Source: an uncultured virus (IMG/VR IMGVR_UViG_3300048926_000230)
Lineage: Duplodnaviria; Heunggongvirae; Uroviricota; Caudoviricetes
DNA: 64,000 nucleotides
Direction: 5' to 3' (one strand)
Virus record (IMG/VR): IMGVR_UViG_3300048926_000230
Span: 1-64,000 of that record
The translations under genes and the position numbers were made by a program. The stretch's first letter is position 1; each line of letters begins with the position of its first letter. Positions 1 through 64,000 of the stretch are shown here, one piece after another. The notes below the pieces were generated by a model. The model saw only the letters and a program-made list of their open reading frames with translations. It did not search any database and was not told the DNA's origin.

Positions 1-296
1 ACCAGCGACGCGATGGTGAAGACCCCGACGCCGGAGATGAACGCCCGCTTGTGCCCGATCGCGTCGCCGACCCGTCCGCCGAGCAGCAGCAGGCCACCGA
101 AGGTGAGCACATAGGCGGTGATGACCCAGCTCTTGGCCGCATCGGTCATGCCGAGTTCGGCCTGCATGTGGGGCAGCGCGACGATGACGATGGTGCCGTC
201 CAGGGTCGACATCAGCTGCATGCCGGTGATGGCGACGATGGCGACACCCATCACCTTGTCCGACAGGCGCGCGATGCCACGGTCTGACGCTGACAT
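1..296 (-). CDS. MFS efflux transporter, EfpA-like paralog (5' part; continues beyond window start)
   Basis: Minus-strand translation MSASDRGIARLSDKVMGVAIVAITGMQLMSTLDGTIVIVALP...SWVITAYVLTFGGLLLLGGRVGDAIGHKRAF closely parallels the N-terminus of efpA at 1736-3301. Not in the ORF track because it is truncated. Confidence 0.85.
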   Translation of the reverse strand, partial: MSASDRGIARLSDKVMGVAIVAITGMQLMSTLDGTIVIVALPHMQAELGMTDAAKSWVITAYVLTFGGLLLLGGRVGDAIGHKRAFISGVGVFTIASL

Positions 297-342
297 GCCA
301 CCCGACCCTACCTGCGGCCCACATCGGCTACCGGGACGATGG

Positions 343-1662
343 TCAGGCGGCGTGGACGGCGGGGTTGGGCGTCCCGGCGATGCCGAGCCGGTCCGCCAGC
401 CACGGCAACGTCGCTGCGAATGCCCGGGATGCGAACGTCCAGTCATGCCGGCCCGGCCAGGTCTGCACGGCGCCGTCGATCCCGTAGGTGCGGGCGAGGG
501 CGTTGAGTGTGTTCGCGGCGACGTCCTGCCCCTCGGGGTTGGCCAACGGGTCATGCCCCGGCTCCCCGCTGGGCACCACGAACCGTGCCGACAGGTCGGT
601 GTACCGACCGTGGCGGGCCATCACCGTCGCCGGATCGAATTCGGCCCATGCGGCCGAGTCACCACCGAACAGGCGGTCGATGGATTGCTCCTTGGTGCCC
701 GAGTTGGGGCCGAGGTCACCGGCGATATCGACGAAGGCGCTGAACAGCTCCGGGCGCCGCACACTCAGCTCGACCGCGCAGGTACCGCCCATGGACCAGC
801 CCATGATGCCCCACCTGCTCCGGTCGGGGCTCACCCCGAAGTTCGAGATCATGTAGGGCACCACGTCTTTGGTCAGGTGCAGCGAAGCGTTTCCCCGCGT
901 CCCGTTGACGCATTCGGTGTCGTTGTCGAAGCTTCCGGTGGGGTCGACGAAGACGAACACCGGTGCGGTCCCACCGTGGGCGGCCGCGAAGGCATCGATC
1001 GTGGCGGCCGCATCGCCGGCCCGCAGCCAGTCCGCCGGGGTGTTCAACTGCGCGCCGATCATCATGACCGTCGGCAGCCTGGGCGGCGGATTGCTGGCGA
1101 ACCAGGCGGGCGGCAGGTAGACCAACTCGTCACGATGGGCGAAACGGGAGGCTGCCGGGCTGATCGTCACCGGCAGGACCACCCCGTGCGCTGGATGTGC
1201 GTGCGCCAACTGCAGTTCGGTGACCGTCATCCGGTCGGCCTGATCCGGTACCGCGGGGGCTGCCAGCCTGGTCCACGCACTGTTCACCGTCGGGAAGTAC
1301 CCCACCCAGACATTGATCATCAGCACCGCGCACAGCGCGCAGGCCGGCACCGCGGCAACCGACACCACACGCCGCCACCACCGGGTCCGAACCCAGCCGA
1401 GCACGGCGACGACAGCGCAGAATCCGGTCAGCGCGATCCACAGCCACAACGGCCGCGGCGCCGGATCACCGGCGATGCCGATGGCCGCGATATAGGCGTG
1501 CGCACCGCCCGCCAGCGCCACCCCACAGACCGCGGCGAGCGCGAGCACGCGCCGACGTCCCCGACGCACCGCGGCGGGCACCACCAGGGCCAGCGTGGCG
1601 ATCTCGATCAGCGGGGGCAGTAAACCGTGTGTCAGCGGGACGGTGCCGAGGAAGTGCCACAC
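343..1662 (-). CDS. Membrane-anchored alpha/beta-hydrolase esterase (antigen 85/esterase-like family), host gene
   Basis: N-terminal TM segments, nucleophile elbow GWSMG, C-terminal GRHDW His motif. Confidence 0.8.
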   Translation of the reverse strand: MWHFLGTVPLTHGLLPPLIEIATLALVVPAAVRRGRRRVLALAAVCGVALAGGAHAYIAAIGIAGDPAPRPLWLWIALTGFCAVVAVLGWVRTRWWRRVVSVAAVPACALCAVLMINVWVGYFPTVNSAWTRLAAPAVPDQADRMTVTELQLAHAHPAHGVVLPVTISPAASRFAHRDELVYLPPAWFASNPPPRLPTVMMIGAQLNTPADWLRAGDAAATIDAFAAAHGGTAPVFVFVDPTGSFDNDTECVNGTRGNASLHLTKDVVPYMISNFGVSPDRSRWGIMGWSMGGTCAVELSVRRPELFSAFVDIAGDLGPNSGTKEQSIDRLFGGDSAAWAEFDPATVMARHGRYTDLSARFVVPSGEPGHDPLANPEGQDVAANTLNALARTYGIDGAVQTWPGRHDWTFASRAFAATLPWLADRLGIAGTPNPAVHAA

Positions 1663-1735
1663 CGTCAGACGGCGGGCGCGGGCATACGGGTCACGGCGTC
1701 AGGCTAGAACGGCTGCCTGTGAGGCAACTGACCGC

Positions 1736-3301
1736 TCAACCGTCGAGCTCTCCGGCGTCCAGCGCGTCCTTGACTTCCTGCGCGTGCGCGACCTCTTCGG
1801 CCGAGTAGCGGATGAACAGCGCGACGGCGCCCACCAGGACGGCCACCGCGGCCACCCACAACAGACCGTAGGTGTAACCCTGGTCCAGCGCGTGGTGTTG
1901 GGCGGCGTCCATGTTCTTGACCGGGCCGGTGGTACCGCCCAGGTAGAGGGTGCGCGAGGTGATCACGGCCTGGATGATCGCGAGCACGACCGGCCCGCCG
2001 AGGTTCTGCAGCATCAGGGCGATCGCCGAGACCGGACCGATCTCGTCGAAACCGACACCGGCAATGGCCGAGACGGTCAGCGGGACGACGATCATGCCGA
2101 TCCCGAAACCGCCGACCGTGATGGGCAGCACCAGGTTCGGGAAGTACGGGATACCGGCATTGAGCGTCGAGCCGTAGATCATGGCACCGAGCACCAGCAC
2201 ACCACCGGAGATGACCAGCCAGCGCGGCGCGAACTTGGACACCAGCACCGAGGAGACGCCGAGTCCGATACCGAGCGCGATGACGAACGGGATGAAACCG
2301 ATACCCGCCTTGAGCGCGCTGTAGCCCATGATGTCCTGCACGTACAGGCCGATCAGCACGGTCAGCGTGAACATCACACCGCCGGCCAGGAACACCGCGG
2401 CCAGGGTCGCGACACGGTTGCGGTCCCGGAACAGCGAGAACGGCACGACGGGGTTCTCCGCGGAGCGCTCCACATAGAAGAAGGCGAAGCCGAACAGCAC
2501 CGCGCCGGCGCCGGAGGCCAGGGTGAGCGGCGACAGCCAGCCCTGCTCCGGGCCCATCGAGAAGCCGAAGACCGCGGCGGTGCACGCCAGGGTGGCCAGG
2601 ATGGCACCGGCGGCATCCAGCTTCATCCGAGCGCGGTCGGTCTCCTTGAGGGTGGTGTGCGCCAGGTAGAGCATCACCAGGCCGATGGGGATGTTGACCA
2701 GGAACGCCAGCCGCCAGGACACCTCGGTGAGTGCCCCACCGACCACCAGACCCATCACCGAGCCGACGCCCGTCATGGCGGCGAACACGGCGGTCGCGGC
2801 GTTGCGGGCCGGACCCTTGGGGAAGGTGGTGGCGACCAGCGCGAGCCCGGTCGGTGAGGCGATGGCCGAGCCGACACCCTGCAGCAGGCGGGCGATGACC
2901 AGGGTGGCCTCGTCCCAGGCCACACCGCACAGCACCGAGGCGATGGTGAACAGCGCGACGCCGACGATGAAGGTGCGCTTGCGCCCGATGGTGTCGCCGA
3001 GGCGGCCGCCGAGGAGCATCAGTCCACCGAAGGTCAGCACGTAGGCGGTGATCACCCAGCTGCGGCCGGCATCCGAGAGCCCGAGTTCGTCCTGGATCTT
3101 GGGCAGAGCGACGATCGCGACGGTGCTGTCCATCGTGGCCAGCAGCTGCATGCCGCCGATGGCGATGACCGCGGCGATGAAGTTCCAGGACGGCAGCCAG
3201 GCCGGAAGCCGACCGCCGCGCTGCGCCCCGTCATGCTCGATGCGAACAGGCAGCGCGCGGTTGTTCCCGCGCGCTCGCTCTGCGTCGTTGAGAGCCGTCA
3301 T
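1736..3301 (-). CDS. efpA: MFS efflux pump EfpA
   Basis: MTALND...FIAAVIAIGGMQLLATMDSTVAIVALPKIQ...AHAQEVKDALDAGEL matches the mycobacterial EfpA sequence as I recall it. Start placed at ATG 3301 rather than 3364. Confidence 0.9.
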   Translation of the reverse strand: MTALNDAERARGNNRALPVRIEHDGAQRGGRLPAWLPSWNFIAAVIAIGGMQLLATMDSTVAIVALPKIQDELGLSDAGRSWVITAYVLTFGGLMLLGGRLGDTIGRKRTFIVGVALFTIASVLCGVAWDEATLVIARLLQGVGSAIASPTGLALVATTFPKGPARNAATAVFAAMTGVGSVMGLVVGGALTEVSWRLAFLVNIPIGLVMLYLAHTTLKETDRARMKLDAAGAILATLACTAAVFGFSMGPEQGWLSPLTLASGAGAVLFGFAFFYVERSAENPVVPFSLFRDRNRVATLAAVFLAGGVMFTLTVLIGLYVQDIMGYSALKAGIGFIPFVIALGIGLGVSSVLVSKFAPRWLVISGGVLVLGAMIYGSTLNAGIPYFPNLVLPITVGGFGIGMIVVPLTVSAIAGVGFDEIGPVSAIALMLQNLGGPVVLAIIQAVITSRTLYLGGTTGPVKNMDAAQHHALDQGYTYGLLWVAAVAVLVGAVALFIRYSAEEVAHAQEVKDALDAGELDG

Positions 3302-3308
3302 ACGGGTT

Positions 3309-3314
3309 ACCTTA
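3309..3314 (-). promoter_or_regulatory. Probable -10 hexamer (TAAGGT) of a leaderless efpA transcript
   Basis: TAnnnT hexamer 7 nt upstream of the ATG at 3301, with no RBS. Confidence 0.5.
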
Positions 3315-3895
3315 CAGGTACCCGGTAGGTAAGCGTTATGCCTGACCTCGAACAATGAGGTCACAAACGAGCGCTAAAGCGCTAGGTATCTTAGAGTTCA
3401 GCTAACCCTGGGAAACATGGCAAATCGCCACTGGAGGGCGATCCCCTCCGCTCCCATGTCACCACCCCGGAAAAGGCCTCGACTCCCTCAGCGTGGCGCC
3501 TAGGCCTACTTTTGAAGGTTTAGGCAGGTTTAGCCGATTCCCCTAAATCTGGTCCGGAGCGCGGCTTGGGCCGAAAATCGTAGACCCTTTCGGCACTACT
3601 TGAAACTAAGAATTCAATAAGGAACCCGCACACCCCCCTTTCAGCCATCGGCGCGTGGCCAGTAGCGTCCGTCGAGGACAGGGTGAAACACCTACTAGAG
3701 CGAGCCTGCGAGCGACCGGGGTTCACGCCCCGGTGCCCAACCACCACTGAAGTCTCGCCCCGTTACGTCACGTTGTGGGTCGGCTGTGGGGTCGTCACCT
3801 AAGTCGGGTACGGCACTAGAAGCCGGGAGTCTGTCGAAAATCGGGAGAGCCATGAGTTGGAGCTACCGCGCCAAGCGACGGTGGCAAGAAATCTT

Positions 3896-3951
3896 GTCTC
3901 AATCTTGAGATTTTTCTCCCGATGTTGAGACGGTGGTGATACGGTCGAGAC
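3896..3951 (+). promoter_or_regulatory. Phage promoter class A, copy 1 (GTCTC-N6-GAGAY palindrome, degenerate second site, extended -10 TACGGT at 3940)
   Basis: gtctcaatcttgagat / ctcccgatgttgagac / gtgatacggtcgagac at exact 20-bp period. Confidence 0.75.
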
Positions 3952-3973
3952 CACTGCCACACAAGGAGACGAC

Positions 3974-4333
3974 ATGACGACGACAATGGCGCCCGAACGA
4001 GCGGCGTACTCCCGCATGGTTCTTGACCACATTCTCGCGAATCCACACTTGCACGATCAGATGTCATTCGCGCAAAACACGCCATGCGGCACGACGCACT
4101 GCATTGCCGGCTGGGCTGTCGAATTGAGTCCAGACGTTGATGTCCAGTGGTGTCCCGGTGGCGGTTGGATTCTCCTCCATAAGGGCCATCAGGTGGGGCT
4201 GAAGAGAGTCGCCGAGAAGCTTCTAGGGTTGACGGCCGTAGATGCCCATCGCCTTTTTCTCGACGAGATGGACAACCAAGACGCGCTAGACCTTTTCCGC
4301 ATGTGGATCGAAGAGGCTGAGGCTGCGGCGTGA
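3974..4333 (+). CDS. Phage hypothetical protein with CGTTHCIAGW motif
   Basis: RBS aaggag, first gene after the promoter, coupled to the next ORF. Confidence 0.75.
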   Translation: MTTTMAPERAAYSRMVLDHILANPHLHDQMSFAQNTPCGTTHCIAGWAVELSPDVDVQWCPGGGWILLHKGHQVGLKRVAEKLLGLTAVDAHRLFLDEMDNQDALDLFRMWIEEAEAAA

Positions 4334-4692
4334 AGCAGGTCATCGTCATGCGGACCGACCTGCGCAATGCCGAAGGTCACAAGATCCGCACCGGCAAGCT
4401 CGTCGCCCAGGGCGCCCACGCCTCGACGCTGGTCGTCGCCAAGAACGTCTTCGATCCCCGGGTTATCGATTGGCTCGAATCGGACTACACCAAGGTCACC
4501 CTGCAGGTGGGTAGCGAAGAGGAACTGCAAGAGGTTTATGCGCACGCCCGCAACGCCGGCTTGCTCGCCGAGTTCGTCGTCGACAACGGCCGGACCGAGT
4601 TTGGCGGCGTACTCACGGCGACCTGCTGCGCCATCGGGCCTGACGAGGACGACCGGATCGACGCCGTCACTGGGGATTTGAGGCCATTGTGA
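4330..4692 (+). CDS. Peptidyl-tRNA hydrolase, PTH2 family
   Basis: KQVIVMRTDL...GKLVAQGAHAS...KVTLQV...VVDNGRTEF...TCCAIGP...IDAVTGDLRPL are the PTH2 signature blocks. Confidence 0.9.
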   Translation: MKQVIVMRTDLRNAEGHKIRTGKLVAQGAHASTLVVAKNVFDPRVIDWLESDYTKVTLQVGSEEELQEVYAHARNAGLLAEFVVDNGRTEFGGVLTATCCAIGPDEDDRIDAVTGDLRPL

Positions 4693-4862
4693 TCTGGATT
4701 CTGGCTGGCGGCATTCCGCTCGTGCTCGGGTTTGGCTGGTTTCTCTGGCATCTCCGGCGGCGGGGCGAGTTGTGGGAATTCCTCGGTGTCGTCGGGGGAA
4801 CGCTCGCGGCTATCGCCTGCTTTGTGGCTTTCTGCTACGGCGTTCAGCAGGTGCATCGATGA
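4689..4862 (+). CDS. Small two-TM membrane protein (57 aa)
   Basis: GTG overlapping the Pth2 stop, hydrophobic translation, stop overlapping the next ATG. Confidence 0.6.
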   Translation: MIWILAGGIPLVLGFGWFLWHLRRRGELWEFLGVVGGTLAAIACFVAFCYGVQQVHR

Positions 4863-5524
4863 CGCCCGAGGTGCAACACGCTAAGCGATTCTTCTGGACG
4901 TGGCTCATCGGCGCGACGGTGGCGAGCGTCGCCGGCAACGTGGTGCACGCACTACTCGGTCACGCAGCGTCCCCCGCAGTCGCCGCGGCGGCGGCCATCG
5001 TGCCTCCCCTGGTCCTGCTCGGAGCCACGCACGGCGTGCACGCTTTGGTGCAATCGCAGGTCACGGGCCTCGCGTACCGGGCGGCCATGTGCATCACGGT
5101 ACTTCTCGCCCTGTGCGCCTTCATCCTCTCCTTCGAGGCGTTGCGCGACTTGGCGATCACCCAAGCGGGTATCCCGCAGCCGATTGGATGGCTGTGGCCG
5201 CTCGCCATCGACCTGTCCATCACGGGCAGCACGATTGCCCTGCTCGCCCTCACGGGACGCGCAAGGGACCAGGTCGTGCCGGAGGTATTGCAGCAGGATG
5301 CACAGACAGACCCGAACATGCCCGTCGTAACGGAGCATGCGGTGCTCGCCGAGCGGATCGTCTCGGAGGGCGTGACGCGCATCGACCGCAAGAAGGTCGA
5401 GCTGGTGCTGGCCAAGCACTCCGAAGGGTGCAAGCCGTCGATGATCGCGCGCGAGGTCGGCGTCGGATACGAGACGGTGCAGCGCATCACCGAGCACACC
5501 GAGCGTCTGGTGCTCTCGAAATGA
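4859..5524 (+). CDS. DUF2637-like membrane protein with C-terminal HTH
   Basis: RFFWTWLIGATVASVAGNVVHA...LSFEALRDLA...WLWPLAID; C-terminal PSMIAREVGVGYETVQRI. Confidence 0.75.
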   Translation: MTPEVQHAKRFFWTWLIGATVASVAGNVVHALLGHAASPAVAAAAAIVPPLVLLGATHGVHALVQSQVTGLAYRAAMCITVLLALCAFILSFEALRDLAITQAGIPQPIGWLWPLAIDLSITGSTIALLALTGRARDQVVPEVLQQDAQTDPNMPVVTEHAVLAERIVSEGVTRIDRKKVELVLAKHSEGCKPSMIAREVGVGYETVQRITEHTERLVLSK

Positions 5525-7927
5525 CCGCCCCCAAAGACGAGATCATCTGGCGGCGAACTCCGTCCAAGCAGGTGCACCTCGACTACGAGAGCACCTGCGG
5601 ACGCTGGAAGATCCTTCACCCCAAGAACGCCCCCTCCAACCGCTGGGAGCTTTACGACGCCGTGGCATGCCAGTGGCATGGAGATTGGCGAGGGCTGGCC
5701 GCGGCGAAGCAACGGGCCTACCAACTGCAGAGGATGGGCAAATGATCCCGGTGGCCATAGATCACAAGACCTGCGGGCACGTCAACCACACCACCATCGA
5801 CGCGAGCCGCCACGAGGAGATTCACACCGCGATGTTGACCTTCATGTCGCGGTGGTACTCGCAGGCGAACCATGCCCGAGCGGCGGGTAATGAGGCAGTC
5901 GCCCTGGCGTACGAGGCAGTCATAGACGACTTCGCCGAGTCGATGCGCGGATTCGAGGTAGAGCAGTGAGGATCGTCAACGACCCGAACTGGGACGCGGA
6001 CACGGCGCGACTCCAAGATCAGAAGCGGCGCGAAACCGGCTACGGCTTCTGCGACTACGAGATGCGTGCCGTCGAAAGTGCCGGCGGATTCATCGAGCAC
6101 GCAATCGACGCCCTCGGGTTCGAAGTCGAGCACTTCAACATGCAAGACAGCCAGGCTGTGTCCTGCTGCCGCTGCGGCGGGCTGTTCAAGGAGGAGTTGC
6201 AGTACATGCGTAAGCACCGTCTTGCATGCGGGTGGCTGTGATGGACTCGGGCGAAACCAACTACAGCATCATGCGCGAGCGCTTGATCACCGGCGAGATG
6301 AGCGATCTCAATCAATGGATCGAGCACGAGCCGTCCAACGCCGACATCCTCAAGCTGCTGGACGCGCTCCACGCCGACATAACCGGCACGACCACGCCCG
6401 CGGTGGACCGCATCTTGACGGACAGGTGGTACAGCTCGTGACCCCAGGTGAGCATGCATCCCTGGCCGGCCTCCCCCGAGGCGAGAACGGCCATCTCATC
6501 CCCGGGCATACCACATGGGACATGCTCGGCCCCAAGGCGAAAGCGCGTTGGGAACGAATTACAGAGGCGGTATCGAATGTCTGAAACGCGAGATGCTCTC
6601 GCCACCGCCCTCGCTGGGCACAAGATGTGGGAGAACGACGAGGGCGGCATAGCACACCAGCGCCGGGTTGGCTACTGCTCCTGCAGGGCGTGGAGGGGTC
6701 GCCCTTCCGACTTCGAGGCGCACAAGGCGGACATCCTCCTGGCATTACCAGGAATCGCCATCGTGAAGCTGGCCAAGCCCACCGATGACGACATCGACGG
6801 TGACCAGTACTTCTCAGAAGGCTCGGCCGCGGGCAATGTCCTCGTCACCCCGGGCTCGGGGATTGTCGGCCACGGCGACTGGGAGTGGACAGTCGAGCAG
6901 GCGATGGATGTTGGGCGGCAGTGGATCTCGGCCGCACTGGTCGCCGACCCGAATCGAACGGTGGCCAATGGATAACACCCCGAGGACGCCCGAAAGCATC
7001 ATCCGCTCCGTGCTGCTCGGATGCAATGTCGCGGCACCTAAGACGACCCAGGAACAGATCATGGTCGCGCTCAAATCCGAAGGCTGGGAGATCAGGAGGC
7101 GCCGCGGTGAGTGAACCGAGACTCGACCGGGGCGAGGAGTAGACCGTGACAATCGAATCGATGATGGTCCTACTGGCCATCCCCTCGCACCGCCGCGAAG
7201 AGTTCGCCCAGATCTTCAACTCGCAAGCGCGTGAGGACATGGACTCGGTCATGCGCGCGCGACTTGCCCGAATCATCTGGGATGCGATGCGCAATGGCTA
7301 ACCAGCAAGCGGCGGCCTACAACAAAGCCGTTGACGCACACAACAAGACAGTCCACAGCTTCAACGCGCTCAGTCGGCAAACAACACAAGGGACGAGCGT
7401 TAAAGCCGCCCTCAGTGCCAGCATTCAGTTGATCAAGGAGTTGATCAGCGTCAACGATCTGATCCTCGACGCTCTCAAGGAGAAGCTGTGAACGGGTGGA
7501 AGATCGGCCCCGACTACTTCCAGGTCCACGACGGCGATAAGTGGTACACCGCAAGCAAGATGGAGGGCGGGCTCTGGTTCGTGGTGAACCACCAAGGCCG
7601 CGCCATCAGGCAGGGCACCGAGATTCACCGCCGTGTGGTCGCCGCGGTCGACGAGTGGCTGAAGGAGCAGGCAGCGTGAGCGACCCCGCAGAGTGGGCGG
7701 CGACCCGGGTGGTAACCCAGATGGATATCGACGACCGGATCTATTACCACCACTTGCTCGATTCCGCTCGCGAAGCCCTGGCGCCGATCCGGGACGTCCT
7801 AGACAAACTCGCCGAAGACACGGTGCCACCCTGCGACATCGTCACCCGATATGTCTTATTCGAGAAGGCGATCAGCGACCTTTCCCCGCTGGTTTACGCG
7901 ACCGAGGAATTGGAGCTGGGGCCATGA
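5521..7927 (+). other. Run of about 11 short coupled phage hypothetical genes (approx. 5521-5745, 5742-5969, 5966-6241, 6241-6441, 6438-6584, 6577-6975, 6968-7114, 7146-7280, 7274-7491, 7488-7679, 7676-7927)
   Basis: ATGA/GTGA start-stop overlaps and phage-like short ORFs; no functional motifs recognised. Confidence 0.6.
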
Positions 7928-8298
7928 GCGACCCGGAGCCGGCCGAGGATTGGCGCGTGAACGTCTATTCAAATATCGCGGGCAACACAGTCGAGGTGAT
8001 CCACATTCCAACCGGGGTCAGGGGCATCTGCGGCGAATACAAGAGCCAACTCATGAACCAGCGCGAGGCGTTTGGGCGGGCGCAGGCCCTTATCGAAAGG
8101 GGCGTAATGCCCACCCTTGCGGAACTCACTGAGCACGAACTCGACCGCCAGGAATACAACTGCGCCGTCGCGAACGGCCTGATCATCAAGGCTCGCCGCA
8201 TCAACCGAGTCATGAAGGCACGCGAACGGAAGTGGGGCCTTGACGGAATTCAGTGCCACGCCATGCTCAAGGAGGCCCAGAAGTGCGCCTATGGGTAG
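7924..8298 (+). CDS. Class-1 release factor domain 3-like protein lacking the GGQ loop
   Basis: DWRVNVY...VEVIHIPTGVRGICGEYKSQLMNQREAF aligns with the RF pattern [39 protein letters not shown]. Confidence 0.7.
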   Translation: MSDPEPAEDWRVNVYSNIAGNTVEVIHIPTGVRGICGEYKSQLMNQREAFGRAQALIERGVMPTLAELTEHELDRQEYNCAVANGLIIKARRINRVMKARERKWGLDGIQCHAMLKEAQKCAYG

Positions 8299-8552
8299 AT
8301 GACCTCCGCCCGGCCCCCGAGGGGTGGTACTGGGCGAAAACTTCGGAACACGCCATAGAGATGCTCATTCTCGGACGGTCCGACATCACTGAGATGTCCC
8401 TCGATCACGATCTCGGCGGCGATGACACCACCCGCCCCATTGTTCTGTGGATGTGCGAGAACGAATCCTGGCCCACAACAGTCCACGTCCACACAGCGAA
8501 TCCCGTTGGCCGCGAATGGCTTGAAGGAATGATTGAAAGGCACAAACCATGA
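8283..8552 (+). CDS. Cyclic-phosphate-processing receiver domain protein
   Basis: LWVDDLRPAPEGW...MSLDHDLG...VHVHTANPVG motif pattern. Confidence 0.75.
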   Translation: MRLWVDDLRPAPEGWYWAKTSEHAIEMLILGRSDITEMSLDHDLGGDDTTRPIVLWMCENESWPTTVHVHTANPVGREWLEGMIERHKP

Positions 8553-8737
8553 ACTGGATACTGACAATCCGCGCGATAGCCATCCTACTGTTCGTCGCGG
8601 CGTTCGTCGCACTCTGCGCGGCCGGCAACGAGGTCGACAATCATCATCCCCAGATGGCATGGCTGGGCGTCGGTGTGTCGGCGACCCTCGCGCTGTCCGG
8701 ATGCATACTGGTCGGCGTCGGGTGGGGAAGATCATGA
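8549..8737 (+). CDS. Small two-TM membrane protein
   Basis: Two hydrophobic stretches, coupled start and stop. Confidence 0.55.
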   Translation: MNWILTIRAIAILLFVAAFVALCAAGNEVDNHHPQMAWLGVGVSATLALSGCILVGVGWGRS

Positions 8738-9030
8738 GTGACCCTGTAATCCCGGCCATCGCCGCCGGTAAGCCATCGGGCGATGGTCCGCCGCCCGTGA
8801 AGCTCGGTGACGTATTCAAGCCCATTGAACGCACCAGCACCGCCGATGAGTGGAACAAGGCCCGCGACCTCCTTGGTGAGCAGGTGCGCATCATGCTCGA
8901 CCTCGAAGACGAACATGCTGTGGTTGAGGGTCGACTCCTGTCTGTATGCGAGGACGGCTCCTTCGTCGTCCTCGACGACATGGGCATGAAGCACTACTGC
9001 TGGCCCCTCCTGAAAGTGGTGAAATCATGA
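8734..9030 (+). CDS. Phage hypothetical protein (possible Sm/SH3-like barrel)
   Basis: LLGEQVRIML...VEGRLLSVCEDGSFVVLDD pattern; coupled ORF. Confidence 0.5.
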   Translation: MSDPVIPAIAAGKPSGDGPPPVKLGDVFKPIERTSTADEWNKARDLLGEQVRIMLDLEDEHAVVEGRLLSVCEDGSFVVLDDMGMKHYCWPLLKVVKS

Positions 9031-9260
9031 CGCTACGCATTGCGTGCGCCGCGGCGCTGGCGCTGCTGCTCGCTGGGTGCAGCAGCAACTCGGGTGCGCC
9101 GCAGTTGTCGAACTTCGAGCGGTTCGAACAGTCCTGCAAGGACATGAAGGGCTTCGTCGTTCGGGTCGAGCCGCCAGGATGGAACGACACCGGTCGCTAC
9201 GACTGCATCGTCGACGGCAAGAAGGTGTACGTCCCCGACGCGACAGAGGTGCTTCAGTGA
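9027..9260 (+). CDS. Small lipoprotein
   Basis: Signal peptide with lipobox LLAGC. Confidence 0.65.
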   Translation: MTLRIACAAALALLLAGCSSNSGAPQLSNFERFEQSCKDMKGFVVRVEPPGWNDTGRYDCIVDGKKVYVPDATEVLQ

Positions 9261-10081
9261 CCCTTCGCATCGTGACGCATCGCAATTGGTTAGCTGAGCA
9301 GTTCAAGCAGCTCTCCAATGTCCACGTCGTTCAGGACTTCGGACTCGACTTCGACCCGGCAAACCTCGACGACTACTGGTGGGCGCCGGGCGCGTGGGTG
9401 GCGCGCGCTCACAAGTCCGGAATGCGGCTGCCGCTAATGTCCTGCGGTGTCGACTGGCTACCCAACCTCCCTGAGGCGTACCGCGGCCGGAAGGTCCAGA
9501 ACAAGCTGCTCGCCGAGATCTTCCCCGGCAAGACGCAGGCCACCTTCGCCAAGCTTCCCGAGGTCAAGCACGACGGCGTCCCAGCTAAGGTCTACGGCGA
9601 GTGCTACCTGCGAGAAACGCTGAAGCAGTACAACCTGCCGGCGGAGACCATCTGGCAATTGCAGGAGCCGGTGGAATTTGTCACCGAGGCGCGTTTTTGG
9701 ATTGCCCATCGGCATATCGTGGCGTTCAGCCCATATCGCCACCGTGACTGGGTGTGGGGCGCCGAGAATCGCCCGTTCCACCCCGTTTGGGATGCGCGGA
9801 TGAGCAAGATGGCCCGGTTCCTTGACGGCATGCTGAGCAATATGAGCGTGAGACTGCCGCGGGGATGCGTTATCGACGTGGGTATTACTGACGATGGCGA
9901 CGAGATGGTCATCGAGGCGAACGCCGCATGGTCCTCCGGCCCGTACGACGGCGACCCCGCCGGCATCTTCGAGGCGATCAAGGCAAGCCACGATTTCGAG
10001 GGGAAATACCCTGAGTGGGCGTGGCGACATAGTCCTGTATTTGACAACGTCGCGCCGTTGAAGATCCGCCAGCGCCTGTGA
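9257..10081 (+). CDS. ATP-grasp protein, R2K/DUF4343-like
   Basis: FAKLPEVK...QLQEPVEFVTEARFWI...CVIDVGITDDG..VIEANAAWSSGPY motifs. Confidence 0.75.
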   Translation: MTLRIVTHRNWLAEQFKQLSNVHVVQDFGLDFDPANLDDYWWAPGAWVARAHKSGMRLPLMSCGVDWLPNLPEAYRGRKVQNKLLAEIFPGKTQATFAKLPEVKHDGVPAKVYGECYLRETLKQYNLPAETIWQLQEPVEFVTEARFWIAHRHIVAFSPYRHRDWVWGAENRPFHPVWDARMSKMARFLDGMLSNMSVRLPRGCVIDVGITDDGDEMVIEANAAWSSGPYDGDPAGIFEAIKASHDFEGKYPEWAWRHSPVFDNVAPLKIRQRL

Positions 10082-10267
10082 GACTCATTGTCCTGGCGCC
10101 GATCTCGTGTCCCGCGTGTCGACGTAAATTGACGTCCAGGTCAGCGTCCCCATTGTCCGTGAAGTGGTGTCAAAAATGCCGACACGCCGTGTCCTATGAA
10201 TCCAGTGATCGCGGTTACACGTGATGTAGATTGCGGGAACTAGTTCCTTGCCTTGGGTAATTAGTTC

Positions 10268-10316
10268 TTGACACCCTTATTGCTTGTCCCTATGTTTGTC
10301 TTACCGGACAAACATA
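10268..10316 (+). promoter_or_regulatory. SigA-type promoter of phage lsr2 with overlapping perfect 10-bp inverted repeat
   Basis: TTGACA(10268)-17 bp-TATGTT(10291); TATGTTTGTC-N6-GACAAACATA at 10291-10316. Confidence 0.65.
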
Positions 10317-10336
10317 CGAAAAGGGGATGAGCGCTC

Positions 10337-10693
10337 ATGGCCAGTCGCACAGTCACAATCATCAACGACGACCTCGATAACACCGAGGGCGCGTCCACAC
10401 GTGAATTCTCCATCGGCGGCCAGGCCTACACCATCGACCTCACCGACGCCAACTACGAGAAGATGCTCAAGGCGATGTCGAAGTACGTGCAGTTCGGCCG
10501 GAAGGTCGGGCCGCGGCGAGCCGGCCGAGGGCGCGCGCATCGGATTTCGAGGGCCCCGGAGAAGAGCGCCACGACGGCGGAGATTCGCGACTGGGCGAAC
10601 AAGAATGGCCACAACGTGAAGAACCGCGGGCGTGTGCCGGATGACGTCGTCGAGGCCTTCAACTCCGCCAACAGCACGCCCGCGGAAGTCTGA
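10337..10693 (+). CDS. lsr2: Lsr2-family nucleoid-associated protein (phage copy)
   Basis: TVTIINDDLD...FSIGGQAYTIDLTDAN...EIRDWANKNGHNVKNRGRVPDDVVEAF, including the RGR AT-hook-like motif. Confidence 0.9.
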   Translation: MASRTVTIINDDLDNTEGASTREFSIGGQAYTIDLTDANYEKMLKAMSKYVQFGRKVGPRRAGRGRAHRISRAPEKSATTAEIRDWANKNGHNVKNRGRVPDDVVEAFNSANSTPAEV

Positions 10694-10861
10694 CCGATGA
10701 ACAGTCTTGGTAACGTCCGGCGCTTCGCGAGGCTGATCGCCGTCACGGGCGCGCTGGTCGCCAACCAGGTGTCGGGCCAGTACTTAGCACATCAACAGGG
10801 CGAAGACGTAGAGCCCCCGACCGAAGATTTAGTCGTCGGAAAGTTCTACTATCTATAGACA

Positions 10862-10914
10862 GCCACCGGATGGAGGTTGGGCTTGTGTGGCAGCAATCCC
10901 CTCCATCCGGTGGC
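10862..10914. terminator. Long hairpin after the lsr2 unit, probable terminator
   Basis: GCCACCGGATGGAGG ... CCTCCATCCGGTGGC, perfect 15-bp stem. Confidence 0.6.
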
Positions 10915-11102
10915 CTGTATGTTATCTGAGCTTCACAGCTCTTTGCCAATCTGGCTGGTCATCAGTGTTTTGACCTGGAAAAACCACCACTGTAATTCCT
11001 TGCTCGATGGTGCGCCCCGCGCGTAGAGGAGCCTCCGCGCACGCACACGTTGGCAAACTTATCCCACCACCGGGAGTCTCCTCCCATGCCCAGGATCAGT
11101 TC

Positions 11103-11158
11103 GTCTCACTTTTGAGACATTCCTCTCGTTTGAGAGATTTCCGTGCTACCGTCGAAGC
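11103..11158 (+). promoter_or_regulatory. Phage promoter class A, copy 2 (extended -10 TACCGT at 11147, leaderless ATG at 11159)
   Basis: gtctcacttttgagac / ctctcgtttgagagat / gtgctaccgtcgaagc at 20-bp period. Confidence 0.75.
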
Positions 11159-11431
11159 ATGAACACGCAGCAGGACACATACGGGCGGGTCTACCTCGAT
11201 GGCACCGCCGAGGCCGATGTCGAGGCCATGTCCTTGCCGGTGCGGTGCCGCTTCTGCAACGGCATTTACGACCTCGGATCGGTGACGGTTACGGGGCGGT
11301 ACGTCGACTGCTCGGTATGGCAAACGCCGTGCTGCAACCGCACGGCCGACGACCGCGGCGATACGGGATGGAAGTCATTCGGCGACTACGAACATCTCGG
11401 CCGCCGGCGCGGAAGGAGTCCATTCCTGTGA
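11159..11431 (+). CDS. Cys-rich phage hypothetical protein
   Basis: CRFC...TPCC motifs; leaderless start. Confidence 0.65.
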   Translation: MNTQQDTYGRVYLDGTAEADVEAMSLPVRCRFCNGIYDLGSVTVTGRYVDCSVWQTPCCNRTADDRGDTGWKSFGDYEHLGRRRGRSPFL

Positions 11432-13494
11432 GTAGCGGCATCAACATCAATATGTCCGCCAACTCCCCAGCGGAGATGCGGGAGTTGTTCGAGAAGTGCA
11501 TGGCCGAAACGGACAAGCTGATCTATGACGGCAAGTTCGTCTACGGGCCCGGCTGTGGGCAGGTGTACGTGTTCGGCGAGAAGTGCCCGGACTGCAATGG
11601 CTTCGGCTGGATCAAAGAACTCAAGAACAAGTGCGCAACCTGCAAGGGGCGCAAGGAGGTTGGACCGGCATGGGTGATGTGATGAGCGCCGACGTCTACA
11701 AGGTCGTGGAACTCCTTGGGCACGAGGAGGATTGCTATAGCCTCCGCCCAGAGCATGACTGGATGCACAGCGAGTGCACGCATGACGACTCCGGCTGCGG
11801 CGTCTGGATGACCGCGAGGCTGATCCTCACCTCAGACAACGTGAATAAGTTGCTGGCCGCGGCGTGGGAGCGCGGATTCCTAGCCTGCCAGATTCGGGTG
11901 GGTAATGAGCTGCTCAAGCTGTTACCGAATGGTGTCGACGCCTCAAATCCGTACCGGCCCAAGGTGGATTGATGGGCGTAGCAGCTAGCGGTACTCAACA
12001 GGAGTTGAAATGAACCAATTAGAAGCAATGCAAGAGACACTCACCCTGGCTCACCAATACGGTATGTCCGATATCGATGGGTTCGCCGATGGCTGCGACT
12101 ACTGGCACCTGCAGGACATGGTGGAGCGTGCCGCGGCGGCGATGAATATGCCGGGCGCGGAGTTCTCGGCCGCGAAGCTGGGCCGGTGGTTGGGATGGAT
12201 GCAGTGCGCTGTCGTCGCGGCCGGAATCGGACTCACGCTCGAAGATATGAAGCAGATCAATCGGCGGCACGCATGACCGACCTGACCGAACGCGCCAAGG
12301 CGTCGCTAGAAGGCATCACCGAGGGGCGCTGGCGAGCCGTCAATGTCGGCAATATCCATTGGGGCGTGACCCACGGGGAGTATAACTTCCCGACGGTTGT
12401 CAAGGCGCAGTGTGGGTACGACGGCTTCGGCAGTGGCAGCTCCCAGGTCAACGCCGAATTCATCGCCGCCGCACCGGATCTCGTTCGGGAACTGGTCGCC
12501 GAGGTCGAGCGGCTTCGGGCGCGCGAGGAGTCCGTCGCCGAAGCCTCGTATCGGACCGGCATGCTCGACGCGGAGGGGATCCTCCGGTGAACTTTGAATA
12601 CACGGACGCCATTGGCAACGCCCTGTCTATGGATCTCCTGCGCGAGGATGATGGCACGATTTCTGGCGCCTTCGGGATCATCGACCAGCATGAAGAGTCC
12701 GAATTCGTTCGGCTCAATCAGGGCCAGCTCGCGTCCCTGCGGGACGAACTAATCAAGGCAATCGGACCTGGCGGAAGGACGTAGGCGCATGAGGTGCAAC
12801 TGGTGCCGCGACACCGGCTGGGTGCCTGGTTTGATCCGCCGCCTCAAGCGGTGCCGGCACTGCGGGTACTGGCGATGACGCGCGCCGCGGACAACGCGGA
12901 AGAAATCATCGAGCGGTGTCTGATCCATTGGTTTCCAGACCTGCCGCCCTCGACAAGGCGAGACGTCTCAGCGTCGATCCAAGGCAATCTCGCTGCCGCC
13001 GGGTGCTCGACCGAACCGGCGAAATCCTGCGAGCAACGTTGCGCGGGTAGCGGATACGCGATGAACGAGTGCTACACATGCCCGCGCCCCGCCCGCTGGG
13101 AGGTCGGACTATATGACTACCCGGGGTCACGCAGAAGAGCGTGCGCGCATCACGTGCATGGCTTGCTCGATGTCAAGCTTTCGGGCAAGTGGAATGACTA
13201 CGTGTGTGAAGTGCGACGGCTGGCAGGCAAATCGTAACGCCCACTTATCGGTGAATCGAGGAGATGCACATGATGGATAGATCGACGCATTGCGATAACC
13301 GGGATCACGACAAGTGCGACGGCACAGTGACGATCTTCGACCAGGATGGCCCCAGTCGCTACGTGTGCTCGTGTAGCTGCCACAACGCCGCATTCAACGA
13401 GCGCGAATGTACAGCGTGCCGGGGCACTGGGCGCCTACACGACGTGCGCTCATCGGGTCGGCAATCAACGCAGCCCGGACCCGTTCCAGCTTGA
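11428..13494 (+). other. Run of short phage genes, several Cys/Zn-finger type (11428-11682 DnaJ-like CxxCxGxG; 11682-11972; 12010-12276; 12273-12590 Ead/Ea22-like; 12587-12784; about 12875-13237; 13264-13494)
   Basis: Coupled ORFs; CPDCNGFG and CATCKGRK; NAEFIAAAPDLVRELVAEVERLRA. Confidence 0.6.
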
Positions 13495-13560
13495 CATAAG
13501 ACTGCGTTATCGCACCTGACGTAATAACTAATTATCAGCGAACTTTCACAGGAGTCACAC

Positions 13561-13959
13561 ATGGGAGATCCGGCGGTAGAGGCGGTAGAACGCGTCGAGG
13601 ATATCTGCAAGCGCGGCCTGCTCGGCATATACCTCGGGCACAAAGCCCCGATCACGAGTGAACATGCAGCGGCCAACGAAGCGTTGCGGCCCATCCGCGA
13701 GATGGTCCATGATCAGCGACTCTTCGGCAGGGGTCCGCACTCGCAAGAGTGGTGGGACGGCGTGCAGTACATCCTGGAAGAGCTTGATCCCCTAATCTAC
13801 GCCAAGGATTGCCCGTGCGAAGGTTTCGGTGGCGCCGGCTGTCCGCAAATGGAGTCAATAGGCGTGACCGCGCGCCCGTCTTACGCGCCATTCGCGCCGG
13901 CAGATCCCAAGACGTGCACATGCGTAGATCCGTTCTCTGACTGTCCCACCCACGGCTGA
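13561..13959 (+). CDS. Phage hypothetical protein, paralog of 7676-7927, with Cys-rich C-terminal module
   Basis: MGDPAVEA...AANEALRPIREM...LDPLIYA versus MSDPAEWA...AREALAPIRDV...LSPLVYA; RBS acaggag. Confidence 0.7.
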   Translation: MGDPAVEAVERVEDICKRGLLGIYLGHKAPITSEHAAANEALRPIREMVHDQRLFGRGPHSQEWWDGVQYILEELDPLIYAKDCPCEGFGGAGCPQMESIGVTARPSYAPFAPADPKTCTCVDPFSDCPTHG

Positions 13960-14348
13960 TGAAACGGTCGGCCCCGATTGATGTGACGATCCTGCCCTTG
14001 AGGGACCTATACGCAACCTACAGTGGACACTCACGCTTGGGCGTCTTCGTGAAGCTGGGCCGGAAATGCGCGACCTGCCCCCGCGAAGGCAACGTCTTGC
14101 TGGTCTCGCGAGATAGGGGCGGCGGCGTCCACATTGACCTCTATGCAGATCATGTTCTCATGACCGTAGATCACATAATTCCTCGGTCAGTAGCCAAGCG
14201 GTGGAACTGGCCGACCGCCAGCATCGAATCAATCCGCAACAAACAGCCAATGTGCCAGCCGTGCAACGGCAAAAAGGGGAACAAGCTCCCCTGTTCTACT
14301 TCTCAATCCTCGCCGCGGAGCCGGCCCAATCGACAGGAGTACCCATGA
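13959..14348 (+). CDS. HNH endonuclease
   Basis: CATC...MTVDHIIPRS...NKQPMCQPCNGKKG. Confidence 0.8.
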   Translation: MKRSAPIDVTILPLRDLYATYSGHSRLGVFVKLGRKCATCPREGNVLLVSRDRGGGVHIDLYADHVLMTVDHIIPRSVAKRWNWPTASIESIRNKQPMCQPCNGKKGNKLPCSTSQSSPRSRPNRQEYP

Positions 14349-14608
14349 CCGAAAATCCCGGCAGCTACATCGACGTCCGGTTCCACTTCAACAAGATCGA
14401 AGAAGAGCCACTGGGCGACGGCGACAGCTACGACTACTACGACCTGAAGTCCGTCGAGCGGATCGGGTCGAACATCCCCCAGCACGAGTTCCTTGGCATC
14501 GGCGAGACTCTTGGCCAGTCCGACCGCTGGCACATCAGCGGAGTCAACGCCACTCTCGACGCCATGGTGGGTTCCAAGGGGTCGCACGAGGTCGGGAGTC
14601 CCTGGTGA
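14345..14608 (+). CDS. Phage hypothetical protein
   Basis: RBS acaggag, coupled ORF. Confidence 0.55.
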   Translation: MTENPGSYIDVRFHFNKIEEEPLGDGDSYDYYDLKSVERIGSNIPQHEFLGIGETLGQSDRWHISGVNATLDAMVGSKGSHEVGSPW

Positions 14609-14829
14609 GCACCCAGACACTCGACCGGCCGGACACTGACGAACGCACCGGCGACGACACCCCCAAGGTCTTCCACTACGTCAAGAAGGAGAAGATCACC
14701 GAAAGCGCCGTTATGGGTACGCATGTCATGGCTCTGTGCGGCGAGATCTTCCCGGTGACCAAGTCGGCCAAGCCCGGGTCTCCGGTCTGTCCGACGTGCG
14801 CAGAGGTCTACAAAAGGATCAAACCGTAA
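14605..14829 (+). CDS. DUF3039 family protein (host-like)
   Basis: FHYVKKEKITESAVMGTHVMALCGEIFPVTKSAKPGSPVCPTC matches the actinobacterial DUF3039 pattern. Confidence 0.85.
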   Translation: MSTQTLDRPDTDERTGDDTPKVFHYVKKEKITESAVMGTHVMALCGEIFPVTKSAKPGSPVCPTCAEVYKRIKP

Positions 14830-16329
14830 TGCCGCGGCCTAGCCAGTGTGGCGTCTGCGGGATGTTCGAGTTGTGCTTTGAGCCCGATCACCTACAGTGC
14901 GCCGAGAGGGTGGATTCCCCCGCGCCCAAGGCGCGCCCCTACTACGCGCCGTTCGCGCCGGCGGACCCGAAGTCGTGCACGTGCGTAGATCCCTTCTCCT
15001 GCTGCCCTATTCATGGCTGACTACATCCTCGCTTGGTGCGGGAAGTGTCAAGCGACAACCTGGCAGACGCGCACCGACTACGAAGGCGCCACATGCTCTG
15101 GGGGCCACCTGATTTCAGAACTGGAGGCGTCACGATGATCAGCCAAGAGGTAGCCGAACGCCTAGAGGCGTACAACAAAGCCCGAAGCCAAATGTACGGC
15201 GACCTCGCCCATACCGTGAGTGACGTCATCGCGGCGGCTGACAGATTGGCTGACGCAGTGGAGGACGACGAATGACCGGATGGGCAGATCAACCCGGTGG
15301 GACACTCCTAGGAAAGCTGATCGTGGACGCGTTCGGTCGAGCTGCAGACGCTGACAAGACTCGCAACGAGTGCACACTCTGCAATGGCGACGGCGGGCAA
15401 TACTTCAACCCCGACTGGCCAATGGGCGATTGCGGCGACCGGGAATGGGAGGACTGCGCCTGCGGTATCCAAGTCACCCCGGCTCGCAAGCAGGAGTTAT
15501 GGACCGCGACAAACAGGGCCTACAGCATCGCTCGGTACGGAACTCCGACAGGTTGAGAACGTGATCTTCGAAGAATCCAAGTATCTCGAATCAGTCATTC
15601 GATACCACAGCCAAACCAGCGCGCGCGGCAACTGCATGTGGTGTGGCACCCCTCCCCCATGCGCAATTCTCACTGAGGCGAAGGAGTCTCTTATGAATTA
15701 CACCGAACACATCCGCGAACTGATGTCATCAGGAAAGAAGATTATCGTGGTGTCTGACAAGGAGTTTCATCGACTCCCCAATGAGGTCGCGGCCAGCGCC
15801 GACGTGGTGATCTGTGCCGGCAAGATCGCCAAGGACCGTCAGGGCAATCACGTGCTGGTGACGATCTAATGCACTGGGCGGCGGTCACCAAGGTAGCGGA
15901 GGCGTATTACCACGCCTATGAGTGGTCGGGTTGCGAGGGCTCGCGCTGGGAGCGCTTACCCGAGGAGGCTCAACTCATATGGATTCGCCAAGCGGATCGA
16001 TGGGTAGATGTGTTGCGCATCATGGGCTATGAATTGAATAGGAGCGCAGTGTGACCAAGCTCGTTTCACCCGCGCACATCGAGCAGATCGTCGGAGTCGC
16101 AAGGGATCAACGCCTTCATATCGGCCGGCTGATCACCGCGGAGCCCGCCGCGTACATCCTCCACTCCCAAGAATGCGTCGAAAGCGGGATCGACCTTCGG
16201 GATTGCGAGTACTCGCTAGCTCTCGACCGAGGCATTGGCGATTTTCTCTGGGATGGATTCGCTGATGTTCCAGTGGAACTCGCCATACTCAGCAGCGGAG
16301 ACCTGGCCCCGCTGTGTGTCCTGCGATGA
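14829..16329 (+). other. Run of short phage hypothetical genes (14829-15020, 15134-15275, 15272-15556, about 15561-15869, 15869-16054, 16051-16329)
   Basis: Coupled short ORFs. Confidence 0.55.
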
Positions 16330-16438
16330 CTACTCCCCCGACTCAGTCACTCGCCGAGCGCGCCCAGGCTGCCCTGGATGGCGCCAGCCCAGAGGGCATG
16401 TACGACGACTAGCCGAACTTGCATGAGCATCTCGACAA

Positions 16439-17266
16439 CTAGCCCAGCCAGCACTTCCGGGTCAGGTCGTGGATAGCGTCGTTGGAGGTACCCTTGCCGT
16501 CCCATAGACCGGTTCTGGATGCCATTGGCATCTCCCACCACAAGGCCGCTTCTTCGCGCACCTGGCGGGTCTTGAGTCCCGTGGCAACTCCGGCGTAGTG
16601 CAGCCAAAAATCATCCGCGCGAGGGCATATACCCATGAAGGCGTCACCCTTTTCTCGCAGCGCGTGTTGGATGACCGGTGGATAGGCAACCCCAGACACG
16701 CCCGTGGCGAGATGCAACTCCGACGGTTCCATGGTGGCGCAGATGGGCCACGACGCATACGGACCCTCTGAGCGCACCCTGGCGCGGTAAGCCGTGATTT
16801 GATCATCCCGATGTGCCGATAGAAGCTCTTCTAGCCATGTGGGTGGGTAGTAGGTGTCGTCATCGGCCGTCACAAGGGTAGCGGGAGCGCAGTTTTGGAC
16901 ATAGGGAAAGTACTTCTTGTGTGGCCCATAGTCTTTACACAGGACCACTTCCAAGCCGCGCTTGCGCAATCTGTACAACTGGGGGCTGTCGAAAATCTCA
17001 TCCACCCACAAGATCATCCGGTTGGGTCGCACCGTCCCGTTGGCGATGGTCTCAACAGCTTTCCATGCCGTGTTGAGGCGTTTGCCGTAACTCGTCATGG
17101 ACACGACGGCGGGAGCATCACCCGTAACCGGTTCGTACGATGTGAGATTTTGACGCCACAGCCTTGGCCCGAGGGCGATGTACTCGGCGAGCGCTGCCGC
17201 CTTCCCTGATACTGAGGCGGGGAAGGCGCCGTCGTTGCGACTGTCGATCACGGCAACAATATACAC
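16439..17266 (-). CDS. GT-A fold glycosyltransferase-like protein
   Basis: VVSMTSYGKRL...DYGPHKKYFP...LVTADDDTYYP (DxD)...ATGVSGVAYPP...ADDFWL. Confidence 0.75.
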   Translation of the reverse strand: MYIVAVIDSRNDGAFPASVSGKAAALAEYIALGPRLWRQNLTSYEPVTGDAPAVVSMTSYGKRLNTAWKAVETIANGTVRPNRMILWVDEIFDSPQLYRLRKRGLEVVLCKDYGPHKKYFPYVQNCAPATLVTADDDTYYPPTWLEELLSAHRDDQITAYRARVRSEGPYASWPICATMEPSELHLATGVSGVAYPPVIQHALREKGDAFMGICPRADDFWLHYAGVATGLKTRQVREEAALWWEMPMASRTGLWDGKGTSNDAIHDLTRKCWLG

Positions 17267-17359
17267 ATACTGTTCAGCAAAATCTCAGAAACATGCTAGT
17301 GCCGGGCCCGCCAGGGTATATCCATGTCAAAAGCGTACTGTTTTCGGTACGCTTTTGAC

Positions 17360-17596
17360 ATGACGACCCAGCCTGAGCTAAACGGAGCCCGGTGGTTCGT
17401 AGTCGCGGTCGGCGCCGCCATGACCCTCGCCTCGGCCGGCTTCAGTATCTGGTCGACCTACATCATGGTCACCCGGGGCGACCCTGGAATATGGGCGATC
17501 ATCTGGGTGCTGTGGTGCGTCTTCTGGACATTCAAATGGGCCAGCATCCCGCTAAAAGTCCTTGCCGACACACGAAAAAACGCCCCCACCGAGTAA
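17360..17596 (+). CDS. Small two-TM membrane protein
   Basis: Hydrophobic ORF between the GT gene and the terminators; start uncertain. Confidence 0.5.
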   Translation: MTTQPELNGARWFVVAVGAAMTLASAGFSIWSTYIMVTRGDPGIWAIIWVLWCVFWTFKWASIPLKVLADTRKNAPTE

Positions 17597-17680
17597 GGGT
17601 GGGGGCTTAGACGACGAAAAACGCCCCAGCGCTTCAACTCAACCGGGGGGAACGGCCGGAAGAGGAGCGCTGGGGCGTTT
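17575..17680 (-). terminator. Two tandem hairpins ending the late/lysis transcript
   Basis: GCCCCCACC/GGTGGGGGC (17582-17606) with adjacent A-tract, and AAACGCCCCAGCGCT/AGCGCTGGGGCGTTT (17619-17680). Confidence 0.75.
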
Positions 17681-17698
17681 AGTCTTTGGGGTAGCTGA

Positions 17699-17932
17699 TT
17701 AGGCGCTCAGCGTGGCGAGTTTCTCGATCTGTGTCATGTTCAGTCCAGACCAGTGCCACGTGTCGCTGACGACGACGACGGGCATCTGGTTGTACCCGAG
17801 GGCTTCCACTGCGGCGCGGGCCTCGGGATCTTCGGTGACGTCGAACTGTTCGTAAATGATGCCCTTATTGTCGAGGGCTCGCTTAGTCCCCTTGCAGGGC
17901 TGGCAGTCCGGTTTGGTGTAGAGGGTGGTCAG
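17699..17932 (-). CDS. nrdH: NrdH-like glutaredoxin (CTG start; missing from ORF track)
   Basis: LTTLYTKPDCQPCKGTKRALDNKGIIYEQFDVTEDPEARAAVEALGYNQMPVVVV...HWSG; CxxC motif; AAGGA 7 nt before CTG. Confidence 0.85.
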   Translation of the reverse strand: MTTLYTKPDCQPCKGTKRALDNKGIIYEQFDVTEDPEARAAVEALGYNQMPVVVVSDTWHWSGLNMTQIEKLATLSA

Positions 17933-17935
17933 CTC

Positions 17936-18298
17936 TTAGTCCTTCTTGTCGCCGTCGATGCGCTCCTGGCGCTCGATACTGAGATCACGTTGGACGATGC
18001 GCAGTCGCTCGTCGACGCCGTCAAGGCGCTCGTCGACCCTGCCGAATCCGTCCTTGACGAGGTCCCGGATCTGATCCATGTCTTCGCGCAGGTTCGTCTT
18101 GTGTGAGTTAACGGTCTGTTCATGGATCGCGTCGGTCTTCGCCTCTTGGGCGGCTCGGAACTCCTGGGACTCCTTGCGACCCTTGCGCTGCTGCAAGTAG
18201 AGCAACCCCGCCGGCAAGCCGTAGACGAGTAGCCATGGGATGAGCGTCCAGATGTTGGTGGGCTCGAAGCCCGGCATCTCCACGGTGGGGGTGCTCAC
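17936..18298 (-). CDS. Lysis-associated membrane protein (DUF2746-like)
   Basis: TM segment then IHEQTVNSHKTNLREDMD...ERQERIDGD, the usual post-lysB gene type. Confidence 0.7.
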   Translation of the reverse strand: MSTPTVEMPGFEPTNIWTLIPWLLVYGLPAGLLYLQQRKGRKESQEFRAAQEAKTDAIHEQTVNSHKTNLREDMDQIRDLVKDGFGRVDERLDGVDERLRIVQRDLSIERQERIDGDKKD

Positions 18299-18333
18299 CG
18301 GGACCGACAATTCAGTTGTGTCATCGGATGTCC

Positions 18334-19305
18334 TTATGCGTCCGCGAGTCGTCGCAGGCGGGCCGTGGCAGTGTCCCGCAGATGCTTGATCGCGTACTCG
18401 TAGTAGGTCAGCCCCGTGCCCGGGCACTGATTGATGTGGTACGACACGTGGGGGCCGGTGCCGCGCACCACGAACAGTCCGCCATTCCAGATCGCCTTGC
18501 CCGCCGCGGGTACCTCTACGCCCGGGTTGGTGACCAGTTCACGCAACTGCTCAGGGAGGGAGTCCTTGCCCGTCCAGCGGCGGAACACCGCGTTGAAGAT
18601 CGCGCGCTCCATCTCGCCGACGTTCCCGTCCGGACACGTGGTGTAGAGATCGCCCTTGGCCGCCAGGTTGATGCAGAACTCCTCGGCCGCCGTCTCGTGG
18701 TCGGGATCGATTCCCGAGCCGCCAGGATCGACTGAGCCCGCGTACGACCCCTTGGGGCGCATCGGGTTGCCGAAGCTGGCCGCGGCGACGATGAACTTCC
18801 CGGGGAACTCGCCGCGGCGAATCCGATTCCGGACGCGCCCGCCGACAATCGAGCCCTGGCTGTAGTCGACGAAGGCCACCGGACCAGGCGCCCGGGAGAC
18901 CAGGCTAGCCAGCTCGTGCACGCCGTCATTGACCGAACCGTCCATCGGCACCGCGCGGGCTGGGTAGTTGCCTACCGGCTGCCACATGTAGAGGTCCAGG
19001 ACAGCGCGGGCGATATCGGCCGGGTAACCGATGCCGAACGGGTCCGCCTGGCCAGTGCCGTGGATGGAGAACAGGGTGGGCAGGAGCCCCAACCGGTGAA
19101 GGTCCTGATCGGATACCTTCCCGGTCGGGGTCTGGCCCGTTCGGATCTGGTACTGCTTCTGAATGGCCTCCTCGTCGTAACCGAAGTAGGCATCCTGCAG
19201 CAGCGGCTTCCCGTCCAGCCCCAACGCGTAGGACTCGAAACGCCTCAGCATGGTCCGCTGCCACGCTGAGGTCATCAGCCCATTCGAGCCGAGTTGGAGG
19301 CTCAT
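18334..19305 (-). CDS. lysB: Lysin B (mycolylarabinogalactan esterase, cutinase-like)
   Basis: N-terminal PG-binding-like region, HGTGQADP, YSQG nucleophile, FGNPMR, GDLY, GPHVSY. Confidence 0.9.
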   Translation of the reverse strand: MSLQLGSNGLMTSAWQRTMLRRFESYALGLDGKPLLQDAYFGYDEEAIQKQYQIRTGQTPTGKVSDQDLHRLGLLPTLFSIHGTGQADPFGIGYPADIARAVLDLYMWQPVGNYPARAVPMDGSVNDGVHELASLVSRAPGPVAFVDYSQGSIVGGRVRNRIRRGEFPGKFIVAAASFGNPMRPKGSYAGSVDPGGSGIDPDHETAAEEFCINLAAKGDLYTTCPDGNVGEMERAIFNAVFRRWTGKDSLPEQLRELVTNPGVEVPAAGKAIWNGGLFVVRGTGPHVSYHINQCPGTGLTYYEYAIKHLRDTATARLRRLADA

Positions 19306-19751
19306 TCGGTCTCGCGACTCTTCAGGATCAGCGAGGCGACGAGGTTCTCCGCGAGGCCGGGAAGTCCCGCGGAGGTGCCGAGATGCTCCAGGCTGTCCGC
19401 AATAGCGGGCCCAACGACAGGGACCGTGCTGGCGATGGACGGGAGTACGCCAACGACGTCGATCACCTTGTCGTACTCGGCCTTTGCCGCGGCCTGGGTC
19501 TCTACGATGGCCTTGAGTCCATTGACCACGACATCACCCGGGGAGGCGCCGAGGGTGCCATCCTTGATCTGGTTGGTGACACGTCGCTCAGCGGTAGCCG
19601 GGATAACGGCGCCGAGCAACGCTGCAACGCCGGCGGCGATCACGCTCTGGTCACCGGAATTGATGCCCAGCCAGATTGTGGATGCGGCAGTGAGGATGAT
19701 GAATCCGGTGCCGCCGCGGTAGAAGTTCTTGAAGAAATTGGGTGCAGCCAT
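19302..19751 (-). CDS. Holin
   Basis: Two N-terminal TM helices, located between lysin A and lysin B. Confidence 0.65.
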   Translation of the reverse strand: MAAPNFFKNFYRGGTGFIILTAASTIWLGINSGDQSVIAAGVAALLGAVIPATAERRVTNQIKDGTLGASPGDVVVNGLKAIVETQAAAKAEYDKVIDVVGVLPSIASTVPVVGPAIADSLEHLGTSAGLPGLAENLVASLILKSRETE

Positions 19752-19753
19752 AA

Positions 19754-21235
19754 TCAGTCCTTCTTGAAAAATTCGGGGTTCTTGTTGGCGATTTCGAGGA
19801 GGACCGCCTTCGCGTGAGCGACGGTGCCGGCGTCCTTGAACTTGCCGCGGCCATCAGCGGTGCGGGCCAGGCGCATCAGTGCGTCAGCGTCGCCCAGGCG
19901 AGCGTCTGGCTCGACGATGGCGAAGCGGTGAAGCGCGGCGTCGATATTCTGAAGAAGCCGGGCGAGAGGGATTTTCGGCTCGCCGGGCGTTGCGTAGATG
20001 GAGATGGACTCCAACTCCACATCTGACATGAGAAACTCCTCAATGGGGTCGGTGAGCGTGACGATTTTGAGCAATTCGGAGCCCATAGCGAGGGCGTTGT
20101 TGTAGCGGAGGCGGCGGTTGTCGAGCCCGTTGAGGCCGCCGTTGACATAGCGGGTGGCACGTTCGAGGTCCCGGGCGTCCGAGGCCTCGTTCATGAGCCG
20201 CTGAGTCGTCCAGTACCAGGTGACGCCGATGAAGCCGTTCGCCAAGCCGCGCAACTCATCGGGGTTGTCAACGAAGAACGTCGGCGTCGGGACGAGGCCC
20301 TTGCTGAATGCCCATTGCGACAACACCGTGAAGTTGTGCCGGCCGGTCACCTGGATCGGCCCGGAGCCGCGGAAGCGGTATCCGTCGCCGGGCTGAGTGT
20401 TGCCAAGGTCGGCGCGACCCTCGTAGCCCTGCTGCGCCGCGGTCGGACCCCACAACTCGGCCATGTACTTCAGTCCGACTGATTCGTGGCCCACCTGGGC
20501 GAACCACATAGCAAGACGCGGGACCGAGAACGCCACACCGCAATCAGCGAGGCATCTCCGTACGCCAGGCAGTGACGCTCGGTAGAAGTCGAACGGCATG
20601 GAGCCGCCCATCGCCCGAAGGAGGATGTCGGCGGCCAGCGAGTCCGGGTCAACCGGCGCCGCGGGACCACCCGGGGCATCGACGTCGGCGTAGGCGTAAC
20701 CCTTGGGCGGGATCAGCGTGGCGCACTGGTCAAACGAGATCCAGTAGCCGTAGGGCCGGAAGCCGGAGTCGGCGATCCACACCGCGCGGCCAAGGCCCGG
20801 GACGTCGTCCTTGTAGCCCATCGCTGCGACGTAGTGGTAGGTGGTGCCGCCCGAGTAGGACGGTGACACGGACCCGTTCACACCGCGGGGTTTGTTCGAC
20901 GGCGGGGCAACCCAGTTCATCACCACGCCGAATCCGGCGTCGATGGAGCGAGTCAGGTTGCGCCACAGCGTTTCCTTCTGCGACCCGGTCATCGGGTCGC
21001 GCTCAACATAGACCGAGGTGTACCGAGCATCCGGAACCCGAAGGTCCAAGATGCGCTCAATCAGGCCGACGTAGTCGGTACCGTTGACGGTCGTTCCGAT
21101 CTCGCGGGCCAGAGTGGACTCTGCGACGATCAGGCCGCGGGAGTTGAGGACAACCTGCGTTGCCGCAGGCCCGCACCAGTACCCCGTTTCCTGGGGAACG
21201 ATGGAGCGGTCGTATGGCAAGACCTTCTCGGTCAT
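19754..21235 (-). CDS. lysA: Lysin A (C39-like peptidase + GH19 domain + C-terminal binding domain)
   Basis: PQETGYWCGPAA...HYVAAMGY; AQVGHESVGL...GDGYRFRGSGPIQVTGRHNF...VNGGLNGL. Confidence 0.92.
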   Translation of the reverse strand: MTEKVLPYDRSIVPQETGYWCGPAATQVVLNSRGLIVAESTLAREIGTTVNGTDYVGLIERILDLRVPDARYTSVYVERDPMTGSQKETLWRNLTRSIDAGFGVVMNWVAPPSNKPRGVNGSVSPSYSGGTTYHYVAAMGYKDDVPGLGRAVWIADSGFRPYGYWISFDQCATLIPPKGYAYADVDAPGGPAAPVDPDSLAADILLRAMGGSMPFDFYRASLPGVRRCLADCGVAFSVPRLAMWFAQVGHESVGLKYMAELWGPTAAQQGYEGRADLGNTQPGDGYRFRGSGPIQVTGRHNFTVLSQWAFSKGLVPTPTFFVDNPDELRGLANGFIGVTWYWTTQRLMNEASDARDLERATRYVNGGLNGLDNRRLRYNNALAMGSELLKIVTLTDPIEEFLMSDVELESISIYATPGEPKIPLARLLQNIDAALHRFAIVEPDARLGDADALMRLARTADGRGKFKDAGTVAHAKAVLLEIANKNPEFFKKD

Positions 21236-21250
21236 GACCCTCCTATGAAG

Positions 21251-22708
21251 TTAAGCGAGTCCGTGCGCCCTGACGGTCGGGATCGGAATCTCGGCCATGG
21301 CGTCGGCAATCTTGTTGGCGTAGTAGCGGCTACCTTCTCGTCGGGTGTGGATGCCGTCGGTCTTTGAAACCAGTTGCGCTTGTGGGGAATTGGTGGGTAC
21401 GCCGAAGCTGCCATTCTTTGGATCAGGGCCGGGCCCGGTCCACCACGGATTTGCCGGTCCAAAGGGGTTGATATAGTGCGTGTTCGGCACTTCGGCCGCG
21501 GCGCGCATCTGGCCCTGGCGATGAATGTCCTGCTTGTCCCCCGGGGTGGGGGGGCCGATATTGGAGCCGAACAGCGTGTCGTTGAACGGCTCCGGTCCGA
21601 CGTGCACAAAGGTGCAGTTCGGATCGACCGACTGGACCCACTGGTAGCAGACCTTGGCCCGGTCGTACATCTGAGCCTCGGTGACACCACCAGACGAGGC
21701 GTCGTTCCAGGTGCCATTGAGCAGGTAAACCAGCGGTCGCCGGCCCACGGGCTGACCGAAGTCTTCCCCGGGGTAGTTGATGAACGAGTTTCCGAACTCG
21801 GCTTTGCCTGCCGCGTTGGTCATCCACTCTCGGCGACTTGCCGAGAGGTATCGCGACGGCCCCTTGATTACGACGGACTGGCCGATGATCGACCCGGTGT
21901 CGCGGCCGATGGTGTCGTCGAAGACCTGGCCGGTGCCGTTACAGAAGAACCCGGTGGCGCCCTGACCCCTTCGCGCCCAGCAGAAACCGGTGAGTTCGAA
22001 GAGGAAATCGATGATGCCGTTGGTGAACCACTGCGTAGTCGAGTCGGCAGTCAACGCCTGCGATGACTCAAAATACGAATCACCATCGGCGATCCCGAAG
22101 TAGCGCGGCGGAGACGGCGCGACGATGGCAGACCCGTCGGTACGGATACCGATGAGCCCGCACGTGCCCATCACGACTCGAATACGCCCGTGGTAGGGCT
22201 GCTCGAAGACGATGTTGCGGTAGCTCTTTCCGCCGTCGTTGCGCAGTGAAGTCTTGGGAAGCTCGGCGGCCTTCCACATGTGGCCGCCCCACTCGATGTA
22301 CACCTGGAGATCGCCGCCATAGTTCTTTGGGCCGCCGAAGAATCCGCTGGTGCCATCTCCGCCGCGGTTCATGAACTCGACGGAGAACTGCGTACCGGTG
22401 AAGATGAACTCGAACTCAAGGATGTGACCGAAGTGCCAATCCTTCATGCCCACCGACGTGACGGTGATCGTCCGCGGCGTGCCCGCGTTCTTGCCACCGC
22501 CGTAGGCTCCGCCAATTAAGGCCGGCCTGTTGTCGGGCTCCCACTTCTGCCCCTGTGCGGTGAACTTGAAGTTGGCGTCGTCCCATCGATAGGTGACGCC
22601 CGAAGTGAGCGAGAGCACCGAGTTGGCGATCACGTCGCTGGCCAGGACGCCGCTCGGGATGACGCCCATGACGGGGCTGTACAGGCTACCGAGGCGCGTG
22701 GTCGTCAT
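21251..22708 (-). CDS. Virion-associated SGNH/GDSL esterase
   Basis: GDSY block I, GATG block II, GTWND block III, DGIH block V. Confidence 0.75.
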   Translation of the reverse strand: MTTTRLGSLYSPVMGVIPSGVLASDVIANSVLSLTSGVTYRWDDANFKFTAQGQKWEPDNRPALIGGAYGGGKNAGTPRTITVTSVGMKDWHFGHILEFEFIFTGTQFSVEFMNRGGDGTSGFFGGPKNYGGDLQVYIEWGGHMWKAAELPKTSLRNDGGKSYRNIVFEQPYHGRIRVVMGTCGLIGIRTDGSAIVAPSPPRYFGIADGDSYFESSQALTADSTTQWFTNGIIDFLFELTGFCWARRGQGATGFFCNGTGQVFDDTIGRDTGSIIGQSVVIKGPSRYLSASRREWMTNAAGKAEFGNSFINYPGEDFGQPVGRRPLVYLLNGTWNDASSGGVTEAQMYDRAKVCYQWVQSVDPNCTFVHVGPEPFNDTLFGSNIGPPTPGDKQDIHRQGQMRAAAEVPNTHYINPFGPANPWWTGPGPDPKNGSFGVPTNSPQAQLVSKTDGIHTRREGSRYYANKIADAMAEIPIPTVRAHGLA

Positions 22709-23973
22709 GCTTGCCGCCTTGCCCGCGGCTCATAGACCAGCATCTGAGCCAGTTCGGTCGCGATCTTGCCGGCGTAGAAATTGAAGCCATGCGCCGTGGG
22801 ATTGACGCCGTCGGCGCCGATGAGTCCCGCCTGCTGCGAGGTGGTGGGCGAGCCGTTGCTCCCCGCTCCGGTGAACCATGGAGCAGTTGGGCCGAACGCG
22901 TTGACATACTGCGCCCGAGGCACGTTGGCGATGGCAGCCTGCTGCTCTAGGCGGTTGTAGTCATGCGGACTGCCAGCGGTCGGCGGGCCGGTCACGGTGC
23001 CCGCGGCTCCCGCTCCAGTGAAGGGCGGCATAGAGACGTGCACGATGCTGCAGAACGAATCTTGTCCGCGAACCCACTGGTAACACTCCAGAGCGCGGGT
23101 CGCCATCGGACCGTTCCCGGCGCCGGTAGCGCCCGACCTGCCGCCGTCGGCATAGGCGCCAACGAGTAGGTAGAACAACGGCTTTGCGGCTAGTTGCGCC
23201 CCCAGGAGGGTCTTGCGCGCCGCCGAGAACCACCGAGTTGAAGCGTTGGCCGCGGCGGTGTCATCAGTTACCGTCGCAGTTCCGTTGCAGAAGAATCCAG
23301 TGTCGACTTGCGCTTGGCGGGTCCACGTCATTCCAGTGCGCTCAAACAGGAAATCGCACAGCCCTGCGGTCAGGTACGACGTGCCAGAGGCCTGCTTGAA
23401 TCCGGTTCCGTCAGCCCATCCCCCACCGTCGCAGACGCCAAGCAACCGGTCCGGCGCGGGCTTGATGATGGCCGACTCTTCACAACGAATCCCCGTCAGC
23501 TTGCCGCCGCCGAGGTGTACGCGGATGCGTCCGTGGTACTGGCTTGCGAACGTGAGTCGACGGTTCATCGCCCCGGTGGTCGTTCCCGCCAGGGGCTCCG
23601 AGCGCACCTTGTACATCCGGCCGCCGTACTCGACGTAGACCTGACTGTCGTAGTACGACGACCCGACGAAGGCGATATCCAAAGCCAGCCCGGTGAAGAG
23701 GAACTCGAATTCCAGAACGTGCCCGACCGGTACGCCGGCGATGGCGCGATCAGTCGGGGTGTTCATCACGCCCTCGCTGTTGTAGTTCACCCAGCGCTGG
23801 CCCTGGATATTGAACGCCGCCGCGCCGAGGTCGGCGCTGACCACCCGCGAGTTAGTGAACGTCTGCGCCGTGGCGTTGTACGCGTCGGTGGCGAGAATCC
23901 CAGCGGGCAGGACGCCGGCGACGGGCCGAAAGAACAACCCCGCCTTGGCCTTATTGGTGATTGTGATTCCCAT
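22705..23973 (-). CDS. SGNH-fold paralog of 21251-22708 with catalytic residues replaced
   Basis: Shared blocks GHVLEFEFLFTG, YHGRIRV, DFLFE.TG..W.R...TGFFCNGT; motifs read DGGGW, GAYAD, DGVN. Confidence 0.7.
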   Translation of the reverse strand: MGITITNKAKAGLFFRPVAGVLPAGILATDAYNATAQTFTNSRVVSADLGAAAFNIQGQRWVNYNSEGVMNTPTDRAIAGVPVGHVLEFEFLFTGLALDIAFVGSSYYDSQVYVEYGGRMYKVRSEPLAGTTTGAMNRRLTFASQYHGRIRVHLGGGKLTGIRCEESAIIKPAPDRLLGVCDGGGWADGTGFKQASGTSYLTAGLCDFLFERTGMTWTRQAQVDTGFFCNGTATVTDDTAAANASTRWFSAARKTLLGAQLAAKPLFYLLVGAYADGGRSGATGAGNGPMATRALECYQWVRGQDSFCSIVHVSMPPFTGAGAAGTVTGPPTAGSPHDYNRLEQQAAIANVPRAQYVNAFGPTAPWFTGAGSNGSPTTSQQAGLIGADGVNPTAHGFNFYAGKIATELAQMLVYEPRARRQA

Positions 23974-26000
23974 TAGGCCCCCGTGATCATCAAGTTGTAG
24001 GTGTAGACGGTCATGGGCTCCAGTTCGCCGGCCACGGACAGCGTCAGTACCGAGGACGTCGCCGAGACGAACGGGAAGGTGGCCGCTGAAATGGCATCGG
24101 CACCGGTGCAGACGGGAATCGGCGCACCGGCATAGCCACTCAGGGCGAAGGTCGCCAAGGTTCCACCCGCCGCCGGAGAGGCCCCAGTGGTGATGGTCAC
24201 CCTCATGGCGAGTCGAGTTCCGCTGCGGGACAGGCTCGCGCCCGTGCCAGCGTCGGCATGAATCGTGCCCACGGGAACTCCGCCAGTCTTAAGCTCGGCA
24301 GGGACGCCGTAGAGCGCGTCCAACTCTCCGCGGGTGTCCGAAGCGGGATTCTCGATCAAGTCGACCAGGGCGGATTCATCGAGGCCGCCGCCCCCGCCAC
24401 CACCACCGGCAGGCGTTGCCGCAGAGAGCGTTCCGTCGGCGGCGTATGCCAGGAACTTGCCCGATCCGCCAGTTCCAGCGACGTTCAGCTTTTTGCCATG
24501 GATCTCACCGTCGACGATCTTGCCGTTGGTGATGTAGTTGTCGGCCACGCCGCGAGAGGTTCGGCCGGAGGTGAGTAGGTCGTACGCCGGCTGATGAGGG
24601 TTGAAGTCCACATCCACCAGGCCGAAGGTGTGCTCACTGACCCCGGTGTCGCCAGTGTCACGCCAGTTGTAGGCGATGAAGCACCCGATCCAGTCGTGGC
24701 GGGTCAGGAGGTCGATCTGGGCAGCGAGGATCTGCCCTCGTGTTGAAGGGTTAGGGACGGCGTAACGGCTGACGCCAAACTCCGTGACCCACACCTGCTT
24801 TGCGACGTCGCCGTTCGCGACCATCGTGGTGCGGCAGGCCATCAGCTCCTTGTAGTAGAGCTGCTCAACAGTGGGCATCTCATAGGCCGAGAAATCGGCC
24901 GTGATGGAGTACCAGTTGAACGAGGCCGTGTCGAAGTAGTCCTTGGCGCCGTAGTTGTACATCTGGGCCAAGAAGGTTGACGGCGAAATGTCGGTCGTGG
25001 AGTACGTCGACGTCGACATCAATGCGGCAGCGAGGATGTGAGCTTCCGGGTCCACCGAGCGGATTGCGTTCGACGCTGCGATCAGCATGCTCGTGTAGCC
25101 GGCGGCGCCGAAGGCAACCGAACCGAAGTATGGACCGGTACCGTGGTTCGGCTCATTCCACACCTGGTAGTTACGCAACTGGCCGGTGCCGTTTGATCCG
25201 TAGCGCAAAGCAATTGAAGAAAAGACGTTTGCGAAGTCGGTCAGCGTTGGCGTCGAGTAACTGGGGATGGGATTGCCGACCAGCGTGAGAATCGGCTCAA
25301 CGCCGTGCTCTTCACATAGGTCGAGGATGCGGTCTAGGCCGCTCCAGTCGTAGACGCCTCGGGTGGTCGGTTCGATCTCGCCCCACCAGGCGGCGAAGCG
25401 CAGGCGAGTTCCGCCAACGGCCTTGATACCCTTGACGATATTCTCGATATCGTCGGTGTCGAAGCCTTCCCAGTACATCGATCCGGCTTCGGACTGGCAG
25501 AAGCCGAGGCGATTGTCGGCCGTGCCTAGGGGCAGCCAGACGTCACCGCGCGGCAGATAGACCGATTGCGCCCATTCGTCGACTTCGAGATCTGCCGCCG
25601 CCGGATAGCGCACTCCGGCGCCAATTGCGTCGCGCGCCTGCTCCTGAGTGGCGCCCGCGGCGATGACCGCGGGCTTACCGACGATGCTGTTCCACACGCC
25701 GCCGTCAGAGACGCTCAGCGGGCCGTAATCGCCGTTGATGTAGCGGTAGAGGACACCCGTTTCAAGATCTAAGAAGACGTGCTGATCGTCACCCTCGGGC
25801 GGGAAGAGCACCTTGGCGTCGTAGGCGAGGATGTCGACCCTGGGGTAGTACAGCGGGCTTTCGCGGTCGAGGGCGACCATGCCCCGGACTTCGTCATGCT
25901 GCGAGGGGGTGAGCGAAACTCGGACGCCCGCCTTTGTGATGTGCTCGGTGCGGTCGCCATCGGTGTAGGTGATCGGACCGAGCGTGCGGTACCAGGTCAA
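23973..26000 (-). CDS. Minor tail/appendage protein with clan-A glycoside hydrolase domain (GH5/GH39-like)
   Basis: WGEIEPT...YDWSGLD, VWNEPN (acid/base), VWVTEFG (nucleophile), FGLVD. Confidence 0.8.
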   Translation of the reverse strand: MTWYRTLGPITYTDGDRTEHITKAGVRVSLTPSQHDEVRGMVALDRESPLYYPRVDILAYDAKVLFPPEGDDQHVFLDLETGVLYRYINGDYGPLSVSDGGVWNSIVGKPAVIAAGATQEQARDAIGAGVRYPAAADLEVDEWAQSVYLPRGDVWLPLGTADNRLGFCQSEAGSMYWEGFDTDDIENIVKGIKAVGGTRLRFAAWWGEIEPTTRGVYDWSGLDRILDLCEEHGVEPILTLVGNPIPSYSTPTLTDFANVFSSIALRYGSNGTGQLRNYQVWNEPNHGTGPYFGSVAFGAAGYTSMLIAASNAIRSVDPEAHILAAALMSTSTYSTTDISPSTFLAQMYNYGAKDYFDTASFNWYSITADFSAYEMPTVEQLYYKELMACRTTMVANGDVAKQVWVTEFGVSRYAVPNPSTRGQILAAQIDLLTRHDWIGCFIAYNWRDTGDTGVSEHTFGLVDVDFNPHQPAYDLLTSGRTSRGVADNYITNGKIVDGEIHGKKLNVAGTGGSGKFLAYAADGTLSAATPAGGGGGGGGLDESALVDLIENPASDTRGELDALYGVPAELKTGGVPVGTIHADAGTGASLSRSGTRLAMRVTITTGASPAAGGTLATFALSGYAGAPIPVCTGADAISAATFPFVSATSSVLTLSVAGELEPMTVYTYNLMITGA

Positions 26001-26030
26001 GGGTTCTCCTCTATGTCAAATGGCGAATCG

Positions 26031-26684
26031 TCAAGCGGCAGTCGCTGATAGAGCGGCCACGCCGCGGGACGCGAGTTGACCGCTTGCGTACTGATGCCGG
26101 AATATCGGGGCGACTCGCGGGCCGGGCAGGTCGATGGCATGGCCACTGTCGGCCCACGTGAGCGCAGCGATGTCGGCACCGCCGTTCTTCTTCACCGTCC
26201 ACGTCCAGACGCCAGCCGAAAGCGTTCCTGTCAGGGTTACGGTGTCGCCGGGTACGCCGACCTGGGTGCTCACAGTCCGGTTAGTCACGGTTCCGGACGC
26301 AAACGAATGCACCCGGCAGTTGCCGCTAGCGCTGGGGATGAACAGATACACACCCTTGGTGCCGTCGGCCGAGAAGACTCCGCCGCCATTGCCGCGGACG
26401 TTTGAGGAAACCCCGAGCGAGCCGATGGTCACCGTCACACTGATGGTGGTCGTTACGGCCATGACGTCAGGCAGGACCAGCGCGCTGTCGTAACCTCCAC
26501 TGCCAGTTGACGAGTTGCCCTCTTGTAGCGTCGTGCCGCTGACAATGACGGCCCCCGCCCCGGGGGTCATGGCCACGTCCAGCGACCCCGCCGGAATGGA
26601 CGCGAATGATGGATAATTCAGCGTCGTCAATCCGCCCGGTGCCGCGACCGCATGCGTGAGGGTCGAATTCCTAGCGGCGAACAT
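26031..26684 (-). CDS. Minor tail protein, possible fibre-tip adhesin
   Basis: Beta-rich; start overlaps the stop of the fibre gene. Confidence 0.55.
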   Translation of the reverse strand: MFAARNSTLTHAVAAPGGLTTLNYPSFASIPAGSLDVAMTPGAGAVIVSGTTLQEGNSSTGSGGYDSALVLPDVMAVTTTISVTVTIGSLGVSSNVRGNGGGVFSADGTKGVYLFIPSASGNCRVHSFASGTVTNRTVSTQVGVPGDTVTLTGTLSAGVWTWTVKKNGGADIAALTWADSGHAIDLPGPRVAPIFRHQYASGQLASRGVAALSATAA

Positions 26685-27889
26685 CAGGGCGTGAAATTCT
26701 GGACGACATTGCCGTACCAGTTGGTACCGTCAGCGACGAACGACCACAGGTCCAGCCGACCCGCGGTCGTCGTGGCGGCGGGGGCGGAGCCGCCGGGCCA
26801 CTTGACGCCAGTGAAGGTGACAGTGAATCCACCAGCACCCGTATTGATGGGCGCCAGAAAGGATTTGCCGGCAGTGGGCGTGGGCATCGTGATTGTGCAG
26901 TTGGCCGTCAGCGTTCCGGTCTGCACCGTGCCTGTGGACAGGTCGAATGTCTTGGTCGCGCCCAATGAGCCGCCGACCGAGACAGTCTCGGTGTAGTTCG
27001 TGAGAGTCGCGTTGGTGATGGTGGGCGCACTAGCCCGGACGATGCTGCCCGTCCCAGTGGCCGCCGCGGCGGCGATTCGGGCGTCCGCATCGGAGTTGGT
27101 GTACGCCGTAGCGCCAGAGGCGATGCCGGCGAGCTTCGTTTTCTCTGTCGCCGTGTATGCCTTGTTGGTGGTGCCATCGGTGATGGTGTCCGCCGACTGC
27201 GTTCCGGTGTGGTTGGCGCGTGCCTTGAGGTTTGCATCGGTGTCGTTTGCCGTTGCTCCGGTGGCGATTCCATTCAGCTTCGTCTGATTGGCGGCGGTGA
27301 AGACCTTGTTGGTCGTGCCGTCGACGACGGTGTCGGCGCTCTGCGTGCCGGTGTGGTTGGCCCGCGCGCGGTCGGCTGCGTGGTAGTGCAGCGTCGAATC
27401 CCCGCCGTCGGTCAAGTCCGTGGCATCCCCGTTGGAGATGTTGTTGACCTGCGCCCCACTGGCGACGCCGTCGATCTTGGTCAGTTGTGCTGCGGTGGCG
27501 AACTTGTGGTTGGTGGAGCCGTCGGTGATGTCATCGGCATCGAGGACGACGTTCGGGCCGAACTTCCCATTGACGGAGTCCACCGAGCCGCCGCCCCCAA
27601 TGACGAGCGCGATATAATCGCCGTCCAGCCATCGGTAGATCTGGCCGGTCTCGAAGTCGAGGTAGAGGTACTGCTCGTACCCCATATCCGGAAAGAAGGC
27701 GAACGCGTCGTAGTACAAAACCGTCGCGCGGGGGAGGTCCAAGTCGCCCGTATGGTCAATGGCGACAAGGCCTTCCAGCCCCTGGGCCTGCGCGGGGCTA
27801 AGGTCCACCTTGACGCCGGCCCGGTCGATAGTCCGGATCACATTGTCCTGGACGTATGTGATCGGACCGAGCGTGCGGTAGATAGCCAA
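26684..27889 (-). CDS. Tail fibre-like protein with internal 48-aa repeats
   Basis: VDSVNGK, repeated ARANHTGTQSADT..DGTTNK, C-terminal VKWPGGSAP...DGTNWYG. Confidence 0.7.
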   Translation of the reverse strand: MAIYRTLGPITYVQDNVIRTIDRAGVKVDLSPAQAQGLEGLVAIDHTGDLDLPRATVLYYDAFAFFPDMGYEQYLYLDFETGQIYRWLDGDYIALVIGGGGSVDSVNGKFGPNVVLDADDITDGSTNHKFATAAQLTKIDGVASGAQVNNISNGDATDLTDGGDSTLHYHAADRARANHTGTQSADTVVDGTTNKVFTAANQTKLNGIATGATANDTDANLKARANHTGTQSADTITDGTTNKAYTATEKTKLAGIASGATAYTNSDADARIAAAAATGTGSIVRASAPTITNATLTNYTETVSVGGSLGATKTFDLSTGTVQTGTLTANCTITMPTPTAGKSFLAPINTGAGGFTVTFTGVKWPGGSAPAATTTAGRLDLWSFVADGTNWYGNVVQNFTP

Positions 27890-27909
27890 TGTGACTCCTT
27901 AAGGGCTGG

Positions 27910-28284
27910 TCAGCGCACGATCCGACTGATGGGCACCGAGGTATCTGGGCTGGTCTGGGGGATGATCTCTTCGGGTTCCGGCTCTTCGACCTCGTCGACC
28001 GTCGGGAAGTCGACCTCCACCGCGGGTGCGTATCGAGCGATGAACTCCTGAGGGGAAAGGACTTTGAGCCCGCCGTCGTCGACGATCCACTGGCCGACCG
28101 TGGCGTTCACCGTCTGCTTGCCGCTGGCGGACAGGCGCAGGGACCAGGTCCCTCCCTCGCGCGTTACCGCGCCCTCCCAGCCGTCGGCCTCCAATTCGGT
28201 GAGGGCTTCAAACAGGTCGGACGGACCACGCAGGGGCCAGCTCGCGATATCTTCGACTGCGAGTCGAGTTACGGGAGTAGGCAT
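27910..28284 (-). CDS. Tail-region hypothetical protein
   Basis: Coupled to 28284-28721. Confidence 0.6.
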   Translation of the reverse strand: MPTPVTRLAVEDIASWPLRGPSDLFEALTELEADGWEGAVTREGGTWSLRLSASGKQTVNATVGQWIVDDGGLKVLSPQEFIARYAPAVEVDFPTVDEVEEPEPEEIIPQTSPDTSVPISRIVR

Positions 28285-28721
28285 TACGCAACCACCAGTG
28301 CGCCCATACCGTTGGCCGGCCACACGACCGAGAAGGTCGCGGCGACAGAGCCGTAGTCGGCACCGAAGTCGAGGTAGCCCACCAAGGGGCGCGTCGCATC
28401 AGAGCCTGGCGTCGAGTCGTACAGGATCGCGTACCGCGCGGTGATCGTCGACGCTGGCCAGACGCCGTTGGCGCCCGAGAAGGACAGCGTGTTGGTCGGC
28501 GAATCGTAGGCGATGGTCAGTGGACTGACTGTGGTCCCGCCGGCGATGTAGCCGGGCGCGGACACCTCGTTGGTGATGTGGTTCTTGTAGCGGTGAGCGT
28601 CCTGATCGGGTACGTACAGGTTGGTGCAGAGCATCAACTTGAAGGTGTCCGAGTCGATGTCGATCTCTTTGTTCATGAGGCTTCGGTAGAAGCCGGCGTA
28701 AAACTTGGCTGTAGGCGCCAT
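28284..28721 (-). CDS. Minor tail protein
   Basis: IDIDSDTFKLML...YIAGG...ITARYAILYD...LVGYLDFG, a common siphovirus tail-region family. Confidence 0.7.
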   Translation of the reverse strand: MAPTAKFYAGFYRSLMNKEIDIDSDTFKLMLCTNLYVPDQDAHRYKNHITNEVSAPGYIAGGTTVSPLTIAYDSPTNTLSFSGANGVWPASTITARYAILYDSTPGSDATRPLVGYLDFGADYGSVAATFSVVWPANGMGALVVA

Positions 28722-28790
28722 GTGGAGTGCCTTTCGTGAGCACGGCGCAGCAGCCGCCCCAGTATTGGAGCGGCTGCTGGCACGGAGGGC

Positions 28791-30869
28791 TTAGGCGAGG
28801 GTGAAGTCGAGGATGTACGGCAGCGACGAGTTGTTCGAGACGTCGGCATTGCCCATGGACGTTGTAGCGCCCATTCGCGGAACGGAAGCTGCGACAGCGA
28901 CTTCCAGACTCGGGTCAGGCATGGCGGCTGTGGATTCCATGCGCACCGCAGCGATAACAACAGCGGCAGAGGGATCGACGATGAACATGTCCGCCGTGGC
29001 TTCCATGCGTCCGACGTTCACCACCGCGGGAACGGCGACATACCAGTCACGTAGCTGCCAGTCGTCGACGGTTCCGGCTGGCTCACCGGATGCGAACGAG
29101 ATTCGGAAACCGCCGTAGCGGTAGTTTGATCCGTGCTCGACCGCGGAACCCACCGAGGTCCATTCCAGCCCGACTGTTGAACCGTCCTTGAGGGCGGTGT
29201 ACTTGTCGTCGGTCTGGTTGTAGTACAGGCTCCATGTGCCTGATCCGCCGACGTTGAGCGACGCCCGCTCGGTGAGGGAATCGATTGGGCCTGAGTAGAT
29301 CTTGGCGCTGGTGTTATTGACCGCGAGATACACGACCTGGGTGAAGTCGCGGCTGCAGTGCAGCATGACCCCGCATCGGGCGGTCGAGTTCGCGTTGATA
29401 ACCAGCGATGCCTCGACCTTGTTGACGTCGCGCGTGCACCGATGGATATAGAGGGCAGCCTGGTCGCCGTCGTCAGTTCCCGTGTAGCCGAAGGCTTCTT
29501 CGTAGACGTCGATGAGGCCGGCGTTCGTCGACTGCCGCACCCACATACCGCCGATGGCGGAGCGAGTTGCGTTGTCGCTGAAGAGTCGGTCGACCTCGGG
29601 CATACTCTTGGCGGCCAGCATGAACCAGTTGAGGGTGGACCCATCCGCGCGCGCGTCTGCCGCCTGCCCGGAGGTGTAGGAGGTAAGCGTGGTGAGAGTG
29701 GAGCCGACCGTCTTGAAGCCGTCCTCGGGGGCCGAGACCACGCGCGTAATGCCGATGATCCTCGCTGTCGTGTTGACCGTCGAGGAGTTGCGCAGACGCG
29801 CTAGGTAGCGCTCCCCTGACGAGACCACGAGCCGCGACGGGAGAGTGAACTCGTAGTAGGCCGTCTCGGTCGTCAGGCTGCTGGAGAATTCCCTGCTGTA
29901 GATCCGCGTCAGGGAGCCGTTGTCGTTTTCCTTGAACAGCTCCAGGTAGACGTTGTTGATCGTCCCCGCGTCTTTCCACGCGATAACCCCGATGGTGTCG
30001 TGCACCGTAGTGTTGGCGACGGTCAGGTAGGAGCCGCGGCTCTCATGCTGATTGACCGACCAGCCCGCGGGAGCTGATATGCCACCATCCATTTTGTGGG
30101 TATGGGACGTGCCGGCGGTGGCATCGCCAGTGTCACCAAAGACCTGCAGGTGGTTGTTGTACGCCTCCGGGTAGGTGACGTCAGAGATCGGATACCGGCA
30201 GACCCACTGTGGGTTCCGGGCATCGGAGACGATGGCCGAAATCGTGAAACTCTGCTGGTCAGTCTTCTGGCGGGCGATGCCCTTGCGCAGGTCCGGAATG
30301 AGGGCACCGATGATCGGGATGCCTCGCAGGCCGGACATGATCGCGTCAATGACGCCCTGGATGAAGTTCTCCGCCGCCCTGACTGCCAGGTTGATCGCCT
30401 GAATGGCGCCAGTGAGCCCGGTGACCAGGGTCTGCGGAATCGCCCCAATGACGGCCGCGGCGTTGCTCCACAGGTTCTGCGTAAGCCCGGCGAGGGTGAG
30501 TGCGGTGCCCTTGATGGCGTCGCCGGCCCAGTCGACCGCATCCTCGATGGCGTCCCCCGCCGACGCTCCAATCCGCGTGAGCAGGCGCCGCAGCATGTTC
30601 GCCGCCGTTTCGGCCGCATTCCACAGGTCCGAGGCCCAGCTACTGAGTTGCTCGAAGGCTCCGCCGATGCCGTGAACGAACACACCGTTGACGGCCTTCA
30701 CAACCTCCCGGAGGAGCATCTCCAGAAAGTTGCCCCGGAAGTGGTCGATCTCTTGAGGGGACTTGGGCGGATTCTTGCCACTGCCATCCGTGGAGGGGGT
30801 GACATACCCGTCGGGCATACCCGACGGGGTAACAGGAGTGTTTGGAAAATCCTTCTGGCCCTCGGCCAC
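28791..30869 (-). CDS. Minor tail protein (baseplate/receptor-binding)
   Basis: Helical N-terminus plus beta-rich C-terminal domains, in the tail operon. Confidence 0.75.
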   Translation of the reverse strand: MAEGQKDFPNTPVTPSGMPDGYVTPSTDGSGKNPPKSPQEIDHFRGNFLEMLLREVVKAVNGVFVHGIGGAFEQLSSWASDLWNAAETAANMLRRLLTRIGASAGDAIEDAVDWAGDAIKGTALTLAGLTQNLWSNAAAVIGAIPQTLVTGLTGAIQAINLAVRAAENFIQGVIDAIMSGLRGIPIIGALIPDLRKGIARQKTDQQSFTISAIVSDARNPQWVCRYPISDVTYPEAYNNHLQVFGDTGDATAGTSHTHKMDGGISAPAGWSVNQHESRGSYLTVANTTVHDTIGVIAWKDAGTINNVYLELFKENDNGSLTRIYSREFSSSLTTETAYYEFTLPSRLVVSSGERYLARLRNSSTVNTTARIIGITRVVSAPEDGFKTVGSTLTTLTSYTSGQAADARADGSTLNWFMLAAKSMPEVDRLFSDNATRSAIGGMWVRQSTNAGLIDVYEEAFGYTGTDDGDQAALYIHRCTRDVNKVEASLVINANSTARCGVMLHCSRDFTQVVYLAVNNTSAKIYSGPIDSLTERASLNVGGSGTWSLYYNQTDDKYTALKDGSTVGLEWTSVGSAVEHGSNYRYGGFRISFASGEPAGTVDDWQLRDWYVAVPAVVNVGRMEATADMFIVDPSAAVVIAAVRMESTAAMPDPSLEVAVAASVPRMGATTSMGNADVSNNSSLPYILDFTLA

Positions 30870-30880
30870 GAGACCTCCTC

Positions 30881-31744
30881 TTAGAGAACGGGAACGACCT
30901 CGACGCAGTACGTCGCGTCAGGCGACCCAGGGGTCGACCACGGGTTGCTGGACGGGGCCTTCTGTTCGGCCATGAGGTAGACCACTGCGGGATTGCCGGC
31001 CAGCACCTTGCCGTATCCGCCAGGCATTGAAACGCCGGCCGGGGGCGCGGGGATCAGGATCGGAATCGGGGGCGACACGCCCGCAACGCCTTTCGCGTAA
31101 CCGACCTGATCACCGGTCGTGGGATGTCCCACGCGCACGACGAGGTCAACGCGAGTATCCGCGGAGCCGACGACGGGGACCTGAGCGAAAGGCCTTGGGT
31201 ACCAGTCGAATGGCTGCGCCGGGATAGCAATACTGGAAAGCGACCGCTGGCCCGATGCGTTGTACGCCGTCGAGACGATAGTGGTCGGGACGTACATGTT
31301 GCCGATCTTCGGCGCGGTAGGAACCCACTTACCATCGGATGCGCGGTACACGATGTGGTAGCTGTCCGTGCCGGCGCCCAGCGTTGGCGAGCTGGCCAGG
31401 TCCGCGGCGTTGGAGATGATGATCGAGCCGGTCTCACCCTGTTGGCCAGAGTGGATGAAGAACTCCATCGTGTAGTGAGCCGCCACGCCGGGCCCGCCCT
31501 CGCTCACGGTGATGACGCGCGGGTTCGGCACCGGCAGTGGCTCATCCGGGTCTACCTGCGTCATGGTGATCGCGTCGAAGACCGGCGGCTTGCCAGACTC
31601 GCCGGTGGCCAGGAACGGCAGATTGCCGAACCCGCCGTCAGGGGTGAGGATGAGGTAAGCGACGCCGGTTTCGGGATTGGCGCCATTAACGACGGTGACC
31701 CGGCCCTCGAAGGTGAGATTGTTCCCATCGACGGTTACAGCCAT
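30881..31744 (-). CDS. Minor tail protein
   Basis: Position and SIAIPAQPFDWYP motif typical of mycobacteriophage minor tail proteins. Confidence 0.75.
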   Translation of the reverse strand: MAVTVDGNNLTFEGRVTVVNGANPETGVAYLILTPDGGFGNLPFLATGESGKPPVFDAITMTQVDPDEPLPVPNPRVITVSEGGPGVAAHYTMEFFIHSGQQGETGSIIISNAADLASSPTLGAGTDSYHIVYRASDGKWVPTAPKIGNMYVPTTIVSTAYNASGQRSLSSIAIPAQPFDWYPRPFAQVPVVGSADTRVDLVVRVGHPTTGDQVGYAKGVAGVSPPIPILIPAPPAGVSMPGGYGKVLAGNPAVVYLMAEQKAPSSNPWSTPGSPDATYCVEVVPVL

Positions 31745-31815
31745 AGAGAGATTCCCCTATCTATTTCCCCACTCCTCAATCCATGCCGGAAGGGGTTGCG
31801 GGAATGCGTAATTGG

Positions 31816-32748
31816 TTAGTAGAGCCAGACGATGCGGAGATAAGCCGGGCCACCGTTGCCGCCCCGGCCAGAGCCGCCGCCAACGGTGGTACTGCCAGCG
31901 GCACCACCGCCACCGCCCGAGCCATAGCCCAGGCCGTGCGCACCGTGCTCGCGGGATACGGTCGAGTTGATATAGCCGCCACCACCGCCGCCGCCGGGCT
32001 GACCCGGGATGGCCGCGGCCGAAGCGGTCGCATCAGCGCTCGCGCTCGCACCTACGCCGCCAGCACCATTGGGCGTTGACCCGCCGTTACTGCCGTTGGG
32101 CGCGAACGAGCCGCTGGAGTTGGCTCCGCCGCCAGCTCCGCCACCCGCGGCGCCGCCATACAGGCGCGCGCCGGACGATGTGATCGGAGAATTGGGTGGA
32201 GTTGCGGGTCCAGTGCCAGATGTGTAGCCGTCATCGCCGGGCGATCCGAGGAGATCCCCGAATTCGCCGGGCTGGCCTCCTGGCGCCGAGCCGGACGTGC
32301 CGCCAGCGCCGCCGAGACCACCACTCGCGGTGAGGGTCAGACCGCCGGAGGTGAATGTCGCCGCACCGCCAGCGGTCCCGGCGACGCCCGAGCCCGTGAC
32401 GGCAATGGCTGCGCCACCCGTGCCGCGGGTGCCCATGGTGACGGTATAGGTCGGGCCGAGAGCGTCGGCCGGGATGAAGCGCTCAACGAGGACATTGCCA
32501 CCCGCGCCGCCGCCTCCACCGCGTCGGTTGGTACTGCCGGCGCTGTAATTGCCGCTACCAGCCCCGCCGCCGGCGCCGATGGCCATGAGTAGGCAGCCCT
32601 TGATTCCCGCAGGAGTGGGGGCATTGACCACGCCACCTGTGTCGGTGGTGTATTCGGCGACGGTGACGAGGTTGTTGATGGCCTCGGCGATCTTGGTAAG
32701 TTCGGCGCCGGTGACAGCCTCCCCGGTTACCCAGGTTTTCAATGCCAT
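31816..32748 (-). CDS. Glycine-rich minor tail protein
   Basis: IGAGGGAGSG...GGGGGAGG repeats. Confidence 0.7.
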   Translation of the reverse strand: MALKTWVTGEAVTGAELTKIAEAINNLVTVAEYTTDTGGVVNAPTPAGIKGCLLMAIGAGGGAGSGNYSAGSTNRRGGGGGAGGNVLVERFIPADALGPTYTVTMGTRGTGGAAIAVTGSGVAGTAGGAATFTSGGLTLTASGGLGGAGGTSGSAPGGQPGEFGDLLGSPGDDGYTSGTGPATPPNSPITSSGARLYGGAAGGGAGGGANSSGSFAPNGSNGGSTPNGAGGVGASASADATASAAAIPGQPGGGGGGGYINSTVSREHGAHGLGYGSGGGGGAAGSTTVGGGSGRGGNGGPAYLRIVWLY

Positions 32749-32774
32749 GCGTATGGCTCCTTAGCGTTTAAGAA

Positions 32775-34508
32775 TTACTCCGGGGTCAGCAGGATGGCGT
32801 TGACGGTTTTGCCGAGATTGGCGATCTGACGCTGCGTCCGAACGACGGGCGCCTCTTCGCGCTTGCCGTCGCCGATTTGCACCATGACGGTGGCCCGTTC
32901 CTGCCGGGTATCGGAGAGGATGATGTTCTCGATGTAGTCGGTGTAGACCATCCAGTTACGAATCACCGTCGCGAGAGAGCCGGGCATGATATCGCGCCCG
33001 ATTTCGTACGGAATTCCGTTCTGGAATGTCACCTGACCGGAGATGTATCCGCGGGTATTCCACATCTCGCGCTTGAGCGCGAAAATGGCGTCGAGGGTGT
33101 ACGGCGCCGATCCCGTGGGCACGAATACCTCGGGATATCCGTATGGGCCCATCTTCACTCGGCGGGTGTAGTTATCCGCCAATTGGAATGCGAGCAATAC
33201 GTCGTTGAATAGGCCGTCGAACATGTTGGACGCAATTCCCGTAATACCGACAATGACCATGATCATGTCAAGAATGAACGAGAACGTCGCGTTAATTAGG
33301 TCATCTATCCACTTCGGAGATTTGCCGCCGACAATTACGCGCCACGATTCGGGCGTGTGATGCGACATTTTCCCCTGGACGCCACTCTTTGGATCGTCGG
33401 CATTGAGAACTACCCACGGGTCTTCGAAATGGATTCCAAGCGCTGGTGCGATATTCCATCCGTCGGGCTTGTATTCGCCCTTAGGGTTCAGGAATGGCGC
33501 GAGGATCTCGCCGAATACGGAAGCCTGCAGATCAACGGCCTGACGCAAGATTCCGTCGAAGAACGTGCCGGTCGGACCAACCACGCCCATACGGTCTTTG
33601 ATGTCGACGACAATGGTCGCGACCGTGAGCGGGAATTTACCAACGCCAGGAGGCTGAGGCATTCCGGGAAGCCAGAGATTCACCTCGACGCACAGGCCGT
33701 TGTCCTGCACGATCTTTTCGAAGATGGAGGCGATCTTGTCCATGCGCCAGTTCACGGTGATGAATGGCGAAGTGTCCTTGAGTGGATTACTCGGCACGAC
33801 ATAAATAGGCGTGCGAATCATTCGCATGACATCGGCTACGTCGAACTTATTGTTCGGGCCGTCGACATCCTGCAGGAGCGCAGTTTGGAACCAGGAGTGC
33901 CAATCGAGATTGCCGCTAAGGAGGTTATTCACCATGTTCCACAAGCCCGACTGCAAACGGAATGCGTTCACGCCGAGGATGTATTTCAGGCAGGAAATTG
34001 CGGGACCAATTGCGACGCCTCGTGACGGCACCTGGATTTGCAGTGGCAGCAAGAAGTTCGGCCAAGCGAGAATCTTCAGAAGCCAGGCGTAATCGCCCTC
34101 AAGCTCGCACTCGACAAAGTCGGCCCTACCCGGGCTATTGAAGTTGTCGTGAGCCACCTTGACGCGCCCGGACCACATAAGATTGCCGACCTCGATAGTG
34201 ATCGGGACGGTTGTCTCGTGACAGGTAAGGACGGTATTAGCGGCCGGGTCTGAGCGGGCCAGGGTGAGTTTGCCGGTGGGCACCTGATTGCGCGGCCAAG
34301 AGGCAGCCAATTCGAGATAGTTCGCGCACTCCCACATCGGGATGTAGAACTTGTCGTAGATCGTGACGACGATTCGGGTATCGAAGATGGCAGCCTTTTC
34401 AACCGCGGCTGCCATCTTCGCCGCGCTCACCGCCGTGTACATATCGGAGGCGAGCTTTGCCTTGAGGTCATCGAGGGACTGCTTGTCGAATTCAATCGAC
34501 AATGACAA
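32775..34508 (-). CDS. Minor tail protein (tail hub/Tal-like)
   Basis: Second gene after the tape measure; WSGRV, GGKSPKWI motifs. Confidence 0.8.
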   Translation of the reverse strand: MSLSIEFDKQSLDDLKAKLASDMYTAVSAAKMAAAVEKAAIFDTRIVVTIYDKFYIPMWECANYLELAASWPRNQVPTGKLTLARSDPAANTVLTCHETTVPITIEVGNLMWSGRVKVAHDNFNSPGRADFVECELEGDYAWLLKILAWPNFLLPLQIQVPSRGVAIGPAISCLKYILGVNAFRLQSGLWNMVNNLLSGNLDWHSWFQTALLQDVDGPNNKFDVADVMRMIRTPIYVVPSNPLKDTSPFITVNWRMDKIASIFEKIVQDNGLCVEVNLWLPGMPQPPGVGKFPLTVATIVVDIKDRMGVVGPTGTFFDGILRQAVDLQASVFGEILAPFLNPKGEYKPDGWNIAPALGIHFEDPWVVLNADDPKSGVQGKMSHHTPESWRVIVGGKSPKWIDDLINATFSFILDMIMVIVGITGIASNMFDGLFNDVLLAFQLADNYTRRVKMGPYGYPEVFVPTGSAPYTLDAIFALKREMWNTRGYISGQVTFQNGIPYEIGRDIMPGSLATVIRNWMVYTDYIENIILSDTRQERATVMVQIGDGKREEAPVVRTQRQIANLGKTVNAILLTPE

Positions 34509-34516
34509 CCTCCTAA

Positions 34517-37057
34517 TTAGTCTGGCCAGCGCCTCTTCGGGGTGATGGAGGCGATGACGCGCGAGTCGTAGTCGCCGCCTTCGATTTCGACGGTCATCTG
34601 AACGGTCTCAGCGACGGACCCGAGATTTCGGGCGGGAATAGGCTTGGACCAACGCCCCTTGAGAAGGGAGTACAACTTGTCGTTTTTCGGTGCGCCGCTT
34701 GGGATCTGGTAGACACCACGCTTGCCGGGATGCGTCTCGATGAGCGCGATCTCGCCCTCCTTGAGGGGGCCGAAAACGATGTTGGCGTCAGTGCCCGCGC
34801 CATTGCTGAACCGGAATGTCCCCGGGCCATAAACCACGAGAGTCGGATGGGCCGGCTGGTCACCGAAGTTGGTGAGATTCAGGTATCCGGACTGCTTGAT
34901 CGCGGCGTTGTCGCCCATCCGCCAGTCCAAGACCGACGGCGGGATCTTCTGGCTGAAGGTGCCGTCACCGGACTCCATGCCAAAGCCGCCGCGGCGGTAG
35001 TTCACGCCCAACGCAGAGGCGGTGCCCTTCTCCTTGTAGGTGAAAAGCGTTGAGCCGTGCCGGCGGACGACGAATGTCCGCGGTTCGCCCGCGCGACCGC
35101 ACACCAGGGACCATGACTCACCCGGGTAGGGCATCCACGGCAGCACCTGCTGCTTGTTCCACACCTCGACGCCGGCCACGAACGCGGACAGGCGAACCCA
35201 CTGGGGGCCGATCCGCAGGCGAATCCCCGTCGGGGCGGCGTCATTGGTGTCGCGCCGCCCCCAGACGTCGATGAAAGCCGCGTCAGGGAAGGGGAACTGG
35301 AAGAGGTCGCCGATGGTGATCGAATGGACCTGGAAGTCGGTGTCGGTCTTCTCGGGCGCGCCGTCGGTGCTGGTGTAGACCTGCACGTAGGGATCGATCC
35401 CGCCGGTGAGTGCGGCACCCTTCATCTCGGGCACGCGCTGCTTGGCGTAGGCGCCCTGGAAGGACACCTGATAGGTCGTGACGCCGCCCGCGGTCACCGG
35501 ATTGGAGACCGCGACGTCGCCAATCGCGATGCTGGGCAAAGCCTCCAGGGCGAGCCTGACCGTGTCCGCTGTCGCCGGATGACTGATCGACGAAGTCGTC
35601 TCGCTGCCGTTGTAGGTCAGATTCCACGTGAGTGGCGATCCGTGAATCTCGACGGTCTGCACCTCACTTGCGCCGAGCCAGCGGTTGATGCACTTGCGCC
35701 CGAGGGCGGTATCAACCCAGACGGTGTTTCCGTTAACTGCACGGACGTAGCCCGGGCCGGTGCCCGTGTAGTACAGCGGCCACGCGCCCCCCAACCCTGT
35801 GGTCGTCGTGGTGGCGAAGTTGTCCAGGTCCGTCATCGGGATGTTGATGCCGTCGGAGTTGCCACCGGCGCGGATGAACTTCACCTGCGCCGGAGTTGCC
35901 TGAGTGAGGATGGCTCCGCCGGCGGACAGGCCAAAGCCCACGCCGAGGTGATCGAGATCAGCCACGTGGTGCAGATAGCCGTCGGCGTTGACGATGGTGT
36001 GGTCGTTGCGCTTCAGGACAAGCTCGAAGGGGTCGTCCTCCGTGCCGCAGTAGAAGCTGAAAACGTCATTGCGCAGCGGCGGGATGAGAACGAATTCTCG
36101 ATCCAGGACCGTCTCTTCAAAGTCGATAAATGCGGAGATCTGGCAGAAGCCCCAGCCGACAGTGGCGCGGACGCCGTCGCCGTTCCAGGTCCCGTCGGGA
36201 TTGCGCCCCATGCGGCCCCAGATGTGGTTCGCCGCACCGGCGCCCGGGGTGAACTCGGGAGTGTTGGCGATCTGGATGGTGATCTTCTGCATGTGTCCAG
36301 GCGTGGAGTAGGCCGCCTTCGGGCCGATGACCACGCTCTTGCGACCCGTGAAGGTCGTGTCGGGGTCATTGGCGGTCCAGCGCGCGCGGCCGTGGCCCTT
36401 CTTGGTGTCTTCCGCGGTACACACGCCGCCGCCGGGGCCCGTGTAGGTCTGCGCCCAGTTGACGCCGAGCGTTCCCTCGCCGTCGCGGTTGAAGTCGTCG
36501 AACGCCGCTTCGAAATCCAGCGAGAATTCAGAGACCGAGTCGACCGACTCCCAGAAGGCGTCGTCGTTACGGACCGTCCAGGTGAACGCCCACTCGCGCG
36601 TCTCGACGCCATGGTGGCGCTTCTCGGGCGGGGCCTTATAAAGCCTTGGCTTGCACGACCACACGCCGGCGTCCGGCGTGACCCAGTACAGCGTGCCCGG
36701 GTTCTCCGGGTCCCACGCGGCGTACCACTGGCGGATGACGCGACGTAGACCCTCGGGGGTCCGGGCGGTGGCCACCAGCTTCATCTGGATTTCGGCCGGG
36801 TCGTAGACCGTGTCGGTCCATGTGGCGCCGTCCTGGCGGGCGCCCTTGTGATCTAGATGAGAAAAGATAGGGTGAAGGCCTTGCATGCCTTCGGCGAGGA
36901 TGACTCCCTCGGTGACGCCAGGGAACGGCTGCGGGCCACCGTGCAAGAAGAAGGTGGCTTCGCCATCCGCGCTGACGTAGAGAATGAATGGTTCAGCGCC
37001 CGACTTGAGGAGCTGAATCCCGTAAGGCGTGATGCGCCCCGCGGGGAAGATAGACAT
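34517..37057 (-). CDS. Minor tail protein (distal tail, Dit-like, with inserted domains)
   Basis: First gene after the tape measure; HKGARQDGATWTDTVYDP. Confidence 0.8.
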   Translation of the reverse strand: MSIFPAGRITPYGIQLLKSGAEPFILYVSADGEATFFLHGGPQPFPGVTEGVILAEGMQGLHPIFSHLDHKGARQDGATWTDTVYDPAEIQMKLVATARTPEGLRRVIRQWYAAWDPENPGTLYWVTPDAGVWSCKPRLYKAPPEKRHHGVETREWAFTWTVRNDDAFWESVDSVSEFSLDFEAAFDDFNRDGEGTLGVNWAQTYTGPGGGVCTAEDTKKGHGRARWTANDPDTTFTGRKSVVIGPKAAYSTPGHMQKITIQIANTPEFTPGAGAANHIWGRMGRNPDGTWNGDGVRATVGWGFCQISAFIDFEETVLDREFVLIPPLRNDVFSFYCGTEDDPFELVLKRNDHTIVNADGYLHHVADLDHLGVGFGLSAGGAILTQATPAQVKFIRAGGNSDGINIPMTDLDNFATTTTTGLGGAWPLYYTGTGPGYVRAVNGNTVWVDTALGRKCINRWLGASEVQTVEIHGSPLTWNLTYNGSETTSSISHPATADTVRLALEALPSIAIGDVAVSNPVTAGGVTTYQVSFQGAYAKQRVPEMKGAALTGGIDPYVQVYTSTDGAPEKTDTDFQVHSITIGDLFQFPFPDAAFIDVWGRRDTNDAAPTGIRLRIGPQWVRLSAFVAGVEVWNKQQVLPWMPYPGESWSLVCGRAGEPRTFVVRRHGSTLFTYKEKGTASALGVNYRRGGFGMESGDGTFSQKIPPSVLDWRMGDNAAIKQSGYLNLTNFGDQPAHPTLVVYGPGTFRFSNGAGTDANIVFGPLKEGEIALIETHPGKRGVYQIPSGAPKNDKLYSLLKGRWSKPIPARNLGSVAETVQMTVEIEGGDYDSRVIASITPKRRWPD

Positions 37058-37098
37058 AGAGCCCCTCTCATCAGGGTCGGCCTCAAAAAGGGACGAGA

Positions 37099-37133
37099 AA
37101 GGGGGCCGAGACTCGAAAGTCCCGACCCCCCTT
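37099..37133 (-). terminator. Intrinsic terminator after the tape measure gene
   Basis: Minus strand GGGGGTCGGGACT-TTCG-AGTCTCGGCCCCC-TTTCT. Confidence 0.7.
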
Positions 37134-37144
37134 CACTATTCGGT

Positions 37145-40100
37145 TTAGCCGCCCGGGTTGATGTAGGCGTTGTACATCGCACCGCCCACGTCGTTCGCGA
37201 GTTGCTGGGCGTTGCCAGCGCGATCCGGCGGGATGGCGATACTGATGTGGTTGGTCTGCTGAGGACCGCCCTGCGCACCCTGGCCGGGCTCTCCTGGCTG
37301 ACCGGGCTGACCCTGCGGGTTGCGAGGATCGTTCGGGTCGACCTTGGAGTTCTTGCCCTGCTGTCCTGCGCCCATGCCAGTGGCGGGGCGTGCTCCAGCG
37401 AGACCGCCGGCGATGCGCGTCAACCAGCTTGCGCCAGTTGAGTTACCGCCACCGTCGGGATCGGACACGCCAAAGGTCTCCATGAGGCCCTGCATGCCGA
37501 TACCTGCAGCCTTGCCGCCGAACGCGATGGTCTTGTTGATCGCCTTCATCGCCATGTCGGCTGCAGCGCCCATGCCGGGCATCATCATGTTCGCAGCGCC
37601 ACCAGCCCCACTCAGCGCGGCACCGATAAGGCCACCGCCAACGCCAGCATTGCCGCCGCCCTCGGGCGTCCAGCTCGGTGCCGCCTGCTCCTCGGGAGTG
37701 GTCGGGACGTAGGACGCAGTCGGAGGCGTACTCGGTGTCACCATGCCTGGGCCAAAGGCGTTCGGGAATCCCGAAGACAGTGGTCCGCCCGTGGGGACGC
37801 TGCCGGGAGCCGGTAGCGGAGGCAGTGGCGGGGTCAGGCCGGGGTCCGTGTTCGTCGACGGGCCAGGGACGAGTCCTGGCGGTAGTGTTACGGGTGTACT
37901 ACTGACCGCCGGCGGCATAGTGGCCCCGGGAGTCGCGGAAACCACAGGGGGAACCGGGACGCCGGGTGAACTACCCACGCCACCAACACCGACGGGACGG
38001 TAGAACTGCTGAGCCATGACCGACGAACCCTCGCCACTACGGCCACCTGCATCGGCAGCCGCTTGACTGCCCCAGTTGAAGTTCGTCCCGCCGGGCAGGG
38101 TCGCCTGAGCGTGACCGCTGTCGAATCCGACCCGCATGTCGCCGGGTCCGCCGGGTCCGGGCAAGAAGCCTCGGCTCCGGAGGAACTCCTCCATGTTGGC
38201 AGTAGTGACGTTGGCGCCACTGGTCGGCATACCGTCGAGCATGTTGACCAGATCTTCGACGGCGCTGGAGCAATCCGCGAGACCCTGGGTGAGGTCACCG
38301 CGAGCCTCCTGCGTGTAGGTGCCCTTCGGCACCCGCGACAGAAGGGCGGCGTCGCCCGGATATGCGGTCGTGGCACCGGGATTGAGATACGAAGCGCCGT
38401 AGGTCCCGTAGGAGCCGTAGGTGCTACTGCCGGTGTCGTTGCCCCCGGTGTAGCCCAACATCCCGAGGATGCCGGTACCCTTGGCGCCCGCGGCCATTGG
38501 CGCGAGCATGCCCTGGAGCGGAGCGGTCGCCAGTGCGGCGATGAACCGAACCAGGTTGTCTGCCAAGCCCGGAAGACCCTTGGAGAAGCCGAGGTCATTG
38601 TCGAGTTGTGCACCGATCTGGCCAAACCCGTCGGAGAGCTTGGACAGCTTGCCCTGTGCCTTCTCGGCGAGGTCGTACTGCGCCTGGCGGAAGTCGGCCT
38701 CCTCGTCGGCGACCTTTTCTCGCGCCTTGAGGATTTCGAAGTCCGAAGACACGCCGGCTGCCTGCATCGCGGCAAGCTGCATATTGGCGTCGCGGACATC
38801 GCGAGCCTGCTCGATAACCTTCTGGTACGCCGCCTGAACCTCACGAGGGTCGCCCATGCCACCCATTGGCATGGCGCCAATCTGCGGCATGAACGAACTC
38901 GGATTCAGCTTCGCCAGTTCCGCGGCGATCTTCTCCGAATCGGACGGCTTACTCCCGCCGCCACTTTCGGGGACGGGCGGGATGTCGAACTGCGTGGACG
39001 CGGGGAATCGCGGACCCCCAGGTTCAGGGGTCGACCCCCACCATGACCCAGCAGGCCCGGGGGCCTGCTCGCCAGGAGCGGGGGTTCCCCACCCTGGGCG
39101 AACGGGAGGAACGTAGCCAGGCTCGCCGGGGTCGGGGCCTAGTCCACCTTGACTTTTCGGGACGCGCGCCAGATCCTGGAGGCCGCCCCGCTGGGCAGTA
39201 GCCCGCTCTGCGGGCGTGGCGTCGGCCGGGAGGACGTCGTTCGGGTTCATTGGAACCTGCTTGGCGTTCTGGATCTTGTTGAGCGTGTAGAGCAACGACC
39301 CCGCCGCGGCGGCCAGCAGTCCAATGGGCCCCATGGCGGCTGCGGCAAGACCTGGGAGCGCGCTCAACGCTCCGCCAACCCCGCCCATGCCCAGTGCGCC
39401 GGCCAGGTTCATGACGCCAGCGATGGCGCCGAGCATCTTCGCGCCAACGAACACCGCGAGCGCGGTGGTGGCGAGATTCTCCCAGCCGCCCAACGCGTCC
39501 GCGACAGGCTTGATGGCGTTCAGGAATCCGTTCACGGCATTAGCCGCTCCCTGGATGGCTCCGATTACGCCCTTGACTGCCCCAGCAGCGCTTTCGATGG
39601 TCGCTTTAAAATCCTCGGGCGACTTGTTGCCAAAGGTCTGATAGACCCACTTGCCAAGGTCTCCGATGAACCCGATGAGCATCTTCGTTGCGTCGATGCC
39701 CTTGTTGATGAAGGCCTCGAAGGTCCCGTCCTGCTGGGCGCCCTGGATGAACTTCGCGAACGAGTTTGCCGCATTGGTGATCGCGTCGGCTAGTCGCGGC
39801 AGGAACTTCGATCCCGTCTCCGCAATCCCCAGCAGCGCGTCGGCGAACGGCGCGACCGCGGGCTCCAGCTTCTGGAACGCCAAAAGGATGTTGTTGATGA
39901 TGGTTTCGAGGGACTTCATGTTGTCCGGCGTCGCGAACTCGGTGAGGACGTTGCCCATCATGTTGTTCATCGAGCCGGCGATGCCGGTCGTAAGGCGTTG
40001 CGCGCCAGGGCCGAACTGGTTCGAGGCAAACTCCAGCATCCCCGAGCTATCCTTGAACAGGGCGTCCTGAGTGGCCTTCTTCAGCTCGCCCATAGGGCCA

Positions 40101-41341
40101 TCGACGAGGTGCTGGATCTGCAGGGCCGCCTGCTGCGCGTTTGGCGACAACTCGGCGATACCCTCGGCGAACTTCTTCGGATCGCCCATATGCTTGATCG
40201 TGTCGGCGAAGCCGGCTGTGCCAATTGCCAAGGTGGCCATGGCCGCCCCGCCTGCTGTTGCCACTGCGGGAAGGACTGCGAGAGCCTGCGACGCGGTGAC
40301 GGCAGCCTCTGCGACGCTGGCCAAGGTAATGAGCACGCCCGAGCCGATGACAGCGCCGGCGCGACCGCCCGGAACGCCGGGCAGGTCGGTCAGCATCGAG
40401 CCCAAAGTGCCCATGCTGCCGCCATTATTGCTACCGCGGCGCTTGTTCTTCTCAGCATCGGAGGCGGCGCGCTTGGCCTCGGCGAGGGACCTGACGGCCT
40501 CCTCCTCCTTCTCGGCGAGCTTCGTCGACTCCTCGCTGATGCGATTCGCCTCCTCGCTTACCGAGGCCGACTCCTTCACGATCTTGCTGTGCTCGGACTC
40601 GACGGCGCTCAGCTCCGAGACGCCCTTCTTGCGTGCGGCGGTTGCGGCTCGACTGGCGGCCTGGGTGGCTTGCACGGCGGCGGTGGCGTCGTTGTAGCTG
40701 TCGCGCAACTGATCGACCATCCGCTGCTGATCGGCAATTGCCTTCAGCTCTTCGATATTTCGCTTGCGCAGGCCACTGGAGTCGTCGCTCATGAGATCCG
40801 CGCGGCGTCGAGCAGCCTTGGCGTCCTCTGCGCTCTCGGCGACCTTGGCGTACGCGCGCAATGCACGGATCTGCTGATCGATATTGGCCAGCTCAGACTT
40901 CGTAGTGTCGGCGTGGTCCTTCTTGAGCTTGTCGCGCTTAGCTTCCGCTGCCGACAAGTCCTTTTCCGCCGCGGAGGCCTTCGCCTTCAGTCGCGTGAGG
41001 CTAGCCAGCAGGTCTGACTCCTGCTTGACCAACTCGTTCTGAACCGTCTTCTGGTCGCTCAACGCGTCGCCGATAGCAATAGCCTTCTGGTTCAACGCAT
41101 TTAGCTTCGCCTGAACCTTGGCATCCTCTTGATTCAGCTTGGTCTTCTGAGCGGTGATCTCATTAACCTTGCCGATGGCTCGCCGGACCCGCGGCATGCT
41201 CTTCTCGTACTCGGTCGCGAGAAGCTTGCCGCCCTGATTACCGGCGCGCTCAAGAGACCCCTGGATCTCGTTGACGGAGTCGTTGATTGACTTCCGGTTG
41301 ATACCAAGGAATCCCTCAATGGCAAGGCGATGGGTGCTCAT
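37145..41341 (-). CDS. Tape measure protein with C-terminal Cys/His peptidase-like motif
   Basis: 1398 aa, Ala/Gly-rich helical, follows the tail assembly chaperones; ADCSSAV...GHAQATLPGG. Confidence 0.9.
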   Translation of the reverse strand: MSTHRLAIEGFLGINRKSINDSVNEIQGSLERAGNQGGKLLATEYEKSMPRVRRAIGKVNEITAQKTKLNQEDAKVQAKLNALNQKAIAIGDALSDQKTVQNELVKQESDLLASLTRLKAKASAAEKDLSAAEAKRDKLKKDHADTTKSELANIDQQIRALRAYAKVAESAEDAKAARRRADLMSDDSSGLRKRNIEELKAIADQQRMVDQLRDSYNDATAAVQATQAASRAATAARKKGVSELSAVESEHSKIVKESASVSEEANRISEESTKLAEKEEEAVRSLAEAKRAASDAEKNKRRGSNNGGSMGTLGSMLTDLPGVPGGRAGAVIGSGVLITLASVAEAAVTASQALAVLPAVATAGGAAMATLAIGTAGFADTIKHMGDPKKFAEGIAELSPNAQQAALQIQHLVDGPMGELKKATQDALFKDSSGMLEFASNQFGPGAQRLTTGIAGSMNNMMGNVLTEFATPDNMKSLETIINNILLAFQKLEPAVAPFADALLGIAETGSKFLPRLADAITNAANSFAKFIQGAQQDGTFEAFINKGIDATKMLIGFIGDLGKWVYQTFGNKSPEDFKATIESAAGAVKGVIGAIQGAANAVNGFLNAIKPVADALGGWENLATTALAVFVGAKMLGAIAGVMNLAGALGMGGVGGALSALPGLAAAAMGPIGLLAAAAGSLLYTLNKIQNAKQVPMNPNDVLPADATPAERATAQRGGLQDLARVPKSQGGLGPDPGEPGYVPPVRPGWGTPAPGEQAPGPAGSWWGSTPEPGGPRFPASTQFDIPPVPESGGGSKPSDSEKIAAELAKLNPSSFMPQIGAMPMGGMGDPREVQAAYQKVIEQARDVRDANMQLAAMQAAGVSSDFEILKAREKVADEEADFRQAQYDLAEKAQGKLSKLSDGFGQIGAQLDNDLGFSKGLPGLADNLVRFIAALATAPLQGMLAPMAAGAKGTGILGMLGYTGGNDTGSSTYGSYGTYGASYLNPGATTAYPGDAALLSRVPKGTYTQEARGDLTQGLADCSSAVEDLVNMLDGMPTSGANVTTANMEEFLRSRGFLPGPGGPGDMRVGFDSGHAQATLPGGTNFNWGSQAAADAGGRSGEGSSVMAQQFYRPVGVGGVGSSPGVPVPPVVSATPGATMPPAVSSTPVTLPPGLVPGPSTNTDPGLTPPLPPLPAPGSVPTGGPLSSGFPNAFGPGMVTPSTPPTASYVPTTPEEQAAPSWTPEGGGNAGVGGGLIGAALSGAGGAANMMMPGMGAAADMAMKAINKTIAFGGKAAGIGMQGLMETFGVSDPDGGGNSTGASWLTRIAGGLAGARPATGMGAGQQGKNSKVDPNDPRNPQGQPGQPGEPGQGAQGGPQQTNHISIAIPPDRAGNAQQLANDVGGAMYNAYINPGG

Positions 41342-41617
41342 TTAGTCCTCCCTGAACTGTCCGGTGAGTTGCGCGTAGATCAGGCTTTGGATTTCGCGCT
41401 TGTGACTGCGCTCCTGCTCGACCTTGACTTCTTCAAGGAATTGCTCAGAGCTGATTCGATACCAACAATCAGGGGGGAGGCCGGCGAGAAGAGTGAGCAG
41501 CCGTCGGCTGCTCATCTTCCCTGTATGCCAGTCCCCTATATCAACGCCGTGATATAGGGAGAGGTCGCACTCAATCTCCCTCGGGAACGTCTTCCACAGT
41601 GGAATCGCTTCCGTCAC
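41342..41617 (-). CDS. Tail assembly chaperone, frameshift extension (gpT-like)
   Basis: EIECDLSLYHGVDIGDWH...MSSRRLL; overlaps the end of gpG in the +1 frame. Confidence 0.75.
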   Translation of the reverse strand: MTEAIPLWKTFPREIECDLSLYHGVDIGDWHTGKMSSRRLLTLLAGLPPDCWYRISSEQFLEEVKVEQERSHKREIQSLIYAQLTGQFRED

Positions 41618-42080
41618 TTTTGGAGTCGGCCTTCACCCGCTTCTGGAACGCGTCATTCATCTGCGCCCAGATCAGGCCGACCTGGTTACCAGAACCGCCG
41701 GCCTTCTTGAACGCTTCGTAGCGCTCACCGAAGAGCACCTGCGCCACGCGGACGTTGTACGAGGGCTTCAGCAGCTCGCCCTTGATGCGGTACGGCTTGA
41801 GGTAATCGCCCTTGACCGTGCTGGCCGGAATGACTGTGCCGTCTTCGAGTTCGCGCTCGGCAATATCGATGTCGGGCTCGCGGTCGCACTTCTCCAGTTC
41901 GAACTGCAACTCTTCCCAGCGCTCCTGCTGGTCGTCGTCGAGCAGGCCCGGGTTGGGGATCTCGAAGATCTCATCGCCCGCCTGGATCTTGACGCTGGCG
42001 GCGAAGCCGAAGTAGTCGGCCGCCTGCTCCTTGGCCTCCTGGTTCGAGATCGGGATGCGAGGGCTCAGGTGCTTGGTCAT
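41571..42080 (-). CDS. Tail assembly chaperone (gpG-like)
   Basis: Position before the tape measure; ends ...ADSKSDGS. Confidence 0.8.
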   Translation of the reverse strand: MTKHLSPRIPISNQEAKEQAADYFGFAASVKIQAGDEIFEIPNPGLLDDDQQERWEELQFELEKCDREPDIDIAERELEDGTVIPASTVKGDYLKPYRIKGELLKPSYNVRVAQVLFGERYEAFKKAGGSGNQVGLIWAQMNDAFQKRVKADSKSDGSDSTVEDVPEGD

Positions 42081-42117
42081 GGATTACTCCTAAAATTTGT
42101 GAGGGAAAGTGGTTGAA

Positions 42118-42630
42118 CTACTTGTGAAATGCGAGGTAGGCGATCAGTCCGCGAAGCTTCTCGACGCTGTCGTTGACGCCGCCAAGAGCGACATTGCATC
42201 CGTTGCAGAGCAGCGATCTAACGCATTTGCCGCACGACTTCTGGCCGGGGCAGCACGCGTGGTCGTGATCGACGTCGAGGCTGCGCCTATCGGGCCCGCT
42301 AGAGCAGGTCGGATTTGCGCATACGCCGCCTTGCTGTTCGAGCATGGCGATGTAATCCGCTTCGGTGATCCGATACTTGCTCTTCAGATAGTCGTTGCGG
42401 CGCTGTGATTTTCGATACCCTGACCCGCGCGGGGAAGCCGCGTACTGGCGCTGCCGATCCTTGATGCGGTCACTATTGGCTTGGTAGTAACTTTTCTGAT
42501 ACAGAGAGCTGCACGCTTTACACCAGTGCTGCAGGCCATCGTGCGTGCTGCGGTTCTTGCCGAACTGATCTAGCGATTTTTCGGTCTTACACTTTGTGCA
42601 TGCCTTCAGTGGATGTCTACACTTTCCCAA
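42118..42630 (-). CDS. Endonuclease VII-family (His-Me finger) free-standing endonuclease; start uncertain
   Basis: CTKC...WCKAC; KYRITEADYIAMLEQQGGVCA...VDHDH...VRSLLCNGCNVALG. Confidence 0.85.
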   Translation of the reverse strand: MGKCRHPLKACTKCKTEKSLDQFGKNRSTHDGLQHWCKACSSLYQKSYYQANSDRIKDRQRQYAASPRGSGYRKSQRRNDYLKSKYRITEADYIAMLEQQGGVCANPTCSSGPDRRSLDVDHDHACCPGQKSCGKCVRSLLCNGCNVALGGVNDSVEKLRGLIAYLAFHK

Positions 42631-42651
42631 TAGGGCTGCAGGGCTGTGGAG

Positions 42652-42692
42652 CCCGCGGTGGTGGACACAGCCCATAGGCCCACCACCGCGGG
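42652..42692 (-). terminator. Hairpin after the major tail gene
   Basis: CCCGCGGTGGTGG/CCACCACCGCGGG 13-bp stem; no U-tract. Confidence 0.5.
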
Positions 42693-42726
42693 TAGAAAAG
42701 GTGAACTCCCAACCGGGAGTTCGGGA

Positions 42727-43731
42727 TTACGACAGGCCGATGACCGATGCCGTGAACGGCGAGGTCGAGGTGATCGCGTTCGTGCCGGTGGCCTTGACGC
42801 GGAACACCCAGTTGGCCGAGGACGTCACGCCACTGACACGGATCGTGATCGTCGTGGTGCCGGTGACGGCAACGACGGTTGCGGTCGTCCACGTAGCACC
42901 GCCGTCGTTGGACTTCTCGACGACGTAGGTGAGTTCGCTCGACTTCGAGGTCGGCTTGGCGAACACGACATCCGCGAGCTGGCCGACCACCGCGGTGGCG
43001 ACAGGCGGCGCGGAGAACACCGGGCGGCCCTGCAGACCACGCCAAGCGGCGCCGTCGCGGAACCGCAGAGCGGGGGTGCCCACGTACGGGCAGAGCAGCG
43101 AGCCAAGCTCGATCTCCATGGTGTCCGGATCGGCCTTGTTCCACGACGAGTTGCCGCGGTTGCGCAGCGACATGCGCGGGAAGACCTCAGCGACGAAGTT
43201 CTCGCCGTCGAAGCCCAGCGCGATCACCTGGCGTTCCAGCAGCGGGGTCTCCGCCGGCTTGCGAATGCCGTAGCCCGCCTTGCCGACATCCTGCAGCGAC
43301 TGCAGCGGCAGGTCGTAACGCAGAGCGTCGACCAACGGGATGCCCTCCAGGGCCTTGATGGTGATGCCGTCGTTATCGGCGGTGACGTCGAACCGGACCG
43401 CGCGCTTGGACTGCGCGATCATGGTTTCGGCAACGTCGGTGTTGTAGGTCATTTCGAGGCCGTCCTCATGGAGGGCGCCGAGGTGATAGAACCCGAGGTT
43501 CGGTGCCTCACCGAGCAGGTCGGTGCGCAGCTTGCCGTCGAGCGCGAACGGCGAGAAGTCACCATCGTCGTTCAGGCCGACCGCGGGGTCCGCGAGGTTG
43601 TGGACCGTCCCGTCCGGATTCAGGTAGTCCCGAATCAGCAGATCGGTCACGATCATCTTGCGGACAGTCAGCGGGTTGATGCCCTGCTGCAGGATCTGCC
43701 CGTAAGTACCGCCGGAGTTGGGCAATGCCAT
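42727..43731 (-). CDS. Major tail protein with C-terminal FN3/Ig-like domain
   Basis: LGALHEDG tube motif; C-terminal YVVEKSNDGGATW...WVFRVKA. Confidence 0.85.
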   Translation of the reverse strand: MALPNSGGTYGQILQQGINPLTVRKMIVTDLLIRDYLNPDGTVHNLADPAVGLNDDGDFSPFALDGKLRTDLLGEAPNLGFYHLGALHEDGLEMTYNTDVAETMIAQSKRAVRFDVTADNDGITIKALEGIPLVDALRYDLPLQSLQDVGKAGYGIRKPAETPLLERQVIALGFDGENFVAEVFPRMSLRNRGNSSWNKADPDTMEIELGSLLCPYVGTPALRFRDGAAWRGLQGRPVFSAPPVATAVVGQLADVVFAKPTSKSSELTYVVEKSNDGGATWTTATVVAVTGTTTITIRVSGVTSSANWVFRVKATGTNAITSTSPFTASVIGLS

Positions 43732-43797
43732 AAGCTAGTTGTTCCTTTCGAATTGCCCTGCTCACAGGGCGGCGAGGATTAGTTGGTTGGGGCCGAA

Positions 43798-44076
43798 TTA
43801 CTTCTCGGCGGGCTTCGCCTTCGCGGTGGGCGCGGGCAGGCCACTGACGAGCGTCTTGGGATCGACAGGCTCGACATCGGCCTCAATCACGAAGCCGGCC
43901 GGGATGATCGGGGCGCCGCCGGGGAACATCGCGTCCTCGGAGAGCGAGCGCTCCACATCGGCGCCAAGCGCCTCGGCCTGCGCGTCGGTCAGGTCGACGG
44001 TGCGGTTGGCCGCAACCGACTGGACCTTGCCGTCGACGACGTAAGAAACAGCCTTGAGGGTGCGGTACTTCGCCAT
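43798..44076 (-). CDS. Small virion protein sharing its N-terminal module with 23973-26000 and 26684-27889
   Basis: MAKYRTLKAVSYVVDGKVQSVAANRTVDLTDAQAEAL. Confidence 0.7.
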   Translation of the reverse strand: MAKYRTLKAVSYVVDGKVQSVAANRTVDLTDAQAEALGADVERSLSEDAMFPGGAPIIPAGFVIEADVEPVDPKTLVSGLPAPTAKAKPAEK

Positions 44077-44364
44077 GTTTTTCCTCTCTTGGAAATTGGG
44101 AGATCTGGTAGGGTGGGGATGTGCACGAACCGCCCAGGAATCTCCTGACGAGGGACGTACGTGAAAGCGCCGTCGCCCGAATCGACGAGGACGGCGGCTT
44201 TTTGCAGGTCTATTGGGGTGAATTCGCGCTAGGCGGAAAGATTCAGACCAAAGGCCCGCGCTGCAGGCCGTGGAAGCACACGTGGGATTACGTGACCTAC
44301 AAGACCGGCGTCGGCCGGCTCAATCACGACAAGTTGTGCACCACCTGCAACAGGCGGATACCGC

Positions 44365-44796
44365 TCAACTAGCGGCTATATACCGGAAGTCGACCTCGTA
44401 GAGGCCGATCATCTGGTAAATCTTTTTGGGCTGTCCATCGTCGACGTATTTCTGCTTACGGAAGTACTCCGTGTTGTAGACATTGTCCGCATATACGTCG
44501 CCGGTCGAAATGGTTACCCGCTGCTGGCCAGTGAATCGACCGGCGAGATATTCCATTCGCCGGTGCACCAGGGTGCAGAAAGTCGAAGCCTTAGCCTCGG
44601 TCTCATGAAAGACGTGGATCGAATACTTGCCGTTGTCGACAAGCCCATCCGCATTGCCGCCGCCGCGGGCTACCATGATGAATGGCAATACCGAATTGGT
44701 GGGCTTCTCAGATCGGCACTCCCCCAGCGGAGAGAGCCATACCTGCAGGACTTCCAGCCCATTCGGCGGTGCCCAGTTGGTCATTTCGACGGTCAT
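44365..44796 (-). CDS. Tail terminator
   Basis: APPNGLEVLQVWLSPLG...LPFIMVAR; position. Confidence 0.7.
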   Translation of the reverse strand: MTVEMTNWAPPNGLEVLQVWLSPLGECRSEKPTNSVLPFIMVARGGGNADGLVDNGKYSIHVFHETEAKASTFCTLVHRRMEYLAGRFTGQQRVTISTGDVYADNVYNTEYFRKQKYVDDGQPKKIYQMIGLYEVDFRYIAAS

Positions 44797-45266
44797 CGGA
44801 CGTTCGGTTTCCTCTCCATTGCCGCAACTGTGCGGCGCATAGGCGCGAATTCTGGAGTGGGTGTTTTCGGACCCCATGGAGAGCGCGATCCCGGCTTATC
44901 TTCATTTGTGCCGTATTCGATCCAATGGGCTTTCGGGTCGTCGTTATAAACGAGGCCGACCATAACGCCACCCTTTCGTAGGGCGCGTTTAATCCATAGC
45001 CGTTGGCCGAGCGATAGCTCTTTCTTCTTGATATTCCGCCGATAACTCCCCGTCGCGTACGGGTGCGGCTTTCCTGTTTCCTGGGCAAGGACGCCCTCCA
45101 TAGAGGAGTCCCAGATGAATACCCAGGTGTCGTGAATATCGTAGATAAAACGGCGCAAGGCCCGCTTGATGTCGCGATTGCGACTCAGTCCGTCGAAGAT
45201 CGTGTCCTCGACGTCCTTGTAGCGGACCTCTACATGCGAAGTGACCCAGGTTTCGGTTCTAGCCAC
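44793..45266 (-). CDS. Head-tail connector / HK97 gp10-like protein
   Basis: TGSYRRNI...DPKAHWIEYGT...TPEFAPMRRT. Confidence 0.7.
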   Translation of the reverse strand: MARTETWVTSHVEVRYKDVEDTIFDGLSRNRDIKRALRRFIYDIHDTWVFIWDSSMEGVLAQETGKPHPYATGSYRRNIKKKELSLGQRLWIKRALRKGGVMVGLVYNDDPKAHWIEYGTNEDKPGSRSPWGPKTPTPEFAPMRRTVAAMERKPNVR

Positions 45267-45267
45267 A

Positions 45268-45624
45268 TCAGCCGTCCATCCGCTGGCAGATGATCGTCAC
45301 CTTGAACGGCCGGCCGCGCGGACCCGGGAACACCCTTGGCCCGCCGACGATCTGGTAGGTGATGCCGTCGACCTCGACCTCGTCGTTCGACTTGGCTGCC
45401 ATCACCGTGGCCGTCGGCGGCGCGGTGCACCTCCACGGGTCGGTAACGATGTCGCCCACGTTGATCGCCGGGGCGTCGATCTCCTCCTTGGCGGTCATCG
45501 GACGAAAGCGGCACCCGCGCACGGGTACCTTTACGCGGACAGTCTCGGGATTGCCCAGGATGTCGCGGTTGTTCAAATCCTCGGTGACAGTGACGAAGTA
45601 GACCGTCTGACTGCCTAGCCTCAT
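45268..45624 (-). CDS. Head-to-tail stopper
   Basis: VRGCRFRP...DGITYQIVG; position. Confidence 0.75.
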   Translation of the reverse strand: MRLGSQTVYFVTVTEDLNNRDILGNPETVRVKVPVRGCRFRPMTAKEEIDAPAINVGDIVTDPWRCTAPPTATVMAAKSNDEVEVDGITYQIVGGPRVFPGPRGRPFKVTIICQRMDG

Positions 45625-46181
45625 GCGACCGGAATCAATCGATACTGGTACAGGACGGACTCTTGCATCGGTTGCTTGGCGATACCCCAGCTACGGTCTG
45701 TGATACCAGACGCGCGCAGGGAGACATCGTCGACCTCGATGCCAGTAAGCTGACCACTGAGGCCCGTGCCGGCACTGGCCACGGTGCGGTCAATGAGCGC
45801 CAGCACCTCCTCGCGGAAGGCCATTGCCTCGGCCGCGGCGAAGCCATGCTCCACCGTGACCACCACGCGCCCACGCCAGAAACCGTCCTTGCGGTACAGG
45901 ATTCCGGGTTCGTTGGTGTACTGCTCGATCTCGTCGACCGGAACAGTCACGCCATCTTCGGTGCACGAGGTAATGGAATCGACCTTCAGCGTCGGGATGA
46001 CGATGTAAGGCCATCCGCCGCCGTCGACCACGAAGGTGTCCGACCGGACCGGCGAAACGTGCCAGCCGCAATACCGGCGGACCTTGTCGAGGGATGTGGC
46101 CAGTAGGCGCGCGTTCTCGACAGGGTCGATCAGCTCGGGGTTGTAGGCCACGACGTCGGCAAGTTCAAGCTCTTCAGCCAT
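45621..46181 (-). CDS. Head-to-tail adaptor
   Basis: VRRYCGWHVSP...VTVEHGF. Confidence 0.8.
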   Translation of the reverse strand: MAEELELADVVAYNPELIDPVENARLLATSLDKVRRYCGWHVSPVRSDTFVVDGGGWPYIVIPTLKVDSITSCTEDGVTVPVDEIEQYTNEPGILYRKDGFWRGRVVVTVEHGFAAAEAMAFREEVLALIDRTVASAGTGLSGQLTGIEVDDVSLRASGITDRSWGIAKQPMQESVLYQYRLIPVA

Positions 46182-46198
46182 GACGGCCCCCCATTCGG

Positions 46199-46471
46199 TT
46201 AGTCGGTGGTTTCCTTGCGGGGACGGCCGCGGCCACGCTTGACGGGCTCTGCGGCGGTCTCCAGGGGCGGCTCGCTCACGGCGGTCTCGGTCGGTGCCGC
46301 GGCAACCTTCGTTTCCGGCGCCGGCGCGGAGACAGCCTTCTCGAAGTCCTGCAATGAAGCCCGCACCTGGCGGGCCCTATCCTCGGCGTCGACGGCCTCG
46401 TAGACCGCCAACTCCTGTAAGAGGGCCGCGCGGTAATCGGCCGCGAAGTCCCTCACGTTCTGGTCGGACAT
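46199..46471 (-). CDS. Small capsid-adjacent protein with C-terminal AT-hook (KRGRGRPRK)
   Basis: RBS aggag; motif seen directly. Confidence 0.7.
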   Translation of the reverse strand: MSDQNVRDFAADYRAALLQELAVYEAVDAEDRARQVRASLQDFEKAVSAPAPETKVAAAPTETAVSEPPLETAAEPVKRGRGRPRKETTD

Positions 46472-46478
46472 GTTTCTC

Positions 46479-47192
46479 CTACCGAGGGTCACTCTCGACC
46501 CTCTCGAAATCGTTGATCATGGGGCTGTAGATGTCTTTCAGCCGCTTTCTGTCGTCAGTTCTCAGGTGCGTGCGGTGCTCCAGGCGGACATCCCACAAAG
46601 GCTCAGCGGGAAGCGCTTTCGGGCCGGCAAGGAATTCACGCTTGCCGTCGACCGGGGCGGTGACGACGAAGTGCGCCTGCTCGATCCGAATGCCGGGGAT
46701 GGCGCGGAACAGGCACCGCAGCGGATGCTGGGCGTAGCTGGAGGCTTCGCGCTGCCAAAGCATCACCTCGGCGGCGTGTGCGTCAGTGGCCGCCAGTCGA
46801 GACTTGGTGTCCGCGGGTACATCGGAGATGATCTCATCGGCGTCAACCCGGAAAAACCAGTCGCCCGGCTGCGCAAACGTCATGCCGAGCTGGAACATGA
46901 AGTCCCGCTTGGCAACTTCGCCACCCCACTCGTCCCCCCACCAGACCTTGCGCGACTGATGGATGGTGCAACCGATGCCGGCGCCCGCGGCCGTGCGCAG
47001 GATCGCGTCAGCCTGGTCGGTGCCGCTCGCCGGCTGCATCATGGCACCCGGGAAGCCCGCATACGGGCCGTCAACGGCGATGATGTGGTCGGCCAGTCGC
47101 GCGGTAGCGGCAACGCACTCGGCGAGCCAGGTGGGGCTCTCCTCGTACCAGTTCAGCAGTGCAATTATGGCCATGCGGCCACCCGAAGACAC
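46479..47192 (-). CDS. Glycosyltransferase (GT2-like)
   Basis: LLNWYEE...IIAVDG...WFFRVDADE (DxD). Confidence 0.75.
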   Translation of the reverse strand: MSSGGRMAIIALLNWYEESPTWLAECVAATARLADHIIAVDGPYAGFPGAMMQPASGTDQADAILRTAAGAGIGCTIHQSRKVWWGDEWGGEVAKRDFMFQLGMTFAQPGDWFFRVDADEIISDVPADTKSRLAATDAHAAEVMLWQREASSYAQHPLRCLFRAIPGIRIEQAHFVVTAPVDGKREFLAGPKALPAEPLWDVRLEHRTHLRTDDRKRLKDIYSPMINDFERVESDPR

Positions 47193-47392
47193 ACGGTCGG
47201 GAGGATGCGGGGCGGGTCGGTGAGCGTTCGTGCGTATTCGATACCGGTGATCCGGTATCTACCGCCGTCAATCTCGACGACCTCTCCAATGTTCAAAACC
47301 GCATCTTCATAGGGAAGCTGGCGAGTGTCCACCGCGGCGACGCGGCCCCGGCCGGTGATTGTGAACCAATCGTCGGCTGCTAGAAATTTCAC
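47165..47392 (-). CDS. Stand-alone EF-Tu domain II-like protein
   Basis: DDWFTITGRGRVA...LNIGEVVEIDG...ITGIEYARTLTD versus the EF-Tu pattern EDVFTITGRGTVV...INVNEEVEIVG...VTGVEMFRKLLD. Confidence 0.65.
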   Translation of the reverse strand: MKFLAADDWFTITGRGRVAAVDTRQLPYEDAVLNIGEVVEIDGGRYRITGIEYARTLTDPPRILPTVCLRVAAWP

Positions 47393-47580
47393 GCTGGCCT
47401 CACCCTCCCTACGGGTACGCACACCGTCTGGTGGGGCGCCAAACGCTCAGTGCCGCTGCCGTAGTCGGCCTCGGGGTCGATAGCCACGGTGCAACGCGCC
47501 CAGCCGTGGTCGATCCGCTCGACGTGGCCACGAAGGTCTTCGCCATCGAAGTCGACAATGACGTCGTCGCCGGGATTCAT
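47389..47580 (-). CDS. Small SH3-like hypothetical protein
   Basis: PGDDVIVDFDG..RGHVERID; coupled on both sides. Confidence 0.6.
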   Translation of the reverse strand: MNPGDDVIVDFDGEDLRGHVERIDHGWARCTVAIDPEADYGSGTERLAPHQTVCVPVGRVRPA

Positions 47581-48800
47581 CGTCGCCCCAATCGCTTAAC
47601 GGTCACGCCATCCCGATCCGGAATGACGCCGAAGGGGTCGACCACAACCGAGCCCTCGGGGAACTCCAGCGAGCGATACCGCTCATTGTTGGTGGCCAAG
47701 AAGTACACAGCCTTGTACATGTAATCCACATCGTTGACGTGCAGGAACTGCTCGCCAGACTGGCGGAGGATATCGGCCATCAGCATTGCCGCGCTGCCGG
47801 TTTCGATGTCGGTCTCGGGCTTGAAGGCCGTTCCGAGCACGATGAGTGGCAGATCATGCTTCTCGGCGTAGTAGGAGGCGACCTCGGCGTGCCAGGCCTC
47901 ATACTCCTGGCGGGCGTGCATCAGCGCGTCCCAGATGTTGAAGGACATGTCAACCTCTTCGGCGAGCCAGGACAGCGCGATATTGTCGCGCGGGTGGCAG
48001 CCGCCACCGTCGGACATGCCGGCATCCATGTAGCGGCTCGACAGTAGCCGGCGGTCGGCGAGATCCCAGGCTGCCTTCATGTCGTCGAAATTCATGCCCA
48101 TGCGCTCGCACATCTCGCCCCAGCAGTTGGCGATGACCGTCTTGGCGGTGATCCACGTGTTGTACGAGACCTTGATTCCCTCGGCCGTCGTCACGCCGGT
48201 GCGGATGCACGGGGCATCATTGATCGTGGCGTAGAACTCCTCCAGGAGATCCGCGGCCTCGTCGCTGCAGACGCCGATCAGGTTGAACTCCGGGTGTAGG
48301 TAGTCCTGCAGGACGGTGCCCATCGCGATGAACTGCGGGGTGTAGACATAGTCGACGAAATCGTTGAGTAGCGGGGCGATCTCGCGGGAGAACGTGCCGG
48401 GCAGGCAGGTGGAGATGACCGCGACAGTCTTGCGCACGCCCAGCCGCTCGCACGCCGCGGCGACGGCGGCCACGCCCTCCTTCAGAAAGGTGTAGTCGAA
48501 ATCCTCTCTGGCGTCGGGCATGATCGTGGCGCCCTCAAATTCCGGCGCGTGCGGGGTCTGGATGGCGACGAAGATGATGTCCGAGTCGGCAACTACCTCG
48601 TCGACGGTGTCGTGCCACTGGATGTCATGATTGTCGAGCAGCGGCTGCAGCCCCTCCTCGCGGAACGGGATGAAGCGCGACTCCAGGTAAGTCTTGACGT
48701 CAGGATTGGCGTCGGTTCCGCAGACGGTGTGGCCGCGGCGTTCGATGGCTAGTGCGACCGGCAAGCCGAGCTTGCCCAGTCCGACATGACCAATTCTCAA
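47577..48800 (-). CDS. UDP-glucose/GDP-mannose dehydrogenase family protein
   Basis: Rossmann GLGKLG, FVAIQTP, AEGIKVSYN, catalytic GGGCHPRD, AFKPETD. Confidence 0.9.
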   Translation of the reverse strand: MRIGHVGLGKLGLPVALAIERRGHTVCGTDANPDVKTYLESRFIPFREEGLQPLLDNHDIQWHDTVDEVVADSDIIFVAIQTPHAPEFEGATIMPDAREDFDYTFLKEGVAAVAAACERLGVRKTVAVISTCLPGTFSREIAPLLNDFVDYVYTPQFIAMGTVLQDYLHPEFNLIGVCSDEAADLLEEFYATINDAPCIRTGVTTAEGIKVSYNTWITAKTVIANCWGEMCERMGMNFDDMKAAWDLADRRLLSSRYMDAGMSDGGGCHPRDNIALSWLAEEVDMSFNIWDALMHARQEYEAWHAEVASYYAEKHDLPLIVLGTAFKPETDIETGSAAMLMADILRQSGEQFLHVNDVDYMYKAVYFLATNNERYRSLEFPEGSVVVDPFGVIPDRDGVTVKRLGRR

Positions 48801-48818
48801 AGTGTTCCCCTTTGGTGG

Positions 48819-49376
48819 TTAGTCGAGTAGTGCTGCGATGTTTCGCTCGGATGTGTTGCCGCCGTTGCAGTGCACTGCGGCAAATGCTTCAGCGAGCGCC
48901 TCTGGCGCGTTGAAATGGCCGTCCTTAAACGAGTAGCGGGCCAACTCGTCGTAGTCGACGGCGTCCGTCCATGTGAGATCGATCAGCGCGCGCGACGGTG
49001 CGTCACCGCGATTAGCGTCGAGGATGTGCGCGGCCTCGTGGTAGGTGACGAACTCCATTGGCGTGCAGGACACGGTCCGCGGGTGGAAGTGACTCGCCTC
49101 GTCGTTGGCCATGGACTTCTCGAACGCGGCGCGATCCGCCAGAAATGTCGAGTTGAAGGTGATTACCCCACCGCCGGCCTGTGCGTAGATGTCATTGAGT
49201 GGCTCGGAGTCGATCTTGACGTCCCGCAACTCCGGGTATTTCACGGCGAGTTTGTCTATGGCGCCGTCAATCTCGGCGGAGAGCGTCGGGTCGGCGCCCT
49301 GACTGAGCTTGGTCTCGCCACATGCGGCAAGGGTGGCAACGATAACCGCGGCGGAGGCGAGATATTTGATGAGAAT
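48819..49376 (-). CDS. Lipoprotein with zinc-metallopeptidase-like motif (probable ATT start)
   Basis: Frame extends upstream of GTG 49244 to ILIKYLASAAVIVATLAACG (lipobox); HEAAH...EALAEAF; AGGAG 8 nt before ATT. Confidence 0.65.
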   Translation of the reverse strand: MLIKYLASAAVIVATLAACGETKLSQGADPTLSAEIDGAIDKLAVKYPELRDVKIDSEPLNDIYAQAGGGVITFNSTFLADRAAFEKSMANDEASHFHPRTVSCTPMEFVTYHEAAHILDANRGDAPSRALIDLTWTDAVDYDELARYSFKDGHFNAPEALAEAFAAVHCNGGNTSERNIAALLD

Positions 49377-49387
49377 GGGCTGTTCTC

Positions 49388-49933
49388 CTAGCGCCCGTAT
49401 GTCAAGCTGTTCCCCGGGCTGAAGAAGTAGTGGTAGAGCGTCTGATCGATGTAATGCTCGGTCTTTGGCGAGACCTGGTCGGCCCAGCGCTTGTCCTCCC
49501 CATAGCCGCCGTTAAAACGTCCCTGTCGGGCGATCTCGGTGCGAATCGGGTTGAGGTGGCTGACATTCCGGTAGTAACCGTTAGCGTCGTCGGACCACTC
49601 GTCGTACTCAAGCGAGTGATAGGTGGGCTTCTGGCGCGCTCCGTCGATGTAGAGCTGAAGCTGGAAGCCGATATAGTCGACACCGTCGAGAAGCGGGTAG
49701 ATGGCGTCGACGTAGTTGCCGGCGACCATGTCGTCATCGTCGATGAAGTTGAAGTACTCCCCCGAGGCGTTGTCCAGGCACCACTGCCGTTTCTCGGCGA
49801 CGGTTCCCGGCATGTTGCAGGTCATCAGCTCGATGTCCGAGCGAGCCTGAATCTGTGGAGTGAGGGTGTTCATGAGCCGGGCGTACTCGTGGCGGCGCTC
49901 AGGGACTGTGAGGACCGCTATCGTCCACTTCAC
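49388..49933 (-). CDS. Glycosyltransferase family 2
   Basis: WTIAVLTVPER...AEKRQWCLDNASGEYFNFIDDDD...YGEDKRW. Confidence 0.8.
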   Translation of the reverse strand: MKWTIAVLTVPERRHEYARLMNTLTPQIQARSDIELMTCNMPGTVAEKRQWCLDNASGEYFNFIDDDDMVAGNYVDAIYPLLDGVDYIGFQLQLYIDGARQKPTYHSLEYDEWSDDANGYYRNVSHLNPIRTEIARQGRFNGGYGEDKRWADQVSPKTEHYIDQTLYHYFFSPGNSLTYGR

Positions 49934-50622
49934 TGCATGACCTCCTGCAGTTTCGCCGCGGTGTCGCGAATGAGCGCCTGCACTTCGGCGCCGTAGTACA
50001 GCTCGTCCGGCCGGCACTCCTGGTGGCGGGCCAGGCGCTCGCTGGTGTTCTGATCGATCTCCGCCTTGCCCACGATGTAGTGCATGTGCTCGGTGTAGAT
50101 GTCGATCTCCAGGTGGCGGCCAATGAGTTTGGAGACGTCGTTAAGGAACGTGTCGTTGAAATCGCTGACGAACAGCGGCGGGAAAAGGAACCCGGCGGTC
50201 TCGACCCACTTGCGATGGATGAAGCCGTGCGTCCCAAAGTTGTTGCCGTCCTGGTATCCGTCGCGCCCGAAGGCGAACAGGATCTTGTCCGGGTAGGCAT
50301 CGAACGTCTCGCGCACAACGTCGTCCCAGCCGGGCGTGCGAAACACGATGTCGTCGCCGCAGTGCATGATGATGTCCGCGCGCGACGCGTCGAAGCACAG
50401 ATTCCACATCGCCGAGAGGTTCACGAGATTATCGCGCTCTCGGGGGCCACGGACCTGCACCCATTTGATGTCGATCTGCAGGTCGTCGTATGAATGGTCA
50501 TCAGAGTCGATGTACGTCACGATCCGGATGTTTTCCGGGTGCGACGCCGTGGCGTTGATGGAATCAACCAAGCGGCTCAACTGATTCGGCCGCTGGCGGG
50601 TTGGGAGGAGGAGGTCAATCAA
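49930..50622 (-). CDS. Glycosyltransferase family 2-like
   Basis: LLLPTRQRP...YIDSDD...IMHCGDDIVF...HMHY. Confidence 0.8.
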   Translation of the reverse strand: MIDLLLPTRQRPNQLSRLVDSINATASHPENIRIVTYIDSDDHSYDDLQIDIKWVQVRGPRERDNLVNLSAMWNLCFDASRADIIMHCGDDIVFRTPGWDDVVRETFDAYPDKILFAFGRDGYQDGNNFGTHGFIHRKWVETAGFLFPPLFVSDFNDTFLNDVSKLIGRHLEIDIYTEHMHYIVGKAEIDQNTSERLARHQECRPDELYYGAEVQALIRDTAAKLQEVMQ

Positions 50623-50749
50623 GGACGGGGACCGCCTTGATGCGCATTTCAGCCTGCTCTTCAGCGGGGCGGTCAGCCATCTCCATGCAGAGGCGCTGGA
50701 AGCGCTCGGCGACGGCAACGGGCTCCCCGCGGTCGGTGAGGACATGCAT
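50615..50749 (-). CDS. 44-aa hypothetical protein heading the glycosyltransferase operon
   Basis: GGAGG RBS; MHVLTDRGEPVAVAERFQRL...; overlaps the GT start. Confidence 0.5.
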   Translation of the reverse strand: MHVLTDRGEPVAVAERFQRLCMEMADRPAEEQAEMRIKAVPVLD

Positions 50750-50763
50750 GAAACCTCCAATTT

Positions 50764-50819
50764 GTCTCAATAGTGAGACATTTGTTGCATTGGCGAGATT
50801 CGGGACTTAGATTGGGGAC
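50764..50819 (+). promoter_or_regulatory. Phage promoter class A, copy 3 (-10 TAGATT at 50808)
   Basis: gtctcaatagtgagac / gttgcattggcgagat / gacttagattggggac at 20-bp period. Confidence 0.75.
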
Positions 50820-50847
50820 ACAGGCCACACAATCCCAGGAGATGAAC

Positions 50848-51201
50848 ATGACCGTTTTGCAGGACTTGATCGATTCGCGCGACCTTCTGATCCGGGGTGG
50901 GTACACCGCCCACTATCTCAGGATGGACGGGCGCCACTGCGCGGTCGGCGCGGTGCTCGATGCCACCGGCAACGAGGACATCCACGCCTTCATCTACAAC
51001 ACGATGAACGAGCGGGGCGCCGCGGTGATTCGTGCGCTGAATGCCACCCTCCCCGAGGATTTCCAGCCACATCTCAATTCTCAGCACCTGGGGGACATCG
51101 CGTCTCGGGTGGCTGGATACAACAACCGGAGGGGCGAGGAGGCGGTGATCGCAATGTTCAATTCCGCCATCGCCCGCGAAGAGACGCTCGTCTCGGCCTA
51201 A
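50848..51201 (+). CDS. Tandem paralog 1 (DUF6197-like)
   Basis: MTVLQDLIDSRDL...HCAVGAVLDATGNE...YNN..GEEAVIAMFNSAI. Confidence 0.75.
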   Translation: MTVLQDLIDSRDLLIRGGYTAHYLRMDGRHCAVGAVLDATGNEDIHAFIYNTMNERGAAVIRALNATLPEDFQPHLNSQHLGDIASRVAGYNNRRGEEAVIAMFNSAIAREETLVSA

Positions 51202-51226
51202 CCCCAACCGCCAAAAGGAGATTCAC

Positions 51227-51625
51227 ATGACCGTTTTGCAAGATCTGATCGACAGCCGCGACCTCATCATTCGCGACGGGTGGTCGCTCGGCCGGCTGCG
51301 CGGCGCGAACGGAAGTCACTGCGCCATGGGCGCGGTGCTCGATACCACCGGCAACGAGCACATCAACCACTCGCTCGCATACGACACGATGAACGAACGC
51401 GGCCAAGCGGTGACCGCCGCGCTCTACGAGGCAATTCCCGCGGAGAAGCGGGCCTCGATCATGGCCGAATGGGGCGATGAGATCGCAGAACTCCACCCGG
51501 ATTGCGTCCGAGGGTGCACCGTGGGTGACTACAACAACTACTTCGGCGAGTCGACGGTGATCGAGATGTTCAACGTCGCTATCGCCCAGCAGCGGGCCGC
51601 CGCCTCCACTTCATACAAGCGCTGA
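51227..51625 (+). CDS. Tandem paralog 2 (DUF6197-like)
   Basis: Same blocks as paralog 1; own RBS. Confidence 0.75.
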   Translation: MTVLQDLIDSRDLIIRDGWSLGRLRGANGSHCAMGAVLDTTGNEHINHSLAYDTMNERGQAVTAALYEAIPAEKRASIMAEWGDEIAELHPDCVRGCTVGDYNNYFGESTVIEMFNVAIAQQRAAASTSYKR

Positions 51626-51639
51626 AGGAGATATCGAAC

Positions 51640-52026
51640 ATGACACTCTTGCAGGATCTGGTCGCCAGTCGCGACCTACTCGTCAAGGATGGATGGGTGG
51701 CGCACAAGTTGCGCGACTCCGAAACGGGCGCGCGTTGCGCCGTCGGTGCGGTGCTCGACGCCACCGGGAATGAAGACCTCGACGCGTTCACCTACGGAGA
51801 GATGAACGAGCGCGGCGTCGCGGCGGTGGATGCCCTCTATAACCTCCTACCGGTGGGGTGGAAGGGGTATCGCGAAGCATCGTTGACCACGAAGGCGATC
51901 TGCATCGCCGACTACAACAACGGACGGGGCGAGCAGCCCACCGTTAAGCTCTTCGAGAACGCCATCGACGCCCTCGCGCCGGCAGCCGTGGGCTGCGGCG
52001 TTCGGCAAATAGGCGTGTTCCGTTGA
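51640..52026 (+). CDS. Tandem paralog 3 (DUF6197-like)
   Basis: Same blocks as paralog 1; own RBS. Confidence 0.75.
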   Translation: MTLLQDLVASRDLLVKDGWVAHKLRDSETGARCAVGAVLDATGNEDLDAFTYGEMNERGVAAVDALYNLLPVGWKGYREASLTTKAICIADYNNGRGEQPTVKLFENAIDALAPAAVGCGVRQIGVFR

Positions 52027-52062
52027 CAACGGAACGGGTGAATTAACCGAACAGTGACCACC

Positions 52063-52100
52063 GAAAGGCCGAGCACCCGCTATATGGTGCTCGGCCTTTC
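52063..52100. terminator. Bidirectional terminator between the capsid gene and the paralog cassette
   Basis: GAAAGGCCGAGCACC-8 nt-GGTGCTCGGCCTTTC. Confidence 0.8.
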
Positions 52101-52132
52101 ATGGTTACTGAGATGCGCTTGCGCGCAACGCC

Positions 52133-53512
52133 TTACGCGAAGGTCGGCGCGGTGAGAGCGGTACCGGTGATTTCGGCAATGCTCTCCGAGTGGCGCTCAG
52201 CGGTGAACGCCAAGAAGCCGTAGACCTGCAGCAGGATCGTCAGGTTGTCGGCCCGCGTCTGGTCGAAGGTCCGGGTACGGATGCCCGATTCGAACAGGAG
52301 CAGGTCGCTCGCGCGCAGGATGTGGACGACATCCTGGTTGGTGCCGGCACCGAGGTTGGTCGGCAGCAGCGGGTCGGTGTACACGGGCAGGCCGTGCAGG
52401 TTGCCCACGTAGCCGGCGGTGATGACGCCGCCGTGCGTACCGATCAGCGGGGTGCTCGCGTTGGACGAGCCCGAGATCAGCGGCACGTCGTTGGCGGTGA
52501 ACACCGCCTGCAGCTGAGACCAGCGCCGCGGGTGCATGACGATGACCTCGGCCGGCAGGGTGCGCTGAGTACCCACGCGCTGGATCGCGTCAGCGATCTT
52601 CGCGTAGAGGGTCTTGGCCTTCGACAGCTCGTTACCGGCGTCGGTCGCGGTGATCGTGGTGATGCCAGAGGCATTCCGGACGCCCTTGACCTGGCCCGAG
52701 GTATTCGAGCCGTTGATGACCTGCAGGTTGAGCTTGTTCGCGTAATCCGCCGAGAGATCCCGGAAGATGATCTCGTCGAAGTTCAGCGGCGACTGCTCCA
52801 GCGCCTGGATGGACAGGGCCTGCGCACCCGCGATGGTCTTGACCTGCGCCGAGACGAAGGTGTCGGTCAGGTCGACCTCGGTGATCGCGGTGTTGTCCGC
52901 GGTCTGGATGCCGGTCGAGGTGCCGGTCGCGATCTTCGGGATCGAGATCGAGTCCGTGCCGCCGGGCAGCGGCTCAGACGGCGCCAGGTTGGCGTAGACC
53001 CGACCCGGGCGGGACAGCTCGATGAAGCGGTCCATCAGCCATACGGGCGGAACCAGGTAGCCGCCGGTGCCGTCGGTCCGGTTCAGGGCGCGGACCTCAT
53101 TGGCGTGCGCATTCAGGCGCGCCTGCACCTGATCGTCACCCATGTTGAAGGCGCGGGCCAGCATGTCCTGGACGTAGGACTTGCCGTTACCCTTCTCATA
53201 GGTGCGGTGCTCGTTGGTGACGGTCACGGTCGTGGTGGGACGGGTCACGTTGCGGACCTCCTCGGTGTGGCGGCCGGCGCGCGCAGCCTCGGCTTCCAGG
53301 TCGGTGATCTGGCTGGACAGGTCGTCGACCCGGTCCTGCTTGGCCTTGACGCTGGCGGTAGCCGCGCGGAAGGCGGTGTCCTCGTCCTCGGTCAGGTCGG
53401 CGTCGCCGCGGGCCTCGACAGCGTCGAGAACGGCGTCACGGGCGGTGATTTCGGCGTCGATCTCGGCCAGGAGGGCGGCGCGAGCTTCGATCAGCTTCTG
53501 CAAACGATCCAC
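52133..53512 (-). CDS. Major capsid protein, HK97 fold with N-terminal coiled-coil scaffold domain
   Basis: GGYLVPP, VINGSNTSGQVKG, VMHPRRW, LHGLPVY. Confidence 0.92.
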   Translation of the reverse strand: MDRLQKLIEARAALLAEIDAEITARDAVLDAVEARGDADLTEDEDTAFRAATASVKAKQDRVDDLSSQITDLEAEAARAGRHTEEVRNVTRPTTTVTVTNEHRTYEKGNGKSYVQDMLARAFNMGDDQVQARLNAHANEVRALNRTDGTGGYLVPPVWLMDRFIELSRPGRVYANLAPSEPLPGGTDSISIPKIATGTSTGIQTADNTAITEVDLTDTFVSAQVKTIAGAQALSIQALEQSPLNFDEIIFRDLSADYANKLNLQVINGSNTSGQVKGVRNASGITTITATDAGNELSKAKTLYAKIADAIQRVGTQRTLPAEVIVMHPRRWSQLQAVFTANDVPLISGSSNASTPLIGTHGGVITAGYVGNLHGLPVYTDPLLPTNLGAGTNQDVVHILRASDLLLFESGIRTRTFDQTRADNLTILLQVYGFLAFTAERHSESIAEITGTALTAPTFA

Positions 53513-53693
53513 TAGGGATCTCCTTTCGGATTTTGGGCACGAATAGGCCCGGGCACTGGGTCATTGGGGAGCCCCGCATGTGCCATGACGGGGTCGCGCC
53601 CTCCCCCAGGTGCTTTAGGAGGACACTTCAAACGGCCCCCAGTGCCAGGGAGCAATTCGCGAAAGAACAAGCGAGGGAATGACCCTCGGGGGC

Positions 53694-54755
53694 TTAGCGC
53701 TCAGTTAGGGCGCGAGCGAGGCGCAGGCTCATGCCGCGCTTCGGTGCTTCAGGCTCCTTGGCGACGGGCGCCGGGATGAGTTCGAGCTTTTCGAGCATCT
53801 CGATGAGTTTCGGCGCGCGTTCGTCGTTCGCGTCGACGCCGAAGTGCTCCCGTAGGGCGGCTTCGATCTCGGGACTAGCCTCGGATTCGACCGTTTCCGA
53901 CTGTGCGCGTTCGGCATTCAGCCACGTGAGCACGTCGGCACGCCAAACAGCCTCGGCGGTGAGCCATTCGTAGGTGCGAATAGTCTCGTCGGCCTGGCCT
54001 TCGAATTCGCGGACGTCATCGGCAGCCGGGTCACCGGTCTTGCCGGCCACCGGCTGTGCATCGCGGACGGCAGTGAGACGCTCCTGTGCGACCTTGAGAT
54101 CCTTGACGGCATCTTCGGAGCGGACCTCGGCCAATTCGGTCTCGTCGCATTCGGCGAGATATCGCACGGCATCCGCCGCGGACCGTACGCCAATCGAGGT
54201 GTCCGGGTTGGCGCCGAAGTTCACGATGCTGACGTCACCCTTGTGCAGGGAGACCTCGGTGATGGTGCGGTACGAGTGGTTGTCGTCGTCGTAACCCTCG
54301 GCCGCCCGCCACTCCTGGGCTTTTACCCGGAACGCGAAGGACATTTCGTCCATGTCGCCGCGCTCCATCTTGACGAAGATGCCCATCGAGTCGGGATCGC
54401 GCTTGTCAAGCGTCGCAACGACCTTCAGACCCTTCTCGTCAGCCTCCAGCACGCAGGTACCCGACTTAGTGCGGGCCAGCGGCGTGCCGGCGTGGTTGAT
54501 CAAGAAGTGCAGATCAGGCTTCTCGCGGAGCGTCTTGTCAAATGCGTTGGGGTCGATGCGCTCGATGTAGCCGTAGCCGTTGGCCGGCCCGCCGTACATC
54601 TCGTACTCTTCGAACGTCGAGGCGTAACCCTCAACGACAAAGAGGTTCTCATCCTCTGCGACGTCCCGATGCTCGATGCGATCCATCGGGATCGCGCGCC
54701 ACTCCGGAGAGTCGGTGATATTTACTGGACGCGCGCGGCGAGTCAGTAGATCCAT
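53694..54755 (-). CDS. HK97-type prohead protease
   Basis: VEGYASTF, FLINH, MDEMSFAFRV, DVSIVNFGANP. Confidence 0.9.
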   Translation of the reverse strand: MDLLTRRARPVNITDSPEWRAIPMDRIEHRDVAEDENLFVVEGYASTFEEYEMYGGPANGYGYIERIDPNAFDKTLREKPDLHFLINHAGTPLARTKSGTCVLEADEKGLKVVATLDKRDPDSMGIFVKMERGDMDEMSFAFRVKAQEWRAAEGYDDDNHSYRTITEVSLHKGDVSIVNFGANPDTSIGVRSAADAVRYLAECDETELAEVRSEDAVKDLKVAQERLTAVRDAQPVAGKTGDPAADDVREFEGQADETIRTYEWLTAEAVWRADVLTWLNAERAQSETVESEASPEIEAALREHFGVDANDERAPKLIEMLEKLELIPAPVAKEPEAPKRGMSLRLARALTER

Positions 54756-55975
54756 TAGTTTCCTTTCCCGCCGGTTTTGGCAGAAGTGGTTGGCGCCGTG
54801 CCCTTCTCTTGGGGCGGCGTGCCGAGTTCGACAAAGTTGGCGGGCTGTAGATGGATGTCGCCGTTCTCGATGGGTTCGCGTTCCTCAAGGGCGCGAACCT
54901 CATTGACGGACAGCCACCCGTTCTGGAGGGCGATCATGTAGGCCTCGTTGCGGCTCTTGTGGTCACCGCGCAGGAGTGCGTCGACGTTGAACTTGGAGAA
55001 CTGGCCGCGGGGCAGGATCAGGTCGAATGCCTGCTCGATGCACACCAGCCAGGGCGCCAGAGTGTCGACGACGAAGCCGATGGACATGTGCTCGATGCCC
55101 GAGCCGAACGATGTCGACTTCTCGGTGTCGCCGAGTTTGTGCAGCGGGATGCCGAACATCATTGCGATGTCGTGCCGCTGGAAGGAGCGAGTCTCCAGGA
55201 ACTGAGACTCTTCCGGCGTGATCTTGATCGACTGCCACTTCATGTTGTTGCCGAGGACGGCCGGGATGCGGCGGTTGCGGTGCGCGCGCATCCAGCTCTG
55301 CAGGGTGCGCTTCACCTGGCCCTCGTCGAGGTCCATTTCCGTGGTGAGAATGCCCGAGGGGTTCGAGGAGTCCTTGAACCATCGCAGGCCGTACTGCTCG
55401 GCCGAGAAGCCAAGGTCAATCGTGGTAGCGGCCAAAGCAACCGGCGAAAGGCTCACCGGGCAGCCGGCTGTCGGGTAGCGCTTGATGTGGAATACATCCG
55501 CGCTGTCGACGAGCTTGCCCTTGATGCGGTACCGCGGGCGCGTCCAGTCGGCGCTGCCGTCCTTCGGGTTGTCGATGCTCACATCATCGGGATGGACGGG
55601 CAGGATGGCCGTGGGCCACATGTTCTTGTCGCGCGCCGTCACGTAGCCGAATGCGTTGCCGGTCACCGCCAATGACTGCACCATCATCCACAGCCAGTCC
55701 CGCCAGGTCATGTCGGGATAAGGGCTCTGAATGAGTTGCGGCATCGGCTTCACGGGCGCCCGGACGCCGTCCTTGCGCTTGTAGGCGTTCAGCGGCAGTG
55801 AGGACACCGAGTCCGCGAGGATGCGCACACAGGCGAAGAACGCCAGCAGCTTCATCGGATCGCCACCGCCACCGAAGCCGCCCACGGACTCTTCGGACCA
55901 CTTCGGGAGGCTCTCAAGCTTGGTGATAGTGCGCGCTTCAGGGGCGCCAGTCCATGCCCGGCTCAGAAAACTCAT
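54755..55975 (-). CDS. Portal protein (HK97 family)
   Basis: FACVRILADSVSSLP...GNAF...QFLETR...IAMMFGIP...NEVRALE. Confidence 0.92.
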   Translation of the reverse strand: MSFLSRAWTGAPEARTITKLESLPKWSEESVGGFGGGGDPMKLLAFFACVRILADSVSSLPLNAYKRKDGVRAPVKPMPQLIQSPYPDMTWRDWLWMMVQSLAVTGNAFGYVTARDKNMWPTAILPVHPDDVSIDNPKDGSADWTRPRYRIKGKLVDSADVFHIKRYPTAGCPVSLSPVALAATTIDLGFSAEQYGLRWFKDSSNPSGILTTEMDLDEGQVKRTLQSWMRAHRNRRIPAVLGNNMKWQSIKITPEESQFLETRSFQRHDIAMMFGIPLHKLGDTEKSTSFGSGIEHMSIGFVVDTLAPWLVCIEQAFDLILPRGQFSKFNVDALLRGDHKSRNEAYMIALQNGWLSVNEVRALEEREPIENGDIHLQPANFVELGTPPQEKGTAPTTSAKTGGKGN

Positions 55976-56175
55976 TCAGCCACCACAATCTGCTTTGGCG
56001 ACTTCTTAGGCGGGTCGACAGCCAAGCCGACGACGAACAGCAAGATGCCGCCGATAATGAAGGCCAGCCAGGGCGCCAGGAGGTAGCAGCCCGTGGTCAC
56101 CGCGGCGACGCCGGCGAGTTCGAATAGCCCGGAAAGAATTGGGCGATAGTCAATCTGCCGAGAAGGCTCGGTCAA
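55972..56175 (-). CDS. Small membrane protein between terminase and portal
   Basis: Two TM segments; coupled on both sides. Confidence 0.65.
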   Translation of the reverse strand: MTEPSRQIDYRPILSGLFELAGVAAVTTGCYLLAPWLAFIIGGILLFVVGLAVDPPKKSPKQIVVAE

Positions 56176-57788
56176 TTTTCCTCCTCGTCATAGAGCCAGG
56201 CGTCGAAGTTCTCGTCGCCCCAGCTATCGATTTCTTCGTCGGTTGCGGTGTAGATGAATGCCTCGACCGGCCTGGCGCCGTGGGCGATTACCGCCCAGCG
56301 GGCGAGAGTGATGGCCATTAGGCGGGAGTACGAGGCGTCGTCGACCTCGTCGTCCCACACGAACCCGCCGCTCGGCAGGTCGCGCTTGATGGCGTTAGAG
56401 ACTGAACTGGTGAGACGTGGGTCGTTGCCGTGGGAGATAACGGGAATACCCGCCGCGAATACGTCATTGAGCAAACCGCCGCAGCCCTGCGCCTCCTCCG
56501 TGATGGAGGGAACGATGGGCTCCACGCCAATGGCGCGGATGTCGGGCAGGATGTCGCTAGCCGCGCCGCGGCCGACGATGATCGCCGCCACGTCCCACGA
56601 CGTGATGATCTCCAAGAAGTACTTGAGGACGACGTCGGCGGGCTCAGTGCCCGAATAGCCAACCTCCATATGGATTCGGTTGATGACCGTCTGGGAGTCC
56701 TCGTTGAACTCCTCAGTGCGCCACGCCGCGGCAATCGTCCACGGACCGCCCTCAGGGGCCCGGTAGATCGCGACCACGGGGCGACCGGTGAAGATCGGCT
56801 CCAGGTCGATCAGAGCCTCCCAGCGCGCGCGCGGGATCTCAGAGCGGCCGTCACCAAAGGCTGGCCAGTCGCCGACGCCGAGTCGGTCAACGCCGAAGTC
56901 GCGAAGGTTCGCGACCATCTCCTGGTACTCGTCGGCGATCTTGTCCTCGGTCTGGCGATATCCCAAGCCGGGGTTGGCCATTGCCCAGTACTTGCGCTCG
57001 CCGAACTTCTTCGGGTCGAGGTCGTCGGGGGCGGACCACTCCAGGAAACAGAGACGGTTGCGCTCGCCGGACTCCAGTTGCTGGAGCGCGCGGTAACGGA
57101 CGCCGCCGAAGGTTCCGCAGTGCGGGTGGGTGCGCTGATCCGCCGCGGTGCCGGTGTAGATCACCTGCGGGTTGGGCCGGGCCGACACGGTAGGCAGTAG
57201 GGCCTTCAGCGATCCCGGGGTGATGTGCATGGCCTCGTCGAGGATCAGGCGGTCAGCGGTCAAGCCGATGCCCGAGCGGTCCGTACGGGTTTGGAACATG
57301 ATCTTGGCGCCCGGGTTGGGGCCATCCAGGATCTCGATGCTCTCGGCGCCGTGGGCCTGCTTCGCCTTGTACTTCAAGCCGGACTTGGCGAGCAGCGATT
57401 CGAGACGCTCCATCGCGTTGACGGCGGTCTTGAACTCGTGGGCGGAGTGGATGATGAGGCGCTCACCGAACAGGATCAGGCCGGCCAGCTCCAGGGCTTC
57501 GAGGATCGAGCCCTTCCCGTTCTGACGCGAAACCACAAGGCCCACAGAGAAGGCGGCCCACTTGGCAACCAAGTCACCGGTGTCGAGTTCGACGAACTCG
57601 TCGGTTTCCTTCAGGGCCTCGTGTACGGCGAGTTCCTGCCACGGGTCGAGGAATAGGCCGCAATCCGCGGCGAGGTCAATAGCGTCCTGGCCAGAGGAGG
57701 AATTAGCTTCCGGGGCTAGCCAGATCCTTGGTTCCTGAATTCCTCTTAGCGGCAAGTCGTTCGGCGCGCTTAACAGCGAGCTGGTCAT
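56172..57788 (-). CDS. terL: Terminase large subunit
   Basis: Walker A VSRQNGKG, Walker B LILDEA, coupling motif YTGTA, WAMANPGLG. Confidence 0.92.
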   Translation of the reverse strand: MTSSLLSAPNDLPLRGIQEPRIWLAPEANSSSGQDAIDLAADCGLFLDPWQELAVHEALKETDEFVELDTGDLVAKWAAFSVGLVVSRQNGKGSILEALELAGLILFGERLIIHSAHEFKTAVNAMERLESLLAKSGLKYKAKQAHGAESIEILDGPNPGAKIMFQTRTDRSGIGLTADRLILDEAMHITPGSLKALLPTVSARPNPQVIYTGTAADQRTHPHCGTFGGVRYRALQQLESGERNRLCFLEWSAPDDLDPKKFGERKYWAMANPGLGYRQTEDKIADEYQEMVANLRDFGVDRLGVGDWPAFGDGRSEIPRARWEALIDLEPIFTGRPVVAIYRAPEGGPWTIAAAWRTEEFNEDSQTVINRIHMEVGYSGTEPADVVLKYFLEIITSWDVAAIIVGRGAASDILPDIRAIGVEPIVPSITEEAQGCGGLLNDVFAAGIPVISHGNDPRLTSSVSNAIKRDLPSGGFVWDDEVDDASYSRLMAITLARWAVIAHGARPVEAFIYTATDEEIDSWGDENFDAWLYDEEEN

Positions 57789-58098
57789 GTGAGGACTTCT
57801 CTCCGGATGATGCCTCCGGCAATTCGGAAATGCCCATCTTGGCGAGAATTGTCGTGAAGGCGCTTAGTAGTTGGCGGTGCTCGGAGATCAGCGGGTTGGC
57901 CGTCTCGGTGCCCTGCCCATTGATGACGGTGAGCCGGGGGTCGAGCTGGAATTCCGCGTCGATCCGGTCCAGCGTGTCCGCCATGCGGGCGACGTTGAGG
58001 CACTGAGCCCTATGGATTGCGTCGACTGGGCGCCCCTTGATGAGGGCCTCGTACACCGCCCGGCCGCGCTCGGCGAGGACGTCGTCGAAGTCCATCAA
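57703..58098 (-). CDS. terS: Terminase small subunit (P27-like)
   Basis: VARMADTLDRI...GTETANPLISEHRQ...LAKMGI. Confidence 0.75.
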   Translation of the reverse strand: MMDFDDVLAERGRAVYEALIKGRPVDAIHRAQCLNVARMADTLDRIDAEFQLDPRLTVINGQGTETANPLISEHRQLLSAFTTILAKMGISELPEASSGEKSSHDQLAVKRAERLAAKRNSGTKDLASPGS

Positions 58099-58448
58099 TC
58101 CGAGAAGCTTTCCGACCAGGCCACATGGTCGGCGGACACGTGCACGCGCTCGCCACTCCAGCCGTCAAGCCAGTGGTTGCCCTTTCGTCGGGCACACTCG
58201 GAAACACGCCCACCGGCCACGGTGATCGTCGCACCGCACGCGGCGCCGGGCTCCTCATTGGGTTCGAGCTGCTCCGGATGGCTGGGTAGTTGTCCTCGCA
58301 AGTAGGCCAGCCAGCGCGTGTCATCCTCGGCTCGAATTGCTTCAGCTACATCGAGACTCGTGACATTTCCCTCGCCATACACTGCGATGAGTTCGTCGAT
58401 GACGCGGCGAACTTGGGCATCACGGTCGGGAATGGTGATGGGGCACAT
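58095..58448 (-). CDS. Phage hypothetical protein
   Basis: RBS aaggagg; coupled to terS. Confidence 0.6.
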   Translation of the reverse strand: MCPITIPDRDAQVRRVIDELIAVYGEGNVTSLDVAEAIRAEDDTRWLAYLRGQLPSHPEQLEPNEEPGAACGATITVAGGRVSECARRKGNHWLDGWSGERVHVSADHVAWSESFSD

Positions 58449-58566
58449 TAGTCCTCCTTGGTGATCACCCAGGGTTGCTCGAATGCCACACCGAGTCGCG
58501 GCACGATGTAGACCTCGCCGGCTGGGAACGTGTCGAGAAGCTGGCCAAGGAGGCTGCCTTCGAGAT

Positions 58567-59538
58567 TTAAAGGGCCCACTTGTAATCCCTGTTGAGCTTG
58601 TCGATCTTCTGCTGCAACTCCTCCACGGGCGTTGCGTTGAAGGTTTGGTAGAGGTACGGGTGTTTGGAGGCCGCCAGCATCGGGCGCAGTTCCTCCAGGC
58701 GCTCGGGAGTCGCATCAACGCCGTCGAGGACCAGAACGTCAGCCATCAGGCCGACGCCGGAGTACTTGGAGTTGGCCAGGAACAGGATCTCGCCGCCCGA
58801 GCGCAAGAACTTGATGCGCTCATTGCTGTGGGCGGTGAAGATGCGAATGTCATCCTCGATCCAGCGCTTCCCGATATCCTTCTGGACGTCAAGGGCTTTC
58901 CCGAATCGGCTGGCGATGTATACAACTCGCTTGCCGTCCATGGCGTGCGAGATCATCGCCTCGATCAGTCGTTCGGTCTTGTCGAGTCCGGTGACGGTGA
59001 TCTCTTGAATGCCGTCGGTACCCGAGTCGTTCCACGTGCCGCTGGCTACTAGCGCCGGGAAGTTGGCGATACCCTCAGGCGCGTTGATGGTGAATTGCTG
59101 CGCATCCACCGCGGCGATAGAGCCACCGCCATTGGGCGAGATCGTGATGAAAGGCTTCTGCGGCGTGGTGGACAGATGCCAGCCACGCTCCTTGAGGACC
59201 GCCAGCAGCTCTTCAGCCGTCGCAGTACGGGCGTCGACGACGGGCTCAGGCTCCGGGAGCGGTTCGGCCAGATCCTCGTCGAGGAAAACTGGCTCATGAT
59301 CCGCGGGCGCCGGCTCGCGGAAGACCTTCACCGAGCGCGCGAACACCGTCATCGTGACGGTGGCGCACTTACTCTTGCTTCCAACCCCTTGGACGGTGAT
59401 GTTCGCGTCCTCGGGCAAGAGGACTTCCATGCCGTTGATGCGAAGGTTCGTCGCCTTAACGGGAACGGCCTCGGCGAAGTCCCGGCGGTGGGTCTCGTAG
59501 ATCTCGATATCGAGCGGAGTGAATTGGTCAAGCGGCAC
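58567..59538 (-). CDS. Protein with C-terminal degenerate terminase-ATPase-like domain
   Basis: C-terminal ~100 aa align with TerL (SGVGLMADVLVLDG versus SGIGLTADRLILDE). Confidence 0.65.
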   Translation of the reverse strand: MPLDQFTPLDIEIYETHRRDFAEAVPVKATNLRINGMEVLLPEDANITVQGVGSKSKCATVTMTVFARSVKVFREPAPADHEPVFLDEDLAEPLPEPEPVVDARTATAEELLAVLKERGWHLSTTPQKPFITISPNGGGSIAAVDAQQFTINAPEGIANFPALVASGTWNDSGTDGIQEITVTGLDKTERLIEAMISHAMDGKRVVYIASRFGKALDVQKDIGKRWIEDDIRIFTAHSNERIKFLRSGGEILFLANSKYSGVGLMADVLVLDGVDATPERLEELRPMLAASKHPYLYQTFNATPVEELQQKIDKLNRDYKWAL

Positions 59539-59550
59539 TAGGTGTTCCCC

Positions 59551-59961
59551 CTATTGCTGGTTCACCGCCGCCATGAAGACTGGCCAGGGCATCGCTGGCG
59601 TATATGGCGCGTCGGCTTTTGAGGTATCTGTGGGCGCGTAGGCGCGGTCGTTGAGCCCCTCGCCACGCATGCGGTTGCATTCGGCGTGGAGGAGGCGATC
59701 TGGCGGGAGCACGGGCTCACCGCGGCGCAGAGACTCCGCGCGAGACATCTTGGAGTGATCGCCCTGAAGGACGCCATTGCCCCGCCGGCCGGGGTCGGAC
59801 TTGTCGTAGTCGTAGTTCAGCGTGGCGTCGAGCCACATGGGCCGGCCACACCACGGCATCGGGCACGGTGACCCGTCCTTGAAAACGGATCGCAGGTAAG
59901 CCACCGCTTGCTGGTGCCGCCAGCCGAGGCCCTTCTCGGTCGTTGTTTTCTTAGCTGCCAT
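59551..59961 (-). CDS. Packaging-associated HNH endonuclease
   Basis: GLGWRHQ...CPMPWCGRPM...GDHS...DRLLHAECNRMRG; first gene upstream of the terminase block. Confidence 0.8.
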   Translation of the reverse strand: MAAKKTTTEKGLGWRHQQAVAYLRSVFKDGSPCPMPWCGRPMWLDATLNYDYDKSDPGRRGNGVLQGDHSKMSRAESLRRGEPVLPPDRLLHAECNRMRGEGLNDRAYAPTDTSKADAPYTPAMPWPVFMAAVNQQ

Positions 59962-60114
59962 GGCTAGATGCCCGTCAGTTACGGGCCCCGCACGAGCAGC
60001 AGATCCCGCCGATGTGCGTTGTGTACTGGGTGCAATACAGGCAGAGCTTGAAATCGCGCACGTTGCGTTCCTTATTTTTCGAATATTTGCTGAGGCGCCA
60101 TCAACGGCGAAAAT

Positions 60115-60170
60115 GTCTCATTATTGAGATAAATCTCTTACCCGCGGGACTTGTGCGGTAGAATCCTGCA
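60115..60170 (+). promoter_or_regulatory. Phage promoter class A, copy 4 (-10 TAGAAT at 60159)
   Basis: gtctcattattgagat / ctcttacccgcgggac / gcggtagaatcctgca at 20-bp period. Confidence 0.7.
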
Positions 60171-60189
60171 TATGCGCAGGTCAGACGCG

Positions 60190-60295
60190 ACTTTTCTGGG
60201 AAAAACCAACGGGGGGAGAAATACCGCTGACGATCTCAGCGTACGTATGTTCGCTGAACTTTTGACCCACCCCCGGGGGTGCCTGGTGCCCACGC
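60190..60295. other. Probable cos / packaging-site region
   Basis: Non-coding, at the switch of gene orientation upstream of HNH-terS-terL; minus strand has CCCCCGGGGGTGGGTCAAAA...TTTCTCCCCCC, typical of cohesive-end regions. Exact cut site not determinable. Confidence 0.55.
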
Positions 60296-60389
60296 TGGCG
60301 CCTGTGTGGGCGTGTGTGCAGCTCCGTTGTGGGTGGTCTGTTACGTCACGTGACGCTCCACGAGAGCTGTGCGAGGTTCTAGTTAGGTA

Positions 60390-60418
60390 TTGACAACTAT
60401 CGAGAATGGCTGTAGTGT
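60390..60418 (+). promoter_or_regulatory. SigA-type promoter (class B)
   Basis: TTGACA-17 bp-TAGTGT; leaderless 37-aa ORF at 60426-60539. Confidence 0.7.
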
Positions 60419-60574
60419 AATGAACATGAATAAGAGCACCTGCAATGCAGAGACATGGGATGGCAATGTGGACGATCCGTCCTATGCATACTGCGACCTG
60501 CCTCACGCACACGCTGGTGATCATCACTACGCGCTCTAGCTCATGAACAAATCACACACAGATGGGAATCACTA

Positions 60575-60811
60575 ATGCTCACACGTATCGCACTGGCATC
60601 CATCGCCATGGCGGCCGGCATGTATGGCGCACCTACCGCATATGCACAGCCTGTGCATGACTCTGCAACCGTCACTGTCGATGGTGTCGACTACCCGGTG
60701 TGCGCAGAGGAGGATTGCTCCGACCAACCGGGACAGATCGGTGTGTGGACCAATTCAGAAGGTGATCGGTATCTGTCGCTTGGTGAGTACAGCCTCTACG
60801 TCAATCCCTGA
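60575..60811 (+). CDS. Small secreted phage protein
   Basis: Signal peptide ending AYA; PVCAEEDCSDQPGQIGVW. Confidence 0.65.
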   Translation: MLTRIALASIAMAAGMYGAPTAYAQPVHDSATVTVDGVDYPVCAEEDCSDQPGQIGVWTNSEGDRYLSLGEYSLYVNP

Positions 60812-61236
60812 TACGCGCGATTCTGCGCAGAGATGAGTTAGTGAGAATGTCCTACTTTGACGATCTGACACCTGGTCAATCCGTCACCTACTGCGAACGG
60901 TCGGCCGTATTCGTTGCACACCACTACTCCGGTGATGGGTACGTCATCGAATATGCGGACGGCACGCTGGCGACCGTCTACGCGCTGGTGGTGAAGCGAT
61001 GAGTGCAGAGCGCGCCCGTAGGGCGGACAAGATCGCCGCGAAGTTCGAAAAGCAGGGCGATATGAGCAGCGCCGGTTACTGGCGCCAGAAGGCGGAGAAC
61101 TACCGGAAACTGGTCGTCGCACGTGAGGTTGTCGAGAGCTGGAGTAACGCATGATCCGCGCAATGGTCGCTTCGGTCATCTTCGCCGCGATTATGGCCGA
61201 GAGCTTCAATATGGCCGCAACCCTGTTGGTGGCGCG

Positions 61237-61506
61237 ATGAATGCCCGTCACGCCCTGGCGATGCTCGACGCGAATTGGCTAGACCATCTCGCCGCGATGC
61301 CTGCCGAGGAATTGCAGCGGCTACAGCGTGAGCTGCTTTCCATGTCGCGACACCCGTCGCTGGCCCTCAACGCTCCAGCTCGGCTCATTGCCGGCGAGCG
61401 GATGAAGGACGTCGATGAGGAGATAGCGCGGCGATTCTCGGCCATCTGGGGACACGCGGACAATGACGCGCTATCCCTCCAGATGTACCGAATTACCCGT
61501 TCATAG
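61237..61506 (+). CDS. Phage hypothetical protein
   Basis: ORF ends just before the next promoter. Confidence 0.5.
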   Translation: MNARHALAMLDANWLDHLAAMPAEELQRLQRELLSMSRHPSLALNAPARLIAGERMKDVDEEIARRFSAIWGHADNDALSLQMYRITRS

Positions 61507-61509
61507 TTG

Positions 61510-61538
61510 TTGACAACTACCGTCAATCGGGATAGAGT
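61510..61538 (+). promoter_or_regulatory. SigA-type promoter (class B), leaderless to 61545
   Basis: TTGACA-17 bp-TAGAGT-6 nt-ATG; TAGTTG/CAACTA inverted repeat around the -35. Confidence 0.75.
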
Positions 61539-61544
61539 AAGAGC

Positions 61545-62045
61545 ATGACGAACACAGAACGCGCAATCGAACTCTCCGGCGCTGATATCGATGCCATTGT
61601 GGCCGGTTACCTGGAATGCCAGTTGTGGGCCGGACTGGACTATGGACACACGGGTTGTGATGACAATGCGGAATGCAGAAACTCCGCAGACCCGGAACCG
61701 CACCCTTACGATGACAACTACTCGGTTGAGAATATCTCCCCCGAATACGTCGCCAAGGTTCGCGAAGAACTGTCAGACGTTGTCACGGCGCACCCGCTTG
61801 CGGTGCGGATGTATCTTGCACACCGTTCTACCAGAGAGCGCGTAGCGGCCGGTTTCAACAGGGTTGACGCTGTAATCACGTCGGAATACTTCGGCCATGA
61901 CTTCTATCTGACCCGGGAACATCACGGCGTCGGATTCTGGGACCGTGGACTGGGTGAGCTTGGCGAGTATCTGACCAAAATCGCGAAGTCTTACGGTTCC
62001 GCCGAAACGCTCTGGGACAACGGGGACGGAGTGCTCAATGCTTGA
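61545..62045 (+). CDS. Conserved phage protein with GHDFYLTR..HGVGFWDR motif
   Basis: Motif widespread in phage genome-end genes; function unknown to me. Confidence 0.75.
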   Translation: MTNTERAIELSGADIDAIVAGYLECQLWAGLDYGHTGCDDNAECRNSADPEPHPYDDNYSVENISPEYVAKVREELSDVVTAHPLAVRMYLAHRSTRERVAAGFNRVDAVITSEYFGHDFYLTREHHGVGFWDRGLGELGEYLTKIAKSYGSAETLWDNGDGVLNA

Positions 62046-62853
62046 TGCCGACTCCGACGCTGAGCTTATCCGTCTAGCGCGCAGGCATCCGCGGGATATG
62101 GATGTCCGCGCCGAATTGTGGGACCGCGCCGATATGGACGCTGAATACTGCGGCAGTTCGCAGCTCGCCGCAGATCTGACCCAGATGGGAATCAACCGGC
62201 CGACCATTGTTCACGCGTCGACCGAAGCACTCACCGACCGTTATCGCAAGCGGTACGAGAACTAAGGACAGGGACAATGAGCATTCACGGCATCGAAGCG
62301 CTACTCGCAGAAGCGGCAACAATAGCGAATGACAATCCCGAAGATGAGGCACAGGGAGCTTGCCAAGTCGTATTGTCAAATGGCGATTCGATCTCGGGTC
62401 GAATTGACAACGTAAGTGACGGGATTGCCGTGTTTGGCGAAAACGAACACGATGGAAGGCACCCGAGTTTTCCGCTATTCATTCGAGTGAGTCACGTACT
62501 CACGTTCCAGTACATCTAAAGCCCCCGCCAGAACAGGGAGACAGAGCAATGAGCAAGCAAGCCAATAGCTACCGCAAGGTCTATCCGTCCCGCTGGGATA
62601 TCCGCGCAGAGATGAACGCGCGGGAAATGTCCCGGGGCGCAACCGTGCGGGTGCGTGTTCGATGAGCGCCAGTAAAGCGAAACGTGGTCAGAGGTGTGTG
62701 GTGTATTTAGGTGACGGATCGACCGTTACCGGCACGCTCACCGGATATCGAACCGAGAATGCGGGCAAGTGGAACGTTGCTCGATACAAGCTAATCACGC
62801 TAGACGATGGCACCGAATACGCCACCATATTACCCGCTTACCAAAGGGTCTGA
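62038..62853 (+). other. Short phage hypothetical genes (62038-62265, 62277-62519, 62662-62853)
   Basis: Short ORFs with RBS or coupling. Confidence 0.55.
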
Positions 62854-62854
62854 A

Positions 62855-63460
62855 ATGAACGCATACCGTACCGAGACAGTCGATACCGTGGCCGGTGAGT
62901 ACGTGATCGAATTGCACTACGACGAGGACGCAAGCAATCCCCTCACCGACTGGGACCATCCCGGGATGGCTTTCTGGGTCAACTACGATTCGTCGCGGTT
63001 GGTCGAGACGGACACACTGGACGAACCGCTAGACGAGGCGCCCGCCCGTGTAATGCGCGAATTCGTCCGGCTGGACAGTGACCAGGATGCCGTGATGAAC
63101 CGGTTCAACAAATGGCGCGCGATCACGGGCAGCCCATGGATGCTAGTCGCCGGTGAGGACTTATCGTCGCAGTCCGATTACTACCGGTGGTTCGCCCTAG
63201 TCGACACTCGCGAAGACTTCGGGCCAGACGGTCACGAGGCCGCGGTGCAGCTCACGATGGATGTCTACCGCAGATGGGCCGCTGGCGAGTTCTGCGGGCA
63301 TGTCGTCACCGGTCCGGATGGTCACGAGGTCGATTCGTGCTGGGGTATCGACGATGACGACTACGCACTGAGTGAGGCGCGCGCCACCATTGAGGCAGAT
63401 GTGCCCGAACGTGTCGCAGCGGCAAACCGGGTCGGTAGCGGCTTTGTGGGTGTGCTGTGA
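62855..63460 (+). CDS. Acidic phage hypothetical protein (VDSCWG motif family)
   Basis: YDEDASNPLTDWD...YRRWAAGE...VDSCWGID. Confidence 0.7.
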   Translation: MNAYRTETVDTVAGEYVIELHYDEDASNPLTDWDHPGMAFWVNYDSSRLVETDTLDEPLDEAPARVMREFVRLDSDQDAVMNRFNKWRAITGSPWMLVAGEDLSSQSDYYRWFALVDTREDFGPDGHEAAVQLTMDVYRRWAAGEFCGHVVTGPDGHEVDSCWGIDDDDYALSEARATIEADVPERVAAANRVGSGFVGVL

Positions 63461-63546
63461 GCCTCATTCGCAGATGGATAGCGGCCTACCGGCGCGCGTT
63501 CCCGCCCATTGACAACTCTGACGACCGATTCAACTGGTAGGGACCA

Positions 63547-64000
63547 ATGAACGATCAAACGCTAGTCGCTGATCTGGTAGACCGTGGCGAACCGCTGGCA
63601 GAGTCGCCGGTCGACTGCTACCTAGAGGTGGACCGCGACGACCACAAGGCGATCATTGTGTGGCGCGAACCGCTGGCATTCCATATCGAGTGGAACGGCG
63701 CCCGGTGGTCGGAACATGCCGACAGTGACGGGTGGCTGGCCAGCAGCGCTGAACTTCAGTTCGCGAACCGTCTGACCGACTACCTACGTCGTGCGGGTGT
63801 CGATGATGCCGACGTCTACACAGAGGGATACAACGGTGAGGACGAACCGACACTCACGTTCGAAGTGGTCACGCCGTACCGTGCCGGCGAAACCTTCAAG
63901 TCTTGGTTTGACCGTATCGGCTGGCCTGTCGTCGCGACACTGACCAACGTCACGGACCCGGGCACGTTCATGAGTCCGTACCTGTTCGACATGACATCGC
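63547..64000 (+). CDS. Phage hypothetical protein (partial, runs off window)
   Basis: Open frame from ATG 63547 to the window end. Confidence 0.55.
   Translation, partial: MNDQTLVADLVDRGEPLAESPVDCYLEVDRDDHKAIIVWREPLAFHIEWNGARWSEHADSDGWLASSAELQFANRLTDYLRRAGVDDADVYTEGYNGEDEPTLTFEVVTPYRAGETFKSWFDRIGWPVVATLTNVTDPGTFMSPYLFDMTS

Follow-up and report, generated by a model that had tools for sequence, protein, structure and literature searches.

Truncated relatives of the large terminase subunit (TerL) have already been published, namely Omega gp3 (Pope et al., 2013; PMC3706429), CBB_274 (Buttimer et al., 2017; PMC5259590) and T4 vs.8 (Evans et al., 2026; PMC13601566), none of which is given a function in the portions of these papers available to us. 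In those portions, Omega gp3 and its relatives are said to resemble the N-terminal half of a terminase, an arrangement described as unusual and of unclear role in packaging, and CBB_274 is presented as a truncated terminase paralog of Rak2-like jumbo phages that is also found in phiM12 and phiN3. The protein that is the subject of this study, P0001, resembles CBB_274 and T4 vs.8, as far as their partly available descriptions allow the likeness to be drawn, in that all are unusual and unexplained copies, stand-alone or extra, of the ATPase part of TerL only. According to the same descriptions, however, those two come from other phage lineages with T4 gp17-like TerL types, and T4 vs.8 keeps both Walker A and Walker B, unlike P0001. 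The BFVD matches of the P0001 core include a 235-aa phage CBB protein labelled large terminase subunit (E = 1.2e-5).

In Cluster J phages, Omega gp3 and LittleE gp1 (phrog_7579, "terminase large subunit", 220 aa) represent, as P0001 does, a second short left-end gene that resembles the N-terminal half of TerL, and LittleE gp2 carries the domain type found at the N-terminus of P0001. LittleE gp1 nevertheless keeps Walker A (PRQNGKT) and Walker B (LILDD) and groups as sister to the TerLs rather than with P0001, and the LittleE modules are separate genes in the opposite order, with two tandem copies of the domain in gp2. By profile and by predicted structure, the C-terminal domain of P0001 is like the mini TerL-like proteins of actinophages (phrog_6910/phrog_3167), among them Ryadel gp5 and gp6, a 125-aa Catdawg protein, Reindeer gp121, Bipper gp131 ("AAA-ATPase") and a 121-aa WXIN protein. 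These stand alone at 100-205 aa, whereas the P0001 domain forms the C-terminal third of a fusion, behind 177 residues, and 19 of 26 in that family keep an intact Walker A, unlike P0001. Finally, the core is like TerL of the HK97/COG4626 type (6z6d; also Sf6 gp2, 4iee; P74-26, 4znl; D6E, 5oe8; T4 gp17, 2o0h) in its fold, in the order of its elements and in sequence from the P-loop to the C-motif strand, but it has no working Walker A, catalytic Glu, TGS/TGT C-motif (YQTFN instead), lid subdomain or nuclease domain, and P0001 is not the packaging motor. What is new here is the fusion to a phrog_9911 domain, the loss of the P-loop by deletion from a gene that has Walker-intact positional orthologs, and evidence that selection maintains the dead form.

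The window, by which we mean the whole stretch of 64,000 nucleotides that was analysed, is part of a 71.9-kb IMG/VR virus record, and its portal and protease DNA shares 72-73% identity with that of mycobacteriophages in Cluster J (Omegavirus), LittleE and Squint among them. Scanning 43 window ORFs against PHROG placed the left arm on the minus strand, as is usual for such phages, with terL followed by genes for a small membrane protein, portal, protease and capsid and then by glycosyltransferase, connector, tail and lysis genes. The carrier of the P0001 gene is a mycobacteriophage, and its packaging cassette runs in the order HNH, P0001, orphan ORF, terS, terL:

59551 to 59961, minus strand: HNH endonuclease, first gene of the packaging cassette (phrog_1808, E = 1.6e-29)
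58567 to 59538, minus strand: whole P0001 gene, 323 aa plus stop (from the ORF list and its translation, with alleles on other records)
58095 to 58448, minus strand: orphan ORF of 117 aa between P0001 and terS (AAGGAGG 5 nt before its ATG)
57703 to 58098, minus strand: small terminase subunit, terS (phrog_1496, E = 3.3e-24)
56172 to 57788, minus strand: large terminase, TerL (P0002, 538 aa), intact (phrog_9, E = 2.3e-70, residues 14-512)

The HNH gene shares 60-67% identity with its counterparts ahead of terS in L007, LittleE and WXIN, and the resident TerL has Walker A (SRQNGKGS) at residue 87, Walker B (LILDE) at residue 181 and its nuclease half. The P0001 gene starts with GTG, with an RBS-like GGGGAA 8 nt upstream. 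Searches with P0001 in Pfam, NCBIfam and PADLOC gave no match; nor did searches with the orphan ORF in PHROG, PADLOC and NCBIfam, with its longer, 207-aa reading in Pfam, or by tblastn over related loci. A 100% identical copy of P0001 is present on a second record (117.6 kb, rated complete) and a 97% identical copy (P0003, locus L003) on a third, and both of these alleles carry the same Walker A deletion, which is therefore not an assembly error. Within the complete 117.6-kb record, the only TerL-like matches are TerL and the P0001 gene.

P0001 consists of two modules, a small beta-rich domain (phrog_9911 type) and a compact TerL-type ATPase core, with an acidic, disordered linker between them:

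59284 to 59538, minus strand: N-terminal domain, residues 1-85, of the phrog_9911 type with the motif DIEIYE...RINGxE (phrog_9911, E = 1.2e-5 and 1.1e-7)
59008 to 59283, minus strand: acidic, proline-rich linker, residues 86-177 (short helix 108-117, disordered 121-171)
58570 to 59007, minus strand: C-terminal TerL-like ASCE core, residues 178-323 (PHROG, hhalign, AF2 model, Foldseek and VIA)

The phrog_9911 profile matches residues 9-72, and 12 stand-alone homologs of this domain share D10, E12, I13, R33, N35, G36 and T64. In the AF2 model, which was built on 25 sequences, the N-terminal domain is mostly beta with a pLDDT of about 60-75 (60 when it was modelled alone); a wide comparison with the PDB gave Z scores of at most 2.2, and an Atlas look-up returned unnamed clusters only, with scores of 0.82 or less, so that neither yielded a fold match for this domain. 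The linker falls below a pLDDT of 50 over residues 121-171 and has homologs in P0003 and P0004 only. The core, by contrast, is modelled at a pLDDT of 88-97 over residues 178-322.

Several comparisons tie this core to large terminases. With BLASTP, P0001 residues 236-302 align with residues 145-215 of the resident TerL (26 of 71 positions identical, E = 4e-8), and when a C-domain family profile of 13 sequences was compared with TerL by hhalign, 143 columns aligned with TerL residues 86-254 (probability 95.2%, E = 2.7e-8), a stretch that reaches from Walker A past the C-motif. Two PHROG families are matched by residues 190-300, phrog_6910 (E = 1.9e-15, profile positions 14-122 of 125) and phrog_3167 (E = 1.3e-5), and P0001 also weakly matches phrog_7579, "terminase large subunit" (E = 0.0064); the resident TerL itself touches phrog_6910 at E = 0.0041. 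A structural match to terminase ATPases, suggested as a check in the preliminary description of this gene, was found as well: all 15 PDB matches listed by Foldseek for the core model with E < 1e-3 are large terminases, with HK97 (6z6d, E = 2.7e-5) as the best, followed by P74-26, Sf6, D6E and T4 gp17. VIA-align, in which terminases came first or close to first, scored Sf6 gp2 highest among these (Z 13.2, rmsd 3.5, 135 aligned), then P74-26 and D6E (both Z 12.2), T4 gp17 (Z 11.5) and HK97 (Z 11.0). All the structural matches cover the ATPase core only (model residues 165-323). With the same core model, the RecA-like domains of NAT10 and SF2 helicases reach Z 10-12.3; the fold alone says ASCE core, and the terminase-specific link comes from sequence profiles. 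When the family sequence profile was searched against the PDB, no terminase came up, and the similarity was confined to a local P-loop match with F1 ATPase alpha (best E = 1e-5, 47 residues), so that the link to terminases rests on PHROGs, hhalign and the fold.

Remnants of both ATP-site motifs can be located within the core:

58975 to 58992, minus strand: vestigial Walker A, T183-G-L-D-K-T188 (from alignments with the family and with TerL)
58720 to 58734, minus strand: Walker B remnant, L269-V-L-D-G273, with the catalytic Glu replaced by Gly (aligns with TerL L181-I-L-D-E185)

The TGLDKT segment aligns with the family motif G-x-R-Q-[TS]-G-K-T with a 3-residue deletion and has an Asp at the position of the invariant TerL Gly91; about 4 loop residues are left in the AF2 model between the strand at 178-182 and the helix at 187-200. 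All 65 TerL relatives keep TerL residues G91, K92, D184 and E185, and their Walker A reads xRQNGK[GST]. The Lys and Thr of Walker A and the Asp of Walker B are still present in P0001. It has no C-terminal RNase H-like nuclease domain and ends at residue 323, about 25 residues past the C-motif strand. The main claim of the preliminary description, that the gene upstream of terS and terL encodes a catalytically disabled relative of the terminase ATPase, is thus borne out by sequence, profile and fold, and its further statements that Walker B has changed from DE to DG (LVLDG against LILDE in TerL), that the nuclease domain is missing and that the TerL-like part is fused to unrelated N-terminal domains (residues 9-72 being phrog_9911 and 121-171 predicted to be disordered) also hold. 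It had described Walker A as absent, which is correct for a working P-loop but overlooks the vestige that survives at residues 183-188.

We surveyed these motifs in an alignment of 26 mini proteins and two TerL cores. Walker A is intact in 19 of the mini proteins, degenerate in 3 (by deletion in P0001 and P0003, and as GERQTCKT in L007) and absent from 4 (P0009, P0027, Ryadel gp5 and Ryadel gp6), each of which starts downstream of the motif position. Walker B ends in DD in 15, in DE in 3, in DG in 7, including P0001 and P0003, and in DV in 1. Similar losses of the ATP site have thus occurred elsewhere in the mini family. The closest full-length relative, P0004, keeps GKRQTGKT and LVWDD, and the 121-aa WXIN mini protein keeps GERQTGKT and LVWDD, which implies that the ATP site was lost within the P0001/P0003 lineage. 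Conservation of the Walker loss among homologs, another check suggested earlier, therefore has a divided answer: the loss is shared by P0003 and recurs in the family, but the motifs are intact in P0004 and WXIN. We also considered the loss of an arginine finger (Val262 in place of the Arg of most mini proteins) and rejected it; at the corresponding column, 39 of the 65 TerL relatives have R, 24 have L and 2 have I, and Ile is found in the resident TerL.

A phmmer search run exhaustively over 1.84 billion representatives, accepting E values up to 0.001, returned 29 proteins. Two are full-length relatives, P0003 (97% identical) and P0004 (301 aa, 48%), and the fusion architecture of P0001 is common to these 2 of the 29 only; 12 are stand-alone C-domain proteins of 101-204 aa, 12 are stand-alone N-domain proteins of 78-204 aa, two of which hold the domain twice, and 3 are long proteins (943, 1323 and 2582 aa) that match over short stretches. 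A word-indexed family search gave 5 proteins only, and a profile search of genome contigs for prophage contexts gave no relative. In the phage collection, the C-domain family is spread over many groups of mycobacteriophages (Bongo, PegLeg, Reindeer, Porky, Dumbo, Bipper, Validus, Nibb, DirkDirk, Ryadel, WXIN) and is also present in Gordonia phage Denise, under the database labels "hypothetical protein", "AAA-ATPase", "ASCE ATPase" and "DNA packing protein". BFVD adds relatives in Gordonia, Arthrobacter and Rhodococcus phages, its best matches being actinophage proteins of 100-155 aa, with Catdawg at the top (E = 1.7e-10, TM by target 0.85).

In a tree of 39 rows, the 14 that are TerL group together in a single clade (100/97), within which the resident TerL occupies a deeply nested position; the sister group of TerL is the Cluster J gp1 type (phrog_7579; 98/94). 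P0001 and P0003 fall outside the TerL clade, on a long branch (0.99) among the mini proteins, a group without resolved internal relations. P0001 is therefore not a recent copy of the neighbouring terL, and the earlier description of it as a paralog of the phage's own TerL stands in the sense of deep homology but not in that of a recent duplicate. P0001 is an ancient TerL relative belonging to an old actinophage family of mini TerL-like proteins (100-200 aa, phrog_6910/3167).

The gene order in related phages shows how this slot is used. In the sister phages WXIN and L007, a stand-alone mini protein occupies the place of P0001 between HNH and terS: L007 has HNH (242-598), a 205-aa mini protein (696-1313), terS (1504-1848) and TerL (1853-3439), and WXIN has HNH, a 154-aa gene, the 121-aa mini protein, a small gene, terS and TerL. 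The 154-aa WXIN gene was considered as a counterpart of the N-terminal part of P0001, but the two are unrelated (E = 1.0). The HNH-terS interval of LittleE holds two tiny ORFs only. There, the TerL-like gp1 and the phrog_9911 gp2 (E = 2.7e-120) adjoin at the extreme left end, four genes upstream of the same HNH, so that the two modules fused in P0001 are neighbours in Cluster J. The association is, however, not general: LittleE is the one of 8 other records searched that has the phrog_9911 domain; it was not found in WXIN, Ryadel, Reindeer, L007, L008, L009 or L010, among which L007 and L009 are fragments.

We tentatively favour the view that P0001 is a non-catalytic binding partner, an accessory or regulatory component of the packaging-initiation machinery made up of TerL, TerS and the HNH protein. 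The contrast between Walker-intact and dead versions, the phrog_9911 fusion and the selection on the dead version described below together point to a binding role, and the reading as a regulator of packaging, already raised in the preliminary description, fits the position of the gene. P0001 would then work by binding and not by ATP hydrolysis. Most plausibly, its TerL-like core would dock on a surface by which the ATPase domains of TerL normally contact one another or TerS, with the N-terminal domain supplying a second contact; the target would probably be TerL, TerS or the HNH protein while the packaging complex assembles, and the effect on packaging could be positive or negative. Related phages that carry Walker-intact or P-loop-deleted versions in one and the same HNH-terS slot provide a natural contrast, and the fusion links a TerL-like core to a domain that is encoded beside a TerL-like gene in Cluster J. 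P0001 is not a new kind of system, but it offers a handle on an open, if modest, question and names concrete partners and phages.

A function outside the phage's own packaging seems unlikely to us. P0001 might assist nucleic-acid processes or replication/recombination, as other stripped RecA-like cores do, or it might be a weapon against competing phages, poisoning foreign terminase rings. Members of the family in other clusters do sit among non-structural genes: the Reindeer mini protein is encoded among RtcB, lipoprotein, HNH and methyltransferase genes, and the tandem pair Ryadel gp5 and gp6 belongs to an operon of small genes next to DNA methyltransferases, so packaging need not be the task of the whole family. 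In BFVD, the label "Replication-associated protein" is attached to one relative and "AAA-ATPase" to several, and by fold alone the SF2 helicase and NAT10 domains mentioned above nearly equal the terminases (Z 10-12.3 against 11-13.2). Yet 4 of the 4 Omegavirus-like lineages examined (the window/L004, L007, WXIN and LittleE) hold the gene at the left end, in a cassette that also contains HNH, terS and TerL in the same orientation, and the sequence profiles tie P0001 specifically to TerL.

How the dead form evolves bears on whether it does anything at all, and we think it quite unlikely that P0001 is a dispensable relic, that is, a mini ATPase that used to be active, has since become inactive and is now disappearing, with no present function. 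The deletion in Walker A and the loss of the Walker B Glu, while the orthologs in WXIN and P0004 keep both motifs, would suit such a relic, as would a HNH-terS slot that is variable and in LittleE is reduced to its two tiny ORFs. Divergence is also high. P0001 and P0004 are 60% identical in the N-domain (51/85), 42% in the middle part (39/92) and 32% in the C-domain (47/146), compared with 77% (416/538) between the resident TerL and P0039, which possibly comes from the phage that carries P0004. The low identity of the C-domain and its long branch are also compatible with constraint that relaxed once the ATP site was gone. Against decay, the comparison of P0001 with the 97% identical allele of L003 gave 18.2 synonymous and 12.8 non-synonymous changes, a dN/dS of 0.21 (binomial P = 5e-5), with values of about 0.2 in each of the three parts of the protein, including the C-domain alone (11 changes, P = 0.02). 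The gene thus seems, from these alignments, to evolve much faster than terL and yet under constraint. None of the three alleles has a frameshift or a stop in the reading frame, so the frameshifted or decaying relatives that the preliminary description allowed for were not found. The retained Walker A Lys and Thr and Walker B Asp, the high pLDDT of the core and the persistence of P-loop-less members as whole gene families, for example phrog_6910, also speak against a relic. The dead core stays folded in the model, intact and under purifying selection.

Very doubtful is a role in immune evasion, in which the core would bind host terminase sensors (Avs1-3, Upx) without activating them, or in which the ATP site would have been shed to leave an accessory protein that is invisible to sensors. 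In the available portion of Evans et al. (2026; PMC13601566), EcAvs2 and SeAvs3 are reported to touch the ATP held by the terminase as well as its active site, Upx is modelled as threading unfolded core beta strands regardless of catalysis, and T4 vs.8, a Walker-intact look-alike of the TerL ATPase, is toxic with EcAvs2. Such sensors would be in keeping with an ATP site that mini proteins have lost repeatedly (7 of 26 without an intact Walker A and 8 of 26 without the second acidic Walker B residue) and with the fast-evolving C-domain. P0001, however, has neither the bound ATP nor the active-site residues and nuclease domain that, in that portion of the paper, Avs2 and Avs3 grip, so tight, non-productive binding is not expected; if anything, these missing features would weaken the idea of a decoy for sensors of the Avs2/Avs3 type. 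P0001 also has no match in PADLOC, the PHROG scan of window ORFs recognised no anti-defence gene near it, and the gene lies in the late packaging cassette and not among early genes. A more general version, in which the mini TerL-like proteins mimic the terminase core independently of ATP and have repeatedly discarded the ATP site because sensors read an ATP-loaded P-loop, and in which P0001 would be either invisible to sensors or a sponge for them, is a long shot, although if it were true the active and dead pairs in one genomic slot would preserve the traces of an arms race with mycobacterial immunity of the Avs/Upx type.

Two smaller points concern the L003 allele. Gene conversion from terL at P0001 residues 259-269 was considered and is unconvincing, as the window allele is closer to terL than L003 at 4 of the 6 differing codons (262, 265, 267 and 269) but further from it at the other 2 (259 and 268). 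The P0001 gene, in which 31 of the 42 differences between L003 and the window fall, might also be taken for a hot spot of divergence; it is better read as lying at a mosaic boundary, because the two sequences are identical over 60707-64000 and differ from 60706 leftwards to the end of L003.

Degeneration of the ATP site in mini TerL-like proteins, the short actinophage homologs of the TerL ATPase core, is not confined to P0001, and two further phage loci carry examples:

L007 (sister-phage locus), 696-1313: stand-alone mini TerL-like protein, Walker A GERQTCKT
L002 (Ryadel), 4944-5792: two adjoining mini TerL-like genes (6 and 5) lacking a P-loop

In the sister-phage protein, whose gene occupies the same genomic slot as that of P0001, Walker A has degenerated independently, with Cys replacing the P-loop Gly that precedes the Lys. 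The Ryadel genes, which adjoin two DNA methyltransferase genes, differ from one another at Walker B, with DE in one and DG in the other, and their products may form a heterodimer.

The N-terminal part of P0001 also has a counterpart elsewhere:

L001 (LittleE), 13321-13842: gene 2, product phrog_9911, labeled "enoyl-CoA-hydratase" in RefSeq

The RefSeq label looks wrong, because the gene 2 product matches phrog_9911 over its full length (E 2.7e-120) and appears to hold the small domain seen at the P0001 N-terminus twice in tandem. Next to P0001 in the window lies a further reading frame:

58095-58448, minus strand: orphan ORF of 117 aa with a strong RBS, between P0001 and terS

For this ORF, PHROG, PADLOC and NCBIfam searches returned no match, nor did tblastn against LittleE, WXIN (another sister phage), L007 and other loci, or a Pfam search with a longer 207-aa reading.

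The resident TerL (56172-57788) has Ile at residue 174, just ahead of Walker B, and among 65 relatives this column is Arg in 39 and Leu in 24. This variation rules out the common "RG" before Walker B as an arginine finger essential to this TerL family.

The other side of the cassette is marked by a change of strand:

59962-60575 and 60691-60706: strand-switch region of reduced G+C that lacks a convincing ORF

G+C falls to 0.563 over 60001-62000, and the strand-switch region probably represents the genome end (cos). Comparison with L003, a related record, shows complete identity across 60707-64000 and divergence that begins at 60706 and runs leftwards, with 42 differences until the contig end, implying a mosaic boundary at 60706.

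The left arm carries an insertion among the tail genes:

42118-42675, minus strand: endonuclease VII / HNH-type gene, flanked by the genes for the major tail protein and the tail assembly chaperone

The gene probably encodes a homing endonuclease of the free-standing type, as described for Cluster J. At 46479-50760 (minus strand) lies an interruption that is characteristic of Cluster J phages.
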